In this document: piece by piece, positions 1-64,000 of the stretch
Position numbering within the stretch: the stretch's first letter is position 1
Layout of the letters: each line of letters starts with the position of its first letter
NCBI GenBank assembly: GCA_040753435.1
Contig: JBFMEN010000029.1
Location: forward strand, 8,173 to 72,172
From: Candidatus Omnitrophota bacterium
Lineage (GTDB): Bacteria > Omnitrophota > Gorgyraeia > Zapsychrales > JANLHA01
Length of the DNA: 64,000 nucleotides
Direction: 5' to 3'
Position numbers and translations under genes: made by a program
The notes under the pieces: generated by a model
Told to the model about the DNA's origin: nothing
Database searches by the model: none
What the model saw: only the letters and a program-made list of their open reading frames with translations

Positions 1-345
1 ACCGACGCGTTTCCCGTCAGGGCTAATAAAAACAGCGGTGTTATAAACCTTGTTTTCCGAAGGAATTTTTTCATAAATCGATCCCAGCACAATAAACGTC
101 TTTGTTTCTTTGGCCACGCCCTCAAAAAGCCTGACAGTCGGGCCTTTGAGGGTTTCTGCGACTTTTTTTTGTATCGTCTCAAGCGGCGTTTTGCCCCGGA
201 AAGAAAAGCATTCAGGGAAAAGAATCAACCGTGCCCCCTGAGCGGCGGCCTCTCTTGCAAAATTCTCGGCCCGACAGAGATTTTTTTCTTTGTTTACCCC
301 TGCCTTCATTTGAATCAAGGCGATTTTTAGATTATTCACACCCAT
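1..345 (-). CDS. Carbon-nitrogen hydrolase (nitrilase superfamily) family protein, N-terminal part; CDS runs off the window edge
   Basis: Minus-strand translation from the ATG at 345-343 gives MGVNNLKIALIQMKAGVNKEKNLCRAENFAREAAAQGARLILFPECFSF... The KIALIQ and LILFPE motifs mark the N-terminus of C-N hydrolases. The ORF is absent from the track because it is truncated at the window edge. Confidence 0.5.
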   Translation of the reverse strand, partial: MGVNNLKIALIQMKAGVNKEKNLCRAENFAREAAAQGARLILFPECFSFRGKTPLETIQKKVAETLKGPTVRLFEGVAKETKTFIVLGSIYEKIPSENKVYNTAVFISPDGKRVG

Positions 346-392
346 CGCATATCCTGTGGAAAACTTTTCTAAGAAAAATTTCCCTTAACAGC

Positions 393-426
393 CTTTTATA
401 CTAAAAAAGCCCGTCACAAGACGGGC
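393..426 (-). terminator. Rho-independent terminator candidate downstream of gyrA and tRNA-Glu on the minus strand
   Basis: GC hairpin gcccgtc-acaa-gacgggc at 409-426. On the minus strand it is followed by a T-run (the complement of the A-run at 403-408). Confidence 0.45.
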
Positions 427-453
427 CTTAATGTAAACTATAATTTTATAAAA

Positions 454-527
454 CGACCCCAGCGGGATTTGAACCCGCGTTGCAAGAATGAAAATCTTGA
501 GTCCTGACCAGGCTAGACGATGAGGTC
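454..527 (-). tRNA. tRNA-Glu (anticodon UUC)
   Basis: The reverse complement folds as a cloverleaf. Acceptor GACCUCA/UGGGGUC has one G-U pair. The D-arm UCGUCUAGCCUGGUCAGGAC is typical of tRNA-Glu. Anticodon stem CAAGA/UCUUG carries loop UUUUCAU, giving UUC. T-arm is GCGGG-UUCAAAU-CCCGC with discriminator G. No CCA is encoded. Confidence 0.8.
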
Positions 528-637
528 AATATTCCTAAAAACTTGTTTTTTTCCTGGTTAATCCTTCTTTTAACAAAAAAGGTTTTGCTATTATAATAAA
601 TATTCACCACAGGTCAAGATGTTTTTAGGCGGTCGTT

Positions 638-3106
638 TTAGATATTCCCGTACGCCAGGCTGCTTGAACTGACCGCATTGGCCACAGAAGTAACCTTGTC
701 TGTTTTGTTTAGAGAAATCAATCTGACTCCCTGCGTACTTCTTCCACAAAGCCTGATATCTTTAACGGGACACCTTACAACCATTCCTTCCTGGGTAATG
801 ACCATAATCTCGTCATCTTCGTGAACGGTTGAAATGCCGACAACCATTCCGTTTTTCTCTGTTGTCTTTAAATTAATAATGCCCTTCCCTCCTCGAGACT
901 GAACACGGTAGTCATCAAAAGATGATCTCTTGGCATAGCCTAAGGAAGACGTGGTTAACAGAGTTGCTCCTGTCTTGCTGATATCAGTTGGAAAAACCTG
1001 CATCCCAACCACAACATCCCCTTTCGCAAGATTAATTCCCCTCACGCCTTTAGCCCCCCGGCCCATGACCCTTAGATTCTTTTCCGGAAAACGCAGGGAT
1101 TTTCCCTGCCGGGTAGCAAGCAATATTTCATGTTTGCCATTACTGATGGCCGTTCCAATCAAATGGTCCCCTGTTTCCAAAGAAACCGCGATAATACCGG
1201 CCTTCCGGGGATTGCTGAAAGCGGACAGTTCTGTTTTCTTGATCGTTCCTTGCGCTGTTGCCATGACAACATATTGATCTTCAGGGAACGATTGCACGGC
1301 TAAAATGGAAGTGAGCTTTTCCTGGCCCTCCAAAGACAATAAATTCACAATGGCTTTCCCTTTGGCGCCCCGCGATGCGATCGGGATCTCGTAAACCTTC
1401 AGCCAATACACCCTCCCCTGATCGGTAAAAATCAACAGATAGTCTTTTGACGACGCCACGAATAAATGCTGAACGAAGTCTTCTTCCTTGATTTTCATGG
1501 CGCTAACGCCTTTTCCTCCCCGCTTCTGTTTTCGATATGCGCTAACCGCAAGCCTTTTGATATAGCCGGTGTTGCTAATGGTAATCGCCATATCTTCTTC
1601 TACAATCAAGTCCTCCACTTCAATCTCATCGGCTTTCCCTGCGATTTCGGTTCGGCGTTCATCGCCATACTTGCTTTTAATCAGGTTCAGCTCTTCTTTA
1701 ATCAAATCATCGACCATTTTAGGAGTCGACAAAATAGCGCGGTATTTTTTGATCTCTTCCTGAAGGGCTTTGTATTCCTCCTCGATCTTGGAACGCTCCA
1801 AAGCTGTTAACCGCTGAAGCTGCATTTCAAGGATCGCCTGGGACTGCATTTCCGTTAACTTAAACTTTTTCATCAAATTGGTTTTGGCTTCTACAGCGCT
1901 TTTGGAGCCGCGGATGGTTTTGATAATTTCATCGATTGCATCTATGGCAATCCTCAATCCTTCCAAAATATGCGCTCGCTTTAACGCCCGATCCAAATCA
2001 AACTGCGTTCTGCGCCTGATCACTTCCCGCCGATGCTGAACATATTCATCAATGAGCTGTTTTAACGAAAGGACTCTGGGTGCGTTGTGGACCAATGCGA
2101 GGTTGATAATCCCGAACGTGGTCTCCATCTGGGTATGCTTATACAACTGGTTTAAAACCACTTCGGGCTGAACATCGCGTCGCAGTTCAATCACAACACG
2201 AATGCCGTCTTTGTCAGACTCATCACGAAGATCGACTATCCCGTCGATGGTTTTATTTTGAACCAGGCCGGCAATGCTGGTGATTAAATTTGCCTTGTTC
2301 ACCTGATACGGGATCTCGGTGATAACGATCATGTCTTTGTTGTTTTTTTGCCGTTCAATAGAAGCCCTCGCGCGAAGAAGGATCTTTCCCCGACCGGTTT
2401 CAAAAGCGTCCTTAATGCCCTCTCGTCCGCAAATAATCCCGCCGGTAGGAAAATCCGGACCTTTTATAAATTTCATCAGGTCCTTCACCGCCGCTTCAGG
2501 ATTATCAATAAAAAAAATAATGCCGTCGATAACCTCGGACAGGTTGTGCGGGGCCATGTTCGTTGCCATCCCAACGGCGATCCCGCTGGATCCATTCACG
2601 AGAAGATTGGGAAGCACTGCAGGCAGCACCCTTGGCTCCTGAAGCGTAGAATCAAAATTTGGGGCAAAATCAACGGTGCCTTTATCGATGTCGGCAAGCA
2701 TGAACGCGGAAACAGCTGAAAGCCTGGCTTCGGTATAACGCATCGCTGCGGCAGAATCTCCATCGATGGATCCAAAATTTCCCTGTCCTTCGATTAAAGG
2801 ATACCTCAATGAAAAATCCTGAACCATGCGGACCATGGTTTCATAAACCGCAGCATCCCCGTGAGGATGATATTTGCCAAGCACTTCACCGACGATACGT
2901 GCGCTTTTCTTATATGGCTTGGTATGATCCATATTAAGCTCGTTCATGGCAAACAAGATTCTTCGGTGAACGGGCTTCAGTCCATCCCTCACATCAGGAA
3001 GCGCTCGTCCAACAATGACGCTCATGGAGTACGCCAGGTAAGAATTTTTCATTTCGTCTTCAACCAAAACCGGAATGATCTTTTCTTTAATCGCAGAACT
3101 GTTCAT
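638..3106 (-). CDS. gyrA: DNA gyrase subunit A
   Basis: 822-aa ORF with the GyrA N-terminus: [32 protein letters not shown], the active-site Tyr region, and C-terminal beta-pinwheel repeats. Confidence 0.97.
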
Positions 3107-3169
3107 AAATCCAATCGCCTTTCACATTAATCATTGTGTATAAACCGCCCGGGCCTATACACCAAAATA

Positions 3170-5895
<2,726 letters not shown>

Positions 5896-5917
5896 CTCAA
5901 TCTTTTTTTTCTTTTTG

Positions 5918-7006
5918 TTAGATCCTCATCGGAAGCGCAAGATATAAATAATCCGTAAGCCTGATGACACCCGCTTTATCCGGCCCAAACAATTCCAGGG
6001 CAACGAACTCATCGTTGATGTTTTTCAATACATCAATCATAAACTGCGGATTAAATCCAACTACGATTTCTTTCCCGGTGTATTCAATGGGAACTTCTTC
6101 CCTGGATTCTCCGATATTCGGCGTTGATTTTGAAACAACCAGTTTATCGACAAAGACCTCAAATTTGATTGCCTGAAAATCGGGGGTTGCCAAAAGATTG
6201 GCTCTTTTGATGGCGCTTAAAAAATCCTGGGTGTTTATTTTTATCTTTGGCACGCTTGATTTCGGAATAACCTGATTATAATTAGGAAACTCCCCTTCAA
6301 TAATTCTAGTAGCAATCAACACCCCCTGGATATCAAATAAAACCTGATTCATTCCTTTAATAATGGAAATGTTTCCTTCTTCTTTCAGATTCCGATAAAT
6401 TTCCTGAATGGCTTTAATTGGAATAATAACAGATGTATCGTTTTTGGATGGTTCAATAAGACTTTTTTCAACTTTTGCAAGCCTGCGGCCATCTGTTGCC
6501 ACCATACGGATCATCTGTTCTTGAATTTCCAACAATATTCCATTAAGAATATATCTTGATTCTTCATGAGAAACAGCAAACTGGGTCAACCGTATCATTT
6601 CATGAAACTCTTTTTGTCCAATCGTTACCGCATCTTTGCTTTTAAAATCAGGGAATTTCGGAAATTCTTCTTTGGGTAATCCAATCAGCTTAAACCGGCA
6701 TTTTTTTCCTTCGATATCGATCTGGTTATTTTTTTTAACTGTAATAAAGATATCCCCAGACGGCATTTCTTTAACAATATCGCTAAACCGTTTAGCTGGA
6801 ATGGTTATGGCTCCTTCTTCAAGTGTTTCCACAGGTAATTCACAGGAAATACCGATATCAAGATCTGTGGTATTAAGCCTGACCATGTCATGCTTTGTTT
6901 CAATCAACATATTGGATAAAATCGGCAATGTAACTTTTGAGGATACTATATTTTGTACTGTCATAATACCTTGTAACAAGTGTTCTTTGGCGATTTTAAT
7001 TCTCAT
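5918..7006 (-). CDS. dnaN: DNA polymerase III beta sliding clamp
   Basis: 362-aa ORF. N-terminus MRIKIAKEHLLQGIMTVQNIVSSKVTLPILSNMLIE, three-domain length, and a location directly downstream of dnaA. Confidence 0.93.
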   Translation of the reverse strand: MRIKIAKEHLLQGIMTVQNIVSSKVTLPILSNMLIETKHDMVRLNTTDLDIGISCELPVETLEEGAITIPAKRFSDIVKEMPSGDIFITVKKNNQIDIEGKKCRFKLIGLPKEEFPKFPDFKSKDAVTIGQKEFHEMIRLTQFAVSHEESRYILNGILLEIQEQMIRMVATDGRRLAKVEKSLIEPSKNDTSVIIPIKAIQEIYRNLKEEGNISIIKGMNQVLFDIQGVLIATRIIEGEFPNYNQVIPKSSVPKIKINTQDFLSAIKRANLLATPDFQAIKFEVFVDKLVVSKSTPNIGESREEVPIEYTGKEIVVGFNPQFMIDVLKNINDEFVALELFGPDKAGVIRLTDYLYLALPMRI

Positions 7007-7082
7007 TATTAACTCCTGAATAGATTTAACAAGCGGGTTAATTATTATTTTAAGATCATGTAACAGTCGTATTAGTAAGACC

Positions 7083-7091
7083 TGGGGATAA
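7083..7091. promoter_or_regulatory. DnaA-box-like 9-mer (tggggataa, 1 mismatch to TGTGGATAA) in the AT-rich dnaA-dnaN intergenic region
   Basis: Read directly from the sequence. Sits in a 160-bp AT-rich spacer. Confidence 0.3.
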
Positions 7092-7170
7092 TGTGTATAG
7101 AATCAAAAACGGCTGAAAATAAATAAGATACGAAAAAAATTTTTGTTAATAAGGTGTTGCTTTTATTTGC

Positions 7171-8538
7171 TTATGTTTTAAGTCGTGTTAATAACGTGTT
7201 AATTTTGTTTTGAAGAGATGAATCCCCTTTCATCTCTTCTTCCATTTTTTTACATGAATGAAGGACAGTTGTATGATCTCTGCCCCCAAAAACAGCGCCG
7301 ATTTCCGGATAAGATAAATCCGTTAATTTTCTTGTTAAATAAATACAAACCTGTCTGGGAATAATAATGTTCCGGCTTCTTCGTTTTGATTTGATTTCTG
7401 TAATGGAAACATTAAAAAATTCAGCAACCTCTTTTTGAATCATATCAGTACTGATTGTTTTTACTGTTTCTTTAACCATATCTTTTAAAACGACCCGGGC
7501 AATATCCAGACACACCGGTTTTTCGTCTAATAAGGAATACGCAACAACTCTGATCAGCGCCCCCTCCAGCTCCCGGATATTGGTCTGAATTTGTTGGGCG
7601 ATAAACATGATAACTTCATCTGGAACCTCAACAGGTTCCCGCTCCAGTTTTTTCCTTAAGATGGCGACGCGGGTTTCAAAATCAGGAGGTTGTATATCAG
7701 CAATCAATCCCCATGCGAATCTTGAACTAAGGCGTTCTTCTAAATTAGCGATTTCTCTTGGGGGACGATCCGAAGAAACAATTATTTGTTTATGGTTGTT
7801 GTGGAGGGTATTAAAAGTATGAAAAAATTCTTCCTGGGTAGACTCTTTTCCAGCAATAAAATGAATATCATCGATCAAAAGGACGTCAATATTGCGATAC
7901 CTGTCTTTAAATTGAGAGGTTGACCGGTGTCGAATGGCATTAATAAGATCATTTGTAAAGGTTTCCGACGATAAATAAACACACGTCAACGCCGGATGTC
8001 TTTTTTTGATCTCATGAGCAATGGATTGCATCAAATGAGTTTTTCCCAAACCAACCTGGCTATATAAAAATAACGGATTGTAGGATTTTGCGGGAGAATC
8101 CGCAACGGCCTGACAGGCGGCAAAAGCGAACCGGTTTGACGGGCCGACAACAAAATTATCAAAGGAAAAACGCGAGTTTAAATTAAGTTTTGTTGTTTCC
8201 TGTTGTCTGGGTAAAGACGGAGATTCAGTTGTTGCTGGACGGACATCCGACGAGGTTTTGGGATTTGAAGGGATCAGAGCCGCAGAAACAACGATTTCAA
8301 CAGAAGGGTTTTCGGTAAATCGAGAGGCTATATCAATAATCGTTTTGTGATAATGTTCAAGGATCCAGTTTTTAAAAAACTCGTCGGGAGTTTCAAAAAT
8401 AAGGCCGCGAGCGTCTTCAGTTACCTGTAACGCAGAAAACCATGTTTCAAATGAAGATTGTCCGATAGCGGTTTTTAAAGGTTCTTTGACTGAGTCCCAA
8501 AGATAAGGATTTTGCATAATATTTTTTAGTTCCGGCAA
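7171..8538 (-). CDS. dnaA: Chromosomal replication initiator DnaA
   Basis: 455-aa ORF. AAA+ Walker A GLGKTHLMQSIAHEI, Walker B LLIDDIHF, and the C-terminal DNA-binding domain (IGAVFGGRDHTTVLHSCKKM). Confidence 0.96.
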   Translation of the reverse strand: MPELKNIMQNPYLWDSVKEPLKTAIGQSSFETWFSALQVTEDARGLIFETPDEFFKNWILEHYHKTIIDIASRFTENPSVEIVVSAALIPSNPKTSSDVRPATTESPSLPRQQETTKLNLNSRFSFDNFVVGPSNRFAFAACQAVADSPAKSYNPLFLYSQVGLGKTHLMQSIAHEIKKRHPALTCVYLSSETFTNDLINAIRHRSTSQFKDRYRNIDVLLIDDIHFIAGKESTQEEFFHTFNTLHNNHKQIIVSSDRPPREIANLEERLSSRFAWGLIADIQPPDFETRVAILRKKLEREPVEVPDEVIMFIAQQIQTNIRELEGALIRVVAYSLLDEKPVCLDIARVVLKDMVKETVKTISTDMIQKEVAEFFNVSITEIKSKRRSRNIIIPRQVCIYLTRKLTDLSYPEIGAVFGGRDHTTVLHSCKKMEEEMKGDSSLQNKINTLLTRLKT

Positions 8539-8872
8539 GCGTGGAAAACATGTCTATCGCAATGAATAAGGATTTTATTAACAGAGACAGATTATACAAA
8601 TCCTCAAAAAAAGAAAAAGAAAATCAAGATGACGGAATTAACAGGTTTTCCACAGCTGTGGATAAGTGTTAAAAAGATTGAAAAATTTTTATTCAGGGAA
8701 AAACTGTTTTATTATATCAAACAAAAGTGATAATGCAACCTTATTTTAACAACCCAAAATCCAGGGAAATCTTTAAAAAACGGCCGTAACTAGTTGAAAA
8801 ACAGTGTTTTTAACCCGTATTAAATTTTTAAAAACTTGACTATTAAAAGGCCTATGTTATAATTGCTGCATT
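8539..8872. promoter_or_regulatory. oriC-like AT-rich region between dnaA and rpmH. It carries a convergent DnaA-box pair ttttccaca-gc-tgtggataa at 8646-8666 and an AT-rich putative unwinding element at about 8670-8760.
   Basis: Perfect TGTGGATAA at 8658-8666 and a 1-mismatch box TTtTCCACA at 8646-8654. Long A/T tracts follow. The dnaA/rpmH location is canonical for oriC. Confidence 0.6.
8836..8863 (+). promoter_or_regulatory. Sigma-70-like promoter for rpmH (-35 TTGACT, 16-nt spacer, -10 TATAAT). The predicted transcription start is about 2-3 nt before the ATG, so the mRNA would be nearly leaderless.
   Basis: -35 at 8836-8841, -10 at 8858-8863, ATG at 8873. No Shine-Dalgarno sequence is visible. 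Confidence 0.55.
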
Positions 8873-9010
8873 ATGAAAAAACATCTTAAGACACCAACGA
8901 ACTTAAAAGGCAAAAGAACCCATGGTTTTCGTGCACGAATGTCCTCACAGGACGGACAGGACGTGCTTAAACGCAGACGCCAAAAGGGTAGAAAAGCGCT
9001 TTCTATATAA
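8873..9010 (+). CDS. rpmH: 50S ribosomal protein L34
   Basis: 45-aa [48 protein letters not shown]. It matches the L34 consensus (KR.RTHGFR.RM ... RR.KGRK.L). Absent from the track because it is under 60 aa. Confidence 0.85.
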
Positions 9011-9071
9011 TCGGGTCTGCCCGTGCTCCTTTTATGATTAATTATGAATGGCGAGGGAGCAGGGAGGGTTC

Positions 9072-9281
9072 ATGAAAGAGATCATCTGTTTTTTTATTAA
9101 AACTTACCAAAAGGCAGCCAGTCCTTTTCTTCCACGAACATGCCGGTTTTATCCTTCCTGTTCTTCCTATGCTCTTCAGGCTATTGAACGGTACGGTGTA
9201 TTAAAAGGCGGAGTTAAGTTATTATCCAGGATTTTCAGATGCCATCCTTTTTCTAAAGGCGGCTATGATCCCTTGAGATAG
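9072..9281 (+). CDS. yidD: Membrane protein insertion efficiency factor YidD
   Basis: CRFYPSCSSYALQAIERYGVLKGGVKLLSRIFRCHPFSKGGYDP is the YidD signature. The internal Met at 9072 gives the typical ~69 aa. The track ORF begins at 9048. Confidence 0.8.
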   Translation: MKEIICFFIKTYQKAASPFLPRTCRFYPSCSSYALQAIERYGVLKGGVKLLSRIFRCHPFSKGGYDPLR

Positions 9282-9291
9282 GATTCTTACA

Positions 9292-10884
9292 ATGGAAAAA
9301 AGAGTTATATTAGCAATTGTTTTATCTATGTCTATTTTATTTATATGGAATAGTATATTTCCTGCCCCCAAAAAACCAACAAAAGAGACCGAACCAGTTG
9401 CAAATAAAGAGGTTATAGAAAAACAGCGTTTGGCCCCGGCCAGTGTTGCCAAGCCGGTTGTGGAAAAAGAAGCAAAACCAGAAGAGACGGTTGTATTAAA
9501 AAATGAAAAGATAGAGGCTGTTTTTTCGACAAAAGACGGAATAATTAAAAAAATTAACATGGTTGATTATGATGCGGACTTACCGGTTGCTGGAATGTTT
9601 ACCTTAAAAGAATTCGGGGGGGGGGATTACAGTATTTCCAAAAAAACCGATACTGAAGTTGAATTTTCGGCAAATGTCGACGGAATTTTAATCCGCAAAA
9701 CATATCAACTTCCCGAAGGCGAATTTATTGTAAATGCAAAAATGGAAGCGGTTAATCAAAAAGGAGAGGCCGTTTCCTTGAATCCCGATATAAGCGGAAT
9801 GATTTTAGATATGGAAATGACGGAAGAATCGGCAGGGACAAGCCGGGACCGCAACCTGTTTGAATATTCTGCTTTTGTCGACGGAAAAGTCGTTCGTAAA
9901 ACAGGGGCTTTTGCATTTTCGGAAAAAGACTCAAAGCGAATTAATAAAAAAGTTGAGTGGCTGGGTTTCAGAAACCGTTATTTTGCTGCAATTATAAAAC
10001 CGCAGGACGAAGTTTCGGGATACGAATTTAAAACCGTCAGTAAACAAGAGCTTGAAATGGCGTTTTTAGTAGACGAAAAGGTTTTAAAACCCGGCGACAA
10101 CGCCGTTTTTTCTGCAGTTATATTCGCTGGCCCGCAAAAAGAGGATATTTTAACGGCATATAATATGGATTTTGAGAAAATTCATGTTTATTTTGGTATG
10201 GGTTTTTTTGATGCGATTGCCAAGATCATAGAAGATCTTATGAAGTTGTTTTATAAAATAATCCCAAATTGGGGCTTTTCCATTATTATTGTTAGTTTGC
10301 TTATTTATTTTTTGATGTATCCTTTGACCATGAAAAGCATGGTTTCCATGCGGAAAATGCAAAATTTACAGCCAAAAATCGCTGAAATACGCGAAAAATA
10401 TGAAAAAAACCCTCAAAAACTAAATCAAGAAATTATGAAGATTTACGGAGAGAATAAAATTAATCCGTTAGGGGGCTGTTTGCCGTTATTGTTTCAAATG
10501 CCCATTTTTATTGCTCTTTATCAAATGATTTGGCGTTCTGTTATTTTTAAGGGCGCAAGCTTTCTTTGGATTAAGGACCTTTCGATGCCGGATCGTCTTT
10601 TTGTTTTAGAGCAAAATTATCCCGTTATCGGAAATGAAATCAATTTACTTCCAATGGTTATATTGGCTTTAATGATTTTGCAGCAAAGAATGACGGCAAA
10701 AAATATGGTTTCAGCTGATCCCAATCAGATTGCCCAACAAAAAATGATGATGTTTGTTATGCCGGCGGTATTGCTTTTTGTTTTTTATCATTTAGGCAGC
10801 GGCCTGACGCTTTATTTAACCGTTTTTTATGTCATGTCATTATTTACACAATGGCAAGCATCTAAAATAATGAAAACAGTTTAA
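9292..10884 (+). CDS. yidC: Membrane protein insertase YidC
   Basis: 530 aa. N-terminal TM segment, periplasmic domain, and the conserved YidC/Oxa1 core (NPLGGCLPLLFQMPIFIALY). Confidence 0.92.
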   Translation: MEKRVILAIVLSMSILFIWNSIFPAPKKPTKETEPVANKEVIEKQRLAPASVAKPVVEKEAKPEETVVLKNEKIEAVFSTKDGIIKKINMVDYDADLPVAGMFTLKEFGGGDYSISKKTDTEVEFSANVDGILIRKTYQLPEGEFIVNAKMEAVNQKGEAVSLNPDISGMILDMEMTEESAGTSRDRNLFEYSAFVDGKVVRKTGAFAFSEKDSKRINKKVEWLGFRNRYFAAIIKPQDEVSGYEFKTVSKQELEMAFLVDEKVLKPGDNAVFSAVIFAGPQKEDILTAYNMDFEKIHVYFGMGFFDAIAKIIEDLMKLFYKIIPNWGFSIIIVSLLIYFLMYPLTMKSMVSMRKMQNLQPKIAEIREKYEKNPQKLNQEIMKIYGENKINPLGGCLPLLFQMPIFIALYQMIWRSVIFKGASFLWIKDLSMPDRLFVLEQNYPVIGNEINLLPMVILALMILQQRMTAKNMVSADPNQIAQQKMMMFVMPAVLLFVFYHLGSGLTLYLTVFYVMSLFTQWQASKIMKTV

Positions 10885-10885
10885 A

Positions 10886-11074
10886 ATGAACGAAAAAAAC
10901 GAACAAAAATGGAATTTTGAGGGTGTAACAGTAGAAGAAGCCATTCAAAATGCATTGAAAGAATTAAAATGCGACAGGGAAGATCTGCGGATTAAAGTTG
11001 TTAGCGAAGAAAAGAAGGGCCTTTTTGGAATGGAAGGGGCTGAGCCAGCCAAAATAGTCGTTTTTAAAAAGTAG
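10886..11074 (+). CDS. Jag/KhpB N-terminal-domain-only small protein (62 aa). The KH and R3H domains are absent.
   Basis: Position directly after yidC. Sequence MNEKNEQKWNFEGVTVEEAIQNALKELKCDREDLRIKVVSEEKKGLFG resembles the Jag_N domain. Confidence 0.5.
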   Translation: MNEKNEQKWNFEGVTVEEAIQNALKELKCDREDLRIKVVSEEKKGLFGMEGAEPAKIVVFKK

Positions 11075-11087
11075 TTTCACGTGAAAC
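11074..11087. promoter_or_regulatory. parS centromere site (GTTTCACGTGAAAC core, perfect palindrome)
   Basis: Matches the tGTTTCACGTGAAACa consensus. Lies 200 bp upstream of parA. Confidence 0.75.
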
Positions 11088-11118
11088 TGTTTGGACATTA
11101 AAAATGTCCAAACAGAAA

Positions 11119-11134
11119 GTGTTTCATGTGGAAC
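11119..11134. promoter_or_regulatory. Second parS-like site (TGTTTCATGTGGAACA, 2 mismatches)
   Basis: Read directly. It is accompanied by an 11-bp inverted repeat tgtttggacat/atgtccaaaca at 11088-11114. Confidence 0.5.
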
Positions 11135-11283
11135 ACGAAATGTCCAATCAAAAACTTCAAAAATTTATTTTCATAAATAATAATCGTGTTACAATATTAA
11201 AAAATTCAGTCCATGTTTTAAACGGATAAAGTTTATTTAAATTTAAAATGGACGCTTGGGGTATTGCATAAAAAGGAGGGGAC

Positions 11284-12138
11284 ATGTCAAAGGTTGTCTC
11301 TGTATGTAATCAAAAAGGCGGCACAGGGAAAACCACGACGGCGGTAAATTTGTCCTACGCGCTAGCTTCTCAAGGGAAGCAAATATTGTTAATTGATATA
11401 GATCCTCAAGGAAATGCGACGAGCGGCGTCGGAGTTAATAAAAACGTCCTTACCCAATCTGTTTATGACATGCTTTTAAATAAAGCGACGGCGGAAACAG
11501 TAGCGGTAAAAAATGTTTTTCCTAATCTTGATATCATTCCGTGCAATATTAATTTAACAGGCGCAGAAATTGAATTGGTCGGGGCTTTGTCCCGTGAGAC
11601 GCGCCTTAAACGGGCTATAGAAGAGTTCAAAAAAAACTATCATTACGTTATCATTGATTGCCCGCCGTCCTTAGGATTGCTTACGCTTAACGGCCTTGTC
11701 GCCAGCGAATCCATTATTATTCCCATACAATGTGAATTTTATGCTCTAGAAGGAGTCTCTCAGCTTTTAAACACGCTGAATTTGATAAAGGAAGGTCTTA
11801 ATCAAAATCTTTTTATTGAAGGCGTTTTGTTGACGATGGCGGATTATCGAACAAATTTGACTAATGAAGTTATTAATGAGATTAAGAGTTATTTTAAAGA
11901 AAAGGTTTATAAATCAGTAATCCCCAGAAATATCCGTTTAAGCGAGGCGCCCAGTTTTGGCAAGCCAATTCTGTGTTATGATCCCCTGTCTATTGGAGCA
12001 AAAAAATATGAGGAGCTTTCCATTGAATTTTTGGAAAGAAACGGAGAAAGTTGTAACATATTGAAAACAAAAGACTTAGAGCGTCAAGAGGCAACGGAAG
12101 AAAAAAATTCAGAAGGACCGGTTGAGGCTGTAGAATAA
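11284..12138 (+). CDS. parA: Chromosome partitioning ATPase ParA/Soj
   Basis: Deviant Walker A KGGTGKTTTAVNL. 284 aa. Confidence 0.92.
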   Translation: MSKVVSVCNQKGGTGKTTTAVNLSYALASQGKQILLIDIDPQGNATSGVGVNKNVLTQSVYDMLLNKATAETVAVKNVFPNLDIIPCNINLTGAEIELVGALSRETRLKRAIEEFKKNYHYVIIDCPPSLGLLTLNGLVASESIIIPIQCEFYALEGVSQLLNTLNLIKEGLNQNLFIEGVLLTMADYRTNLTNEVINEIKSYFKEKVYKSVIPRNIRLSEAPSFGKPILCYDPLSIGAKKYEELSIEFLERNGESCNILKTKDLERQEATEEKNSEGPVEAVE

Positions 12139-12156
12139 AAAGAAGGAGGAGTTTTA

Positions 12157-13017
12157 ATGGAGAAACGATCTGCTTTGGGTAAAGGTCTTTCCGCTTTGAT
12201 TCCGGAATATGTTGATGACGGCACGGGGGCTCCTGAAGAGAAAAACATTGCCAATATCAAAACGGCTTTGATTAAATATAATTCATTTCAGCCGCGCCTT
12301 CATTATGGGCCGGAAGCGCTTGAAGAGCTGAAGGTTTCTATTAAAGAGAAGGGCATCCTGCAGCCGATTCTTGTTCGCCCAAATGGCGACGGATATGAAG
12401 TTATCGCCGGAGAACGACGGTTAAGAGCCGCCCAGGCCCTGGGGATGAGCGAAGTTCCGGCGGTGATCAAGGATGTCTCGAATGAAGAAGCCCTGGTCCT
12501 TGCGCTTATTGAGAACATACAACGTGAAGAATTAAATGCAATTGAAGAGGCCAAGGCGTTCAAGCGGCTGATTGATGAGTTTGCCTTAACCCAGGAACAG
12601 GTTGCAGATTCCGTCGGGAAAGACAGGTCGACGGTTGCCAACATTTTAAGGCTTTTAAAACTTCCGGACAAAATTCAGGAAGCCGTCGGGAAAGACCTGA
12701 TCTCAATGGGCCACGCAAGAGCGCTGCTAAGCATTGCCGACGAGAAACAACAATATCAGGCGTTTCTTGAAATTCTCGAGAAGGGGATCTCGGTGCGTCA
12801 GGCCGAAGAACTGACGAGGAAGGCGATGCCCGACGAGAAAAAAAAGAAGCTTTTAGATAAAGAGAAAGATCATGAAATCCGGGCATTGGAAGAAGAGTTA
12901 AGGGCGATTTTTGGTACGAAGGTTTCTGTTGAGACAAAGAAAAAACGGGGAAAGCTTGTTATTGAATACTACAGCCTGGATGACCTCGACCGCATACTTG
13001 AGATTTTAAGAAAATAA
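12157..13017 (+). CDS. parB: Chromosome partitioning protein ParB/Spo0J
   Basis: ParB box GERRLRAA and an HTH region (QEQVADSVGKDRSTVANILRLLKL). Confidence 0.92.
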   Translation: MEKRSALGKGLSALIPEYVDDGTGAPEEKNIANIKTALIKYNSFQPRLHYGPEALEELKVSIKEKGILQPILVRPNGDGYEVIAGERRLRAAQALGMSEVPAVIKDVSNEEALVLALIENIQREELNAIEEAKAFKRLIDEFALTQEQVADSVGKDRSTVANILRLLKLPDKIQEAVGKDLISMGHARALLSIADEKQQYQAFLEILEKGISVRQAEELTRKAMPDEKKKKLLDKEKDHEIRALEEELRAIFGTKVSVETKKKRGKLVIEYYSLDDLDRILEILRK

Positions 13018-13237
13018 ACAAAAGAGACGCGACGCCAAGAAAACCGGAAAACATAGTGTTTTTTTGTCCCGGTCCGACGCTGATTGCTTTTCACCGATAA
13101 AGAGATGATCCGCTAAAAATCAATTGAATGTTGGTGACAAGCTTCGAGTAAAATAAAAAAGTTCGAGCAGACAGGTTTCAGGTTGAAATTTTTCATCAAT
13201 TGAGCCGAATCAATTGATTTTTAACACAGGAGCAACA

Positions 13238-14059
13238 ATGATCAAAGGAATGACCGGATACGGAACGGCACAGGTTAATGCGGGGCAAATCAAAGGGGTA
13301 ATCGAGGTAAAGAGTGTTAACCACCGCTATTTAGATTTAGCCTTTTATCTTCCCCTGGGATTTGGGGCCGCAGAAAACGAGATCAGACAGGTGATTGCGC
13401 AGAAAGTGCAGCGAGGGAGAATCACGGTTTCATTTAAAATTACTGATAAGCCGGAGCCGAAAATTGTTTTGAACAGGGGGGCCGTTAAACAGTATTTAAA
13501 TTATGCCCACATGCTGAAGAAAGAGTTTAATTTGGAGAACAATATCAGCGTCTCGGACATCATCAAGCTCCCGGGGGTTTCGGAAGCCCATGATGTTTTC
13601 GTCAGTCCGGAAAAAATCTGGCCTGCCCTTGAGCGAGCCCTGTTTCGTGCCGTGAACGGACTTCATTCTATGAGACAGCGAGAAGGCCGCGCATTAGCCA
13701 GAGACATTAACAGTCTGTTAACGCGCATGTTGAAAATGGTTAAGAAAATTCAAACCAGAGCGCTGACTGTTTTAAAAGAAAAAAAGCGGTTTATGACAAT
13801 CGAAGAATTTTCTTCATATCAAAAAAGCATTGATATTAATGAAGAAATGGCGCGACTGGTTCACTACATTGACGAGTTCCGGACGCTGTTAAAATCTCCT
13901 TCGGGGGTCGGCAAGAAGATGGATTTTATCGGCCAGGAAATGCAACGCGAAACAAATACAATCGGATCAAAGCTTCAGGATAAAATTGTTTCAAATTGTG
14001 TCATTGCGATAAAAAGCAAGATCGAAAAACTCCGTGAGCAGGCGCAAAACATAGAATAG
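13238..14059 (+). CDS. YicC-family stress-induced protein
   Basis: The N-terminus MIKGMTGYG is diagnostic of the YicC_N domain. A coiled-coil C-terminus follows. The track ORF starts at 13214. Confidence 0.8.
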   Translation: MIKGMTGYGTAQVNAGQIKGVIEVKSVNHRYLDLAFYLPLGFGAAENEIRQVIAQKVQRGRITVSFKITDKPEPKIVLNRGAVKQYLNYAHMLKKEFNLENNISVSDIIKLPGVSEAHDVFVSPEKIWPALERALFRAVNGLHSMRQREGRALARDINSLLTRMLKMVKKIQTRALTVLKEKKRFMTIEEFSSYQKSIDINEEMARLVHYIDEFRTLLKSPSGVGKKMDFIGQEMQRETNTIGSKLQDKIVSNCVIAIKSKIEKLREQAQNIE

Positions 14060-14115
14060 ACAGAAAAAGGGATGGGGGAAGGACGAAAGCCCGAGCCCCT
14101 TTTCGTTTAAAAGCT

Positions 14116-14688
14116 ATGACAAGAGGAAAAATATTCATTCTCTCTGGCCCTTCCGGTTCCGGAAAGACAACTATACACGAGCACATTCTTTCATCAAAAG
14201 CCTTAAAAAACAAGCTTGTCCGTTCGATATCTATGACAACCAGGCCCAGGCGGGAAAATGAGAAACAGGGCCGCGAGTATTTTTTTGTCAGCCGCAAAAT
14301 GTTTGAGTATAAAATAAGGGCCGGGCATTTTCTTGAATGGGCCAAGGTCTTTACGAATTATTACGGAACTCCGGCAAAAAAAGTCAACGATGTCGTTGCT
14401 AAAGGCAAAAGTGTTCTTTTGTGCATTGATGTCCAGGGAGCGGCGCAAATAAAGGCCTGTTATCCCGAAGCCATTTCGATTTTTATCATGCCTCCTTCTC
14501 AAAAAGAGCTTGAATCGCGGTTGCGGAAGAGGTCGACAGAGGACAAAAAAGCATTAGGCATTCGTCTTTCAGAAGCAAAACAAGAGATGGCCAAGGCAAA
14601 AGACTACAACCACGTCGTTATTAATAAAGACCTTCCCACTGCTTGTAACCAGGTCAAAGAAATAATCTTAAAGAATGTCAATAAATAA
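14116..14688 (+). CDS. gmk: Guanylate kinase
   Basis: P-loop ILSGPSGSGKTT. 190 aa. The usual yicC-gmk-rpoZ gene order. Confidence 0.93.
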   Translation: MTRGKIFILSGPSGSGKTTIHEHILSSKALKNKLVRSISMTTRPRRENEKQGREYFFVSRKMFEYKIRAGHFLEWAKVFTNYYGTPAKKVNDVVAKGKSVLLCIDVQGAAQIKACYPEAISIFIMPPSQKELESRLRKRSTEDKKALGIRLSEAKQEMAKAKDYNHVVINKDLPTACNQVKEIILKNVNK

Positions 14689-14732
14689 ATATTTTCGGGA
14701 AAGGCGAATTCCTTTTCACGGCGGATTTTCTT

Positions 14733-14761
14733 TTGACAAACCAGGAAGGTTGTGATATAAA
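14733..14761 (+). promoter_or_regulatory. Extended -10 sigma-70 promoter upstream of rpoZ (-35 TTGACA, 17-nt spacer, TGaTATAAA)
   Basis: -35 at 14733-14738, TG at 14753-14754, -10 at 14756-14761. Shine-Dalgarno AGGAGG at 14819-14824 and ATG at 14832. Confidence 0.55.
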
Positions 14762-14831
14762 TTAAAACTTGTTATTTTTAAGGGATTTATATAAATAAGT
14801 CTTATGAAAAAGGCTTTTAGGAGGCAAAACA

Positions 14832-15107
14832 ATGGGACACCCCCCGATTGAAAAACTTTTACCAAAGAGTGAAAATAGCGTATACAAACTTGTTCGGCTG
14901 GCCGCAAGAAGAGCCGCTGAATTAGCTTCGGGACGGAAGCCCTTGGTTGCGGCGGACTTGAAAACAAAAACGGCAACGCTGGCGCTGGAAGAGATCCAGG
15001 CCGGGATGGTTGTATTAAAAGAAGTCGCCGATGAGTTCAAGCCGGAAAAGGGTGAGAAGCCCGAGCCTGCTTCTGTCGAAAATGCCGAAAATGAACCCGC
15101 AAGTTAA
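14832..15107 (+). CDS. rpoZ: DNA-directed RNA polymerase omega subunit
   Basis: KLVRLAARRAAEL and ALEEIQAGMV match the RpoZ consensus. Confidence 0.88.
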   Translation: MGHPPIEKLLPKSENSVYKLVRLAARRAAELASGRKPLVAADLKTKTATLALEEIQAGMVVLKEVADEFKPEKGEKPEPASVENAENEPAS

Positions 15108-15645
15108 GCATATTGTTTTGGGAGTTACTGGAAGCATCGCGGCTTACAAGGCAGCGGATATCGTTCGATGTTTGAAAAAAAAAGGCTGCCGCGTCTCGGT
15201 TATCATGACTCGCTCCGCCCAGGAATTTATTACACCTTTGACAATGGCTATTTTGTCTGAGGAGAAAGTCTGGCGCTCCATGTTTGAAGATGAAGCGCAG
15301 GAACGGATGTTGAATCATCTTTGTTTGGCCCAGGCTGCCGATGTGTTTGTGATAGCCCCGGCTACGGCCAACGTGATCGGGAAAGTTGCCAATGGCATAG
15401 CGGACGATCTTTTAACGGCTGTTGCCATGGCCACACGCGCTCCGGTGATCGTTGCTCCTGCAATGAATGATAAGATGTGGACAAATCCGAGGGTTCAAGA
15501 AAACTGCAAAAAGCTGCAGAGCCAGGGAGTCATATTTGTGGGACCGAAAGAAGGCGGGTTGGCTTGCGGGGTTTATGGACCGGGGCATATTGCGGACGTC
15601 GATGAGATTGTTAATGAAATCGAAAAATTAACGCGTAATGCATAA
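15082..15645 (+). CDS. coaC: Phosphopantothenoylcysteine decarboxylase flavoprotein (CoaC domain only; no CoaB ligase domain is fused)
   Basis: HIVLGVTGSIAAYKAADIVRCLKKKGCRVSVIMTRSA and PAMNDKMW match the CoaC flavoprotein. At about 185 aa it is too short for a bifunctional CoaBC. The start overlaps the rpoZ 3' end. The track ORF begins at 15031. Confidence 0.8.
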   Translation: MPKMNPQVKHIVLGVTGSIAAYKAADIVRCLKKKGCRVSVIMTRSAQEFITPLTMAILSEEKVWRSMFEDEAQERMLNHLCLAQAADVFVIAPATANVIGKVANGIADDLLTAVAMATRAPVIVAPAMNDKMWTNPRVQENCKKLQSQGVIFVGPKEGGLACGVYGPGHIADVDEIVNEIEKLTRNA

Positions 15646-15713
15646 TCGGCAACAAGAACATGTGCCGTGTTGCTTACGCGTCATTTTTTAAATGCTCATT
15701 GAAAAAATTTGAT

Positions 15714-15787
15714 GGTGACGTGGCCGAGTGGTTAGGCAGAGGTCTGCAAAACCTCGTACAGCGGTTCGAACCCGCTCGTCACCTCCA
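15714..15787 (+). tRNA. tRNA-Cys (anticodon GCA), CCA encoded
   Basis: Acceptor GGTGACG/CGTCACC. Anticodon stem GAGGT/ACCTC with loop CTGCAAA. T-loop TTCGAAC. Confidence 0.8.
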
Positions 15788-15914
15788 GCTTCAGAATTAA
15801 GAAATAAGAAAAAAACCAAAATCAGGACAGGTTTTTTAAAAAGTTCTCATTTGTATTTTTGGTTTTAAATGTTTTTGTATTATTTCTTATTGCTCAATGA
15901 TTATTTGTAAAGAG

Positions 15915-15997
15915 GGGCAAGTGGTGGAATGGCATACACGCAGGACTTAAAATCCTGTGGCCGCAAGGCTGTGTGGGTTCGACTCCCACCTTGCCCA
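15915..15997 (+). tRNA. tRNA-Leu (anticodon UAA), long variable arm
   Basis: Acceptor GGGCAAG/CTTGCCC. Anticodon stem CAGGA/TCCTG with loop CTTAAAA. Variable arm gtggccgcaaggctgt. T-arm GTGGG-TTCGACT-CCCAC. Confidence 0.75.
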
Positions 15998-16052
15998 TAT
16001 CGTTGGAAGAAGCAAGAAGAGCGAGCCTTTATAAATAGTGTGAATTTTAGAA

Positions 16053-16129
16053 GGACCCGTAGCTCAGTTGGTTAGAGCGCTTCCTTGACATGGAAGAGGT
16101 CACAGGTTCGAGTCCTGTCGGGTCCACCA
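16053..16129 (+). tRNA. tRNA-Val (anticodon GAC), CCA encoded
   Basis: Acceptor GGACCCG/CGGGTCC. D-arm TAGCTCAGTTGGTTAGAGC. Anticodon loop TTGACAT. T-arm ACAGG-TTCGAGT-CCTGT. Confidence 0.85.
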
Positions 16130-16162
16130 TTTGATCGCGCCCCGTTTTAAGACCAGAAGATG
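16070..16162 (+). repeat. Direct repeat copy 1 (93 bp). It spans the 3' two-thirds of tRNA-Val plus 33 bp downstream and ends in agaagATG.
   Basis: Identical to 16466-16558 except for 4 substitutions. Confidence 0.85.
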
Positions 16163-16471
16163 GCTGAAAAAACTTTATGCTGGGTTTATGTATTGAAGAG
16201 TTTGAAGAACGGGAAGCGATATGTCGGGTTTACCAAATTGCTTCCCGAACGACGGTTAAAGCAACACAACAATGGAAGCAATAAATGGACAAGGGAAAAC
16301 GGTCCGTTTAGACTAATTTATTCGGAGTCGTATGAAAGCCCAAGAGCGGCAAGACAGCGAGAACGGTTTTTAAAGAGCGGCGTCGGCAGAAAATTTTTAG
16401 ACAGTGCGTTATTTGATGTTACGAGCGGCTCAGTTTCCGCCAAAGGCGGACCCGCCTCTGGCGGGGGTTAG
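16160..16471 (+). CDS. GIY-YIG nuclease superfamily protein (small, stand-alone)
   Basis: WVYVLKSLKNGKRYVGFTKLLPERRLKQHNNG... has GIY-YIG-like core spacing (YV....Y.G.T..L..R...H). Its ATG is the last triplet of direct repeat copy 1. The last two codons lie in repeat copy 2. Confidence 0.6.
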   Translation: MAEKTLCWVYVLKSLKNGKRYVGFTKLLPERRLKQHNNGSNKWTRENGPFRLIYSESYESPRAARQRERFLKSGVGRKFLDSALFDVTSGSVSAKGGPASGGG

Positions 16472-16558
16472 AGCGCTTCCTTGACATGGAAGAGGTCACA
16501 GGTTCGAGTCCTGTCGGGTCCACCATTTGATTGCACCCCGTTTTAAGATTAGAAGATG
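16466..16558 (+). repeat. Direct repeat copy 2. It carries a partial tRNA-Val copy (D-arm to 3' end at 16466-16525, a 3' remnant that is not a functional tRNA) plus 33 bp.
   Basis: The sequence ggttagagcgcttccttgacatggaagaggtcacaggttcgagtcctgtcgggtccaccatttgat... is duplicated. The 5' acceptor strand is missing. Confidence 0.85.
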
Positions 16559-16576
16559 TATACTTGAGACATTTTT

Positions 16577-18322
16577 ATGAACAATGAACATTTAAACAAA
16601 TTACGACACAGCTGTGCTCACGTGATGGCCCAGGCGGTCAAAAAGCTTTGGCCTGAAACGAAGATCGCAATCGGACCGGCTATTGAAAACGGGTTTTACT
16701 ATGATTTTGATAAACCCGAACCCTTTACCGACAAAGATCTGCGCATCATTGAAAAAGAGATGCGCTGTATTATTAGCAAAAAGCCTGACATGGCCTGCTC
16801 CTTGCTCCCTCGAGAAGAGGCAATAAAGTTCTTTGAAAAACAAAATGAAATTTATAAAGTAGAACTTATTCGCAACATCCCTGACGAAAAAGTTTCCCTT
16901 TACAAAACAGGAGAGGATTTCGTTGACCTTTGCAAAGGACCTCATGTTGAAAATGCCGGCGAGATTAAAGCAGATGCATTTAAGTTGTTGTCTGTGGCGG
17001 GGGCGTATTGGCGGGGCGATGAAACCAAGCCCATGCTCCAGCGTATTTACGGCACATGCTTTGAATCAAAGGCTGAACTCGACGAATATTTGAAATTGCT
17101 TGATGAGGCTGAAAAACGCGATCACCGCAGGCTGGGAACACAGCTGGATCTGTTTCATATTTATCATGAAGAAGCCGGAGCCGGCCTTGTTTTTTATCAT
17201 CCCAACGGCGCCATCCTCCGCAAGATCATAGAAGATTATGCGAAGGAAAAGCATTTGAAAAACGGATATGAACTGATCATGACGCCGAACATTTTGAAAG
17301 GAAAGCTGTGGGACCAGAGTGGACATTCGGGATATTATCGCGAGAACATGTATTATTTTGAAGTTGACGAGGAAGATTATGCCGTGAAGCCCATGAATTG
17401 CCCGGGGCACATGCTTATTTATAAATCACGGCTGCATTCTTATCGTGAGTTCCCTATACGCTGGTTTGAGCTTGGAACCGTTTACCGCCAGGAAAAAGCC
17501 GGGGTTCTTCACGGGTTGCTGCGCGTGAGGGGTTTTACTCAGGATGACGCCCATATTTTTTGCATGAAAGAACAATTGAAAGATGAAATCAAGGGCGTTT
17601 TGGAATTTGTTTTTTCAACGATGAAAGACTTCGGATTTAGCGCCTGGGATGTCGAGATCAGCACCCAGCCAGAAAAACACATTGGAGATGATAAGGATTG
17701 GGAATATGCCACCGAGGTGCTGAAAAGTTCTTTGAAAGAAAAAGAGATTGATTTCAAAATCAACGAGGGCGACGGCGCTTTTTACGGACCGAAGATCGAT
17801 ATTAAACTCAAAGACGCTATCGGGCGTTCGTGGCAGTGCGCGACAATTCAATGCGATTTTGCGTTACCGGAACGTTTTGACCTGACCTATATGAATGAGG
17901 AAGGGCAACAGATCCGGCCGGTCATGATTCATCGGGCTGTTTTCGGGAGTCTGGAACGATTTATTGGCACGTTAATCGAACATTATGCTGGAAATTTCCC
18001 TGTCTGGCTGGCGCCTGTCCAGAGCGTAGTGATCCCTATTGGCGACGGGCACATAGAGTTTGCCCAAAAGGTCAAAGAACAATTGCAGGGGCAGGGTTTC
18101 CGTGTTACGCTTGATAACAGAAATGAAAGTCTCGGCAAAAGAGTGCGCGAGAACGCGATGAAAAAAGTCCCGTATGTTTTGATCATCGGGGACAAGGAAA
18201 AAGAAGCCGGACAGGTTTCGGTGCGTAAGCGCGGGAATGAAGATTTGGGCGCGATGGATGTGAATATGTTTATTAAGCGATTGAAGGAAGAAAGTGAAAA
18301 TAAATTGGCGGCTGGCAACTAG
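16577..18322 (+). CDS. thrS: Threonine--tRNA ligase (no N-terminal TGS domain; begins at the editing-domain HxxxH region)
   Basis: RHSCAHVMAQAV (editing domain), class II motifs (FRQEKAGVLHGLLRVRGFTQDDAHIF), and a C-terminal anticodon-binding domain. 581 aa. Confidence 0.93.
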   Translation: MNNEHLNKLRHSCAHVMAQAVKKLWPETKIAIGPAIENGFYYDFDKPEPFTDKDLRIIEKEMRCIISKKPDMACSLLPREEAIKFFEKQNEIYKVELIRNIPDEKVSLYKTGEDFVDLCKGPHVENAGEIKADAFKLLSVAGAYWRGDETKPMLQRIYGTCFESKAELDEYLKLLDEAEKRDHRRLGTQLDLFHIYHEEAGAGLVFYHPNGAILRKIIEDYAKEKHLKNGYELIMTPNILKGKLWDQSGHSGYYRENMYYFEVDEEDYAVKPMNCPGHMLIYKSRLHSYREFPIRWFELGTVYRQEKAGVLHGLLRVRGFTQDDAHIFCMKEQLKDEIKGVLEFVFSTMKDFGFSAWDVEISTQPEKHIGDDKDWEYATEVLKSSLKEKEIDFKINEGDGAFYGPKIDIKLKDAIGRSWQCATIQCDFALPERFDLTYMNEEGQQIRPVMIHRAVFGSLERFIGTLIEHYAGNFPVWLAPVQSVVIPIGDGHIEFAQKVKEQLQGQGFRVTLDNRNESLGKRVRENAMKKVPYVLIIGDKEKEAGQVSVRKRGNEDLGAMDVNMFIKRLKEESENKLAAGN

Positions 18323-18387
18323 CTTTTAGCAGCTAGAGGCGAGATGCTGGCTTGCCTTAGCTAATCATAGAAACAGGAGGTGCTGTT

Positions 18388-18906
18388 ATCCAAAAATTCG
18401 TTCGAGTTAATGACCGGATTCGTGTTCCTGAAGTGAGAGTGATCGGTGCTGATTCTTCACAGCTTGGCGTGCTCCCGATCAAGCGCGCTCTAGAGATTGC
18501 TGAAGAAAGCGGACTCGATCTTGTCGAAGTTGCTCCTACCGCTAAACCCCCGGTTTGCCGGATAATGGATTATAGCAAATACAAGTATGAGCAAGAAAAG
18601 AAGGAACGGCGGATCAAAAAAAGTCAGAAGATTTCCCATTTAAAACAGATCCGGTTAAAACCACATATTGACGAGGGGGATTACCAGGTAAAACTTAAAA
18701 TGGCCATCAGCTTTTTGACAAAGCATGACAAGGTCAGAGTGAACCTGTTTTTCCGCGGTCGGGAAATGGCTTTTAGGGATCAGGGAAAATCATTGCTTGA
18801 ACGGTTTGTTGTAGACACTCAAGAGGCCGGAACTTCTGAAGGAGCCCCGAAGGCCGAAGGCCGAACGATGTTTGTCGTGATAGCACCAAAGTCGGAAAAG
18901 AAGTAA
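18388..18906 (+). CDS. infC: Translation initiation factor IF-3. A non-AUG start (AUC at 18388) is likely. The track ORF starts at a GTG at 18433.
   Basis: The IF-3 N-terminus ...IRVPEVRVIGADSSQLGVLPIKRALEIAEESGLDLVEV is in frame upstream of 18433 and stays open back to the stop at 18358-18360. AGGAGG at 18375-18380 lies 7 nt before the AUC. infC is known to use rare start codons for autoregulation. Confidence 0.7.
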   Translation: MQKFVRVNDRIRVPEVRVIGADSSQLGVLPIKRALEIAEESGLDLVEVAPTAKPPVCRIMDYSKYKYEQEKKERRIKKSQKISHLKQIRLKPHIDEGDYQVKLKMAISFLTKHDKVRVNLFFRGREMAFRDQGKSLLERFVVDTQEAGTSEGAPKAEGRTMFVVIAPKSEKK

Positions 18907-19020
18907 ATGACAGGATTAAGCCTGCCTTCGGCAGGCAGGAATTAAAGGATATAAGGATTAGCAGCAGGTGTTTTAATCCGTATCCCTTAATCCGGTAATC
19001 CTTAATAAGGAGTAACAGAA

Positions 19021-19224
19021 ATGCCAAAGTTAAAAACAAATAAATCAGCCGCAAAGCGTTTCAAGATCACGAAGTCCGGAAAGATCAAGAAACGCAGCGC
19101 TAATCGCGGACATATTTTAGGGAAGATGTCGCGCAAGCGAAAGAGAAAGCTTCGTCATAGCAGCTATCTTGATAAAGTAGAAGTAAAGAAGATAAGGAGG
19201 TTGTTGCCTTATGGTTCGAATTAA
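19021..19224 (+). CDS. rpmI: 50S ribosomal protein L35
   Basis: [33 protein letters not shown] matches the L35 consensus. Confidence 0.9.
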
Positions 19225-19594
19225 AGCAACTGTTCCGCGAAGAAAGGGCCGAAAGCGGGTTTTTAAGAAAACTGCTGGCCAGTTTGGTAAGCGGAAAAAT
19301 AATTACAGGCAAGCTATCCGTTCTCTTAAAAAGGGAATGGCCTATTCCTACAGAGACCGTAAAGTCAAAAAGCGGGATTTCCGCGCGCTTTGGATTGTGC
19401 GTCTTAACGCCGCTTGCCGGGAAGAAGGAATTACTTACAGCCGGTTTATTAACGGGTTAAAAAACGCCAACGTTGAGGTTAACCGCAAACTCCTGGCTGA
19501 TTTGGCGGTAATTGATCCTGTGGCTTTCTCCAAAATCGCGGCGCTTGCCAAACAATCCGTTTCAACGCCAGCCGTTCAAGCTGTAAAAGCGTAA
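19211..19594 (+). CDS. rplT: 50S ribosomal protein L20
   Basis: [35 protein letters not shown] matches the L20 consensus. It overlaps the rpmI end, as is typical. Confidence 0.92.
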
Positions 19595-19632
19595 AAAGTT
19601 ATTTACAAACAAAAACCATAGTTTTATTTTAT

Positions 19633-19681
19633 GTAGAGACGTCCCTTGCCTGCCGGCAGACAGGCGCAGGGACGTCTCTAC
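19633..19681 (+). repeat. Palindromic element copy 1: GTAGAGACGTCCCT ... AGGGACGTCTCTAC (14-bp stem) enclosing an inner palindrome tgcctgccggcagacaggcgc. It lies in the pheS 5' UTR.
   Basis: Read directly. The same 13-nt arms recur at 23594-23622. Confidence 0.8.
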
Positions 19682-19702
19682 TGGTTAAAAGACAGGAAGA
19701 AA

Positions 19703-20740
19703 ATGTCCCGGGATATTGAGCTCATCAAGAAGGAAGCGCTGTCGGAATTGGCACAGGTGACGGATGCCAAAGCTCTGGAGATTTTTCGGATCAAATATCT
19801 GGGCAAAAAGGGAGTTGTTCAAGAGATGTACGCGTCGCTTGCTTCCGCTCCGGTTGAGGAAAAACGCGAGATAGGAAAGAACGCGAATATTTTGAAAACT
19901 GAGCTGAGCCGGATGTTCGATGAAAAGCAGGCGGCCGTGGATGAGATGCAAAAAAAGGCATCGAGAAAAATTATTGATATAACCATGCCCGGAGCCGGCC
20001 AGGACAAAGGCCACCGTCATGTGCTTCATCAGACTATCGACGATATTTGCAGAATTTTCGAAGGTTTTGGTTTTGTGGTTGAAGAAGGGCCCGAGGTCGA
20101 GACCGAGTTTCACAATTTCGACGCGCTGAATATTCCCGCCGAGCATCCTTCCCGTGACGGATTCGACACGTTTTATGTGGATGAAAAAGATCCGGACGAT
20201 CCCCGAAAAAATCAGTTGCTGCGCAGCCAGACTTCACCGGTCCAGATCCGCGTGATGCAGCGTCATCAGCCGCCTTTGGCGGTGGTCGTGCCTGGAAAAG
20301 TTTACCGGCCGGACGCGGTCGACGCAAGCCACTCGTTTATGTTTCATCAAATTGAAGGACTTCTTGTTGACCAAGACGTGAAATTTTCAGACCTGAAAGG
20401 GTTGATTGAGGCTTTTTTGAAAAAGCTTTTCGGTCAGGAAATCAAGATGCGTTTTCGTCCCCATTTTTTTCCTTTTACCGAACCCTCGGCGGAAGTGGAC
20501 ATTTCCTGTTACATTTGTAAAGGCAAAGGGTGTTCGGTGTGCAAGCGAACCGGATGGCTTGAGATCATGGGCTGCGGCATGGTTCATCCAAAAGTTTTTG
20601 AAGCTGCGGGATATTCGTCGGGAAAATACACAGGGCTCGCGTTCGGTTTGGGGGTGGAGCGACTGACGATGCTGCGTTACGGAATCCATGACATCCGCTT
20701 GTTTTTTGAAAACGATTTGAGGTTCTTGAAACAATTTTGA
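19703..20740 (+). CDS. pheS: Phenylalanine--tRNA ligase alpha subunit
   Basis: Class II core (FRPHFFPFTEPSAEVD, GCGMVHPKVF). The ATG at 19703 gives 345 aa. The track start at 19646 lies inside the hairpin and is rejected. Confidence 0.92.
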   Translation: MSRDIELIKKEALSELAQVTDAKALEIFRIKYLGKKGVVQEMYASLASAPVEEKREIGKNANILKTELSRMFDEKQAAVDEMQKKASRKIIDITMPGAGQDKGHRHVLHQTIDDICRIFEGFGFVVEEGPEVETEFHNFDALNIPAEHPSRDGFDTFYVDEKDPDDPRKNQLLRSQTSPVQIRVMQRHQPPLAVVVPGKVYRPDAVDASHSFMFHQIEGLLVDQDVKFSDLKGLIEAFLKKLFGQEIKMRFRPHFFPFTEPSAEVDISCYICKGKGCSVCKRTGWLEIMGCGMVHPKVFEAAGYSSGKYTGLAFGLGVERLTMLRYGIHDIRLFFENDLRFLKQF

Positions 20741-20864
20741 CAGGAAAAGCGAAAAGGGAAGGGAAAGGCGAAGCGGCCGCGGCCTGCTCCCAGATTGTTC
20801 GTTTTGTTTTTGACTTTTCGCCGTTTGATATTCGCCCGCCGCTTTTCGTTTAAAGGAATAAAAA

Positions 20865-22928
20865 ATGAAAATCAGCCTGAACTGGATTAAAGATTATGTT
20901 GTCCCCGGAATTCCTGCAGATGAACTTGCCAGGCGTTTGACCATGGCGGGACTGGAAGTGGAAAAGAGTGAAACTGTCGGCGGCGATACGGTTTTTGAAT
21001 TTGAAATTACGCCCAACCGCCCGGACTGTTTAAACATGATCGGACTGGCGCGGGAGATTTCCGCGGTTTTAAAAAAGCCGTTGATCCTGCCGAAGATTAC
21101 TGCAAGAAAGTTTCCAGCGAAAAAATGTGATGTGACCATTGAGGCTTCCGAAGCCTGCACCCGGTACATCGGGACTGTGATCGAAGGCGTTAAGATTTCG
21201 CCTGCGCCGGCACAATTGCGCAAGCGCCTTGTTGCATTGGGAAGCCGGCCGATCAGTAACGTCGTGGACATCACCAATTACTGTTTGTTTGAAATTGGTC
21301 AGCCGCTGCACGCTTTTGATCTGGACAAGCTGGAAGGAAAAAAAATTGTAGTGCGTTTTGCAAAAAAAGGCGAAAAGATCGTCACGCTGGACGGCATTGA
21401 GCGGGAGCTCGATCCGTCCGTTCTGGTCATCGCCGATGCCAGGAAACCGGTGGCGCTCGCCGGGATAATGGGCGGCGCCAACAGCGAGGTCACGGAAAAC
21501 ACCAAAAATATTTTGCTTGAAAGCGCCTGTTTCGATCCGGTTTTAATCCGGCGGACCGCCAGAAAACTGGGACTGTCCAGCGACTCGTCTTACCGTTTTG
21601 AACGGGGGGTGGTTTTTGAGTACGTGGCGACCGGAGCAAACCGGGCGGTAGACCTGATTTTGGAGTCTGCCGGCGGAACGGTAATCTCCCGTTCGGATGT
21701 TATGGGTTTGAATCCCACCCGCCGCTTTTTAAAAACCGTAACACTGAACCTTGAAAAAATGAACGCGTTCCTGGGGGCGAAGGTTCCGCAAACCGAAGCC
21801 AAACGGATTTTGAAAGCGCTGGGTTTTTCGTTTACAACCGGCAAGGCTTCCGCACTGAAGGTCAAGCCGCCGGTTTTCAGGCCGGATGTCCAGCGGCCCG
21901 AAGACCTTTACGAGGAAATCGCCCGGGTCCTCGGCTACAACAATCTCCCGTCATCGTTTCCCTGTGTCAAAATGACCGGAATGAATTCAAATCAATCCCG
22001 GAAGAAACGGCATGAAATTGCTGAGCGTCTTTTATCGCTGGGTTTTAGCGAAGTCCTGACTTACACCCTGATCAACAGGGAACAGGCGGTCAACGCCGGT
22101 GTTTCGAACCTCTCGTTTATGAAGGTTTTAAATCCGTTAAGCAAAGACCAGGAGGCCCTTCGGCCCCATTTGCTCCCGAGCCTGCTTCAAGCCGCCAAGA
22201 CAAATTTAAACCACGGGCAAAAAGACCTGATGATTTTTGAAACCGGCAAAGCGTATCCTCACGGCGGTGAACGCGAAGAGCTCGGAATTTTATTAACCGG
22301 CGACGCTGCACATGACTGGCGGATTTCTGGCGCGCGTACAGTTGATTTTTACGATCTGAAAGGTGCGGTCGAGATTGCGGTTGGACCATTTGTATCCGGA
22401 GACATAATTTTTAAAGTCAGCGAAGAACAATTTTTGGAGGAAGGCCAGCGCGCGGACGTTTTTGTCGGGCAGCCAGAAGATACTTCCGGAAAGGCTTCCT
22501 CAAAAAAGATCGGCGTTTGCGGCAAGGTTGGCAGTCAGGTTCTTGAGCAAAACGGCATCAGGCAGGACAATGTTTTTTTTGCACAGATCGATCTTGAGGT
22601 TGTTTATGCCCTGACTAAAAAAGAGAAAGCTTATGTCCCTGCTTGCGAGTTTCCCGGCATTGCCCGTGATGTCAGCATTGCTGTCAGCAAAAACATCTTT
22701 TTTGACGAGATCTGCCGGGTTGTCCGGCAGTTTGGCGGAGAGTTTTTGCGGACAATTCAGTTAAAAGAACAGTATCTCGGGGAGAAAATCCCTGCCGATC
22801 AGCGAGGACTGGTTTTTTCCGTAGTTTATCAGGCCCCGGACCGGACCCTGACTGAAGAAGAAATCCAGACCGTTCATGAAAACGTTCTGCGAAAACTTAT
22901 CGAGCGTCTGGGCGCGTTGATCCGGTAA
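20865..22928 (+). CDS. pheT: Phenylalanine--tRNA ligase beta subunit
   Basis: MKISLNWIKDYV N-terminus, B3/4 and B5 domains, and a C-terminal FDX-ACB-like domain. 687 aa. Confidence 0.9.
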   Translation: MKISLNWIKDYVVPGIPADELARRLTMAGLEVEKSETVGGDTVFEFEITPNRPDCLNMIGLAREISAVLKKPLILPKITARKFPAKKCDVTIEASEACTRYIGTVIEGVKISPAPAQLRKRLVALGSRPISNVVDITNYCLFEIGQPLHAFDLDKLEGKKIVVRFAKKGEKIVTLDGIERELDPSVLVIADARKPVALAGIMGGANSEVTENTKNILLESACFDPVLIRRTARKLGLSSDSSYRFERGVVFEYVATGANRAVDLILESAGGTVISRSDVMGLNPTRRFLKTVTLNLEKMNAFLGAKVPQTEAKRILKALGFSFTTGKASALKVKPPVFRPDVQRPEDLYEEIARVLGYNNLPSSFPCVKMTGMNSNQSRKKRHEIAERLLSLGFSEVLTYTLINREQAVNAGVSNLSFMKVLNPLSKDQEALRPHLLPSLLQAAKTNLNHGQKDLMIFETGKAYPHGGEREELGILLTGDAAHDWRISGARTVDFYDLKGAVEIAVGPFVSGDIIFKVSEEQFLEEGQRADVFVGQPEDTSGKASSKKIGVCGKVGSQVLEQNGIRQDNVFFAQIDLEVVYALTKKEKAYVPACEFPGIARDVSIAVSKNIFFDEICRVVRQFGGEFLRTIQLKEQYLGEKIPADQRGLVFSVVYQAPDRTLTEEEIQTVHENVLRKLIERLGALIR

Positions 22929-22995
22929 AATCCGGATTCCCCGGCCGCAACCCGGTTCCGGTTTTGGAGTCTTGTAAAAAAGGCGGGAGCTTTTC

Positions 22996-23229
22996 TTGAA
23001 AATGCGAACGACAAAACCATCAGCATTTACCCTCCTCGAAATCATTATTGTCATTATTATTATCGGCGTTCTTGCCGGCCTTGGATTGCCGCGGCTTTTT
23101 AAGTCAATAGAAGAGTCCCGGTTGTCGGAAGCCGCGGCGAACATTTCGTCACTCCGCAGCGCAGCCGAGCCTTTAAAACTGTTTTTCGATCTCGCTCGAG
23201 CACAATTGCGCGCAAAACCATTATTTTGA
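22996..23229 (+). CDS. Prepilin-type N-terminal cleavage/methylation domain protein (short, 77 aa, type IV pilin or pseudopilin-like)
   Basis: KPSAFTLLEIIIVIIIIGVLAGLGLP is a class III signal peptide plus hydrophobic helix with the Glu at +5. There is almost no globular domain, so it may be a remnant. Confidence 0.5.
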   Translation: MKMRTTKPSAFTLLEIIIVIIIIGVLAGLGLPRLFKSIEESRLSEAAANISSLRSAAEPLKLFFDLARAQLRAKPLF

Positions 23230-23283
23230 AAGTTTTTTGGCAATGGTTCATGTGAATTAATTCGACCTTCGCCGAAAGCCCGG

Positions 23284-23311
23284 TTGATTTTTTGAAATCC
23301 GGCGGTATAAT
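23284..23311 (+). promoter_or_regulatory. Sigma-70-like promoter candidate (TTGATT, 16-nt spacer, TATAAT). It would drive a ~350-nt structured leader upstream of rarA.
   Basis: -35 at 23284-23289 and a perfect -10 at 23306-23311. Confidence 0.4.
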
Positions 23312-23474
23312 AACAATCGCCCTGCGGTGTGCGTTAGCGCTAAAAAAAATGAACCAACGCATCTATAAAGGGACGCCAAACTTCCGACAGTCCTTATGGG
23401 CTGCCGGGGAGGTACCCACGTGGTTACCAGGTTCTCTTTAATTTAGTGCGACGGCATTCGCGGGGCATTTTTAA

Positions 23475-23576
23475 TTTCGCTTGCAAGGGTTCATACCCCG
23501 CAGCTTGCTGCGCGGAATGAAGCCTTTTTCAGGATACCTCGAGGCTCGCCTCGAGGAGTTAAGGCAGGCTTCATTT
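23475..23576 (+). repeat. 102-bp direct repeat, copy A (upstream of rarA). It contains the internal inverted repeat aatgaagcc/ggcttcatt and a tandem cctcgagg-ctcg-cctcgagg.
   Basis: 100/102 identical to 25047-25148. Confidence 0.9.
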
Positions 23577-23593
23577 CCCCGTTTAAATTTCAT

Positions 23594-23622
23594 GTAGAGA
23601 CGTCCCGTCGGGACGTCTCTAC
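23594..23622 (+). repeat. Palindromic element copy 2 (GTAGAGACGTCCC-gtc-GGGACGTCTCTAC) in the rarA 5' UTR
   Basis: Same arms as 19633-19681. Both copies are preceded by tt(c/t)atgtagag and lie 20-45 nt upstream of an ATG. Confidence 0.8.
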
Positions 23623-23666
23623 GCATCAAAGCCTTTCCTTAGGGGGAACCACGAGCATCATTAATC

Positions 23667-25010
23667 ATGAAAAAACAAAAAACATCCTTCAACAACAACC
23701 CCGACTTTTTTTCTGAAGAACAACAACGTGAAATTCTTAAAACATCCCCGTTAAGCGTCAGGATGCGGCCCCAGGTCCTTGAAGAATACGCAGGACAGCG
23801 GCATATCCTGGGGGAAGGAAAACTGCTTACCCGTGCAATTGAATCGGACCGGATCAGCTCGTTGATTCTTTACGGCCCTCCGGGAACAGGGAAAACCACG
23901 CTGGCGTACTGTATCAGCAATAAAACGGATGCGATTTTTGAACGCGTCAACGCCGTGGCGTCAAATGTTGAAGAATTGCGTCAGATCATTTCCGGGGCGC
24001 AAAACCGGAGGCTCACTTCCGGAAGGAAAACGATCGTCTTCATTGATGAAATCCACCGTTTTAACAAGGCCCAGCAGGACGTTTTAATGCCTGATGTGGA
24101 AACCGGAAATATTATTCTCATCGGCGCCACGACGCTCAACCCGTTTTTTTCCCTGGTCAGTCCTTTATTGTCGCGTTCGCTGGTCTTTGAGCTCCAGCCG
24201 CTTTCAACTGAAGATATTCTGGAGTTGCTTCACCGGGCTTTGAAGGACAAGGAGCGCGGGCTCGGTTTCCTGAATGTGAAAGCTGACGCGAAGGCCCTTC
24301 GTTTTCTGGCTGAAACAAGCGACGGGGACGCCAGACGAGCCTTGAATGCCCTTGAGATCGGGGTTTTGACAACTCCAAAATCCGCTGACGGAAGCATTAA
24401 TTTGTCAATGGATGTCGCCCAGGAATCCATCCAGAAAAAACAGGTCGTCTATGACAGAGACGGCGACGCGCATTATGACACGATTTCCGCGTTTATTAAA
24501 TCCATGCGCGGCTCGGATCCCGACGCGACGCTCTATTGGCTGGCCAAAATGATTTATGCCGGCGAAGATCCCCGTTTTATCGCCCGCCGGATTTCAATTT
24601 GCGCGGCTGAAGATGTGGGAAATGCCGATCCCCAGGCCCTGGTCCTGGCCATGGCAGCTTTTAACGCCGCAGAGGTCCTTGGTTTGCCCGAAGCCCGTAT
24701 CCCTTTGGCCCAGGCCGCGGTTTATGTCGCATGCGCCCCGAAATCCAATTCCGTTATTACAGGCATTGACCAGGCCCTGGCGGATGTTAAAGAAAACAAA
24801 ATCCAGTTCGTTCCCGTTCATTTAAAAGACGCCCATTATCCCGGAGCCAAAACACTGAAGCACGGCGAAGGGTACAAATACGCGCATAATTATGAAGGGC
24901 ATTATGTTGATCAGGAGTACATGCCGGAAAAGACGGTTTATTATCACCCAGGTGATGAAGGATATGAGCAAAAAATCAAGGAAAGAATAAAAAAACGGCG
25001 AAAAAGCTGA
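23667..25010 (+). CDS. rarA: Replication-associated recombination protein A (AAA+ ATPase RarA/MgsA)
   Basis: Walker A LILYGPPGTGKTTLA, Walker B IVFIDEIHRFNK, and the MgsA C-terminal domain (YDRDGDAHYDTISAFIKSMRGSDPDA). Confidence 0.93.
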   Translation: MKKQKTSFNNNPDFFSEEQQREILKTSPLSVRMRPQVLEEYAGQRHILGEGKLLTRAIESDRISSLILYGPPGTGKTTLAYCISNKTDAIFERVNAVASNVEELRQIISGAQNRRLTSGRKTIVFIDEIHRFNKAQQDVLMPDVETGNIILIGATTLNPFFSLVSPLLSRSLVFELQPLSTEDILELLHRALKDKERGLGFLNVKADAKALRFLAETSDGDARRALNALEIGVLTTPKSADGSINLSMDVAQESIQKKQVVYDRDGDAHYDTISAFIKSMRGSDPDATLYWLAKMIYAGEDPRFIARRISICAAEDVGNADPQALVLAMAAFNAAEVLGLPEARIPLAQAAVYVACAPKSNSVITGIDQALADVKENKIQFVPVHLKDAHYPGAKTLKHGEGYKYAHNYEGHYVDQEYMPEKTVYYHPGDEGYEQKIKERIKKRRKS

Positions 25011-25046
25011 TAATTCTTGCTTGTCGCAGGGGTTGTTTAATTTTGA

Positions 25047-25148
25047 TTTCGCTTGCAAGGGTTCATACCCCGTAGCTTGCTGCGCGGAATGAAGCCTTTT
25101 TCAGGATACCTCGAGGCTCGCCTCGAGGAGTTAAGGTAGGCTTCATTT
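25047..25148 (+). repeat. 102-bp direct repeat, copy B (downstream of rarA)
   Basis: See copy A. Two substitutions. Confidence 0.9.
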
Positions 25149-25208
25149 GACCAGGATTTTTTAAAAAAAAGCTGTTTCGATTTATAAAAAGAACAATATT
25201 TCCAAAAA

Positions 25209-25236
25209 AGACCGAATTTCCATTCGGTCTTTTTAA
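25209..25236 (+). terminator. Rho-independent terminator (agaccgaat-ttcc-attcggtct followed by TTTT)
   Basis: 9-bp stem followed by a T-run. An upstream A-run could make it bidirectional. Confidence 0.6.
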
Positions 25237-25622
25237 TTTAAAAATGTTTTTTAGAGAAACTGCCCGCCCGTTTGTCCTCCAGAAATATGTTTTTAGTCTT
25301 TACCAGTTGGCGCATAATCAAGTTGCCCGGGGAGCAGGAACTACACACTTTTGGAAAGTTACAACTTTTGAGCAAATCCAGGTTTAATTGGCGCCAGAGG
25401 ATTTCCTGGGAATTCTCCTAAATGCTTAAAATTTTAGGTGGTTTGATGGGTTTTAGTGACGAAAAAAACAGAATTATTTATCGACGGGCTGGTAACATGA
25501 ATTATGAGTCAACGAAGCCCGTTTTTAAATTCTTCGGTAACATTTAACATGAGTCAATTTTTTATTCGGTCTTTATTGACAATATTATTATATTATATGC
25601 TATACTTACAAATATTTACGCA

Positions 25623-28600
25623 GTGTTGCTTTTCCCCGAACGAAAGTCGTTTCATTTCAAAAAGATAGGACTTTTCATGATTCGCCGCATAACGGCTTCC
25701 ATCATTCTGGCCGTTTTTATTTTAACTATTCCTGCTCAAATGGGAATCGCGCAAGTTTTCACGCCGGTTCCAATGCCCACACAAACAGTTGGTATCAGCA
25801 ACACGTTTTTTCCTCCATTGATGGTCGGAATCCAGGTTGATCCGCAAAATCCGCTAAAATTTGATTTTTTTATGTCAAAAGGGCAAGAAAAGCTCGAAGA
25901 AAACATTAAAAAACAAGAATATTTAAAAATTTTGCGCTATTTTCTTGCGTCAATGACGATTCCTGAGGATCATCTCTGGGTTAACCTTTCTCCAACAGAG
26001 AAAGACCGGATTATCGCGGATGATTTCAGCAGAACTCAAATGGGCATGGATTTGTTGGCCCAGGATTATTTTCTGAAACAACTAACGTCTTCATTAATGA
26101 ATCCAGATGATGAAAGCGGCAAAAAGTTTTGGAAAAAAATTAAAAAAGAGGCTAAAAAACGATATGGAATTACAGAAATTCAAACAAGTGTTTTAAATCG
26201 TGTTTGGGTTCTTCCTGAAAAAGCGATTGTGTATGAACAGGAAAAATCAGCATGGGTAATTTATTGCCGGCTGAAGGTGATGCTGGAAGAAGATTTTTTA
26301 AGTTCCCCGGATCCCCAGTTCCCTGGTTCCGCAGCAAAGGATTTGACCGGGGCGCCGGGGCACGGGGGCACTGGGGAACTTGAAAAGCAGGTTATGCGCG
26401 AGGTAATCATTCCCGAATTGGAGCGCGAGGTCAACGAAGGGAAAAACTTTGCCGTCCTGCGTCAGATTGTCAATGCAATGGTAATGGCCGAATGGTACAA
26501 GAGGTCATTAAAGGAAAGTATTTTAGGGAAGGCTTATGTTAATCAGTCCAAGGTCAGCGGAATCGATACGGAAGATTTTAAACGGAAACAGCAGATTTAT
26601 GACGCTTATTTGAAGTCATTTCAACAGGGCGTTTATGATTTTATTTATGAAGATATTGATGAAGAGACCGGAGCGATTTCGCCGCAACACTATTTTTCAG
26701 GAGGATATCAGCCCGATTTAAAAAAGGCTGTTAGCGTTGTTGATGACCCTGGAGAAATCCCCCTTCAATATCGTGTTCCTTCCGAGCAATACATAAAAAA
26801 AGTAACTCAGTCCGGAATTGATCGTGTGACCGGCGGAGCGCAACTGGTAAGTTCCCCGGAGCAACAATCCACCCCAGCAAAGAGCCCTTCCGGGGAAAAT
26901 TTATCCACAAAAGGCAAGGACATTCCTTCAGACAAGGAAGCCGCAGAAAAAGGTTCTACCGGGAAACAGGGTGGGGGGCTTGATCATGCCATGCTCGCTG
27001 ATTTTAAACCCTCCAAAGATTACAGCAGGCTGGAATTTCCAGAGCTGGCAGAGGATTTTTTTCAATTGATGCAAAAATTTGTCGAGTCCCTGGACGAGGA
27101 GGAGTGGGGGCAAGCTAAACAGGTGTATGTAGATTTGAAAACGATGACCGGGTTTTTAAGCGGGAAAGCGAAGGCGCAATCTTTTGAAGATTTTCGGAAA
27201 ACTACAGGGGCGATTCTGGATCGGACGGAAATTTTTCTTCAGTTGTTCGGCGGGCGGCAGGTGAACACGGAACAGGGTTCGGCCGTCTCCGTGGACATGA
27301 ACGTTCTTCAAAAGGAAATGGTCCAGATTGGGCAGAAGAAATTTTCTGAACAGACACGAAAGCTGATTGATCAAATCATTGAGGAAGTTGTCAGCGAGCT
27401 CTTTGATGATGAGGCTGAGAAGAGAAAGTGGCGGGAAAAACTGACGCGGGATATTGTGATGATGAATTTTGAAAACATGATCCCGGAAAAGGTTATCGGC
27501 GACATCGCCGCGCATAAAGATTATTTGATCAGCACGGTCCTTGAAATGACAAAAGGCCTGGGGCAAGCTGAAGGGTTTTTTGATCCATATGCCTCCTCGC
27601 GGAAAGTTTTCTTGAAAGATTTCGACGGGAATGAAGCGTTGTTCAGGGGCGTCGTTGAGCATGAGCTTACGCATTACGGCATTTTCCGTATTCCTGAACA
27701 ATGGGAAAACATTTCATTCGCCGTCTCACTGTTGGCAGCGATTTCTTTTGCTGAAAAACAGGGCCAGGCAATCGATGTTTATTTTAAGGAATTTTCCGAT
27801 CCGCATGTTTTTACTCCTGCTCTTGTAAAAGCCTTGTTTGAAAAAGGGCGGGTGATGGGGCAAGGCGGCGAGACCGGTTTTATCGTTTCGCCTGGCGTTT
27901 CCGACCGGAACGCCGGATACTTTTCGACCGAGTATTTGCTGTCTTTGACAAGAGAGGTTTTTGAAGAGACCGGGGCGCGGACCGATCTTTTACACGATGA
28001 TTATCAAAAACAGCGCGCGGCCGGGATGATGATCGCAGGCATGTTGCTGGGCATGAATGACAAGGATGCCGCAAAAAAACCTCTCCGGCTGTTAAAAGAT
28101 TTTTTTGATGTGCTGTATGAACGCTACGGCGATCCGACCGAAGCCAGCCCTCAAACCGGTTCCGGGGTTAAAAAATTAATTCAGGATCTTGAAAAATATC
28201 TTTCCTCTTCGGCAGGGATGATCGTCAAGCTCAAACCCGTCGCGAGCGGATCCTGGAATTTCAGGACAACAGGGCAGTTTTCGGCTGAGGTGGATTTTGT
28301 TATTTCCGACCTTTTTCCCCGTTTCTACGACGGGAAAGATAAAAATGATGCTGAGGGACAGATGGAGGCCGCCCGGGAACGGGCCTTCGGCCAGGCGTTT
28401 CTCGCGTTATCGAAAACAAAGAACGGGATGCGCCACCTGATGCACGGGCTGGACCCGTCTATTCAGAACGAGCCAGCTTCGATCCATTTATGGGACACAC
28501 TGTTGTTGTCAAAGTCCGCGAAGATCGGGGTGGATGTGAACGCGCAAAAGCTGAGAACCGGATCCATTGAGGAACAATTTACCGGTTCAGGACGCTGGAT

Positions 28601-31448
28601 CATGCGTGTTTTTAAAGACCGTTTTGAGATCGGCAATCCGATGGTGGAAGAGGCCCTCTTTTTGTCCCAGCCGCGATTTTTGCGGTATCTGGATTCTCTC
28701 CTTTACCGGCGGTTTTATTATGATGAAAAGGAAAAAAAGATTGTTGATCCCAGGGTCAAAGATCCGGTCCTCGACGATGCTGTTGCCCGGACCATGGGTT
28801 CGGCCACGGATGCATCAAATTTTGGATGGGCGAAAATTTTACTGGCCCCGCAGGATTTGACCGATGATCAGATCAAGGATATTTTCAACCGGATATGGCC
28901 GGTGTTTCAGGATCTCTATGCCAGGGACTTAAAGACCGAGGTGAATTGGCGGGCCTATCAGCGCAAGATGCGGGAAGAACGTCAGCAGGCGAGACGTCAA
29001 CAGTTCGAGCAGCTGTCGCCGGAAGGACTTCAGGATCTCGAGGATTACTTCAACAGCCTGCCGGAAGAAACCCGGGAGGCGATCCGCCAGGCTGCCGAAA
29101 AGATGCTGCGCGGGCAAATGGAACAGTTCGGAGAGCAGGGGCAGGACAGGGGACAGGAACAGGGCATGGAAGGGATGGAGGGCATGGAAGGCATGCCCAT
29201 GCCCGAAATGGAAGGAAAGACGGGCCGAAAACAACAACCGGGCAAAGGAGGTTCCAGGGGTTCTCAGCAAACACTTCCCTCCGGAGCACGGCCAGGCCAG
29301 GAAATGTCCGAAGGGGAAGGCGGCGGGGAAATTTCACCTGAACAAATGCGCGGCATGATAGAGGATATCGGACGACAGTTAAAAGGTTTGGAACAGCAGA
29401 TCGATGATATTTCAAACGGGTTGAATGCCGCCCGGTCTCAGACGGAAAATCTGGACCGCGGCGCGAAAGATCTTGACCAGTCCCGGGAATTGGAACAACA
29501 GCGTGAGAAGTCCACGGACCTGCACAAAAAAGCAAAAGATTTACAGGACGATGTTCAGGGGATTTTGAATCAGGGCCGCCGGGTGGAAGAGAGAAGCCGT
29601 CATCAGGAAGACATGTCCCGGGGAATGCAAAACGGCCTGCCTTCTCCGGAAGAAGGAGAAGGAGTTGCCGAGGATTCCAGGGACCTTTCGGGGAAGGCGC
29701 AGGAACTGCTCGATAAATTATCCGGACTTCAGCAAAAGGCTAATCAGCTGGAGAGAAGCACGGGAAATCTTGAGCAAAAATATGGAGAGCATCATCCAGA
29801 TGATTCCCAGGTGGCAAGCCAGTTGCGTGATGTCGAGCGTTCTATCAAGGAAATGAAAGATCAGATTGACCAAGGCCGAGGGGCCGAACGGTCCATGCTT
29901 CGGCAATTGCATGAACTGGAACAGGGAATAGAGAAGCTGGAGAGATCTTTGGATGCGGCCCGTCAATCAGCAGCGGCGGGCAAACAACCGGTTTCAGGAC
30001 AGGAAGACAAGGGAGTCAAGGGCGCCCCAAAATCTTTGGCCTCACAAGCTCCCGCCAATTCCGGAACGAATCAACAATCATCAAGCGAGCCGATTTCCGC
30101 ATCCTCATCTCAGCCGCAGTCTTCAGGTGCCACGGCTTTAAAAGATAACGATCAATCGAAAGAACCGCAAAGCAGTCAATCTTCCGGGACGCTGCATAAG
30201 ACACCGGATACCCTTGATATGCCCAACGCGGAAAGTCTGGAGGAAATGCTTCGGGAATCTCCGGCGGAACGGGCCGACCGTCCCCGACCGAAAAGAAAAG
30301 TGCCTGATCTTAAGGCGGCCCGCCAGTATGAAGAGGATTTGCTTCAGAAAAAAACAGGACTTAACGCGAATCAGCGCGCCGAGCTGGAAACGTATTACAA
30401 CAAAAGAGTCAGATATAAGGGAAGGGAGATGACAGTCCGGCAGCTTGTTAACGACATGACAGAGCGGCTCAAGATATTGACGCTGCCAGTCGAGGATGTC
30501 GGCTTTCAGGGCAACCTGGAGCACGGACCTGTTTTTGATCCGGTCAAGGCTGTCATCGGGCATGACGCTCCTTATGGACAATGGCGGCCCAAGGAACCTT
30601 TGTCGGTTAAGATTACATTTCTTCTTGATAACAGCGTCAGTATGGATTTGGAGTTGGAAGGTGGCGTTAAGCGGATCGATGTCGTCAGACTGACCACGTT
30701 CATTTTATTGAACGCCCTGCTCAATCATAATGAGGAGCGAGCCCGGCTGGGGTATGATCCGATCGAATTTGAGATTGCCTTGTTCGAGGATTCCGAGGCA
30801 AAGCCTCTTGTGTCGCATGAGACAGTCCGGGAGAAAAATTTCCGCAAAGATCGTTTGTTGTATGAAACATGGAACGGGCTCAACGCCGCCGGGCCGGCAA
30901 CGTATTACGCGCAGAATTTGAAAAAATTTACGGCGAGACTCGCCGGCGCTCTGGATAAAGGGTTTGAAAAAAGCACCAGAATTTTAGTGAGTGTCAGTGA
31001 TGAAGATGTGGATGAAGCGCAAAAACAAGACATCCTGGAGACCTATGCTCAGGCGGAAGCGGCAGGACTGCATTTGTTTGTCGCTCCTGTTGGTAACCAA
31101 AAGCTTCTCCGGGACACGATGGATCTCCATCGGGATCATAAAGAACGCGTGATCCGCCCGTTCCCTGTTCCTGAATTTCCCGCCAACGTCATGGACGCTT
31201 TGATGGAGACAATTCCTTCGTTCGAGGCAATGGCCGGCAGGGACGGCGCCATGTTGACGGAAGAACCCAAAGCCATAGAAGGATACAAGCATTTCTTTAC
31301 CCAGAAAATCAACGGACGAGAGTATCTTGTGTTTCACGGGGAGATACCCGCCGTTATTGGGAGCGTGGACATGGAAGGCCTGGATTTGTGCCGGACAAAA
31401 GAGTTCCCGACATCTCTCCGAATGAAGACAAGATCGTCAGGATTTTAG
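25623..31448 (+). CDS. Giant-locus ORF 1 (1941 aa). It has an N-terminal hydrophobic signal/anchor, an HExxH motif, E/Q/G-rich coiled-coil and low-complexity segments, an S/Q-rich linker, and a C-terminal von Willebrand factor A domain with a MIDAS motif. The likely true start is the ATG at 25678.
   Basis: MIRRITASIILAVFILTIPAQMG hydrophobic segment. VVEHELTHYG at 27651-27680. GMEGMEGMEGMPMPEMEG and long heptad-like stretches at about 29000-29950. vWA: KITFLLDNSVSMD (DxSxS, 30621-30647) ... ETWNGLNAAGPATYY ... ILVSVSDEDVD. Confidence 0.8.
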   Translation: MLLFPERKSFHFKKIGLFMIRRITASIILAVFILTIPAQMGIAQVFTPVPMPTQTVGISNTFFPPLMVGIQVDPQNPLKFDFFMSKGQEKLEENIKKQEYLKILRYFLASMTIPEDHLWVNLSPTEKDRIIADDFSRTQMGMDLLAQDYFLKQLTSSLMNPDDESGKKFWKKIKKEAKKRYGITEIQTSVLNRVWVLPEKAIVYEQEKSAWVIYCRLKVMLEEDFLSSPDPQFPGSAAKDLTGAPGHGGTGELEKQVMREVIIPELEREVNEGKNFAVLRQIVNAMVMAEWYKRSLKESILGKAYVNQSKVSGIDTEDFKRKQQIYDAYLKSFQQGVYDFIYEDIDEETGAISPQHYFSGGYQPDLKKAVSVVDDPGEIPLQYRVPSEQYIKKVTQSGIDRVTGGAQLVSSPEQQSTPAKSPSGENLSTKGKDIPSDKEAAEKGSTGKQGGGLDHAMLADFKPSKDYSRLEFPELAEDFFQLMQKFVESLDEEEWGQAKQVYVDLKTMTGFLSGKAKAQSFEDFRKTTGAILDRTEIFLQLFGGRQVNTEQGSAVSVDMNVLQKEMVQIGQKKFSEQTRKLIDQIIEEVVSELFDDEAEKRKWREKLTRDIVMMNFENMIPEKVIGDIAAHKDYLISTVLEMTKGLGQAEGFFDPYASSRKVFLKDFDGNEALFRGVVEHELTHYGIFRIPEQWENISFAVSLLAAISFAEKQGQAIDVYFKEFSDPHVFTPALVKALFEKGRVMGQGGETGFIVSPGVSDRNAGYFSTEYLLSLTREVFEETGARTDLLHDDYQKQRAAGMMIAGMLLGMNDKDAAKKPLRLLKDFFDVLYERYGDPTEASPQTGSGVKKLIQDLEKYLSSSAGMIVKLKPVASGSWNFRTTGQFSAEVDFVISDLFPRFYDGKDKNDAEGQMEAARERAFGQAFLALSKTKNGMRHLMHGLDPSIQNEPASIHLWDTLLLSKSAKIGVDVNAQKLRTGSIEEQFTGSGRWIMRVFKDRFEIGNPMVEEALFLSQPRFLRYLDSLLYRRFYYDEKEKKIVDPRVKDPVLDDAVARTMGSATDASNFGWAKILLAPQDLTDDQIKDIFNRIWPVFQDLYARDLKTEVNWRAYQRKMREERQQARRQQFEQLSPEGLQDLEDYFNSLPEETREAIRQAAEKMLRGQMEQFGEQGQDRGQEQGMEGMEGMEGMPMPEMEGKTGRKQQPGKGGSRGSQQTLPSGARPGQEMSEGEGGGEISPEQMRGMIEDIGRQLKGLEQQIDDISNGLNAARSQTENLDRGAKDLDQSRELEQQREKSTDLHKKAKDLQDDVQGILNQGRRVEERSRHQEDMSRGMQNGLPSPEEGEGVAEDSRDLSGKAQELLDKLSGLQQKANQLERSTGNLEQKYGEHHPDDSQVASQLRDVERSIKEMKDQIDQGRGAERSMLRQLHELEQGIEKLERSLDAARQSAAAGKQPVSGQEDKGVKGAPKSLASQAPANSGTNQQSSSEPISASSSQPQSSGATALKDNDQSKEPQSSQSSGTLHKTPDTLDMPNAESLEEMLRESPAERADRPRPKRKVPDLKAARQYEEDLLQKKTGLNANQRAELETYYNKRVRYKGREMTVRQLVNDMTERLKILTLPVEDVGFQGNLEHGPVFDPVKAVIGHDAPYGQWRPKEPLSVKITFLLDNSVSMDLELEGGVKRIDVVRLTTFILLNALLNHNEERARLGYDPIEFEIALFEDSEAKPLVSHETVREKNFRKDRLLYETWNGLNAAGPATYYAQNLKKFTARLAGALDKGFEKSTRILVSVSDEDVDEAQKQDILETYAQAEAAGLHLFVAPVGNQKLLRDTMDLHRDHKERVIRPFPVPEFPANVMDALMETIPSFEAMAGRDGAMLTEEPKAIEGYKHFFTQKINGREYLVFHGEIPAVIGSVDMEGLDLCRTKEFPTSLRMKTRSSGF

Positions 31449-32788
31449 ACACTTTTTACCCTCTCGCAAAAAATTACACCTCATATTCAAACGATGGGAA
31501 GTATCTGATCCGTAAAGTTCAGGATGGTCTGATCGAGGTCCTGGAAAGCGATCAGGATGTGTTATTTAACATTGCAAACAGTAATATGGGACCGGCGATG
31601 CGTTTGGGTGCAATAAAGAAGATGAAAGAGTTGATTAAAAACGGAAAGAACGTTAAGAAATGGACAAGGATGCTGGAAGAAGTTATCCAGAGGGAAGCAG
31701 ATTTAGAAGTTTTTATCGCATTGGGAGAAGCGCTTGGAGCGGGGTATAAGGCGGGAGCTCCGGTGGGAATAACGGAGGAATGGTTTATAGCGAAATTACA
31801 TGTCGGAAAAGGGAGTATTCGTTCAGGCATGGTAAAGATGATTCAGGGAGTGATTGAAAGCGAGAAGGGCGGTGAAAAGTGGGTCAGGATGCTGGAAGAA
31901 ATGATCCATAGGGAAACAGATCCGGAAGTTTTTATCGCATTGGGAGAAGCGCTTGGAGCGGGGTATAAGGCGGGAGCTCCTGTGGGATTAACGGAAGCAG
32001 TGATTAAAGCAAATTTGAACACCGGAAACGGCATTGAGAATTGGGGAGTTCGTTTAGCTGCCGTGAAGATGATCCAGGGGTTGATTGAAGGCAGGATTGC
32101 TGTTGCGAAGTGGGTGAGAATATTGGAAGAACGTTTCAAGGTTGAAACAGAGAGGGATGTTCTAGGCGCGGTGGTCGAAGCGCTGGCAGCGGGGTATAAG
32201 GCGGGAGCTCCTGTGGGATTAACGGAAGCAGTGATTAAAGCAAATTTGAACACCGGAACCGGCGTTGAGAATTGGGGAGTTCGTTTAGCTGTCGTGAAGA
32301 TGATCCAGGGGTTGATTGAAAGCAGGATTGCTGTTGCGAAGTGGGTGAGAATATTGGAAGAACGTTTCAAGGTTGAAACAGAGAGGGATGTTCTAGGCGC
32401 GGTGGTCGAAGCGCTGGCAGCGGGGTATAAGGAGGGGGCCTCTGTGGGATTAATAGACGCAGGGATTAAAGAAAGATTAAACACCGGAAATGGCATCGAG
32501 AGCCGGAGAGTTCGTTTGGCTGCTGCGAAGGTAGCCCAGAGATTGATTGAAAGGGAGAAGCGCGATGAAGGATGGGTGGGGTTGATTGAAAGCAGGATTG
32601 CTGTTGCGAAGTGGGTGAGAATATTGGAAGAACGCTTCAAGGTTGAAACAGATCCGGAAGTTTTGATCGCATTGGCAGAAGCGCTGGCAGCGGGGTATAA
32701 GGCGGGAGCTCCTGTGGGATTAACGGAAGCAGTGATTAAAACAAATTTGAACACCGGAAACGGCGTTGAGAATTGGGGAGTTCGTTAG
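31388..32788 (+). CDS. Giant-locus ORF 2 (466 aa) made of HEAT/ARM-like helical repeat units. It is probably the same gene as ORF 3, interrupted by a 1-nt frameshift, and possibly continuous with ORF 1 through a -1 frame change.
   Basis: About 77-aa units KWVRMLEE.IQRE.D.EVFIALGEALGAGYKAGAPVG(I/L)TE... The frame is open upstream to 31174 (61-nt overlap with ORF 1). It ends at a TAG created where gttcgtttagct became gttcgttagct. Confidence 0.7.
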   Translation: MPDKRVPDISPNEDKIVRILDTFYPLAKNYTSYSNDGKYLIRKVQDGLIEVLESDQDVLFNIANSNMGPAMRLGAIKKMKELIKNGKNVKKWTRMLEEVIQREADLEVFIALGEALGAGYKAGAPVGITEEWFIAKLHVGKGSIRSGMVKMIQGVIESEKGGEKWVRMLEEMIHRETDPEVFIALGEALGAGYKAGAPVGLTEAVIKANLNTGNGIENWGVRLAAVKMIQGLIEGRIAVAKWVRILEERFKVETERDVLGAVVEALAAGYKAGAPVGLTEAVIKANLNTGTGVENWGVRLAVVKMIQGLIESRIAVAKWVRILEERFKVETERDVLGAVVEALAAGYKEGASVGLIDAGIKERLNTGNGIESRRVRLAAAKVAQRLIEREKRDEGWVGLIESRIAVAKWVRILEERFKVETDPEVLIALAEALAAGYKAGAPVGLTEAVIKTNLNTGNGVENWGVR

Positions 32789-35700
32789 CTGCCGTGAAGA
32801 TGATCCAGGGGTTGATTGAAAGCAAAATTGATGTTGCGAAGTGGGTGAGAATGTGGGTGAGAATATTGGAAGAACGTTTCAAGGTTGAAACAGAGAGGGA
32901 TGTTCTAGGCGCGGTGGTCGAAGCGCTGGCAGCGGGGTATAAGGCGGGAGCTCCTGTGGGAATAACAGACGCAGGGATTGAAGAAAGATTGAACACCGAG
33001 AATTGGGGCGGTCGTTTGGCTGCCGTGAAGATGATTCAGGGGTTTATTGAACGCAGGATTGCTGTTGCGAAGTGGGTGAGAATATTGGAAGAACGTTTCA
33101 AGGTTGAAACAGATCCAGAAGTTTTGATCGCATGGGGCGAAGCGTTGGCGGCTGGGTATGGGGAGGGAGCCCCTGTGGGATTAACAGACGCAGTGAGTTC
33201 AGGGGAATGGCGCTCGTTGCGGGAATTCGGAAAATCTTCTGAAACAAAAGAGATCAACGGGGACAACGGCGAACGAATATTTGAAAATGCCCAGGGTCTG
33301 AGGTGGAAGATTAATGAAGAGGGAAATTTTCAGATCAGCCAGAATAATGGACAATTTATTCCGCTTAAGCAAAATCTCGAAGGGAACGGGCCACGGGATC
33401 TTTACGAAATAGACGCTTCAAGAATCCTTGCCTTTGATCAGATATCCGAGACAGTGAATGTTTTGGTAAAGGAAAATGATGCCTGGCGGGTCGAGCATGA
33501 GTTGATGATGGAAGAGGAGGATCGCGCGAATTCATGGGACGGGGTCATGCTGCGGCTGATCGGCGAGACCGGACTCGGAAAAGACGAGATTACTCTTGCC
33601 GCGGCGAACCTGATCGGTGAAGAGGTTTATGTGGCGGTCGGTAATTCAGATATGGATGTGGAAGATCTCGTTACAGGGTTTCAAAGTCTTGGCGGCCAGG
33701 AGAAAGGGACGTCGGGCGTTGAGCCGTCGGGCTTGAATAAAGTGATGCATAACGGCGGCTGGTATATTATCCGGGAAGCGCACAAACTTCGCCCCGGGGT
33801 TTTCAACGCGCTCAAGTCGCATGTTTCCGCCAAAGACCACAAGTGGCCGGTTATGCGTGACGGGATTGAGCGTTTTGAGACTATTCAGAACAATCCGCGA
33901 GCGCGGGTCGTTTTATCGGTGAACCGTATTCGTAAAGGCATCACCGGCGCGAGCACCGAGACCAACGGCCCGATGCAGGACAGGGAGCGGGATCTGGAAT
34001 TTTACTGGCTTGAACCCGATGATGAAGTGGACTTGCAGGTCGAATATGCCCTGGCCATGGCCCGGGAGAAGGGCCTTCACAGTGATGATTGGGAAACGTT
34101 TGAGGATCAGGTCAGGAAAGATGCCAGAGAGCTTGTGGATATCGCGGCTCAATTGCGGCTGACATTTGCCGGATATAACGCAGAACAGCAGGCCGAGATT
34201 CTGAGAGACTGGAATTTAATCGATTCCAAAAATCTTGTCCAAAAGATGGTAAAAGACTCCCGCATTAAACAATTGTTTGAAAGCGGCCCCGCCTTTGAAA
34301 CCGGGGAAATGCTCAAGCGCCCGCCGTCACCCCGTGTGGTCAAAAATATTTTGCAGCATTTGATCCTTTTCCCCAAAGACCGCCGCTACCGGTCTTTTGA
34401 AATCGTTAAAAAATATTACAACTTTCACGCGGAGATTTCCGGCGAGCTTGAAGAAGCGGCCATTGAAAAATTTACCGAGTGGGAAAGCAAAAGGCCCGAC
34501 AGTCATCCTGTAAAACTAACGGAAAAGTCATTTATTGTTGATGGACAGGATCTTATTATCCGCCCTGAACCGGAGGCGGATGGAACAACGTATTGGGATG
34601 AGGTGCGTGTGCCCCTGCATTCAAAAGCGTCTATCCGGACACGGGGAGTTCCCGGAGAAGTTTTGGACTGGATCAAAAGCGGAGCCAACGCACAAAATCT
34701 TTACTCCTATCTCCAGGGACGCGCCTTGGGCAAACACTGGATCTTCGTTGGAAAACCCGGCGCAGGAAAATCCACCATGATTGCCGCGATTCAAAAATTA
34801 TTGAACGCGCCCGGGAGCATGAAGCTTGAGATCACGGAAGAAACCCGAAAAGATCACCTGACGTATTCTCGTAACATTAAAGAGTTTGAAACCCGTTTTA
34901 CAAAAGAAGTCCTTCCGTCGGCCATGGAGGACGAATACGGGGAAGGACAGATCCTCAATTTAACCGAGAGCACGCAGGGCCGTCCCTCGATGCTGTCTTT
35001 GCTGAACGAGGTTTCCGAACGGAACGAACTCCCGGATCCGAATTCCAAAACGCAGGTGAAGAAGGCGAAGAGAGGTTTCGGCACGATTCATGATATTAAT
35101 CCCCCGGGCACAGCCGACCGGCTGAAGGCCTTTCCCGATGATTTTATCGAGCGGCACATGATTATGTGGTTTGATACGCCCCCTTCTGACCAGGTGACGA
35201 TGTATCTGGAAGAAGCAGGCCAGGGCAGGACGTTTCCCGAAGATATAAAATTTCAGGTCCATCCTTCTTTGATCGGGCAGCCGCGACAGGACGCGAACGG
35301 GAACAGCGAGAAATATGACGACGGGGAAATCAAATATACCGGTATCGTAGGTATAGGGCAGGAGATCAATCGCAAATTGATGGAAGATCCTTATTTTTTC
35401 CCGAAAGACAGAGAGATAAGCTACCGCAATCTCCAGGCCTTTGTCAAGGCGATCGTTGCCTATTATGAGCGCGATATCAGCATGGGCAACACCCCGCAGG
35501 ATGTTATTTTGAATCTTTTTATGGAAACGTTCACGCTTGAAGGCAAGCCGGGGAAAATGCTCGAATGGCGGACAAACATTTTAAAAGTATTTCAGGATTT
35601 GGGCTTGTATGATCCCCAGGCCGGCCAGGATGACGGCAGCGGCGGTATTGTTCCCGACGCGATTGAGAAATTCCTGAACAAGGAAGGAGTGCTCGTCCAG

Positions 35701-38700
35701 AATCTTCCGGTTTTAAAAGAACCGGATTCGGGATATCTGAACATTGACCGGATATTAAGGTTTTTGCAAACAAATACGGTTGGGCTGGGGATTCGAAGAA
35801 ATCTGGATGAGTTATCCAGTGAGGCCGGAAAGCTTTTGAGCGCAGAGACGAAAGAGTCTCTTTCGAAATGGAACGCGTTACCGGTGTCCGAAAAAGCCCG
35901 CCGCCTTCGCGCGATCCGTGAGATTTATGATGTGTTGGGGCTGATTAAAGAAAACCGGTTTGATTCAAAACAGGGCCCGGCCTATCAGTCAGAGGAGCAG
36001 GTCCGCCTGGGGGCGATTATCGAGCAGATTGTTTCAGTTATCGTTGTTCAATGGAACTGGCCCCAGGAGATTTTCACCCGCGCCGATTTAACAGAGACGG
36101 CCAAAATGTCATTAACGGAAATCCTTGACCGGCAAAGAGACAGGTTCCCGGAGATTTCAAACGCGATTTACAAAGTTATGTTGTCCGACGGGAAAAAGGA
36201 ATATCTTGATGAGCTTGAGAAAGAAATCGCGAAGAAGGGAAAGGATGTCAGCGCGCTTAAGGAAATTGTAAATATTTTAAAGCAGACAAGGGCCCTGTTT
36301 TTTCAAAATTTGATCAAATCATTGAATCAAAAAATCCGGGAAGAAGAGTTGGCGGTCAGCAATCGTCAACCGGACGCTCCTGATCAGGGAAATTGGACGC
36401 GAGCCCAGGTTGAAGAAGATCTGGCGCGTGTGAATCAGTCTCTTGCCGGAATCGAAAAAGAGCGCGGGTCGTTAATAAATAATGAGGTAAAGAATATTTC
36501 TCTGCGAGAGGGGAGAGACAAACTGTTGCAGAGAATTTCATTGAGAAAAGAAGCGCTTTTGTCGGATGTGCAAAAGCAGGACGGCAATGATTTTGATTGG
36601 GAGATTCGTTTGCGGGCAGTCAGGATCATTCAGAGTTTGGTGGAAGCGGGAGATGATAGTTGGGACATGCTCCTGGAAGAAAGGATTATGAGGGAAGATG
36701 ATTTTGATGTGTTGGAAGCGCTGGGGGAAGCCTTGGGAGCGGCTTATCGCGCGGGCGCCGATGTTGGGCTGGATGAGGAGAATATTCACTTGGGGCTTGA
36801 GGCGCAAGAAGATGAGATTCGTTTTGGAGCGGTCATGATGATCCGGGCGTTGATTGAAGGGGGAAATGATATTGAAAAATGGGTCAGACTTCTGGAAAAG
36901 GCGATTGAGAAGGAAGAGGAGTTTGCTGTATTAAGGGCAATGGGAGATGTTCTCGGTATGGGATATCAAGCGGGGGTTTCATCCGGTTTGAATAAAACGA
37001 CGGTTCGCAGACAATTGAATTCCGACAAAGGAAGCGAGAGTCGCGCTATCCAAAAGATTCGGGCGTTGATCAAAGGAGGAGATGCTGCGACAAGACAGCG
37101 ATGGGTTCGCATCTTGGAGAAGAGAATTTTGATTGAAGAAGAGCCGTCTCTTGTTAAAGGGCTGGGAGAGGTATTGGGGATAGCATATAAAGAAGGAGTT
37201 CGCTGTGGACTGGATAAAGCTAAAATTCAAAGCATGATTCAAACTCCGGGTGGTTCCCCGAATTCGGATTTCAGACTCGGCGCGCTTCAAATGATCCGAG
37301 GGTTGATTGAAAAAGGGATGGATGTTGGACACTGGGTGGAGGTTTTAGAAAAGGCGATTTCGGTTGAAATGGATCAGAAACTGTTGGACCTGATGGGAGA
37401 TGCCTTGGCGGTCGGATATCAGGCCGGGGCCCCGGTTGGTTTGGATGAAAATTTCATCAAGGCCGGTCTTGAAGTAAGGGGGATTGACCATTGGGAGGGA
37501 CACCGTTTAGGTGCGGTCAAGAGCATCCGGGCGTTGATTCAGGGAGGGCATGATGTTGAAAAATGGTCGAACGTCCTGGCAGAGCGAAGGGCGAAAGAAG
37601 ATAGTCCGATTGTTGTTCCGGCGATTCAAGAGGCAATGGAAATGGGGGTTGCTTATGAAAAAATCCGGAGGGGAGATTGGGAGAGCCTTGCGGAATGGAG
37701 TTCTCTGACAGATCTTTCGTCCGCATATGAGGCGTTAAGGGCAATCAACGCGATGAGCGCGAGAAAACAAAATTCTTTTTCTTCGGAATGGAAGGACCTG
37801 TTGATCCAAAAGATACGGGCGAGAGAATCCGAGTTGACCTTAAACTCCTCTCAAGAGGATTGGAAAATGCTTGTCGTCACTGTCAGAATTATTCAGCGGT
37901 TGATTGAATCGGGGGATGATGCTGAAAAATGGGTCGGTTTTTTGGAGGATGAAATTCGGGATGAAGTACGGCCGGATGTTTTAATGGCCTTTGGAGAAGC
38001 CCTGGGGGCTGTTTACCGGAAAGGAGCTCCGTTCGGATTACGTGAAGGAATGATTCGCGTGATGCTCAATGATGATGCATATTGGAAGACACGAGCCGGA
38101 GCAGCCAGGATGATTCAAGGGTTAATTGAGAGCGGGCAGACACCCAAAAAATGGGTTTCTGTTTTAAAACGGAGACTGAAGAGCGAAAGCGATGTGGATG
38201 TTTTACATCTTATTGGAAAAGCATTGGCAGCCGCTTACAGGAGAGGGCTTCTTGCTGGCGGAGATGAAACCAGAATAAAGAGGGATGTTGAAGGAATAAA
38301 CGCGGATTGGGATAAAGGCTTTATCGCTTTAAATGTAATTAAAAGTTTGATCGAGGATGGTCAGGAAGTTGAGAAATGGGTCAGGTTTCTGGAATCGAAA
38401 ATTAAAACCGAACAAGATGACAGTATTTTAAGGGTGATGATCGAGGCGTTGGGAGCTGGGTACAGGTTCGGAATACCTGTCGAACTGGATGTGGATACGA
38501 TCAAGGAGATCCTCTCTTTCAAAGAAGATGTTATAGATTGGGAAATTCGTTTTGCTGCGGACGGGCTCGTTTTGGAATTGATTAAACGCAGACACTTGCC
38601 TGGGACGTTGGTTAATCTTTTGGAACAACAGATGCTGGTGGAAACGCATTCCCGTGTTTTGCCCGCTTTAAGCGAGGCCCTGGAAGCGGGATACCGGGCC

Positions 38701-41700
38701 GGAGTTCCATCCGGGCTGGATCCGAAAGAGGCGGAGAGAAGGTTGCAACTTGAAGGAAAAATAGAGGAAAAGAAATCTCGTTTAGGCGCGGTCAGCATGA
38801 TCCGGGCGGTAATTCAAACTGGATATGATATTGAGAAATGGCAGGATGTGCTGAGAAAGAGAATGACGGGCGAGAAGGATGAGGAAGTTCTGGCAGCGAT
38901 TAAAGAGACGCTCGCGATGGTGGATATTTATGAAAAAATCCGTCAAAACGATTTGGACGGTTTTGGGAAATTGATTTCCTCGGCGGATTTGAAAATGATC
39001 GGCGCGGTGTTCGAAGCTGTTACCGTTATGGGAAATCGGACTGGAGTGGTGGATAAAAACAGAGAGGAAGAAGTCAAGCGAAGGGAACGCCTTAAACAGC
39101 GGTGGGATCAATTGGTGAATCGCCGGAAAGTTCTGGAAGAGCTGCTTGAGGTGCTGAAGGAGCAGGAGACGCTTGGATTGCCCGGAGGGGCGTCCCTTTT
39201 TGAAGAAGAAAAAAATATTTTTTCCAGCGAGCGGAAGGAAAAACTGATTCAGAATATGGTGGCTCGGGAAACAGAGATTGAACGGGCGTTAATGACTGTT
39301 GGTGGTGGTTTCTGGAGAAACCGTTTAGCCGCGACCAAGGCAGTTCAGAGATTGATTGAAGCCGGACTGGGTGTTCAAAAAAGGGTCGGCTTTTTGGAGC
39401 AGAGAATTAAAATTGAAGACAATATTGATGTTTTAAACGCTATGGCAGCAGCGTTGGGCGCGGGTTACCGGGCTGGGGCTGCGGTTGGGTTAACTGGAAC
39501 AAAATTTGAGGAAATACTTGAAATCGAAAAAGATCACGGGGCGATTCGGAGCCCCGCAGCCAAATGGGTTTTGATCAGGAATGTTAAAATGATCCAGAGT
39601 TTGATTGAAGGCGGACATGGTGATGAGAAATGGGTCCGTCTTTTAGAACAAAGGATCGCGGTTGAAACAGATGAGGAAGTTCGGAATGTTTTAAGTGAAG
39701 CTTTGGGCAGCGGATACCGGGCCGGGATTTCTGTCGGGATGAATGAGTCGGACATTGAAGCATCTTTTCAAAAAGGGAAAGGCGGAGAAATTTACAAGAT
39801 CAGGGCTTTAATCAGGGGCGGGCATGGGAAATGGGTTGATTTTTTGGAGGAAAGAGTCAGGAAAGAAGAAAAGGACACAGCTGCCTTTTTGGGGTTGGGG
39901 AAACTTTTAGGAGAGGTTTATCAATCCGGCATTCCGACCGGCGTGGATCCGGATGTGATGATAACATTGTTGAATTCAGGAAATGGCATGACGGACAGGT
40001 TTACCCGCTTAAGTTTAGTCAGGATGATCAGAGGATTAATTGAAGGAGGGCAGGATGTCGGGGTCTGGGTGAAAGCTTTGGAAGAAAGGATGAAAAAAGA
40101 AACAAATTATGATGTTCTTCAAAGCATTGGCGAGGCTTTGGGGGCCGCATATCGTTCCGGCGCCCATGTCGGTTTGGATCTGGATACGATTAAGAGTAAG
40201 TTAAATTTTGAAGGTGAAGATGCCAATGCCGGGTGGCCGGTTCGTTTCGGCGCAGCCAGGATGATTCAGGGCCTGATTGAAAGAGGATACAACGTTGAGC
40301 AATTGATGATTATGATAAAAGAGCGAGTGAGAGACGAAGAAATAAATATCGATGTCCAACGGGCGCTTCAGGAAACACTCGCGATGGCGGGTATTTATGA
40401 AAAAATCCGTCAGAACGATCTGGACGGTTTTGGGAAATGGATTTCCTCGGCGAATTTGACAACGGTTATTGCGGCGGTAGAGGTTCTTGACGCTATGAGA
40501 TCGGAAGGAAAAAATATTCTTTGGCGTGAATGGAAGGAGAAGTTATATCAGAGCGTTGTGTCACGGAAAGCCGGATTGTCCTTGACTTCCCATGTGGAAG
40601 ACAGGAAAGGGCTTTTAGTTAAAGTCGGGATCATCCAGCGGTTGATTGAAGCGGGACAGGATGTTCAAAAATGGGTCGGTCTTCTGGAGGATGAAATTTG
40701 GGATGAAGTGAGGCCGGATGTTGTAATGGCCATGGGAGAAGCGCTGGGGGCTGGTTACCGGAAAGGAGCCGTGACCGCTTTAACCGAAGAAATGATTGCA
40801 GGGATGCTTAATGACGACTCTGGCGATGAGTCCTGGAAAAAAAGAGTCGGAGCAGCCCGGATGATGCAAGGGTTGATTGAGAGCGGGAATGAACCTGCAA
40901 AATGGGCTGCTATTTTGGAACAGAGATTAAGGACGGGAATCGATGGCACTTGGGTTTTAAATGCTCTTGGGGATGCGCTGGCTGCCGCATATAGAAGAGG
41001 AATTCCTGCTGCTTGGGATGAAGAAACGATCAAAACGAATTTCATCGGAAAAGACGATGATTGGAATAAAGGCTTTATCGCGGCTAATGTGATTAAAAGG
41101 CTGATTGAGGATGGCCAGGAAGTTGAGAAATGGGTCAGGTTTTTGGAACAGAATGTTGATTTTACAAAAAATGACAGTTTTTTAAGAAGTTCGATTGAGA
41201 CGTTGGCAACGGGATACCGATCCGGAATTTCCTCAGGGTTGCAACCGAATATAATCTTTGATGTACTTAATTTCGGAGCAGATTCTTCAGGGTGGGGAAT
41301 TCGTTTCGCCGCGGCCGGGTTGGTTGGGAGCTTAATTGAAAGCGGGCAGGCTCGCGAAAAATGGGTTGGTGTTTTGGAACTCAGGATTTTTGGGGAAGAA
41401 GATTTTCGTGTTTTGCGGGCTTTAAGCGATGCCCTGGGAGCGGGATACCGGGCCGGAGTTCCGGTCGGGCTGGATCCGGAAGATGTTGAGAAAGGGATTG
41501 ATCTTGAAGGGGAGACAGGGGAACAGAAATTTCGTTTTCGCGAGGTTAGCCTGATCGGGGCGTTCATTCAAGCCGGATATGATATTGAGAAATGGCGGGA
41601 TGTGCTGAAAAAGAGAATGGCGGTCGAGAAGGATGAGAATGTTCTATCGGTGATTAAAGAGACACTCACGACGGCGGTTGTCGATGAAAAAATCCGTCAA

Positions 41701-44700
41701 AACGATCTGGAAGGTTTCGGGAAATGGGTTTCCTTGGCGCATTTGACAACGATCAGGACGGCGTTAGAGGTTGTTAACACCATGGAAAAGCGGATGGGAT
41801 CGGTGGATAAAAACAGAGAGGAAGAAATCAAGCGAAGAGAACGCATTCAACAGCGGCGGGAGCAATTGATGGAGCGCCGGAAAGTCCTGGAAGAGTTGCT
41901 TGAGGTGTTAAGGGAACAGGAGGGGCTCGGGTTGACTGGAGGGGCGGTCTTTTCTGAAGAAGAAAAAAATATTTTTTCCCGTGAATGGAAGGAGAATTTA
42001 TATCAGAAAATTTTATCAAGGAAAGAAGAGATCAAAAAGGCGTTAGGTGCCGAAGATTTACAGATTCGACTTGACGCAGTTTCGGTCATCCGGGAGCTGA
42101 TTGAAAATGGGAAAGACATCGGGGAGTGGGTTGAAGTTTTGGAACAGCGGTTCAGGATTGAGGATGAGCCCAGGCTCGTCAAGGCTTTGGGGGAGGCGCT
42201 TGGATCCGCTTACCGGACAGGGGTGCCATGCGGCCTGAGCGAAGAGGAAACAAGAAAAAAGCTTGATCCATCGAACTGGGAGGCGAGTCATTTTGAATTA
42301 ATGCGATTTGGAGCAATCAAGCTGATCCATGGACTTATAGAAGGAGGGCATGATAAAGAAAAATGGGTTCGTATTTTAGAAGAAAAATTTTCTTTGTCTG
42401 AGGCCTCAGCTGCCTCGATAGCTTTAGCTGAGGCTCTGGTTGAGGGCTATCGGGACGGGGTCGCGCCTGGATTAAAGGAAGAAGGGCTTGAGACGATGCT
42501 TACTTTCGGAGAGGGGGATGGCTTTTGGCGGTTTCGCCTCGCCGCAATTAAAGTCATTAAATTTTTGATTGAAAAAGGAGAGAATGTCCCGAAGTGGGTT
42601 GAAATGTTGGAGAAGCGAATCCTCGTGGAAAAGAATGATACGGTTATGAAAGCGCTTAGTGAGGCGCTGGGTATCGGATACAGGGCGGGAGCCCCAGCCG
42701 GATTGAACGAAACATTGATCAATACGAGCCTTGGGATAGGAAGCAGTGTAATGCGAAAGAGGGAAGTCAGAAAAATCCAGAGCTTGATTGAAGGAGGACG
42801 GGATATCGGGAAGTGGGTTGCTGTTTTGGAGATGCGGATTAATGTTGAAACAAATACGGAAGTTTTAAGTGCGCTCGCGGAAGCGTTAAGCGCGGGTTAC
42901 CGTGCCGGTGCTGCGGTCGGGCTAAACGAAACAGCGATTCTGGCGGGATTGAATCCAGGGAAAAATGAAGAAGAAGGAGTGCGGGCGGTCAAAATGATCC
43001 AAAGCCTGATTGATGCGGGGCTCAATGTCGAAAAATGGGTACGGGTTTTGGAACACAAAATGAAAGAGGAAAACCGCGATCGTGTTGTGCAGGTTATGGA
43101 AGATGCCGTAATTGCGGGTTATCAGGGCGGAGTTTCTGTCGGTTTGGACAAAGAAACGGTGATGAAGATGCTTTATTGGGAAAAAGATGTTTTAAGCTGG
43201 GAAATTCGGTTGAGAGCAGGCCGGATCATTCAGGCCTTGATTCAGGAAGGCCGTGAGATCGAGACCTGGGTGGCCATATTGAAATCGAGGAAAAAAAGAG
43301 AGAGAACGTGGGATGTTTCATCGGCGCTTCAGGAAACGATCGAGACGGCAGATGCTTATAAAAAAATTCGTCAGAACGATCTGGAGGATTTCGGTAAATG
43401 GCTCTCTTCGGCGGATTTGAAAATGATCGACCCGGTGTTCAAAGCTGTTAACGTCATGGAAAACCGGGCTGGAGTGGTGGATAAAAACAGAGAGGAAGAA
43501 ATCAAGCGAAGGGAACGCCTTCAACAGCGGCAGGATCAATTGGTTAATCGTCGGAAAGTCCTGGAAGAGTTGCTTGAGGTATTGAAGCAGCTGGAAACAG
43601 TGAAAACAACATTTGTCAGGACACGGCAATGGACTTCGGCAGAAACCGGGACAGTGGCAGAGATGAAAAAGCAAACGGTTGAGGTTCTCCGGGCCAAAGA
43701 ACAAGAGATGATGGAGGAGTCGTTTTCAAAAGAGAAGGCAAGATTAATTCAATTGTTGATTGAAAATGGAAGTGACGTTGAGAAGAGGAAGTGGGTAGGG
43801 ATATTGGAAGAACGGGCAAAGAGTGAAACAGACATTGACGTTGCTCGTTCCTTGGGAGCTGCTCTTGGAGCGGGATACCGTGCCGGGGTTCTTCCGGGTT
43901 TAACGGAAGCAGAGATTCAAAACAATTTAAATATTGCCTGGATTGGGGGAATTCGGTTCGGTGCTGTAAAGATGATTCAAGGGTTGATTGAAAAAGGAAT
44001 TAACGTTGAGGCGTGGGTAAGGATATTGGAAAAACGGGTAAAGATTGAAACAGACAATGACGTTGCTCGTTCCTTGGGAGCTGCTCTTGGAGCGGGATAC
44101 CGTGCCAGGGTTCTTCCGGGTTTAACGGAAGCAGAGATTCAGAAAAATTTAAATACCGGAAACGGCACTGATAATTGCGGTATTCGTTTCATTGCAGTGA
44201 AGATGATTCAGGGGTTGATGGAAAACGGTCAGGATGTTGAGAAGTGGGTGAGAGCATTGGAAGAATGGGCAAAGAGTGAAACAGAAGCAGATGTTATTCT
44301 CGCGCTGGAGGAAGCGCTTGTAGCGGGATATCGGGCCGGAGTACTTGCGGGATTAAAGGAAGAAGAGATTAAAGAAAATTTGAACAGCGTGGTTTGGAAT
44401 ATTCGTTTCATTGCCGTGAAGATGATTCAGGGGTTGATTGAAAACGGTCGGGATGTTGCGAAGTGGGTGAGAGCGTTGGAAGAACGGGCAAAGAGTGAAA
44501 CAGATGGAGATGTTATTTTCGCCTTGGTAGAAGCGCTTGTAGCGGGATACAAGACTGGAGTTTTTCCGGGATTAACGGAAACAGAGATTCAGCGAAATTT
44601 AAATGCTGGAAACGACTCTGAAGATTGGAATATTCGTTTGATTGCAGTGAAGATGATTCAGGGGTTGATTGAAAACGGTCAGGATGCTGAGAAGTGGGTG

Positions 44701-46872
44701 AGAGCATTGGAAGAATGGGCAAAGAGTGAAAAAGATGCAGATGTTATTTTCGCCTTGGGAGAAGCGCTCGGAGTGGGATACCGTACCGGGATTTCTGTGG
44801 GATTAACGGAAACAGAGATTCAGAAAAATTTAAATACCGGAAACAGCGCTGAGAATTGGAAAATTCGTTTTTCTGCCGTGAAGATAATTCAGGGGTTGAT
44901 TGAAAACGGTCAGGATGGTGAGAAGTGGATGAAGATATTGGAAGAACGGGTAAAGACTGAAAGCAATGAAAATGTTTTACAGGCGATGGGCGAGGCGATG
45001 GCGCGGGGTTTTATTCAGAAAGAAGACAGCGAGGGTTTTGCCCTGTGGGGTTCGACAGTTAATGCTTCAGTCTTGTCCGGAGTGCTGACTGCTCTGCAAA
45101 AGGCGAAGAATGAAGAAGAGGAGATTAGACAGCGGTCATTTGAAACAGTGGATAAAGACAAACTGATTGAGCGCAAGGCTGTTTTGGAAGAATTGCTTGA
45201 GGTATTGAAGCAGCTGGAAACAGTGGAAACAACATTTGTCAGGACACGGCAATGGAATTCGGCAGAAACCGGGACAGCGGCTGAGATGAAAAAGCAAATG
45301 GTTGAGGTTCTCCGGGCCAAAGAACAAGAGATGATGGAGGGGCTGTTTTCAAAAGAGCAGGTTAGGTTGATTCAGGTGTTGATTGAAAACAGGCAGGACG
45401 CTGAAAAGTGGATGAGAAGGCTGGAAGAACAGGCAAAGAGTGAAGCAGATACAGACACTGTTTTCGCCTTGGGAGAAGCGCTTGCAGCGGGATACCGGGC
45501 CGGAGTACTTGCGGGATTAAAGGAAGAAGAGATTAAAGAAAATTTGAATACCGGGAATGGCAATGTAGATTGGAAAATTCGTTTCATTGCAGTGAAGATA
45601 ATCCAGGGGTTGATTGAAAGCGGTCAGGATGTTGAGAAGAGGAAGTGGGTGGGGATATTGGAAAAACGGGTAAAGATTGAAGCAGACGCAGATGTTATTC
45701 GTGCCTTGGGAGAAGCGCTTGGAGCGGGAGACAAAGCAGGCGTGTCTGTGAGATTAACGGAAACAGAGATTCTGGAAAATTTGAATAACGGAAATGGTAC
45801 GGAGAATTGGAAAATTCGTTTCAGTGCCGTGAAGATGATTCAGGGGTTGATTGAAAATGAGAAGGACGTTGAGAAGTGGGTCAGGATATTGGAAAAACGG
45901 GCAAAGATTGAAACAGATGGATCTGTTGTTCTCGCCTTGGGAGAGGCGCTTGGAGCGGGATACCGTGCCGGGGTTCCTGCGGGATTAACGGAAACAGAGA
46001 TTGAAGAAAATTTAAATGCTCCATGGACTTGGGGGAGTCGGTTCATTGCCGTGAAGATGATTCAGGGGTTGATTGAAAATGAGAAGGAAGTTGAGAAGTG
46101 GGTCAGGATATTGGAAAAACGGGTAAAGATTGAAATAGGTGGAGATGTTGTCCTTGCTTTGGGAGAAGCGCTCGGAGCAGGATACAAGGCCGGTGCTTCT
46201 GCGGGATTAACGGAAACAGAGATTAAAGAAAATTTGACTAATTTGACTAATGATGAGGATCAGAGATTTCGTTTTTCTGCCGTGAAGATAATTCAGGGGT
46301 TGATTGAAAACGGTCAGGATGGTGAGAAGTGGATGAAGGTATTGGAAGACCGGGTAAAGACTGAAAGAAATGAAAGCGTTTTACAGGCGGTGGGCGAGGC
46401 GATGGCGCGGGGTTTTATTCAGAAAGAAGACAGCGAGGGTTTTGCCCTGTGGGGTTCGACAGTTAATGCTTCAGTCTTGTCCGGAGTGCTGACCGCTCTA
46501 AAAGAGGCGATGAAAGAAGAAGAGAATCCAGATGGGACGCTTCTTCAGCAAACATTGCGAAAAAAGTTTGACAGCCTGAAGAAACAATTACGATCTCTTG
46601 AAGATGGGAATTCCATTGGAAAAAAAGCGGATTCCGCGATTTTGACGGAAGATAAAGACGGGAATAGAGATAAGGCTGGAATAAAACCTCCCGGAGGGAT
46701 TGATCTTAACCCGCAAGGAATGGAAATGGAGATTCAGGGAAATGGCGGTTTTCAATGGGATTTGCCTGCGAATTTTGATTTGGAGAGCATAGAGGGTCTG
46801 ACTCCTGTCATCATTGAAATCGCTCCGGGTTCTTTTCCGGTTTCCTTGTTGCAACTGGTTCAGGCAAAGTGA
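32773..46872 (+). CDS. Giant-locus ORF 3 (4699 aa). Two tandem AAA_5-like (MoxR/midasin/dynein-type) modules are embedded in about 45 HEAT/ARM-like ~77-aa helical repeat units, organised into roughly 5 super-modules separated by a recurring ~120-aa coiled-coil spacer.
   Basis: Walker A-like GETGLGKDE (33562-33582) with Walker-B-position IIREAHK and ARVVLSVN. Second module Walker A VGKPGAGKST (34747-34776) with Walker-B-position ILNLTES and TIHDINPPG...FPDDFIERH. Repeat unit: KWVRILEER.K.E.D.DV..ALGEALGAGYRAG.P.GL.E.EI..NLN.G....W.IRF.AVKMIQGLIE.G.DVE. Spacer: YEKIRQNDL.GFGKW.S.A.L ... KNREEEIKRRERLQQR...RRKVLEELLEVLK. Confidence 0.8.
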   Translation: MGSSLAAVKMIQGLIESKIDVAKWVRMWVRILEERFKVETERDVLGAVVEALAAGYKAGAPVGITDAGIEERLNTENWGGRLAAVKMIQGFIERRIAVAKWVRILEERFKVETDPEVLIAWGEALAAGYGEGAPVGLTDAVSSGEWRSLREFGKSSETKEINGDNGERIFENAQGLRWKINEEGNFQISQNNGQFIPLKQNLEGNGPRDLYEIDASRILAFDQISETVNVLVKENDAWRVEHELMMEEEDRANSWDGVMLRLIGETGLGKDEITLAAANLIGEEVYVAVGNSDMDVEDLVTGFQSLGGQEKGTSGVEPSGLNKVMHNGGWYIIREAHKLRPGVFNALKSHVSAKDHKWPVMRDGIERFETIQNNPRARVVLSVNRIRKGITGASTETNGPMQDRERDLEFYWLEPDDEVDLQVEYALAMAREKGLHSDDWETFEDQVRKDARELVDIAAQLRLTFAGYNAEQQAEILRDWNLIDSKNLVQKMVKDSRIKQLFESGPAFETGEMLKRPPSPRVVKNILQHLILFPKDRRYRSFEIVKKYYNFHAEISGELEEAAIEKFTEWESKRPDSHPVKLTEKSFIVDGQDLIIRPEPEADGTTYWDEVRVPLHSKASIRTRGVPGEVLDWIKSGANAQNLYSYLQGRALGKHWIFVGKPGAGKSTMIAAIQKLLNAPGSMKLEITEETRKDHLTYSRNIKEFETRFTKEVLPSAMEDEYGEGQILNLTESTQGRPSMLSLLNEVSERNELPDPNSKTQVKKAKRGFGTIHDINPPGTADRLKAFPDDFIERHMIMWFDTPPSDQVTMYLEEAGQGRTFPEDIKFQVHPSLIGQPRQDANGNSEKYDDGEIKYTGIVGIGQEINRKLMEDPYFFPKDREISYRNLQAFVKAIVAYYERDISMGNTPQDVILNLFMETFTLEGKPGKMLEWRTNILKVFQDLGLYDPQAGQDDGSGGIVPDAIEKFLNKEGVLVQNLPVLKEPDSGYLNIDRILRFLQTNTVGLGIRRNLDELSSEAGKLLSAETKESLSKWNALPVSEKARRLRAIREIYDVLGLIKENRFDSKQGPAYQSEEQVRLGAIIEQIVSVIVVQWNWPQEIFTRADLTETAKMSLTEILDRQRDRFPEISNAIYKVMLSDGKKEYLDELEKEIAKKGKDVSALKEIVNILKQTRALFFQNLIKSLNQKIREEELAVSNRQPDAPDQGNWTRAQVEEDLARVNQSLAGIEKERGSLINNEVKNISLREGRDKLLQRISLRKEALLSDVQKQDGNDFDWEIRLRAVRIIQSLVEAGDDSWDMLLEERIMREDDFDVLEALGEALGAAYRAGADVGLDEENIHLGLEAQEDEIRFGAVMMIRALIEGGNDIEKWVRLLEKAIEKEEEFAVLRAMGDVLGMGYQAGVSSGLNKTTVRRQLNSDKGSESRAIQKIRALIKGGDAATRQRWVRILEKRILIEEEPSLVKGLGEVLGIAYKEGVRCGLDKAKIQSMIQTPGGSPNSDFRLGALQMIRGLIEKGMDVGHWVEVLEKAISVEMDQKLLDLMGDALAVGYQAGAPVGLDENFIKAGLEVRGIDHWEGHRLGAVKSIRALIQGGHDVEKWSNVLAERRAKEDSPIVVPAIQEAMEMGVAYEKIRRGDWESLAEWSSLTDLSSAYEALRAINAMSARKQNSFSSEWKDLLIQKIRARESELTLNSSQEDWKMLVVTVRIIQRLIESGDDAEKWVGFLEDEIRDEVRPDVLMAFGEALGAVYRKGAPFGLREGMIRVMLNDDAYWKTRAGAARMIQGLIESGQTPKKWVSVLKRRLKSESDVDVLHLIGKALAAAYRRGLLAGGDETRIKRDVEGINADWDKGFIALNVIKSLIEDGQEVEKWVRFLESKIKTEQDDSILRVMIEALGAGYRFGIPVELDVDTIKEILSFKEDVIDWEIRFAADGLVLELIKRRHLPGTLVNLLEQQMLVETHSRVLPALSEALEAGYRAGVPSGLDPKEAERRLQLEGKIEEKKSRLGAVSMIRAVIQTGYDIEKWQDVLRKRMTGEKDEEVLAAIKETLAMVDIYEKIRQNDLDGFGKLISSADLKMIGAVFEAVTVMGNRTGVVDKNREEEVKRRERLKQRWDQLVNRRKVLEELLEVLKEQETLGLPGGASLFEEEKNIFSSERKEKLIQNMVARETEIERALMTVGGGFWRNRLAATKAVQRLIEAGLGVQKRVGFLEQRIKIEDNIDVLNAMAAALGAGYRAGAAVGLTGTKFEEILEIEKDHGAIRSPAAKWVLIRNVKMIQSLIEGGHGDEKWVRLLEQRIAVETDEEVRNVLSEALGSGYRAGISVGMNESDIEASFQKGKGGEIYKIRALIRGGHGKWVDFLEERVRKEEKDTAAFLGLGKLLGEVYQSGIPTGVDPDVMITLLNSGNGMTDRFTRLSLVRMIRGLIEGGQDVGVWVKALEERMKKETNYDVLQSIGEALGAAYRSGAHVGLDLDTIKSKLNFEGEDANAGWPVRFGAARMIQGLIERGYNVEQLMIMIKERVRDEEINIDVQRALQETLAMAGIYEKIRQNDLDGFGKWISSANLTTVIAAVEVLDAMRSEGKNILWREWKEKLYQSVVSRKAGLSLTSHVEDRKGLLVKVGIIQRLIEAGQDVQKWVGLLEDEIWDEVRPDVVMAMGEALGAGYRKGAVTALTEEMIAGMLNDDSGDESWKKRVGAARMMQGLIESGNEPAKWAAILEQRLRTGIDGTWVLNALGDALAAAYRRGIPAAWDEETIKTNFIGKDDDWNKGFIAANVIKRLIEDGQEVEKWVRFLEQNVDFTKNDSFLRSSIETLATGYRSGISSGLQPNIIFDVLNFGADSSGWGIRFAAAGLVGSLIESGQAREKWVGVLELRIFGEEDFRVLRALSDALGAGYRAGVPVGLDPEDVEKGIDLEGETGEQKFRFREVSLIGAFIQAGYDIEKWRDVLKKRMAVEKDENVLSVIKETLTTAVVDEKIRQNDLEGFGKWVSLAHLTTIRTALEVVNTMEKRMGSVDKNREEEIKRRERIQQRREQLMERRKVLEELLEVLREQEGLGLTGGAVFSEEEKNIFSREWKENLYQKILSRKEEIKKALGAEDLQIRLDAVSVIRELIENGKDIGEWVEVLEQRFRIEDEPRLVKALGEALGSAYRTGVPCGLSEEETRKKLDPSNWEASHFELMRFGAIKLIHGLIEGGHDKEKWVRILEEKFSLSEASAASIALAEALVEGYRDGVAPGLKEEGLETMLTFGEGDGFWRFRLAAIKVIKFLIEKGENVPKWVEMLEKRILVEKNDTVMKALSEALGIGYRAGAPAGLNETLINTSLGIGSSVMRKREVRKIQSLIEGGRDIGKWVAVLEMRINVETNTEVLSALAEALSAGYRAGAAVGLNETAILAGLNPGKNEEEGVRAVKMIQSLIDAGLNVEKWVRVLEHKMKEENRDRVVQVMEDAVIAGYQGGVSVGLDKETVMKMLYWEKDVLSWEIRLRAGRIIQALIQEGREIETWVAILKSRKKRERTWDVSSALQETIETADAYKKIRQNDLEDFGKWLSSADLKMIDPVFKAVNVMENRAGVVDKNREEEIKRRERLQQRQDQLVNRRKVLEELLEVLKQLETVKTTFVRTRQWTSAETGTVAEMKKQTVEVLRAKEQEMMEESFSKEKARLIQLLIENGSDVEKRKWVGILEERAKSETDIDVARSLGAALGAGYRAGVLPGLTEAEIQNNLNIAWIGGIRFGAVKMIQGLIEKGINVEAWVRILEKRVKIETDNDVARSLGAALGAGYRARVLPGLTEAEIQKNLNTGNGTDNCGIRFIAVKMIQGLMENGQDVEKWVRALEEWAKSETEADVILALEEALVAGYRAGVLAGLKEEEIKENLNSVVWNIRFIAVKMIQGLIENGRDVAKWVRALEERAKSETDGDVIFALVEALVAGYKTGVFPGLTETEIQRNLNAGNDSEDWNIRLIAVKMIQGLIENGQDAEKWVRALEEWAKSEKDADVIFALGEALGVGYRTGISVGLTETEIQKNLNTGNSAENWKIRFSAVKIIQGLIENGQDGEKWMKILEERVKTESNENVLQAMGEAMARGFIQKEDSEGFALWGSTVNASVLSGVLTALQKAKNEEEEIRQRSFETVDKDKLIERKAVLEELLEVLKQLETVETTFVRTRQWNSAETGTAAEMKKQMVEVLRAKEQEMMEGLFSKEQVRLIQVLIENRQDAEKWMRRLEEQAKSEADTDTVFALGEALAAGYRAGVLAGLKEEEIKENLNTGNGNVDWKIRFIAVKIIQGLIESGQDVEKRKWVGILEKRVKIEADADVIRALGEALGAGDKAGVSVRLTETEILENLNNGNGTENWKIRFSAVKMIQGLIENEKDVEKWVRILEKRAKIETDGSVVLALGEALGAGYRAGVPAGLTETEIEENLNAPWTWGSRFIAVKMIQGLIENEKEVEKWVRILEKRVKIEIGGDVVLALGEALGAGYKAGASAGLTETEIKENLTNLTNDEDQRFRFSAVKIIQGLIENGQDGEKWMKVLEDRVKTERNESVLQAVGEAMARGFIQKEDSEGFALWGSTVNASVLSGVLTALKEAMKEEENPDGTLLQQTLRKKFDSLKKQLRSLEDGNSIGKKADSAILTEDKDGNRDKAGIKPPGGIDLNPQGMEMEIQGNGGFQWDLPANFDLESIEGLTPVIIEIAPGSFPVSLLQLVQAK

Positions 46873-47065
46873 ACTTTTTCACAACAACACGTTTTTGTTT
46901 TTAAACACCTTCCTTTTTTATAAAAAAATAACCCTTTAAAAACTTTAATATCTTCATGAAAACAAACAATTTAGAGTGCTTTTTTGTCTGAAAAAATGGC
47001 ACGAAAAATGCTGTCTGACAGGTATTCAATAAAAACACAATGCCGTTTTTGAAAGGAGCCCCGAA

Positions 47066-47734
47066 ATGAAGAAGTTTTTATTAACCGCCGCGCTCGTCTG
47101 TCTGATTTTTGGAGTACCCCGGGAAGCAAACGCTCTTATCCATGTAGGAGATTTTGGCGAGTCCGGATGGCAGAATTTCAGTTTTACAGCCGCAAACTCT
47201 TTTAATGGAAACATAGGATTTTTAGTCAGCGACGTTGGGGACATCCTCGTGCCGTCAACATTGCTCATTGATAATATCGTTGTTCAAAATCAGGTTGTTC
47301 AAAGTTTTGAAGATGCCGCATTGCCGGGGACATGGTATGGAGACGCCTATTTGGTTAATAGTCATACAACGTACTATGGTTCGGAATACAATCCTACCAA
47401 CGGCAATCAGATGCTTTTTATGGATTCTGATGGTACAGATCCTGCGACAGGAAATCTCGGGGTAATAGCCGATACGTCTGCTTATGGCGGTACCGATGGC
47501 GTTTATGGATATATGCCGTTTGCCTTCCAGGCGGGCAATATAGTTTCTTTTGATTGGGCGTTTATAACCGAAGATTATTTACCGTACAATGATTTTTCAA
47601 TGTTTTTATTAATGGACGATCTCGGAGAATCAAGAACAACGCTGGCGGATGTCGGCGTTGTTCCGGAGCCCGCATCGCTGTCCTTGTTCGGTTTAGGGCT
47701 CGCAGGATTATTTTTGCGGAAGAAACGCGCATAA
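47066..47734 (+). CDS. PEP-CTERM sorting-domain protein (secreted, exosortase substrate)
   Basis: Signal peptide MKKFLLTAALVCLIFGVP. C-terminal VPEPASLSLFGLGLAGLFLRKKRA is a PEP motif followed by a TM segment and a basic tail. Confidence 0.8.
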   Translation: MKKFLLTAALVCLIFGVPREANALIHVGDFGESGWQNFSFTAANSFNGNIGFLVSDVGDILVPSTLLIDNIVVQNQVVQSFEDAALPGTWYGDAYLVNSHTTYYGSEYNPTNGNQMLFMDSDGTDPATGNLGVIADTSAYGGTDGVYGYMPFAFQAGNIVSFDWAFITEDYLPYNDFSMFLLMDDLGESRTTLADVGVVPEPASLSLFGLGLAGLFLRKKRA

Positions 47735-47763
47735 TTACCGGGAAAATGATAATTTATTAAAAA

Positions 47764-47797
47764 GGGTGATGGGTAAACGCCATCACCCTTTTCATTT
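47764..47797 (+). terminator. Rho-independent terminator (gggtgatgg-gtaaacg-ccatcaccc followed by TTTTcaTTT)
   Basis: 9-bp GC-rich stem followed by a T-run, 30 nt after the PEP-CTERM stop codon. Confidence 0.65.
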
Positions 47798-48003
47798 AAG
47801 ACGGTTTATTCCAGGGGAAGATTTGCAAATGTTATAAAAGTTTTCCATTTTTGGACAAAAAGAGCCGGGCCGTATTAAAAAAGAAAAAAACGCTGTTATT
47901 TTAGTTGTCATCTTTTTAAAAAAATGTTACCATATACCCATCTGTAAGCAGTTTCTAACCCGTTTAAGAGGAAAGACTTTTATTCTTTCGTCGCAAAATC
48001 AAT

Positions 48004-48594
48004 GTGATTAAAAAAAAGAAACAAGACGTTCGAAAAGCAATTTTAACCTTATTAAAGAATCAGAAGGAGGAAGATCGGCTTAGAAAAAGTTCAGCGATCA
48101 GGAAAGCTCTTTTTCAGGATCCTGGTTTTGTTCATTCTAAGACAGTTCTTTTTTATGCGTCACTGGCGGAAGAGGTAGAAACCTTCGAGATGATCCGGCA
48201 GGCCATGAAGGAAGGAAAACGCGTTGCACTGCCATGTATTAGTCGTCAACACAAAGAGATAATTCCAAGATTGATTTCCAACTTAGAGGAAGATTTGGAA
48301 TATGGTCCATACAATATCAAACAACCCAGAAGAACAGCACATCAGCAACAACTTGGTCTGGATAAGATCCATGTCGTGATTGTTCCGGCCGTCGCCTTTG
48401 ATAAAAAAAATAACAGGTTGGGGCGCGGCGCGGGTTATTATGACCGCTTATTGCAAAAACTTCCTTCAGGAATTCCTCAAATTGGCCTTGCGTTTGATTT
48501 CCAGATCCTGGAAACGCTGCCCCTCGAAGATCACGATTTTCCCGTGACCCGCGTTATTACCAATGAACTTTCTCAAGAATTGTCAGTGCCATAA
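48004..48594 (+). CDS. 5-formyltetrahydrofolate cyclo-ligase
   Basis: The NRLGRGAGYYDRLL signature motif. 196 aa. Confidence 0.85.
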   Translation: MIKKKKQDVRKAILTLLKNQKEEDRLRKSSAIRKALFQDPGFVHSKTVLFYASLAEEVETFEMIRQAMKEGKRVALPCISRQHKEIIPRLISNLEEDLEYGPYNIKQPRRTAHQQQLGLDKIHVVIVPAVAFDKKNNRLGRGAGYYDRLLQKLPSGIPQIGLAFDFQILETLPLEDHDFPVTRVITNELSQELSVP

Positions 48595-48670
48595 GAACTG
48601 TTTTAAAAGAAAAAAGCGGTAAAACCGCGAAAGTGTTTTTTAAAAGGAAAGGGCACAGCATGTTGTTTTT

Positions 48671-50290
48671 TTGGCTACAGGGAAAGACCTGTTTAATGAT
48701 AGAGAGGGGAAGTATATGTCTTTAGAGCCGGTTATTCAGAATTTTTTGGAAATATCTGTTTCGTTTATTATCGGATTGGCTATTGGTGTTGTCTGCCGAA
48801 CCTATTTTGCCAATAAAAAGATCAAGGAATCCGAAAACAAGGCTAAAGAGTTGAAGGATTTTGCGCAGCGGGAAGCAGACAGCCGGAGACGTGAAGCGGA
48901 ATTGGCCGGGAAAGATCTGATGTTAAAACTGCGCCAGGATTTTGAAAAACAAACGAAAGAGCGCCGTGAAGAATTGGCAGGTCTTGAAAAACGCCTTCTC
49001 CAGAAGGAGGAAAACCTGGAGAAAAGGGTAGATTTGCTGGAAAAGAAAGAAAAAGACATCAACGGGCGCTTTGAAATCCTTAAAGAAGGCGAATCCAGGG
49101 TCCAGAAAAGGGAACAGGAGTTGTCGGGGCTGATTGAGGAAGAGAAGAAGCGTCTGCAGGAAATTTCGACATTGACACAGGATCAGGCCAAAGAGATCCT
49201 TCTGTCGCGTCTTGACGAAGAGTTGATTCAGGAAAAAGCGACGCGGATCCGTAATGCCGAAGAAGAGATCAAGGATAAAAGTCAGAAGACCGCCAGAAAT
49301 ATTTTGACGACTGCGATCCAGCGCTGCGCCTCGGATCATACAGCGGAAACGACGGTAAGTGTGGTGCCGCTTCCCAGCGATGAAATGAAAGGACGCATTA
49401 TCGGGCGCGAAGGACGCAATATCCGTGCTCTTGAAATGGCAACCGGGGTCGATATCATTATAGATGATACTCCCGAGGCGGTCACGATTTCCGGTTTTGA
49501 TATGGTCAGACGGGAAGTCGCCCGTATGGCCCTTGAAAAACTGATTTCGGATGGCCGGATCCATCCGGGCCGTATCGAAGAGGTCGTCGAGAAAGCGAAG
49601 CAGGAGATCGAGGAAAAGATTAAAGAGGAAGGCGACAAGGCCGCCTTTGATTTGGGGATTCACAGGATGCATCCGGAGCTGTTGAAACTGGTCGGGCGTT
49701 TAAAGTACCGTACCAGCTTTGGGCAGAATGCCCTGGTTCATACAAAAGAGGTGGCAAGCCTCATGGGTATTATGGCGACCCAGCTCGGACTTGATCCCAA
49801 GGTTGCGGTTCGGGTCGGGCTTCTTCATGATATCGGCAAGATTGTTTCGGAGGAGGTCGAAGAAGGAACTCATGCGATTGTCGGCGCGAACCTTGCCAAA
49901 AAATATGGAGAGAACGAGGTTGTGGTGAACGCGATTGCGGCGCATCATGAGGAAGTAGAGTGTAAATCACTTTACGGCGTGCTTTTATGCGCAGCGGATG
50001 CCGTGAGCGCGGCACGTCCCGGCGCCAGGGCAGAAACGCTTGAAATTTATATTAAGCGTCTGGAAAGCCTGGAAAAGATCGCGAACTCGTTCAAGGGCGT
50101 TGAAAAGGCTTATGCGCTTCAGGCGGGGAGAGAAATCCGTGTTATGGTGTGTCCCGACAAGGTTAATGACGACGAGTCTTTGGTCATGGCGCGCGACATC
50201 CGCAAACGGATCGAACAGGATCTGGAGTATCCCGGACAAATTAAGGTCATGGTCGTTCGGGAGACCCGGGCGATCGAGTATGCGAAATAA
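48671..50290 (+). CDS. rny: Ribonuclease Y
   Basis: N-terminal TM segment, coiled-coil, KH domain ([15 protein letters not shown]) and HD domain ([19 protein letters not shown]...LLHDIGK). The start may be the ATG at 48716. Confidence 0.9.
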
Positions 50291-50374
50291 TTTAAGTGCC
50301 CAGGTTCCCAAGTGCCCATGATCCCAGGAAAAGGGTTTCATGGGAACTTGGGTGCTTGGGAACTTGGGAACCGT

Positions 50375-51160
50375 ATGAATATTCTATGCATCGGCGACAT
50401 CGTTGGAAAACCCGGAAGAAAAGTTTTGGAGGAAATTCTGCCGAAACTCAAGGAGGAGTTTTCTCTCGATTGCGTGGTCGCCAATGCTGAAAATGCCGCC
50501 GGAGGTTCCGGGCTCACTCCCCGTATTGCCGAACAGCTTTTCCGGGCCGGTTGCAATGTTCTGACTATGGGCGATCATGTTTTTGACCGGCCTGAACTTT
50601 TGGAATATTTTTCAGAGCAGCCCAATATTATTCGTCCTGAAAATTTTCCGTCGGGGAATCCGGGTCGTGGCTGGGTTCTTATTAAAACCCCAACCGCAGC
50701 AAAGGTCGCCGTTGTTAATCTGTTAGGGCGCGTTTTTATTAAACATTACACGGATTGTCCTTTTCAGAGGATCGATGCGCTTTTAAAAGACATTGCCAGA
50801 GAAACCCCTGTCGTGATTGTTGATTTTCATGCGGAAGCTACCAGCGAGAAGATAGCCATGGGATGGTTTCTTGATGGTCGGGTTTCCGCCGTTGTTGGGA
50901 CGCATACCCATATTCAAACCGCTGATGAAAGGGTTCTTCCGAAGGGAACCGCCTACATAACAGATCTTGGTATGACCGGCCCCTATGATTCCGTTATAGG
51001 CCAGGAACGGGAAAAAATCATTACCCGTTTTCTAACCGGTTTGCCGTCACGTTTTGAAGTGGCGGAAGAAAACCCGCTGTTATGCGGTGTTGTCATAGAG
51101 GTCGACGAAACGACCGGAAAGTCTCGAACAATCAGACGGATACAAAGGGGGTTGCAATGA
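50375..51160 (+). CDS. ymdB: YmdB-like metallophosphoesterase (TIGR00282 family)
   Basis: MNILCIGDIVGKPGR...DCVVANAENAAGGSGLT. Conserved position downstream of rny. The track ORF begins at 50312. Confidence 0.8.
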   Translation: MNILCIGDIVGKPGRKVLEEILPKLKEEFSLDCVVANAENAAGGSGLTPRIAEQLFRAGCNVLTMGDHVFDRPELLEYFSEQPNIIRPENFPSGNPGRGWVLIKTPTAAKVAVVNLLGRVFIKHYTDCPFQRIDALLKDIARETPVVIVDFHAEATSEKIAMGWFLDGRVSAVVGTHTHIQTADERVLPKGTAYITDLGMTGPYDSVIGQEREKIITRFLTGLPSRFEVAEENPLLCGVVIEVDETTGKSRTIRRIQRGLQ

Positions 51161-51555
51161 GTCCGTGGGAAGGATTAAACCGGCGTAAATTTCCAAGAAT
51201 CAATTATCCGTGTCTCGTTACTGTCTGGCTTGAAGGGGAAGGCGGAGAGAATGACGCCCAGACTTTTTTAACACACACGGAAAATATCGGGATCGGCGGA
51301 GTGTGTCTTTTTTGTCATAACAGGCTTAAACTCTTTGATAAAGTCGAAATGGAGCTGGATTTGCTGGATATGGAGGATCATCTAAGGTGTAAAGGAAGGG
51401 TCGTCTGGGCAGTCCAGCGCAAAGAGCCGGAGAGCCGCAAACCGGTTATATTTGATATCGGTATTGAATTCGACGGGTTAAAAGAAGAAGAAACCGCGCG
51501 CATTTTAAAAATTGTTCGACAAATGGAAAAAAAACAGGAAGCAAGTCCATGGTGA
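51156..51555 (+). CDS. PilZ-domain protein (putative c-di-GMP receptor)
   Basis: RRKFPRINYP (RxxxR) followed 25 aa later by TENIGIGGVCL (a D/NxSxxG-like motif). About 133 aa from the Met at 51156. The track ORF begins at 51082. It overlaps the gltX start by 7 nt. Confidence 0.5.
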
Positions 51556-52880
51556 AAGTTCGTTTCGCTCCAAGCCCAACAGGATTTTTACATATAGGCG
51601 GAGCCCGCACAGCCTTGTTTAATTATATGTATGCGAGGTCCCAGCAGGGGTCTTTTGTGCTGCGCGTCGAGGACACGGACAGAAGCCGTTCCAGGGAGGA
51701 ATATCTTAACGAAATTACGGACAGTTTGCATTGGCTGGGCCTGGATTGGGATGAGTTTTACAAGCAAAGCGACCGGTTCGATCTTTACCGGGAACATGCG
51801 AAACGCCTTCTTGATAGCGGCGCTGCTTATGAAGACAACGGCGCGGTTGTACTGAAGATGCCCAGGCAGGAAGTCAAATTTTTTGATTTGATTCGCGGGG
51901 AAGTCGTGTTCGACACGTCGAACTTTGTGCAGCGGGATGAGGCGGGAAACAATCTGCTCGACAGCGAGGGGCGTCCGGTATTGAAGGATGAGGTTTTGAT
52001 CAAAGCTGACGGCTCGCCCGCCTACAGTTTCTGCTGTGTCGTGGACGACGCGCTGACTGAAATCACTCACGTCATTCGCGGCGAGGACCACATTCCCAAT
52101 ACGCCGAAACAAATTTTAATGTACCAGGCGCTTGGTTTTAAGGCGCCGAAATTCGCGCATATCCCCATGATTTTGAATGAAGAGGGCGGAAAGATGTCGA
52201 AGAGGACCGGCGCGGTTGCGGTGAGTGAATACCGGGCCAAAGGATTTCTGCCGGAAGCCCTGGTGAATTACCTGATGCTTTTGGGATGGTCGCCCGGAGG
52301 AGATCAGGAGTTGATGACGCTGGATTCCGCGATTAAAAAATTTTCCATCAAGAAGATCAACAAATCCTCCGCCGCGTTTTCAATGGACAAGCTGCGGTGG
52401 ATTAACGGGCAGTACGTCAGGCAGAAAAGCGATCAGGCCCTTGCGGATTTTGTGGCGCCTTTTCTTGAGAAGGGCGGGTGGATCGGCAAGGATTATGATA
52501 GAAAAAAACTCGAAGGCATTGTAAAATTATACAAAACCCGGATGGCGGATATCGATGAGTTTCTGGAAAGAACGCGTTATTTGTTTGAAGATGAATTTAA
52601 GGCCGGTGAAGAGGTTCTGAAGAGCGCAAATCTTTCCGGTGAGTGTTTTTCGGGATTGGCTCGGGTTCTTGAGGAGGCCGCTCCTTTTAATACCGCGGCA
52701 GTTGAAGCGCGTTTTCGGGAATTCGCGGATCAGCGCGCAATGAAGATGTCGGACCTGGTCCATCCTGTACGTTTGATTTTAACAGGAAGCGACGTCGGAC
52801 CGGGACTCTTTGAAACGATGGAAGTTCTCGGGCGGGAAAAGACGGTCAAACGGCTGAAGTCAGCAGCGGAAATTTCATAA
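51549..52880 (+). CDS. gltX: Glutamate--tRNA ligase
   Basis: VRFAPSPTGFLHIGGARTALFNYMYAR (HIGH) and KMSKR (KMSKS motif). Confidence 0.92.
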   Translation: MVKVRFAPSPTGFLHIGGARTALFNYMYARSQQGSFVLRVEDTDRSRSREEYLNEITDSLHWLGLDWDEFYKQSDRFDLYREHAKRLLDSGAAYEDNGAVVLKMPRQEVKFFDLIRGEVVFDTSNFVQRDEAGNNLLDSEGRPVLKDEVLIKADGSPAYSFCCVVDDALTEITHVIRGEDHIPNTPKQILMYQALGFKAPKFAHIPMILNEEGGKMSKRTGAVAVSEYRAKGFLPEALVNYLMLLGWSPGGDQELMTLDSAIKKFSIKKINKSSAAFSMDKLRWINGQYVRQKSDQALADFVAPFLEKGGWIGKDYDRKKLEGIVKLYKTRMADIDEFLERTRYLFEDEFKAGEEVLKSANLSGECFSGLARVLEEAAPFNTAAVEARFREFADQRAMKMSDLVHPVRLILTGSDVGPGLFETMEVLGREKTVKRLKSAAEIS

Positions 52881-52907
52881 AAATTTTGTCAATAAAAAGG
52901 GGAACTT

Positions 52908-53093
52908 ATGAAAAAACAATTGCTACTTGCAGTTTTATGTTTGTTGACGGCCGGTTGTTGCACGTCCGGCTTGAGAGAAGACCATCCTGTCCGTAAAGTC
53001 GAAGACAAAGCGGCTGAAGCGGGCAAAAAGGTCATAGAGTGCGCCGATGAATCGATAGAAAAAACACAGGACGCCCTTTTTTATGCAATGTGA
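52908..53093 (+). CDS. Small hypothetical lipoprotein (61 aa)
   Basis: Signal peptide with the lipobox LLTAGC. Confidence 0.4.
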   Translation: MKKQLLLAVLCLLTAGCCTSGLREDHPVRKVEDKAAEAGKKVIECADESIEKTQDALFYAM

Positions 53094-53181
53094 TTGTTAA
53101 GAGCCCGGGAAAAGAAAGAGGGGGGCCGAGACGAACATTTTAAAGTTTTCGGCTTTCTCCGATTTCAGGCGCTGTAATTTT

Positions 53182-53262
53182 TGGGACGTGGTGTAATGGT
53201 AACACCGATGACTCTGGATCATCTGTTCATGGTTCGAATCCATGCGTCCCAGTTTTTTGCAT
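53182..53262 (+). tRNA. tRNA-Gln (anticodon CUG) with a U1-A72 pair
   Basis: Acceptor TGGGACG/CGTCCCA, U8, D-stem GTGT/ACAC. Anticodon stem GATGA/TCATC with loop CTCTGGA. T-arm CATGG-TTCGAAT-CCATG, discriminator G. No CCA is encoded. A T-run follows. Confidence 0.8.
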
Positions 53263-53313
53263 CAGTTGACGTTCGTCTGCGACAATTCGCACTCATCTCG
53301 AATACAGACGTAA

Positions 53314-53346
53314 CCCCGCAAAGTTTTTTGCGGGGTTTTCTTTTTA
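53314..53346 (+). terminator. Rho-independent terminator (ccccgcaa-agtttt-ttgcgggg followed by TTTTcTTTTT)
   Basis: 8-bp stem followed by a T-run. Confidence 0.6.
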
Positions 53347-53405
53347 AGTTAACGTGGTTTGGAGATGGTTATTTGGTATATAATAATTCAATTAAGGAAA
53401 ATAAA

Positions 53406-54746
53406 ATGAAGAACCATTTTGCGTTAACCGCGATGCAGTCTCTTTCCCTGGGGTTTGCGATCTTGATCCTCATGGGAACATTTTTACTCATGCTTCCGAT
53501 ATCTGTAATGAGCGCGAAAACCGTTTCCTTTCTCGACGCACTTTTTACCGCGACATCCGCTGTTTCAACCACAGGTCTCGGCGTTGTCGATACAGGAAGT
53601 TTTTTCTCGCGATTCGGGCAGACGGTAATCCTTGTTTTGATTCAGATCGGCGGCCTCGGGTACATGATTTTTATCGGATTGCTTCTGCTCGGTTTCAAGA
53701 AACGGCTTTCTTTGGGGAATACTGAATTGTTGCATGAATCGATAGCGCGGCCTTCCTCGGAAGACGTAATAAAATTTTCAAAAAAAATTATCGTTTTTAC
53801 TGTTTTTTTTGAAGCCCTGGGACTGTTGCTCTTTATTTCTTATTGGAGCAGGTTTCTTCCTTTTCACGAGGCCCTTTATACGAGCTTGTTTCATTCCGTT
53901 TCAGCATTTTGTACCGCAGGGTTTAGCTTGTATTCCGACAGTCTTACGGCATATCGAGACAGTCTGTTTTTTAATTGTTCGGTTATGTTCATTTGTTTTT
54001 CCGGGAGCATCGGCTTTTTTGTTTTAAACGATCTGTATCTTTTTTTGAAAAAATTTTTCCGGAGAAAATATCCCTGGGGCTTTTCGGCACATACGAAACT
54101 GGCTGTTTCAGTGATGGGGCTTCTGATTATTGCCGGAATTTTTGTGATCTGTTTTTTAGGGGAAGCGGCGGTCGGCTCTACGTTTAAAGAACAAGTGGTA
54201 AACTCGACGTTCCAGGTTGTTTCGGCGGTAACTACGACGGGCTTTAATACGGTTGACATCGGAAGATTGAGCGATGCCGGTCTTTGGTTGATTGCTGTGT
54301 TGATGTTTGCAGGGGCTTGTCCCGGAGGTACGGCGGGGGGAATCAAGACAACAACATTGGGACTGATTTCATTGTCTGTTTATTCTCTGTTAATGGGAAG
54401 GGAAGGCGTTAATGTTTTTTACCGGCGGGTTCCTCAAGAAACAATCATGAGGGCTTACGCGATCGCGGTCATTGTTTTGATTTGGATTGTCATTGCGATG
54501 GGGATAATGCTTGTCAGCGAAAAGGAGGCGTCCGCGCTGGCCGTTTTATTTGAAATAACGTCTGCGGCCGGAACGGTCGGCTTATCCACGGGGATCACTT
54601 CTTCGTTAAGCGTGACAGGCAAGATTGTAATCATCATGACGATGTTTCTTGGACGGGTCGGACCCATTGCGATAGGATATTCATTGATAGGAAAGCCGCG
54701 ACCAGTTAATTTCGCTTATTCGAAAGCGCAAATCCTGGTCGGATAA
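53406..54746 (+). CDS. ktrB: TrkH/KtrB-family K+ uptake membrane subunit
   Basis: Four pore-loop motifs (SAVSTTGLGV, TAGFSLYS, VTTTGFNTV, GGTAGGIKTTT). The start is the ATG at 53406. The track N-terminal extension overlaps tRNA-Gln and is rejected. Confidence 0.88.
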   Translation: MKNHFALTAMQSLSLGFAILILMGTFLLMLPISVMSAKTVSFLDALFTATSAVSTTGLGVVDTGSFFSRFGQTVILVLIQIGGLGYMIFIGLLLLGFKKRLSLGNTELLHESIARPSSEDVIKFSKKIIVFTVFFEALGLLLFISYWSRFLPFHEALYTSLFHSVSAFCTAGFSLYSDSLTAYRDSLFFNCSVMFICFSGSIGFFVLNDLYLFLKKFFRRKYPWGFSAHTKLAVSVMGLLIIAGIFVICFLGEAAVGSTFKEQVVNSTFQVVSAVTTTGFNTVDIGRLSDAGLWLIAVLMFAGACPGGTAGGIKTTTLGLISLSVYSLLMGREGVNVFYRRVPQETIMRAYAIAVIVLIWIVIAMGIMLVSEKEASALAVLFEITSAAGTVGLSTGITSSLSVTGKIVIIMTMFLGRVGPIAIGYSLIGKPRPVNFAYSKAQILVG

Positions 54747-54761
54747 TCAGGAGGGGTTTTT

Positions 54762-55430
54762 ATGGAACAGTTTATGGTGATCGGTCTCGGAAATTTCGGG
54801 TTTAATGTTGCCTGTGCCTTATCAAAAGCCGGCAGAGATGTTATTGCGGTTGATGCAAACTGCAGACGGGTCGATGAAATCAGCGATAAAGTGCGAAAAG
54901 CCGTCACTGCCGACGCCAGTGATAAAAAGGCGATGGCCGATCTGATTTCATCCAACAAGGTCGACGTTGCCATAGTTTCTTTGGGGAACAATCTCGAGGC
55001 CAGTGTTCTGGCCACAGTTTTTCTTCGGGAAAAGAAAGTCAAAAAAATTATAACAAAGGCGTCGAACGCGGACCAGAGCACTGTTTTTCAGGCCATTGGC
55101 GCGAGCGAGGTGATTTTTCCTGAGCAGGAGATTGCTGAAAAACTCGCTTTAAGGCTAGTGAAGCCCAACTTCATCGACTATATTCCAATGGCGGAGGATT
55201 ACGGGATTATGGAGGTTGCGGTTCCGGATGAATTTGTCGGAAAAACGCTGGCCGAGCTTAAGTTGAGAAACAAGTATGGCGTTGAGATTATCGCGATAAA
55301 GAATATTCTTAGCAACAGTTTTGTCATGATTCCGAAAGCGGATTACAGGTTTGAGCCCGACACGGTTATGATTATCGTCGGCAAAAATGAAGACATTGAG
55401 AATGTGAGAGCAACCAGGCGTGAAATTTAA
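54762..55430 (+). CDS. ktrA: TrkA/KtrA K+ uptake regulatory subunit (RCK N and C domains)
   Basis: MVIGLGNFGFNVACALSKAGRDVIAVD Rossmann motif. 222 aa. Confidence 0.88.
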   Translation: MEQFMVIGLGNFGFNVACALSKAGRDVIAVDANCRRVDEISDKVRKAVTADASDKKAMADLISSNKVDVAIVSLGNNLEASVLATVFLREKKVKKIITKASNADQSTVFQAIGASEVIFPEQEIAEKLALRLVKPNFIDYIPMAEDYGIMEVAVPDEFVGKTLAELKLRNKYGVEIIAIKNILSNSFVMIPKADYRFEPDTVMIIVGKNEDIENVRATRREI

Positions 55431-55444
55431 GAAAGGCGGGCTTA

Positions 55445-57439
55445 ATGGCGCCCATCAAACGAACGCTCACTTTTTTTCCTGTTGTCGGGATTCTGTTTTT
55501 TTCAGGATGTTCTTCCATTCAATTAAATTCACGAGAGCAGCTTTCCCCGTCACTTAAAATTCTTTCCGAATTCCAAAAAGGCTTTCCGCTTCCGGCCCCA
55601 AGGTTTGTCCTTGCCGATCCGGGAAGCCCCGGCGTCGTTGATTATTCTTTGTTCGGCGAGGTCAAAGACGCGGGGACCGAATCTTACCGGTATGTAATCA
55701 GGGATGCGGAAGGGCTTAAAAAGGCAGTCGGAGCAGGCACCTATCCTAATGAGGACGGGATTTTAAGGGATCCTGAGTTCAAAAAATATAAAGACGCCGG
55801 GCTGATTAAAGGTTCGGCCTGGGACGCGCTTAATGATGAGGATCTTCAGAGGGCGTTTTATGTGTGGACGCGGGCGTATCATGAGGACAAAGGCGTGAAA
55901 ACTTTTTTCACCGCCCTTCTGCTTGAAAAATCCGGGCACATTCTTCAGGCCATTAAAACCTATTACGCGGGCATCATCCATTTTCCCCGATCCGCGTGCT
56001 TTGCAAAAGACGGCAGTTTTGTCTGGTATACGGCTCCGGTTGCCATGACCCATCTCAAACGGCTATGCCGGGATTACCCTGATCTTGATTTGGAGTATGT
56101 CGACGGTTTCTTTTCCATTCTGAATGGTCAGGACATTGATTTGAGCAATGATATTATTCACGCCCATCCCGGAGTTCTCGTGAAAAAGATGCTTGTTGAA
56201 AAAAAGAACGATCTGCGCAAATTTTTTGACCAACCGGTGATCGAAACACGGGGCGACGGACAGGTTCAACTGGTTAGATTTCAGAACGGACACTGGCAGC
56301 TTCGCGCAGACGGCGAGCCTTTTTTTATCAGAGGGATCAGTTATATGCCGACCGAGATCGGATTGGGCTCTGACGCGCTGGATCAATGGATGTTTTCTGA
56401 TAAAAACAAAAACGGAAAGATCGACGGCCCTTACGAGGCCTGGGCGGACCTCAACGGGAACGGACGGCAGGACAAGGAAGAGGCCGCTGTCGGGGATTTT
56501 CAGTTAATGAAAGATATCGGCGTAAATGCGATCCGTTTATACATTCCGAACAAAGGACTGGCGGAATATGATCCTGCGAGAGTCAATAAGGTTTTGTTGA
56601 GAAAAATGAAAGAACATTACGGCATATGGGTTGTTGCGGGAGATTTTCTTGGAGCGTATACGCTGGGTTCAGGGGCATCCTGGCAGGACGGGACTGATTA
56701 TACGGATCCCGAGCAGCGCCGGAAGATGAAAGAAACGGTCAGGGCCAAAGTCATGGACCTTAAGGATGAGCCCTTCATTTTAATGTGGCTGCTGGGGAAT
56801 GAAAATAATATGGCTTCTGATTATATGGGCGTTAATGCGGCTCGGACGAACGCGCGCCGTCACCCCGAGGCCTACGCAAAATTTCTCCAGGAAGTTGCAT
56901 TGATGATTCATGAGCTTGACCCGAACCATCCGGTCGCCGTCGGGAATGTCGAAACCGGTCTTTTGGAATATTATCAGCAGTTTTCACCCGCTATAGATAT
57001 CATCGGAGTCAATTCATATCAGGGCTCTTTGGGGTTCGGAGGCCTATGGCAGGAAGCAAAAACGAAATTCGACCGGCCGGTATTGATCACTGAATACGGC
57101 TGTGATGCTTATTTTCAGGGACGGGGCGAGGACGAAGACTCGCAGGAGGAGTATCACCGCGGGAATTTTCGCGATATTATTTTTAATCAGGCCGGCGGGC
57201 CGGGAGAGGGGAATGCCATCGGCGGCATGATTTTCGAGTATCTTGACGAATGGTGGAAGGATACCCGCGGCGATCCAAACGACTCACAACAACCCGGTTA
57301 CACGTTTCCGTTTCCTTTTCCTGACGGGCATTCCCATGAAGAGTGGCTTGGAATTATCAGCCAGGGATCAGGAAAAAACAGTCCTTTTGAGCGCCGTCCG
57401 CGTAAAGCATATTATTTTTATAAAGAAACCGCACGGTAA
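55445..57439 (+). CDS. Lipoprotein glycoside hydrolase (clan GH-A TIM barrel, GH2/GH5-like) with an inserted Ca-binding-loop pair
   Basis: Lipobox FFSGCSS. GVNAIRLY, acid/base LLGNENN, nucleophile LITEYGCDA. DKNKNGKIDG...DLNGNGRQD are EF-hand/dockerin-like loops. Confidence 0.5.
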   Translation: MAPIKRTLTFFPVVGILFFSGCSSIQLNSREQLSPSLKILSEFQKGFPLPAPRFVLADPGSPGVVDYSLFGEVKDAGTESYRYVIRDAEGLKKAVGAGTYPNEDGILRDPEFKKYKDAGLIKGSAWDALNDEDLQRAFYVWTRAYHEDKGVKTFFTALLLEKSGHILQAIKTYYAGIIHFPRSACFAKDGSFVWYTAPVAMTHLKRLCRDYPDLDLEYVDGFFSILNGQDIDLSNDIIHAHPGVLVKKMLVEKKNDLRKFFDQPVIETRGDGQVQLVRFQNGHWQLRADGEPFFIRGISYMPTEIGLGSDALDQWMFSDKNKNGKIDGPYEAWADLNGNGRQDKEEAAVGDFQLMKDIGVNAIRLYIPNKGLAEYDPARVNKVLLRKMKEHYGIWVVAGDFLGAYTLGSGASWQDGTDYTDPEQRRKMKETVRAKVMDLKDEPFILMWLLGNENNMASDYMGVNAARTNARRHPEAYAKFLQEVALMIHELDPNHPVAVGNVETGLLEYYQQFSPAIDIIGVNSYQGSLGFGGLWQEAKTKFDRPVLITEYGCDAYFQGRGEDEDSQEEYHRGNFRDIIFNQAGGPGEGNAIGGMIFEYLDEWWKDTRGDPNDSQQPGYTFPFPFPDGHSHEEWLGIISQGSGKNSPFERRPRKAYYFYKETAR

Positions 57440-57608
57440 AGATTCTCCGTATTGACATTTTTAAACAAGAGGGATAATCTATCTAAAATGATTTTAAGGT
57501 TTTTATAACGCTTTGTTAAATTTGCATACAGAAATTTGAAGTAATTGTAAAATTTTAAGTTCGTACGGCAGGCAGGTTTTTCCAAACAATCCGATAATAG
57601 AGAGAGCA

Positions 57609-59303
57609 ATGGATCAGGAACCCAACAGAAGAGCGGACTTTATCCGCCAGATTGTGGCAGACGATGTTGCCGCCGGAAAAAACGGAGGGATGGCCGTTAC
57701 CCGTTTTCCGCCGGAACCCAACGGGTATCTTCACCTGGGCCATGCCAAGTCCATCTGTCTTAATTTCGGGATCGCTCTTGAATTCGGCGGCCGCTGCCAT
57801 TTAAGGTTCGACGATACCAATCCGACGAAAGAAGAACAGGAGTATATTGATTCCATCAAAGAGGACGTGCGCTGGCTGGGTTTTGACTGGGGCAAACACG
57901 AATATTACGCGTCGGATTATTTCGACCGGCTGTATGAATGGGCCGTTAAATTGATTAACGACGGCAAGGCTTATGTCGACGATCTGACTATGGAGCAAAT
58001 CCGCGAGTATCGGGGGACTTTGACCAGGCCGGGCAGCAACAGCCCTTTTCGCAATCGTTCTGTTGATGAAAATCTGGACCTGTTCCGGCGGATGAAGGAC
58101 GGCGAATTCAAGGATGGTGAAAAAGTGCTGCGAGCCAAAATCGACATGTCTTCCCCCAACCTGAACATGCGCGATCCCGTTATGTACCGCATTCTTCACG
58201 CCAGCCATCACCGGACCGGAGACAAATGGTGTATTTATCCCATGTATGATTATGCCCATGGCCAGTCGGATTCCATTGAAGGGATCACCCATTCGATTTG
58301 TACGCTGGAATTTGAAAATCACAAGCCCCTTTATAACTGGTTTATTGAACAGCTTGGCATTTTTCCTTCTCATCAATACGAATTCGCGCGTTTGAATTTG
58401 ACATACACTGTCTTGAGCAAACGAAAACTTCTTGATTTGGTCAACAGCGGAGTTGTGGATGGCTGGGATGACCCGCGGATGCCCACTGTTTCCGGAATCA
58501 GACGCCGGGGGTACACTCCTGAAGCTGTCAGGAATTTTTGTGAGAAAGTCGGCGTTGCCAGGGTCGACTGCACCAACGAAGTCGCCTTGCTGGAACATTG
58601 CCTGCGGGAGGACCTGAACAAAAAGGCGTTAAGGGTCATGGGCGTTCTTGACCCGCTGAAAGTGACGATCATCAATTATCCGCAAGATCAAACCGAGGAA
58701 ATGGAAGCGGTTAATAATCCCGAGGATGAAACGGCCGGCAGACGGAAAGTGCCGTTCAGCCGCGAGCTTTATATCGAGCGGGATGATTTCATGGAAAACC
58801 CGTCGAAGAAGTTTTTCCGCCTTCAACCGGGCGGGGAAGTGCGTTTACGTTACGCCTATTTTATTACATGTAAAGAAATCGTTAAGAACGACAAGGGCGA
58901 GGTTGTTGAGCTGCGCTGTACTTACGATCCTCAAACGAGAGGCGGAGATTCTCCGGACGGGCGCAAGGTCAAGGGAACCATTCACTGGGTTTCTGCAAAT
59001 CATGCGGTTAAGGCCGAAGTCCGTTTATACGATCGGTTGTTTTTAAAAGAAAATCCGAATGACGTCGAGGAAGGGCATGATTTCAAAGAGTATTTAAACC
59101 CCGATTCCCTTAAAATATTAAAGGATTGTTATGTGGAGCCTTCCTTAAAAAATGCTGCTGCGCGGGTTCCCTATCAATTTGAGCGCAAAGGATATTTTTG
59201 TCTTGATTCAAAGGAAGCGTCTTCCGGGAGGCTTGTTTTCAATCGCACTGTTACCCTCAAAGACAGTTGGGAAAAAACTCAAACGGCTGCTTCCCGGGCA
59301 TAA
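57609..59303 (+). CDS. glnS: Glutamine--tRNA ligase
   Basis: [26 protein letters not shown] (HIGH region specific to GlnRS), VLSKRKL (KMSKS-like), and a C-terminal anticodon-binding beta-barrel. Confidence 0.9.
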
Positions 59304-59519
59304 TTTTCTGATTTCCTGAAAAGACTGCTTTTTCTACTTTCTCCGCATCCCTGTCTTGGCACCGATTCAAAATTACGGGAACAGAGAGTTTTGTTAATTT
59401 TGATTTTGTTGGAATGCAGAAAAAAGAAGACAGCAGATCGAAAGTGCATCCGGAGATTTCGGATGGGAATTCATGATTAATCGGACATTTTTAATTCGTC
59501 ATTTTGTAATTTTAATGAA

Positions 59520-61139
59520 ATGAATACATTACTTCTCATAGGTCTGGCTGTTTTTCTAGGCGTGATTTCCGGAAAGTTTTTTCAAAGAATCAAAATTCCC
59601 CAGGTTGTCGGCTATATCCTGATCGGGCTGTTTATCGGTAAATCCTTTTTGCATATCTTTGAAGGACCGGTAATCGAAGGGATGATGCCGGTTGTTAATT
59701 TTACTCTCGGAATTATCGGATTTATTATCGGCGGATATTTAAAACGCGATGTTTTTTCCAAATACGGCAGATCCGTTTACGCCATTTTGCTTGGCGAAGG
59801 GATTCTGGCGTTTTTTCTTGTCGCAGCCGTTGTCACCTTAATTACAAAAAAATTATATCTTGGCCTTTTGTTCGGGGCGATCGCTTCGGCCACGGATCCT
59901 GCTTCTACGACCAGCGTTCTCTGGGAGTATCGTTCTAAAGGCCCTCTGACTACGACCCTTGCTTCTATTGTCGCCCTTGATGACGGCCTTGCGATCCTGC
60001 TTTACGGGTTTGCGAGTGTTTTTGCCAAGGCCATGGTCACCAAAGAAAGTTTTTCTTTATTGCATTCTTTTGGTTTGCCTTTGTGGGAAATTTGCCAGTG
60101 CGTGATTCTGGGGTGCCTTGCCGGTTTTTTGGTTAGCAAAAGTGTTTTGAAAATTCGTGAACGCGAGCTCGTGATCGCCTTTATCTTGGGGACGGTAGGG
60201 ATTGTGGCCGGAGTGTCGCTATGGCTGAGGCTGGATTTGATTCTTTCATGCATGGCTCTTGGGACTTTTGTCGCGAACAGTCTTCCTAAAAAAAGCGAGC
60301 CGATTTTCGCTTCGATCCGTGAAATGAGCGCGGCTTTATATATTTTGTTCTTTGTGGTCGTCGGCTCACAGTTGAACATCCAGGTTTTTTTTCAGACAAC
60401 CCTGTTGTTGACGGTGCTGGGATATCTGTTGTCCCGTTCCGCGGGAAAGATTTTTGGATCTATGCTGGGAGGAAAGATCGGAGGGGCGCGTCCTGAAGTT
60501 TCCCGTTATTCGGGAATCGCTCTGATGACGCAGGGCGGGGTTGCCATGGGCTTGGCTTTGTCAATCAGTCAGAATATGGCCATCAGCCTTCCGGTCGGAG
60601 GAAAAGAGATCGCGGTTCTTATTATGAATGTTGTGGCGGCGACAACTTTTATCGTCCAATTAATCGGGCCTCCCCTGGTTAAACTGGCGGTTACCAGGTG
60701 CAACGAAACCTTTAAGGATGTGACCAGGGAAGATATTGTTAATTCATTGAGCGTTAAGGATGTTATGCAAACAGATTTTGTTCCGGTTTCAGAAAATTCT
60801 TCGCTGGGGAAGGTGATTCAGGCTATCAAGGAAGGAGGAACTGACCATTCTCCCGTTTTTGGTCCTGAAGGCAGACACATAGGTTCGATCGCGCTTAATA
60901 ATTTAAAAGAGGCTTTATATGAAGAAGAATTGAAAGATTTGCTCCTGGCCGGGGATATTGCCGTGCCTGATCAATGGGTCGTTACGCAAGCCCAGTCGTT
61001 AAAGGAAGCGATGGAAATTTTTGAAGAACGGTATATTGATTATATCCCTGTGATTGAAAGCCAGGAATCCCCCAAGGTAATCGGTGTTTTAGAATATCCT
61101 TCTTTGATTCAAGTTATCAATCGAAAAATGCTTGTTTAG
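59520..61139 (+). CDS. Cation:proton antiporter (CPA1/CPA2, KefB/NhaP-like) with a C-terminal CBS-domain pair
   Basis: N-terminus LIGLAVFLGVISGKFFQRIKIPQVVGYILIGLFIG. About 11 TM segments. C-terminal CBS motifs (VKDVMQTDFVPV... and VIGVLEYPSLIQ). Confidence 0.8.
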   Translation: MNTLLLIGLAVFLGVISGKFFQRIKIPQVVGYILIGLFIGKSFLHIFEGPVIEGMMPVVNFTLGIIGFIIGGYLKRDVFSKYGRSVYAILLGEGILAFFLVAAVVTLITKKLYLGLLFGAIASATDPASTTSVLWEYRSKGPLTTTLASIVALDDGLAILLYGFASVFAKAMVTKESFSLLHSFGLPLWEICQCVILGCLAGFLVSKSVLKIRERELVIAFILGTVGIVAGVSLWLRLDLILSCMALGTFVANSLPKKSEPIFASIREMSAALYILFFVVVGSQLNIQVFFQTTLLLTVLGYLLSRSAGKIFGSMLGGKIGGARPEVSRYSGIALMTQGGVAMGLALSISQNMAISLPVGGKEIAVLIMNVVAATTFIVQLIGPPLVKLAVTRCNETFKDVTREDIVNSLSVKDVMQTDFVPVSENSSLGKVIQAIKEGGTDHSPVFGPEGRHIGSIALNNLKEALYEEELKDLLLAGDIAVPDQWVVTQAQSLKEAMEIFEERYIDYIPVIESQESPKVIGVLEYPSLIQVINRKMLV

Positions 61140-61197
61140 AAGCAAATTTACATCCAAGGCCGGCAAAGAGATCTCCGCGGGATAAAACCCTTGCCTA

Positions 61198-61232
61198 TTC
61201 AAAGACAATGCGTATAATAACAATCGTACTAG
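61198..61232 (+). promoter_or_regulatory. Promoter candidate for rex (TTGCCT, 16-nt spacer, TATAAT), with a Rex half-site ATTCACAA about 10 nt downstream
   Basis: Read directly. Confidence 0.35.
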
Positions 61233-61291
61233 AATTCACAAATTACGGAACGAATCAGTTTTAAATTTATTTAGATGTATAAGAGGTTAAT

Positions 61292-61921
61292 ATGAAAAGA
61301 TTTCCGCAAAAAACCATTTCCAGAACATTTATGTATTTGCGGGTACTCGATTCTTTGATTGAGGGAGCGCGTGAGTTTGTTTCTTCCCAGGAAATTGCCG
61401 CTATGGCCGGGGTGGCGGATGTCCAGGTTCGTAAGGATATTTCTGCCTTCGGAAAAGTCGGACGCCCGCGGATTGGATATGAAACTGAAAAGTTGAAGCG
61501 CTTGCTGGAAGAGTTTATCGTTCAGAATGTTGTTCATGTCGTCCTTTTTGGCGTAGGCAACCTGGGTTCTGCCATTCTCCGGTATCCCGGATTCCGTGAG
61601 GATAAAGTTAAAATCCTGGCTGCTTTTGATAATGATCAGGAAAAAATCGGCAAAGCTATTAACGGGATCACAATTTATCCTGTTGAAAAAGCGGAATTGA
61701 TAATTCCCAAGAAACATATCGAAATCGGCGTTATCGCGACTCCAAAGCAAGCCAGCCAGCGGATTGCGGAAATCCTGGTTTCCTGTGGCATTAAGGGAAT
61801 TATTAATTTTTCTCCAACGACCGTTACAGTCCCAAAGGACGTGCATATTCGCAATATCGACCTCGCAGTTGAATTTTTAACGCTCTTCTGCGATATGGTT
61901 CATGACAGCAATCCCGGTTGA
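61292..61921 (+). CDS. rex: Redox-sensing transcriptional repressor Rex
   Basis: N-terminal winged-helix (ISRTFMYLRVLDSL...SSQEIAAMAGVADVQVRKDISAFG) and Rossmann motif VVLFGVGNLGSAIL. Confidence 0.85.
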   Translation: MKRFPQKTISRTFMYLRVLDSLIEGAREFVSSQEIAAMAGVADVQVRKDISAFGKVGRPRIGYETEKLKRLLEEFIVQNVVHVVLFGVGNLGSAILRYPGFREDKVKILAAFDNDQEKIGKAINGITIYPVEKAELIIPKKHIEIGVIATPKQASQRIAEILVSCGIKGIINFSPTTVTVPKDVHIRNIDLAVEFLTLFCDMVHDSNPG

Positions 61922-62480
61922 CGCGATGAGATTCAATAAAATTCATTTCTGTTTTCTTTTTTTTCTGCTCGGCTGCATAACGCTGTCAGGCTGTGACCGG
62001 ATTTATGGTTTTTTGCAGAAAGAAGGGGCTGAAGAGCTTGAGCTGATTGGCGAAATAAAACCTTTTGAACGCAATGAAAATGTGGCCCGAGTCCAGCTGA
62101 GGCTAAAGCTTTTTGGCTATGCGATCGGGAATGTTGACGGGGTTCTTGGTTCAAATACGCGAAACGCCATTGAAAAATTTCAGGAGGATAATGGTCTGAC
62201 GACATCGCGGTTCATTGATTATGCGACGTGGAAGCAACTGATGATTTTCGATGAGCTCGGGCTTATTATCAATGAAGAGACCAATCCTTTTATGATTCAG
62301 GTGGCCCTTAAAAACGCGGGTTATGAGGTTGGAAGCATTGATGGCAATCTGGGGCCGAAGTCTGTTGCGATGCTGAAGAAATTTCAAGAGAATGAAGGGT
62401 TGAAACCCGATGGAAAGATTGGTTTTAGAACGCTGAGCGCCCTTTCCAGATACTTGCCGATTTCCGAAGAAGCCCAATAA
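61902..62480 (+). CDS. Lipoprotein with two peptidoglycan-binding (PG_binding_1) domains
   Basis: Lipobox LLGCITLSGC. Two repeats of the L.(K/L)..GY..G..DG..G..T..A(I/M).KFQE(D/N).GL motif. Confidence 0.7.
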   Translation: MTAIPVDAMRFNKIHFCFLFFLLGCITLSGCDRIYGFLQKEGAEELELIGEIKPFERNENVARVQLRLKLFGYAIGNVDGVLGSNTRNAIEKFQEDNGLTTSRFIDYATWKQLMIFDELGLIINEETNPFMIQVALKNAGYEVGSIDGNLGPKSVAMLKKFQENEGLKPDGKIGFRTLSALSRYLPISEEAQ

Positions 62481-62580
62481 AATGAAAAAATATGTTCTTG
62501 CACGAAAAAAATTTTTGTGATAAAATTCGTTAAAATTTTCACGATTAAATACTAGCGGAGTCCAAATCAGGAGGAGAAGA

Positions 62581-62952
62581 ATGGCCAAGATTTTAATGGT
62601 AGATGATGATGTGGATTTTCTTGAAGCGGGCGCGAGAATTCTTGAATCCCGGGGGCACACGGTTTTATCGGCTTCAAATTGTCAGGACGGAGAGAGAAAA
62701 ATCAAAGCTGAAAGTCCCGATCTTGTTTTCCTGGATATTATGATGCAGCAGCCGGATGACGGGATTGTCCTTGCCCAAAAGCTGTACAAGGAAGGACTTA
62801 AAGTTCCTATCGTGATGTTAAGCGGGGTCGGAACTGTCACGGGATATGTTTATGATAAAGATGACGAGACTCTTCCCTGCAAAGAATTTTTGCAGAAACC
62901 GATTGATCCTGAAACATTAATTCAGACCGTAGAAAAAATCCTGAGCGAATAA
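62581..62952 (+). CDS. Stand-alone response-regulator receiver (CheY-like) domain protein
   Basis: ILMVDDD...DLVFLDIMMQ (phospho-acceptor Asp)...MLSGVG...K. Confidence 0.8.
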   Translation: MAKILMVDDDVDFLEAGARILESRGHTVLSASNCQDGERKIKAESPDLVFLDIMMQQPDDGIVLAQKLYKEGLKVPIVMLSGVGTVTGYVYDKDDETLPCKEFLQKPIDPETLIQTVEKILSE

Positions 62953-62970
62953 TCAGGACGATAAGGAGAT

Positions 62971-63453
62971 GTGTTTATGACAAAGATGTGTTCAATGCAA
63001 AAGAAAGTCATGAAAGATGGACAGGAGGTTTTAGTCTGTGATGACTCAAGATCCCAGTTGATGGAAATCCTGCAGGACATTCAGAGGGAGAAGGGCTTTA
63101 TTTCCGATGATGACATGCAAAATGTCGCCGATCGACTTGGAATCCATCCCGTCGAGGTTTATTCCGTTGTCACCTTTTATTCTTTTTTTAATACGCACCC
63201 AAAAGGGCAAAATATCATCAGAGTCAGCATGTGTATTTCCTGCGTGATGGCCGGGGCGGAGGAAGTCCTCAAGGCGTTTGAAAAAGCGCTGGGGATCAAG
63301 GCCGGCGAAACCACTGCAGATAAAAAATTTTCATTGGAAAAAACCAGCTGTATCGGGATGTGCGATCAGTCTCCTGCGGTCCTGATCAATGACCGGCTAA
63401 TCGGTCATGTTCGTCCCGAGTCAGTTCAGTCTCTTCTTAATGATTTGAAATAA
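62971..63453 (+). CDS. NuoE/HoxE/HndA-family [2Fe-2S] thioredoxin-like subunit (NADH dehydrogenase 24-kDa-like)
   Basis: CISCVMAG...CIGMCDQSP four-Cys pattern. 160 aa. Confidence 0.75.
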   Translation: MFMTKMCSMQKKVMKDGQEVLVCDDSRSQLMEILQDIQREKGFISDDDMQNVADRLGIHPVEVYSVVTFYSFFNTHPKGQNIIRVSMCISCVMAGAEEVLKAFEKALGIKAGETTADKKFSLEKTSCIGMCDQSPAVLINDRLIGHVRPESVQSLLNDLK

Positions 63454-63468
63454 TTGAAGGAGGATCAA

Positions 63469-64000
63469 ATGTCAGATAAAAGAACGGGTTCGATCATCTT
63501 CAGCCACATCGAACCTTTTGCCGGCCTTAATGCCGCGCTGTCCAAAACAAAAATCGATATTCTTTCTGAAGTAAGAAATTCAAATTTGCGCGGAAGAGGG
63601 GGCGCCGGCTTTCCCACCGGGATTAAATGGAATCTCGCCGCTTCGGCTAAAGAAGAAAAAAAATATGTTGTTTGTAACGCGGACGAAGGCGAGCCGGGGA
63701 CATTTAAAGATCGTGTTTTATTAACCGAGATGCCCGAGATTCTTTTCGAAGGCATGACTATCGCCGCTTATGCGATTGGCGCCGATGAAGGGCTTGTTTA
63801 TCTTCGCGGAGAATATAGTTCGTTTTTCCCTCGGCTTGAGAAGGTTTTACAGGATATGAGAGCGGCCGGGCGCCTGGGAAAAGACATTCTAGGCAAGACC
63901 GGATTCAATTTTGATATTCAGATCCGCATGGGCGCTGGCGCCTATGTCTGCGGGGAAGAAACCGCCTTGATTGAATCCATGGAGGGCCAGCGCGGCGAGC
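63469..64000 (+). CDS. NuoF/HoxF/HndC-family NADH-binding flavoprotein subunit, N-terminal part. The CDS runs off the window end.
   Basis: Shine-Dalgarno GAAGGAGG at 63456-63463. Translation ...NLRGRGGAGFPTGIKW...VCNADEGEPGTFKDR...GAGAYVCGEETALIESMEG gives the FMN/NADH-binding motifs of the 51-kDa subunit family. Absent from the track because it is truncated at the window edge. Confidence 0.8.
   Translation, partial: MSDKRTGSIIFSHIEPFAGLNAALSKTKIDILSEVRNSNLRGRGGAGFPTGIKWNLAASAKEEKKYVVCNADEGEPGTFKDRVLLTEMPEILFEGMTIAAYAIGADEGLVYLRGEYSSFFPRLEKVLQDMRAAGRLGKDILGKTGFNFDIQIRMGAGAYVCGEETALIESMEGQRGE

Follow-up and report, generated by a model that had tools for sequence, protein, structure and literature searches.

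A divergent vWA domain with a predicted MIDAS site, probably internal to a giant AAA_5 and HEAT-like repeat gene of an Omnitrophota bacterium

In a 64,000-nucleotide stretch of a Candidatus Omnitrophota genome (contig JBFMEN010000029.1; the whole stretch is referred to here as the window), the plus-strand open reading frame ORF1 (25623..31448) contains three short motifs that a first-pass annotation had read as a vWA domain with a complete MIDAS motif, located at the C-terminus of ORF1 immediately upstream of AAA/HEAT-encoding ORFs and reminiscent of MoxR-vWA functional pairs. The locus thus raises two questions: is the vWA domain genuine, and does it end a protein of its own or belong to a larger one that also carries the ATPase? 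Translation confirmed that all three motif strings lie in ORF1: KITFLLDNSVSMD at aa 1663-1675 (nt 30609-30647), NAAGPATYY at aa 1754-1762 (nt 30882-30908) and VSVSDEDVD at aa 1789-1797 (nt 30987-31013). The interval first assigned to the domain, 30560-31130, covers the vWA core but stops short on both sides, leaving out about 65 residues of a conserved N-terminal extension and, at the C-terminal end, helices and a hairpin of about 70 residues. The domain consists of this extension, the Rossmann-like core and, C-terminally, a bundle of helices with a hairpin; its features are:

30360..31340, plus strand: vWA/MIDAS domain (ORF1 aa 1580-1906), with limits set by homology.
30627..30641, plus strand: predicted MIDAS DxSxS, here DNSVS (D1669-N-S1671-V-S1673), directly after beta1 and invariant in 31 sequences.
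30900..30902, plus strand: predicted MIDAS threonine T1760 (GPAT; GG-GT in relatives), invariant; helix H183-195 of the model begins just after it.
30999..31001, plus strand: predicted MIDAS aspartate D1793 (VSD-ED; TDE/TDG/GDG in relatives), invariant and directly after beta4.

The DxSxS motif by itself is not above chance: from its composition the restored 7,065-aa protein should contain about 1.0 D.S.S, and exactly one is observed. What lifts the MIDAS motif above chance is its conservation across homologues. An exhaustive phmmer search returned 35 matches, 34 of them non-self, and in an alignment of 31 sequences (A1; median pairwise identity 29%) the sole invariant columns were D1669, S1671, S1673, M1674, T1760 and D1793 (D90, S92, S94, M95, T181 and D214 in A1 numbering). 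The T-loop reads AGPAT here, as against GGGT in the family. The HMM check proposed with PF13519 and PF00092 came back empty for the window copy, which gave no VWA-family Pfam match at E<=10 for the domain alone or at E<=1 for the whole ORF, no NCBIfam match and no PDB sequence match for the domain. Among the 31 family members, PF00092 was matched by 26 (best E 5e-10) and PF13519 by 24 (best E 2.4e-11). When searched against the PDB, the family profile matched the collagen VI vWA domain (1e-6), the integrin alpha-X I-domain (8e-6) and the Rea1 MIDAS domain (6qt8; 4e-5), as well as the vWA domains of alpha2delta-1 and CobT, and its alignment to integrin alpha-X placed DxSxS on DGSGS, T1760 on GFT and D1793 on ITDG. 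These proteins are a small family, occurring mainly in Omnitrophota, that carries no annotation. Since the window copy has no HMM match of its own, the vWA/MIDAS assignment is supported by its homologues and by structure prediction.

In the AlphaFold2 model of the domain (pLDDT 88.4, pTM 0.81) strands and helices alternate, as had been surmised from the sequence, in a Rossmann-like alpha/beta fold. DxSxS follows strand E83-89, D1793 follows strand E206-213 and T1760 stands just before helix H183-195, which puts DxSxS at the C-terminal end of beta1, D1793 at that of beta4 and T1760 at a helix N-terminus. The best 50 Foldseek matches in the PDB were all vWA domains; NorD-VWA in complex with NorQ (9qh8_G; E 5e-8) ranked first, and query coverage was greatest for the Rea1/MDN1 MIDAS domain (TMq 0.51-0.52, about 305 columns) and lower for integrin I-domains. 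A segment of about 40 residues preceding beta1 (residues 41-82 of this model of the domain alone) has lower pLDDT and contains a hairpin. Homologues, profile matches, model and structural matches thus agree with the fold proposed at first: the predicted structure shows a genuine, highly divergent vWA fold, and alignment and model together support a predicted MIDAS site that is complete and family-invariant (D1669, S1671, S1673, T1760 and D1793).

The position of the domain at the C-terminus of ORF1 is literally true of the sequence as given, but arises because a frameshift ends the ORF1 frame; in relatives the domain is internal. In place of separate ORFs, whose boundaries appear to be two 1-nt frameshifts, it is very probable that one giant gene, about 7,065 codons long (25677-46872, plus strand) and with the vWA domain internal, has been cut into three ORFs by two 1-nt deletions. 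This confidence is a joint one, covering the divergent vWA domain with its complete MIDAS set, its place inside a single giant gene and the coupling mechanism discussed below. The order of parts in the restored protein is a signal-peptide-like N-terminus, an HExxH region, a coiled coil, MIDAS, two AAA_5 modules, about 49 HEAT-like repeats and a C-terminal motif. The features outside the vWA domain are:

25677..25754, plus strand: probable true start and signal-peptide-like N-terminus, the ATG being ORF1 aa 19; MIRRITASIILAVFILTIPAQMGIAQ.
27645..27707, plus strand: R....HExxH..........E motif (RGVVEHELTHYGIFRIPEQWE), ORF1 aa 675-695, in a conserved N-terminal region (about aa 440-1150).
29070..30359, plus strand: coiled-coil, low-complexity E/Q/S-rich spacer (about aa 1150-1579), from composition.
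31338..31341, plus strand: frameshift 1, a 1-nt deletion in the G4 run of cacGGGGag, from three-frame translation and the relatives' sequences.
31342..31558, plus strand: conserved vWA-ATPase linker in the ORF2 frame, WERG.GG..VP...NEDKI..IL..Y....YSSYS.DGKY.IR, aligned by eye.
31559..33372, plus strand: inserted HEAT-like array, about 9 repeats of 77 aa (231 nt), from TRF and a jackhmmer repeat count.
32785..32788, plus strand: frameshift 2, cgTTag where two sister copies of the repeat (32043, 32274) have cgTTTag, from DNA comparison.
33373..35772, plus strand: ATPase unit (ORF3 aa 201-1000), in which AAA_5 modules 1 and 2 follow a small beta domain.
33562-33585, plus strand: Walker A of AAA_5 module 1, GETGLGKD.
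34750-34776, plus strand: Walker A of AAA_5 module 2, GKPGAGKST.
36541..46416, plus strand: second set of HEAT-like repeats, about 39 in number and about 76 aa each (ORF3 aa 1257-4548), from jackhmmer and TRF.
46693..46869, plus strand: conserved C-terminal motif GGIDLNP...(I/E)GL(T/V)P.I..I.P, closing the giant protein.

At the first junction, adding one G at 31338-31341 gives YLVFHGGDTRRYWERG, with spacing as in relatives (YLVFK.8 aa.WERG). Beyond the vWA domain of ORF1, homology to the relatives continues in the ORF2 frame (RRYWERGHGRPGF), 5' of any ORF2-frame start codon; this frame is open back to 31172 and its first start codon occurs not before 31388. By blastp, the head of ORF2 matches 20 relatives, each 15-20 aa past the match to the tail of ORF1. 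At the second junction, loss of one T from the T-run at 32785-32786 creates the TAG that ends ORF2. Segments of ORF1 (448-1904), ORF2 (1-57) and ORF3 (209-1101) align in order with one 3,589-aa ORF at the Omnitrophota locus L002, which spans the frameshift-1 junction unbroken; comparison of the sequences thus shows collinearity with intact single ORFs elsewhere.

As for the remaining parts, the database protein MEW5894892.1 (P0001) begins at the ATG at 25677, and its N-terminal segment is the sole strongly hydrophobic stretch of the restored protein in a Kyte-Doolittle scan. With a looser scan such a segment was found in 12 of 21 long homologues, whose visible N-termini look alike. The HExxH motif is conserved in at least 85% of 22 homologues, and its region has no Pfam or NCBIfam match; the spacer gave weak, coiled-coil-type Pfam matches (Laminin_II, ATG17_like, EzrA), all below cut-off. 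Repeats of the inserted array share up to 90% DNA identity, and the array is absent at the same position in relatives, L002 having only 37 aa there. The repeats downstream of the ATPase form 8 higher-order blocks with conserved spacers between them, and HEAT_2 was matched in Pfam (E 6e-9). The C-terminal motif, which has no Pfam or NCBIfam match, also ends L002p, P0004, P0005 and P0011.

Two stretches of the ATPase unit match Pfam AAA_5 (E 4e-21); P-loop modules number two in these 800 aa and none elsewhere in the protein. Searched against the PDB, the ATPase profile scored 35 bits per module for CbbQ and a summed E of 2e-27 for midasin; the best single-module sequence matches of AAA-1 were CbbQ (35 bits) and NorQ (24 bits), midasin reaching at most 21 bits per module, and the AAA-1 profile matched all six midasin modules. 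The AlphaFold2 model of the unit (pLDDT 84.3) had dynein AAA1-3 as its top Foldseek matches, on which the two modules superpose as a tandem. An AAA region is present in the same chain in 26 of the 34 non-self homologues of the vWA domain, the remaining 8 being fragments that end too early, and the vWA domain never occurs without the adjacent AAA pair among complete family members; across these sequences, its cis-linkage to two AAA_5 modules is shown to be obligate in relatives. MIDAS lies on the N-terminal side of AAA-1; the distance is about 130 aa in relatives, and the repeat insertion stretches it to about 750 aa here. The nucleotide-binding motifs are partly unusual: AAA-1 lacks S/T after the Walker A Lys family-wide and has Arg for the Walker B aspartate (IIRE) in the clade of the window copy, intact relatives included, while AAA-2 has canonical GxxGxGK[ST] and conserved arginines family-wide and, in the window copy, Thr as the first Walker B acidic residue (LTE). 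Given these non-canonical Walker A/B residues, the predicted ATPase competence of the window copy is uncertain.

Could the two deletions be real, making this a true pseudogene or a phase-variable gene whose vWA domain is a relic or is expressed only after slippage? We regard this as unlikely, though by no means negligible. Two independent frameshifts in the same gene, both in short homopolymers, would fit it, as would the non-canonical Walker B positions and the normal-looking domain matches, with no obvious split, of the other window ORFs scanned with Pfam; taken together, Walker changes and frameshifts mean that the gene may be inactive in this genome. Yet the Walker B Arg of AAA-1 is common to intact relatives, a canonical slippery heptamer was read at neither frameshift site, and one site lies inside near-identical repeats, where assembly or polishing errors concentrate. 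The fragments, moreover, stay open over 1,941 (ORF1), 466 (ORF2) and 4,699 (ORF3) codons and retain all family-invariant residues and the C-terminal motif, so that any inactivation would be very recent.

It is also rather doubtful that the gene encodes a giant surface protein whose vWA domain works outside the cell as an adhesion module of the integrin kind, mediating attachment to host or prey independently of AAA modules that would be structural or degenerate. The signal-peptide-like N-terminus with no second hydrophobic segment, the hydrophobic N-termini in about half of the long homologues and the non-canonical Walker A of AAA-1 are in line with such a role; a role as adhesins or in prey interaction has been proposed for giant ORFs of Omnitrophota, and the HEAT repeats of 'Archaeovorin' were detected only in predicted extracellular regions (PMC10066038; bioRxiv 10.1101/2023.11.21.568195). 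The vWA domains of integrins, collagen VI and anthrax receptors (PF00092) have the same fold, and five MIDAS positions match integrin alpha-X residue by residue. Identity to these domains is about 14-18%, the window copy falls below Pfam detection, and the present domain has extra N- and C-terminal elements and is linked to an ATPase, not to extracellular matrix modules. What speaks against adhesion is the constant pairing with adjacent AAA modules in complete family members, the fact that the structural matches ranking first and covering most of the model (NorD and the Rea1/MDN1 MIDAS) are themselves vWA partners of AAA modules, and the canonical Walker A and conserved arginines of AAA-2. A Sec-type signal peptide with no other hydrophobic segment nevertheless predicts export, to where ATP is normally unavailable, and on sequence this N-terminus looks like an awkward fit with an ATP-dependent motor.

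Other giant ORFs of Omnitrophota, 'Archaeovorins' among them, come from the same phylum, and HEAT_2 and AAA_5 are frequent domains of its giant proteins (bioRxiv 10.1101/2023.11.21.568195). The reported giants exceed 20-30 kb or 30,000 aa and have many transmembrane helices and SecA-like domains (bioRxiv 10.1101/2023.11.21.568195; PMC10066038). The present protein is not of the 'Archaeovorin' type (>30,000 aa, many transmembrane regions, SecA DEAD-like), having 7,065 aa and one hydrophobic segment; SecA had no Pfam match in the ORF proteins scanned (ORF1 and the AAA/HEAT part). Neither PMC10066038 nor bioRxiv 10.1101/2023.11.21.568195 mentions vWA, MIDAS or midasin.

The favoured reading, a vWA domain coupled to the AAA_5 modules in one giant chain, upholds the pairing with a MoxR-clade (AAA_5) ATPase suggested at the outset, a linkage kept in 26 relatives, but as a cis fusion in one polypeptide; a classical two-gene system of single-module proteins from separate neighbouring genes does not describe relatives that carry everything in one ORF. 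That ORF1 itself is a secreted, vWA-ended protein acting in trans on a separate AAA/HEAT protein is very improbable. ORF1 does have its own stop (31446-31448), NCBI records it as a complete hypothetical protein of 1,923 aa (MEW5894892.1), and in classical MoxR-vWA pairs each partner has a gene of its own (PMC7159879). On this two-protein arrangement, however, the WERG.GG..VP motif, being upstream of any ORF2-frame start codon, would be untranslated in both ORFs; relatives have nothing that corresponds to the final 35 aa of ORF1; vWA, linker and AAA share one ORF in every long-enough relative; and ORF2 and ORF3 are split within a repeat by the loss of one T that its sister copies retain. That the DxSxS/T/D match is fortuitous and no vWA fold exists is almost certainly wrong: chance alone would give a protein this long one D.S.S, and the window copy lacks Pfam and PDB sequence matches, but this reading is refuted by five residues and one Met being the sole invariant positions in 31 homologues, by the PF00092 matches of 26 of them and by a confident AlphaFold2 model for which Foldseek found vWA folds only.

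Among known systems, NorQ-NorD and CbbQ-CbbO likewise couple a vWA domain with a complete MIDAS set (predicted here) to AAA_5-type modules; NorD-VWA is the top structural match, and the segment just N-terminal to beta1 stands where NorD bears its pore-inserting finger. They differ in that vWA and ATPase here form one polypeptide, the vWA N-terminal, and that each chain has a tandem pair of AAA modules where theirs has a single one. The present protein, moreover, reaches about 7,000 aa, has a signal-peptide-like beginning and includes an HExxH region as well as about 49 HEAT-like repeats. No nor/cbb gene context surrounds the gene within the window. Midasin (Rea1/Mdn1) resembles it as a giant chain with tandem AAA_5 modules, MIDAS and an acidic low-complexity or coiled region, and in the coverage and profile matches given above. 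Here, however, two AAA modules face six in the midasin ring, the N-terminus is signal-peptide-like and MIDAS precedes the AAA modules, whereas in midasin it lies about 2,500 residues after them, at the extreme C-terminus past a long linker and a D/E-rich region. Because per-module similarity to midasin is below that to CbbQ, no specific orthology with midasin is indicated, and, the organism being bacterial, there is no pre-60S substrate. Known defence-system models, looked at for vWA-MoxR ternary conflict/defence systems, were not matched: PADLOC gave no match for the vWA or N-terminal region and P-loop-level noise only for the AAA region.

A mechanism can be proposed by analogy with NorQ-NorD, CbbQ-CbbO and midasin, AAA+/VWA pairs being described as working by a finger-in-pore mechanism (PMC13036017). 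The predicted MIDAS would hold Mg2+ or another divalent ion, whose coordination an acidic side chain of the target would complete. The tandem AAA_5 modules would probably form a ring by oligomerisation, three chains perhaps supplying six modules, and would spend ATP twisting or pulling the vWA domain; the hairpin segment before beta1 may transmit the force and could correspond to the NorD 'finger'. We infer both the ring stoichiometry and the 'finger' role solely from these analogies. The bound target would thereby be remodelled or released, and the HEAT-like arrays may act as scaffold or binding surface.

What we have described appears to be a variant of the MoxR-vWA/midasin theme fused in cis. 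With distinctly little confidence, we suggest that it may represent a lineage of prokaryotes whose MoxR-type ATPase is already tandem and cis-fused to its MIDAS co-factor within a giant repeat-rich protein, an architecture that would stand between two-gene MoxR-vWA systems on one side and eukaryotic midasin/dynein on the other; as a Sec-type signal peptide is predicted in host-dependent or predatory Omnitrophota, the protein might be exported and carry out ATP-driven remodelling at a prey or host cell or in its interior.

All three strings on which the first-pass annotation had based a vWA domain with a complete MIDAS motif lie, on translation, within a single plus-strand open reading frame of 1,941 codons (ORF1, 25623..31448; probable start at the ATG at 25677), which is followed by two further ORFs:

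30609-30647, plus strand: KITFLLDNSVSMD, containing DxSxS, ORF1 aa 1663-1675
30882-30908, plus strand: NAAGPATYY, ORF1 aa 1754-1762
30987-31013, plus strand: VSVSDEDVD, ORF1 aa 1789-1797
31388..32788, plus strand: ORF2, 466 aa with HEAT-like repeats, downstream of ORF1
32773..46872, plus strand: ORF3, 4,699 aa with AAA_5 (E 8e-20) and HEAT_2, downstream of ORF2

Both the strings and their setting, with AAA/HEAT ORFs after ORF1, were as originally described. The D.S.S motif alone is weightless as evidence for a vWA domain; it occurs once in the protein restored from the three ORFs, against about 1.0 occurrence expected from composition. The profile check suggested at the outset (PF13519/PF00092) was negative on the window copy, no vWA-type Pfam family being matched by the whole of ORF1 (E<=1), its C-terminal 342 aa (E<=10) or the 327-aa domain (aa 1580-1906; E<=1). 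NCBIfam gave no match to the vWA part, NCBIfam and PADLOC returned nothing useful for the N-terminal, vWA or C-terminal part, and phmmer with the domain found no match among PDB sequences. A word-indexed homolog search with the domain found no relatives, and exhaustive search alone recovered any.

These direct tests on the window copy fail; the vWA assignment is drawn from its homologs and from structure prediction. Exhaustive phmmer with aa 1580-1941 against 1.84 billion cluster representatives recovered 35 proteins (E 3e-239 to 3e-4), each match representing a cluster at 50% identity. In most of them, typically 2,000-7,500 aa long, the vWA domain is internal, and the family that carries it together with an AAA pair is small. 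In a 31-sequence alignment of the domain (A1; 21-50% identity to the window copy, median pairwise identity 29%), exactly six columns are invariant: D1669, S1671 and S1673, which make up the DxSxS; M1674; T1760, the T of GPAT in the window copy, where relatives have GG-GT; and D1793, the D of VSD in the window copy, where relatives have TDE, TDG or GDG. When A1 members were scanned singly, PF00092 VWA was matched by 26 of the 31 (best E 5e-10) and PF13519 VWA_2 by 24 (best 2.4e-11), with fewer matching VWA_CoxE, CobT_C and VWA_3. The A1 profile also matched solved vWA domains, namely those of Collagen VI (E 1e-6), the integrin alpha-X I-domain (E 8e-6), Rea1 MIDAS (6qt8; E 4e-5), alpha2delta-1 (E 6e-5) and CobT (E 3e-4). 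The alignment to integrin alpha-X places DxSxS on DGSGS, G-x-T on GFT and TDE on ITDG, which are the MIDAS motifs of integrin I-domains.

Structure prediction, the other check proposed initially, yielded a vWA fold, so that the outcome named at the start as refuting the domain, absence of such a fold, did not arise. In the AlphaFold2 model built with A1 (mean pLDDT 88.4, pTM 0.81), DxSxS comes directly after strand E83-89, T181 precedes helix H183-195 and D214 follows strand E206-213 (model numbering), all three motifs lying within blocks of pLDDT at least 91. The best 50 Foldseek matches in the PDB are all vWA domains, the first being that of NorD bound to the MoxR ATPase NorQ (9qh8_G, E 5e-8). 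Query coverage is highest, at about 305 columns, for the MIDAS domains of Rea1 and MDN1 (TMq 0.52 and 0.51), and amounts to about 205-215 columns for generic I-domains and the vWA domains of anthrax receptors. Invariance within A1, the Pfam matches of the homologs and the AlphaFold2/Foldseek results support the vWA/MIDAS interpretation; aa 1580-1906 very probably form a true vWA/MIDAS domain, which adds a divergent member to an already known superfamily.

The placement of this domain at the C-terminus of ORF1, with the AAA modules in the next ORFs, is correct for the DNA as sequenced but fails as a gene model, since the relatives indicate one gene. By blastp against the 35 relatives, the tail of ORF1, the head of ORF2 and aa 150-1300 of ORF3 follow one another in this order within single chains, and across the junction the relatives read ...GY+HFFTQ.I.GR.YLVFK(8 aa)WERG.GG..VP...NE.KI..IL..Y....YSSYS.DGKY.IR. 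The Omnitrophota locus L002 has a single 3,589-aa ORF collinear with ORF1 aa 448-1904, ORF2 aa 1-57 and ORF3 aa 209-1101, and the related loci L003 and L010 are likewise single ORFs (2,847 and 3,312 aa). At the first window junction the ORF1 frame reads ...GYKHFFTQKINGREYLVFHG, beyond which the sequence is unrelated; RRYWERGHGRPGFVPDKRVPDISPNEDKIV... is read in the ORF2 frame, starting upstream of the first possible start codon there, and one G added to the run 31338-31341 gives YLVFHGGDTRRYWERG and regains the family spacing. At the second, the ORF2 end and the ORF3 start lie within one repeat unit, and the window has GGGGAGTTCGTTAGCTGCC (32785-32788) where two sister copies (32043 and 32274) have GGGGAGTTCGTTTAGCTGCC. 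Both frameshifts are 1-nt losses in homopolymers (G5 to G4, TTT to TT). The three ORFs very likely derive from one gene, and the locus appears to be mis-modelled as three, with a predicted restored length of about 7,065 codons. Public annotation treats ORF1, from its ATG, as a complete protein (NCBI MEW5894892.1, 'hypothetical protein AB1650_03925 [Candidatus Omnitrophota bacterium]').

The frameshifts may be either assembly errors or real mutations. Errors would agree with the fact that all three pieces stay open and keep every invariant residue and the conserved C-terminal motif, and with the position of one frameshift within 90%-identical repeats; real changes would agree with the 20 other ORFs scanned with Pfam, which gave normal-looking domain matches and, judged by those matches, no obvious split. 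Programmed ribosomal frameshifting has low weight, as direct reading found no canonical slippery heptamer at either site. A candidate third frameshift, in gltX (ORFs 51082-51555 and 51549-52880), was rejected because the upstream ORF encodes a PilZ protein.

The restored protein of 7,065 aa comprises, from N- to C-terminus:

a signal-peptide-like N-terminus, its only hydrophobic segment
a conserved N-terminal region, in which an R....HExxH..........E motif lies
a spacer of coiled-coil and low-complexity sequence
the vWA/MIDAS domain
a conserved linker
an insertion, missing in relatives, of about 9 HEAT-like repeats
the ATPase unit
about 39 further HEAT-like repeats in eight higher-order blocks
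a C-terminal GGIDLNP... motif, common to the closest relatives

The HExxH-containing motif (RGVVEHELTHYGIFRIPEQWE; 27645-27707, plus strand, ORF1 aa 675-695) is conserved in at least 85% of 22 homologs and suggests a zincin-like metallopeptidase site; the region around it matched no Pfam or NCBIfam family. The terminal motif, GGIDLNP...(about 35 aa)...(I/E)GL(T/V)P.I..I.P, occupies the protein end (46693-46869, ORF3 aa 4641-4699), recurs at the C-termini of the L002 protein and three other relatives (P0004, P0005 and P0011), and may serve in sorting or anchoring. About 49 copies of a HEAT-like unit, each about 76-77 aa (231 nt) long, are present (31559-33372 and 36541-46416), in blocks of 4-5 units with a conserved spacer between them (YEKIRQNDL.GFGKW...VDKNREEEIKRRERLQQR...). 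The block that separates the vWA linker from the ATPase has no counterpart in relatives, and DNA identity among its copies reaches 90%; it has thus either expanded recently or is a region sensitive to assembly. Over most of 32000-46000, the giant repeat-coding region, GC skew is unusually strong, sustained at 0.33-0.43, with positive AT skew, except for one 2-kb window over the AAA modules (34001-36000; 0.09), and flanking genes lie at about 0.1-0.2; the skew probably reflects the biased codon content of the repeat. A transmembrane helix placing the vWA and AAA parts on opposite membrane sides was considered and rejected, as neither the window protein nor its clade has a hydrophobic segment between them; such a segment occurs only in four distant homologs (P0012, P0013, P0030 and P0033), where it is strongly hydrophobic and directly follows the vWA core. 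Should the segment cross the membrane in those four, their vWA and ATPase parts would lie on opposite sides.

The ATPase unit is built from a small beta domain plus two tandem AAA_5 modules, AAA-1 and AAA-2 (Pfam E 4e-21, two stretches), with these nucleotide-binding motifs:

33562-33585, plus strand: AAA-1 Walker A, G[ED]xGxGK then D, G, S or N, family-wide without the usual S/T after Lys
33763-33780, plus strand: AAA-1 Walker B, VxDE in most members, IIRE in the window clade (Asp to Arg)
34750-34776, plus strand: AAA-2 Walker A, GKPGAGKST, canonical
34954-34971, plus strand: AAA-2 Walker B, hhhhEE in most members, LTE in the window copy (first acidic residue to Thr)

Its AlphaFold2 model (pLDDT 84.3, pTM 0.80) superposes on dynein AAA1-AAA3 over 750-850 columns (E about 3e-16) because the modules are arranged in tandem. 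Against midasin the AAA-1 profile reached E 2e-27, a value added up from six or seven modules, none of which scores above 21 bits; the profile's single-module scores were 35 bits for CbbQ and 24 bits for NorQ. A specific midasin affinity was rejected, no midasin module equalling the CbbQ score. By these matches the modules belong to the MoxR/midasin/dynein clade and, module by module, are nearest the CbbQ/NorQ type.

A search of GTDB representative genomes with the AAA-1 alignment located 10 related loci. The labels attached to such loci are Omnitrophota (five), Planctomycetales or Planctomycetia (two), Elusimicrobia (one), Methanosarcinales (one) and no phylum label (two); NCBI lists the relatives without a name or as 'AAA family ATPase'. 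The Methanosarcinales case, L007 (JAIWAR010000003.1, 54367-67374), is 39% identical in AAA-1; its contig has been binned with an archaeal MAG, and its giant ORF overruns both ends of the 13-kb locus; a mis-binned Omnitrophota epibiont/predator contig and lateral transfer are both possible. The window locus is flanked by ordinary bacterial housekeeping genes (thrS, infC, pheST, rarA, RNase Y, ymdB, gltX, glnS and trkAH), and the gene following the giant protein (47066-47734) encodes a PEP-CTERM protein. Domain order varies among relatives: P0010 (3,579 aa) has its AAA unit (876-1683) ahead of the vWA domain (3050-3328) and a second linker motif at 696-732, and P0005 (5,348 aa) has two copies of the N-terminal region, layouts that are likely tandem copies or fused neighbouring paralogs.

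Partnerships of AAA+ ATPases with vWA proteins (NorQD, CbbQO, RavA-ViaA, midasin) are widespread and form a mechanistically young field. Here, the analysis shows a MIDAS-complete vWA fold whose cis linkage to two AAA_5 modules is obligate. By analogy with the NorQD cryo-EM work (PMC13036017) and the general MoxR-vWA literature (PMC7159879, PMC3495828), the MIDAS ion would bind an acidic residue of a target, and the AAA modules, as a ring, would turn or pull the vWA domain, with remodelling of the target as the result. In NorD the ring acts on the vWA domain through a 'finger' just N-terminal of the vWA core (PMC13036017); residues 41-82 of our vWA model form a hairpin segment of about 40 residues, of lower confidence, at the equivalent place and are a candidate counterpart. 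A NorQD- or midasin-like action of the vWA domain with the AAA modules is, on balance, slightly favoured. The signal-peptide-like N-terminus is at odds with a cytoplasmic machine driven by ATP; it may be an anchor that stays uncleaved, the protein may be exported towards a host or prey cell, or the MIDAS may act as an adhesin.

The giant protein is a variant of the MoxR-vWA/midasin theme, a cis fusion within a giant repeat protein, in which the vWA domain comes ahead of the ATPase and each chain has two modules. It differs from midasin, which is defined by six modules and a C-terminal MIDAS, and from the classical two-gene MoxR-vWA pair, and it is not an 'Archaeovorin'-type giant protein. On Omnitrophota giant ORFs, bioRxiv 10.1101/2023.11.21.568195 lists HEAT_2 and AAA_5, and neither it nor PMC10066038 mentions vWA, MIDAS or midasin. 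One published view derives the combination of tandem AAA modules with a MIDAS from single-module MoxR proteins, early in eukaryotic history (PMC3495828); the bacterial family described here already has tandem AAA_5 modules and an invariant MIDAS in one chain, and so offers a comparison point for the origin of midasin-like architectures. As a natural fusion it fixes the stoichiometry and geometry of the AAA/vWA pair, and it opens a first way into the function of a class of large Omnitrophota proteins that lack annotation and are now recorded as 'hypothetical protein' or 'AAA family ATPase'.

Follow-up and report, generated by a model that had tools for sequence, protein, structure and literature searches.

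The window, by which we mean the whole 64,000-nucleotide stretch of DNA analysed here, encodes a conserved tandem pair of clade-7 AAA+ modules of the MoxR/midasin type, which forms the core of a previously undescribed family of giant Omnitrophota proteins. The tandem modules are no artefact: they represent a known ATPase type in a variant that is real and moderately unusual. As judged from alignment, the positions that vary across the family are the two that normally hold Mg2+, namely the Walker A Ser/Thr and the Walker B Asp. The best explanation overall, to which we give a probability of about 0.5, is that module 1 would serve as a non-hydrolysing sensor and module 2 as the working site, with coupling of the two to a von Willebrand (VWA) domain in the same chain.

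The pair belongs to a single gene that reads as three open reading frames (ORFs), laid out as follows.

25623..46872, + strand: single gene of ~7,083 codons, reading as ORFs 25623-31448, 31388-32788 and 32773-46872
25677..25754, + strand: signal-peptide-like segment MIRRITASIILAVFILTIPAQMGIAQ, the sole hydrophobic segment of the protein
27660..27674, + strand: HELTH, an HExxH motif in a conserved N-terminal region, with H-E-x-x-H invariant in 8 aligned homologues
30606..31214, + strand: VWA domain with a complete MIDAS, D (30627), S (30633), S (30639), T (30900) and D (30999)
31336..31339, + strand: frameshift 1, a G-run short by one base
31598..33205, + strand: eight HEAT-like repeats of ~76 aa each, 5' of the AAA insert (from an iterative HMM run over the reconstructed protein)
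32785..32786, + strand: frameshift 2, TT in place of the TTT of sister repeats
36604..46423, + strand: 37 HEAT-like repeats in seven blocks with spacers of 60-130 aa between them (iterative HMM on the reconstructed protein; translation)

The splitting of the gene comes from two 1-nt deletions, both in homopolymers, and once a base is added at each of them the reconstructed frame runs for 7,083 codons with zero internal stops, the start codon likely being the ATG at 25677. At frameshift 1, frame 0 reads ...REYLVFHG and frame 2 resumes with ...RRYWERGHG..VPDISPNEDKIV, while homologues run uninterrupted through this region as FLVFKRGNETLYWERGLGG..VPDIAPNEDKIV. The site of frameshift 2 is GTTCGTTAGCTGCC, and the sister repeats at 32042 and 32273 have GTTCGTTTAGCTGCC. 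The homologues L001, L002 and L003 are contiguous over both junctions. Two frameshifts, together with a Walker B threonine in module 2 (T731) that is unique to the window among the sampled sequences, could be taken as signs of a decaying pseudogene, with T731 and the module 1 arginine R334 as part of the decay. We regard this as highly improbable and have rejected it, given the homopolymer nature of the 1-nt deletions, the stop-free corrected frame, the occurrence of R334 in 10 representatives of a deep clade (a change from Asp to Arg requires at least two base changes) and the intactness of all remaining functional residues.

The public annotation of the giant protein (MEW5894894.1) is limited to 'AAA family ATPase'. 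The first-pass annotation of this DNA had missed that its ORF is a fragment of the 7,083-aa gene and that a MIDAS-VWA domain lies upstream. It had placed the AAA pair inside a solenoid, which holds for the window protein, with its total of 45 HEAT-like repeats, but not for the homologues, which lack repeats at the position of the eight upstream ones and carry the pair directly after the VWA domain, their C-terminal repeats being WD40, NHL or HEAT. Pfam HEAT_2 matches the repeats 5' of the pair weakly. The HEAT insertion adds a further 540 residues between the VWA domain and the pair in the window protein, an extra distance that we counted against the best explanation. A search of the whole protein with Pfam and the family HMM found no further cryptic AAA modules, leaving two modules only.

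Positive charge in the n-region, a hydrophobic core of 15 residues and small residues at GIA|Q mark the N-terminus. A crude signal-peptide filter is passed by 19/28 family members and by 3/17 control ORFs, the three controls all being membrane or exported proteins. A hydrophobic-segment scan of the reconstructed window protein found no transmembrane segment after the signal-like N-terminus; in 8/32 relatives, a transmembrane-like segment lies between the VWA domain and the AAA pair. The HExxH motif is followed ~20 residues C-terminally by a conserved WE in the 8 aligned homologues, the region has no Pfam match, and a possible peptidase role for it is only a lead. The VWA region of the window sequence alone likewise has no Pfam match, and was detected through the family profile and a fold search. 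Its AF2 model (pLDDT 80.4) retrieves only VWA domains as top Foldseek matches (E=8e-9, TM up to 0.72), the family VWA profile matches integrin I domains (E=2.6e-4), and the five MIDAS residues (DxSxS..T..D) are invariant in 19 family sequences. The domain lies upstream of the AAA pair in 31/32 members in which both were detected, and the pair follows ~100-600 residues downstream of the MIDAS-bearing VWA in nearly every member with both on record.

The AAA pair itself comprises the following features.

33220..33546, + strand: beta-rich domain before module 1 (AF2 strands, model residues 10-96, pLDDT 40-75)
33547..34005, + strand: module 1 alpha/beta core (Pfam AAA_5, 32.1 bits)
33562-33588, + strand: module 1 Walker A GETGLGKDE, with D271 after the P-loop Lys and no Ser/Thr
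33760-33825, + strand: module 1 Walker B WYIIREAHKLRPGVFNALKSHV, YIIR-E, with R334 (codon CGG) at 33772-33774 and Glu at 33775-33777
33901-33924, + strand: module 1 sensor-1 ARVVLSVN, with N384 at 33922-33924
33970-34002, + strand: module 1 PMQDRERDLEF, with Arg finger R404 at 33982-33984
34015..34482, + strand: module 1 lid (AF2 helical, pLDDT above 90)
34321-34335, + strand: module 1 sensor-2 motif PPSPR, with R521 at 34333-34335
34483..34734, + strand: inter-module linker, a small beta unit and helix (AF2 strands 438-465, helix 488-502)
34735..35172, + strand: module 2 alpha/beta core (Pfam AAA_5, 48.4 bits)
34747-34776, + strand: module 2 Walker A VGKPGAGKST, with canonical GKPGAGKS at 34750-34773
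34951-35013, + strand: module 2 Walker B ILNLTESTQGRPSMLSLLNEV, LNLT-E, with T731 (codon ACC) at 34963-34965 and Glu at 34966-34968
35083-35109, + strand: module 2 sensor-1 TIHDINPPG, with N776 at 35098-35100
35131-35157, + strand: module 2 FPDDFIERH, with Arg finger R794 at 35152-35154
35185..35907, + strand: module 2 lid and helical extension (AF2 helical at 656-895)

All nine motifs quoted in the first-pass annotation are present between 33562 and 35157, each once in the + strand ORF 32773..46872, which is far beyond chance. Its range of 33190-35300 takes in both alpha/beta cores but cuts off the lid of module 2, which extends to ~35900. Its proposal of two tandem AAA_5 modules in a MoxR/midasin/dynein layout is borne out: Pfam AAA_5 (PF07728) matches the whole region in two stretches (E=4e-21), and each module singly lies above the gathering score of 22 bits (E=1.3e-7 for module 1, E=1.3e-12 for module 2). 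A search of NCBIfam gave nothing useful. The AF2 model of the pair (pLDDT 83.8, pTM 0.77) points to neighbour-like packing of the two modules, with Foldseek aligning ~840 columns to dynein AAA1-3 at a query TM of 0.41-0.44. The overall fold and the beta-hairpin before sensor 1 that characterise clade 7 (the MoxR/dynein/midasin/MCM group) are both present, the hairpin of module 1 lying at E206-223 (model numbering) in a core of pLDDT ~85-92. The family profile matches midasin (8e-57), CbbQ (3.5e-12) and NorQ (6e-12). In model numbering, G115, K121, E186, N235 and R255 of module 1 are invariant in 24-30 sequences, and S370 and R372 of its lid and G511, G516, K517, E583, N627 and R645 of module 2 are also invariant; the sensor-2-like R880 of module 2 (R731 in model numbering) is at 35410-35412. 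The linker motifs W..D and LYxxLQ are conserved in the family, and the beta-rich domain is partly conserved in homologues.

The Walker A consensus GxxxxGK[ST] is fitted by GKPGAGKS in module 2 but not by GETGLGKD in module 1, and the Walker B consensus hhhhDE is matched in neither window module, the Glu being kept and the Asp replaced. According to three independent alignments, with NorQ, midasin and the family itself, R334 and T731 stand at the exact Walker B Asp position, as the first reading of the DNA had proposed. Against NorQ (9qh4), T731 corresponds to D108, E732 to E109 and N776 to the sensor-1 N153, with residue identities from published work in which E109Q is the Walker B mutant (PMC13036017). 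The family Walker B segments lie opposite LLLDEVN and IVLDELN of midasin, and many of the ~45 family members have a canonical D-E in the same columns. That first reading had also named the Asp of hhhhDE as catalytic, which is mistaken: it is the partner of Mg2+ and of the Walker A Ser/Thr (PMC9599734), and the catalytic Glu is invariant in both modules (44/44 in module 1, 47/47 in module 2).

A word-indexed protein search gave a single homologue (P0001), and the family was recovered by an exhaustive HMM search. Residue counts were taken from these unbiased HMM hits and not from a scan of genome contigs, which used ETGLGKDE as its pattern and therefore biases motif invariance in L001-L010. In module 1, the residue following the P-loop Lys is D in 26 members, G in 14, E in 2, N in 1 and S in 1, so that Ser/Thr is missing in 43/44; the Walker A of module 1 is thus non-canonical, as had been claimed, but its departure is a family-wide feature and not random degeneracy. 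The Walker B Asp position of the same module holds D in 28, R in 10, S in 4, Q in 1 and E in 1. The Arg occurs in one clade (10/44), whose members keep it at only ~40-57% identity and have Asp after the P-loop Lys in 10/10; the tree indicates one or two evolutionary origins for this association, which is therefore not statistically independent. In module 2, Ser/Thr always follows the P-loop Lys, and the Walker B Asp position holds E in 29, D in 12, S in 2, T in 1 and G in 1, with S in the nearest relative and D or E in others. Of the two substitutions, a comparison of orthologues shows the Arg to be conserved within a clade and the Thr not to be. Even at identities as low as 25%, no exception is seen for the P-loop Lys, the sensor-1 Asn or the Arg finger of either module; the sensor-2 Arg is likewise constant in module 1 and reaches at least 90% conservation in module 2.

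In P-loop NTPases generally, a hydrogen bond as short as 2.4 A links the Walker A Ser/Thr to the Walker B Asp, and strict conservation of this pair has been described for more than 3,000 catalytic sites (PMC9599734). Because the pair is generally hydrogen-bonded, the residues at these two positions would be in contact here. It is unlikely that both modules are ordinary active ATPases in which the substitutions are tolerated and Asp271, Thr731 and the Glu of relatives still organise Mg2+. The invariance of all remaining catalytic residues would suit such a reading, as would the prevalence of Glu at the Asp position of module 2 (29/45) and the Glu of midasin AAA1 at the same place (LIEDID). TorsinA is functional with GKN in its Walker A and hydrolyses ATP (PMC5628414), so a residue other than Ser/Thr is by itself no proof of inactivity. 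Against this stand the strict conservation described for the Ser/Thr-Asp pair, the near-complete loss of Ser/Thr in module 1, and an Arg that brings a positive charge to the site of Mg2+ and its waters.

It is similarly doubtful that the pair is a non-enzymatic structural relic, exported by Sec and serving outside the cell as a rigid hub or ligand-binding domain with no nucleotide. Relaxation precisely at the Mg-site residues is what such a relic might show, and the signal-peptide-like N-terminus of the window protein and most relatives, with no later transmembrane segment in the former, points the same way. However, signal peptides were assessed by a crude filter only, the transmembrane-like segment of 8/32 relatives would place the pair in the cytoplasm, and invariance of the Lys, Glu, sensor-1 Asn and Arg finger, with an invariant or nearly invariant sensor-2 Arg, is hard to account for without nucleotide.

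Under the sensor-and-motor reading that we favour, module 1 would be a nucleotide-binding or nucleotide-sensing site without normal Mg-ATP hydrolysis, since Ser/Thr is almost never found there and one clade has Asp271 with Arg334. A putative salt bridge between the latter two probably takes the place of the Ser-Asp-Mg2+ network. Module 2, with its canonical P-loop, would be the working motor site, although probably a slow one in the window protein, where Thr replaces Asp/Glu. The two modules may pack as neighbours do in a dynein or midasin ring, in which case the Arg finger of module 2 would complete the site of module 1. MoxR ATPases act with VWA partners, a finger of which enters the ring pore, and midasin does likewise (PMC13036017); by analogy with NorQ-NorD and midasin, nucleotide-driven motion of the two modules could be coupled to the ligand-gripping VWA/MIDAS domain, with the HEAT solenoid as a possible scaffold or lever. 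There are difficulties with this. With two modules only, three 7,000-residue chains would have to come together to close a ring. A signal-like N-terminus and no later transmembrane segment would put the pair in an ATP-poor setting outside the cytoplasm, which counts against the best explanation, and the transmembrane-like segment of 8/32 relatives would split VWA and AAA by a membrane, which argues against direct coupling in those proteins.

Among known systems, midasin (Rea1/Mdn1) gives the family profile its strongest sequence match, and also combines tandem AAA_5 modules with a MIDAS/VWA domain in one giant chain. It mixes canonical and degenerate modules, with Glu at the AAA1 Walker B Asp position and P-loops in AAA2 and AAA4 that resemble the GETGxGK of module 1. 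In contrast to the two modules here, it has six that close a ring in one chain, its MIDAS is C-terminal after a D/E-rich linker where the VWA of the present family is N-terminal to the pair, and it is a eukaryotic, nuclear protein of ribosome assembly without a GK-D / R-E pair. Its MIDAS, docked on the AAA ring, strips UBL-domain assembly factors off the pre-60S particle, a eukaryotic setting that has no counterpart here. The odd modules of midasin resemble module 2 and its even-module P-loops module 1, but the differences amount to a few bits, and in the C-terminal half of AAA4 the alternation is contradicted; the likeness, a weak lead, is what one would expect had the midasin ring descended from a two-module unit. 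We think it quite unlikely that the family is a self-contained bacterial 'mini-midasin', a giant protein secreted or on the surface, whose two-module unit trimerises to a six-module ring and pulls its own MIDAS-VWA, perhaps outside the cytoplasm or inside prey, with an Asp-Arg salt bridge in place of the universal Ser-Asp-Mg2+ triad at one of its two sites, giving a metal-free nucleotide sensor.

MoxR proteins with VWA partners (NorQ-NorD, CbbQ-CbbO, CobS-CobT, RavA-ViaA) are single-module subunits of ~270-500 aa that form homohexamers, with the VWA on a separate protein and canonical GK[ST] and DE motifs, whereas here two diverged modules and a VWA are fused in one 7,083-aa chain with a signal-like N-terminus. 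The AF2 model of the pair superposes on two adjacent AAA modules of the dynein heavy chain (522 residues at 5.1 A), which likewise combines hydrolysing and non-hydrolysing nucleotide sites, but the dynein motor is built from six modules together with a linker, a stalk and a microtubule-binding domain, and shares ~12% sequence identity. Where dynein sites are degenerate, it is the catalytic Glu or the P-loop that has gone, and the Mg-pair residues are not the ones affected. TorsinA is an AAA+ protein of the secretory compartment that also lacks Ser/Thr after the P-loop Lys (GxxxxGKN) (PMC5628414), and a similar GKN occurs in family member P0022; TorsinA differs in belonging to another AAA+ clade, in its single module with canonical DE, and in an Arg finger that is absent and supplied by a partner, while the Omnitrophota family keeps its own. 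The giant 'Archaeovorins' of a 2023 preprint by West-Roberts et al. are likewise Omnitrophota proteins and have HEAT_2 and AAA_5 among the most frequent domains listed; a word search finds neither a VWA domain nor MoxR mentioned in that preprint, which describes no Walker motif variation. Literature searches on Omnitrophota with von Willebrand, MoxR or vWA gave no account of this architecture. The Archaeovorins are reportedly larger than the window protein of ~7,100 aa.

Few features of P-loop NTPases are as conserved as the Ser/Thr-Asp pair, and in this family one partner is gone in nearly every member; one clade replaces both Mg-pair residues by oppositely charged Asp and Arg while the other catalytic residues stay fixed. 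The family is thus a natural experiment on the roles of these two residues, and its module 1 could be a metal-independent nucleotide switch. If the modules are truly outside the cytoplasm, we know of no earlier bacterial extracytoplasmic AAA+ modules. A conserved core is now defined for a family of at least 40 representatives, all giant Omnitrophota proteins whose present annotation goes no further than 'AAA family ATPase'. It comprises the signal-like N-terminus, the HExxH region, the VWA domain with its MIDAS and the AAA_5 pair, and offers an excisable target of ~900 residues for studying the function of these giant proteins.

Two tandem AAA_5 (MoxR/midasin-type) modules are encoded on the + strand by ORF 32773..46872 (4,699 aa), in which residues are numbered here. 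The nine motif strings quoted in the first-pass annotation are each found once, all within 33562-35157. Pfam AAA_5 matches the region in two stretches (E=4e-21), and separate scans gave 32.1 bits for module 1 and 48.4 bits for module 2, both above the curated cut-off of 22 bits. The AAA pair is real and well past chance. An Arg (R334, module 1) and a Thr (T731, module 2) had been placed at the Walker B Asp position, and three independent alignments (NorQ, midasin and family members) concur. In a pairwise HMMER alignment with NorQ (9qh4), D108 pairs with T731, residue 109 with E732 and N153 with N776; the Walker B mutation of NorQ is E109Q and its sensor 1 is N153 (PMC13036017). Midasin LLLDEVN (AAA2) and IVLDELN (AAA3) fall on the same Walker B columns in the family-profile alignment, and many family members have the canonical D-E at exactly these columns. 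The Asp of hhhhDE, previously called catalytic, instead partners the Walker A Ser/Thr and Mg2+ waters (PMC9599734), and the catalytic Glu is kept in both modules.

The true gene far exceeds this ORF. A 1,941-aa ORF (25623..31448) runs on into the next frame at a G-run, and ORF 31388..32788 ends in ...ENWGVR* where the big ORF starts with ...LAAVKMIQGLIE. Sister repeats at the latter junction read ENWGVRLAAVKMIQGLIE, and the junction DNA is GTTCGTTAGC vs GTTCGTTTAGC in two sister repeats. Both junctions are uninterrupted in homologues, and inserting one base per site gives 7,083 codons with zero stops. A single gene thus appears as three annotated ORFs owing to two 1-nt deletions, probably sequencing or assembly errors:

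31336-31339, + strand, frameshift 1: 1-nt homopolymer deletion in the G-run
32785-32786, + strand, frameshift 2: 1-nt homopolymer deletion, TTT -> TT

Features of the reconstructed protein, from N- to C-terminus
N-terminus: signal-peptide-like segment
Next after it: conserved region with an invariant HExxH
Between HExxH region and VWA domain: coiled-coil and low-complexity stretch
After that stretch: VWA domain
Between VWA and beta-rich domains: eight HEAT-like repeats
Directly before the AAA pair: beta-rich domain
After the beta-rich domain: two AAA modules with lids
After the AAA modules: helical extension
C-terminal to the extension: thirty-seven further HEAT-like repeats

The VWA domain was assigned because its five MIDAS residues (DxSxS..T..D) do not vary among 19 diverse family members, its family profile matches integrin I domains, and every Foldseek match of its AF2 model (pLDDT 80.4) is a VWA domain, with E down to 8e-9. 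The HExxH (HELTH, 27660-27674, region around 27300-28100) is an invariant feature of the N-terminal domain in every homologue, with a conserved WE ~20 residues downstream; Pfam gave no match to this region, which may be a zincin-type metallopeptidase domain. The HEAT-like unit is 76 aa long and present in 45 copies (31598-33205 and 36604-46423), many nearly identical in DNA, arranged in eight blocks, seven of them downstream of the AAA pair; the spacers are coiled-coil-like with a repeated VDKNREEE..RRKVLEELLEVLK motif. Since the homologues have none of the eight upstream copies, the expansion of the repeat seems recent. The C-terminal tail (46750-46869, …GLTPVIIEIAPGSFP…) resembles that of the ORF at homologous locus L002 (…GLVPIIKDITPMPLP…); both may carry a conserved signal for sorting or anchoring. 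The gene that directly follows (47066-47734) codes for a 222-aa protein, which carries a signal peptide and, according to Pfam (E=1.9e-7), a PEP-CTERM sorting motif.

A word-based protein search returned one relative, and exhaustive HMM searching across 1.84 billion representatives gave 328 matches, 48 with E < 1e-30; eukaryotic midasins ranked next below the family. The same double module occurs in ~45 proteins, and many members are 3,000-7,500 aa long. Where a source name or record title is given, most members come from Omnitrophota MAGs, with five loci binned elsewhere. These clear homologues (L001, L003, L005, L006, L009) are labelled Planctomycetales, Planctomycetia, Actinomycetota, Methanosarcinales archaeon or 'uncultured bacterium', probably through mis-binning of short contigs; the Methanosarcinales bin could instead reflect physical association. 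At L002, a second giant ORF directly 3' of the homologue (14685..22301, cut off by the locus end) has the same N-terminal domain (KVWILPD...LKVMMEEDY), which points to paralogous giant genes in tandem. Both domains were detected in 32 members, and in 31 of these a family-type VWA precedes the AAA pair by ~100-600 residues; the exception, P0012 (3,579 aa), has a permuted order, with the AAA pair at 913-1693 and the VWA downstream at 3097-3337. The C-terminal parts differ (WD40 in L002, NHL in protein P0001, HEAT in the window protein), so by sequence comparison the conserved core of the family is VWA plus two AAA modules. The earlier placement of the modules inside a solenoid holds for this protein and is peculiar to it.

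Variability within the AAA pair is confined to two Mg-site positions. Module 1 has an invariant P-loop Gly and Lys, Walker B Glu (44/44), sensor-1 Asn, Arg finger and sensor-2 Ser-Pro-Arg; module 2 likewise has an invariant P-loop Gly and Lys, Walker B Glu (47/47), sensor-1 Asn and Arg finger, with its sensor-2 Arg (R880) conserved to at least 90%. The residue after the module 1 Lys is Asp (26), Gly (14), Glu (2), Asn (1) or Ser (1), never Thr, and the Walker B Asp position holds Asp (28), Arg (10), Ser (4), Gln (1) or Glu (1). The Arg substitution is therefore conserved, in 10 members, chiefly within a single deep clade to which the window protein belongs (NJ tree; the one outlier is P0031). 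In all ten the post-Lys residue is Asp, a suggestive association that reflects one or two origins and is not statistically independent. In module 2 the Lys is followed by Ser/Thr in every case, and the Walker B Asp position holds Glu (29), Asp (12), Ser (2), Thr (1) or Gly (1); Thr is found in the window protein only, its nearest relative (L001, 56% identical) having Ser. The orthologue comparison proposed in the first-pass annotation thus shows conservation for Arg and none for Thr.

A direct hydrogen bond joins the Walker A Ser/Thr to the Walker B Asp in P-loop NTPases, and the two residues organise Mg2+ (PMC9599734). Both residues of this pair are exchanged in module 1 of the window's clade, and since Asp271 and Arg334 would carry opposite charges at contacting positions, a salt bridge between them should fill the metal site. 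As the Lys, Glu, sensors and Arg finger are all conserved, module 1 would be a regulatory site that binds nucleotide and is non-hydrolysing or metal-independent, with module 2 the working site, slowed in the window protein by Thr. An AF2 model of the pair (24-sequence alignment; pLDDT 83.8, pTM 0.77) aligns over ~840 columns to dynein AAA1-3 in Foldseek, and the modules are therefore predicted to pack roughly as adjacent modules of a dynein or midasin ring do. In NorQ-NorD and in midasin a VWA finger inserts into the AAA pore (PMC13036017); analogously, the MIDAS-VWA domain would be moved by, or regulate, the pair. We infer this mechanism as a whole as the most likely one; against it count that TorsinA functions with GKN (PMC5628414), that the window protein has two modules only, and that topology signals conflict. 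With its signal-like N-terminus and no further hydrophobic segment, the window protein would have both AAA+ modules outside the cytoplasm. In 8 of 32 relatives (P0018, P0021, P0023, P0026, P0030, P0040, P0042 and L004/L008) a transmembrane-like segment, absent in the window's clade, directly follows the VWA and precedes the AAA pair; in these the VWA would be outside and the AAA pair inside, implying that membrane topologies may differ within one family.

Midasin odd modules (AAA1, 3, 5) score far better with the module 2 HMM (eukaryotic midasins among hits P0059-P0150), and for the even modules P-loop or Walker B fragments score slightly better with the module 1 HMM. This hints weakly at a two-module unit as the origin of the midasin ring. 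NCBI names the window protein 'AAA family ATPase'. A preprint on Omnitrophota giant genes counts AAA_5 and HEAT_2 among the frequent domains (West-Roberts et al. 2023); in word searches the terms VWA, von Willebrand and MoxR were absent from its text, and it describes no motif variation. In the literature searched, the VWA plus AAA-pair architecture was not described elsewhere. At the sequence level the modules depart clearly, and in a conserved manner, from the norm at two catalytic positions that are otherwise near-universal; their family is uncharacterised, and its domain logic resembles that of midasin.
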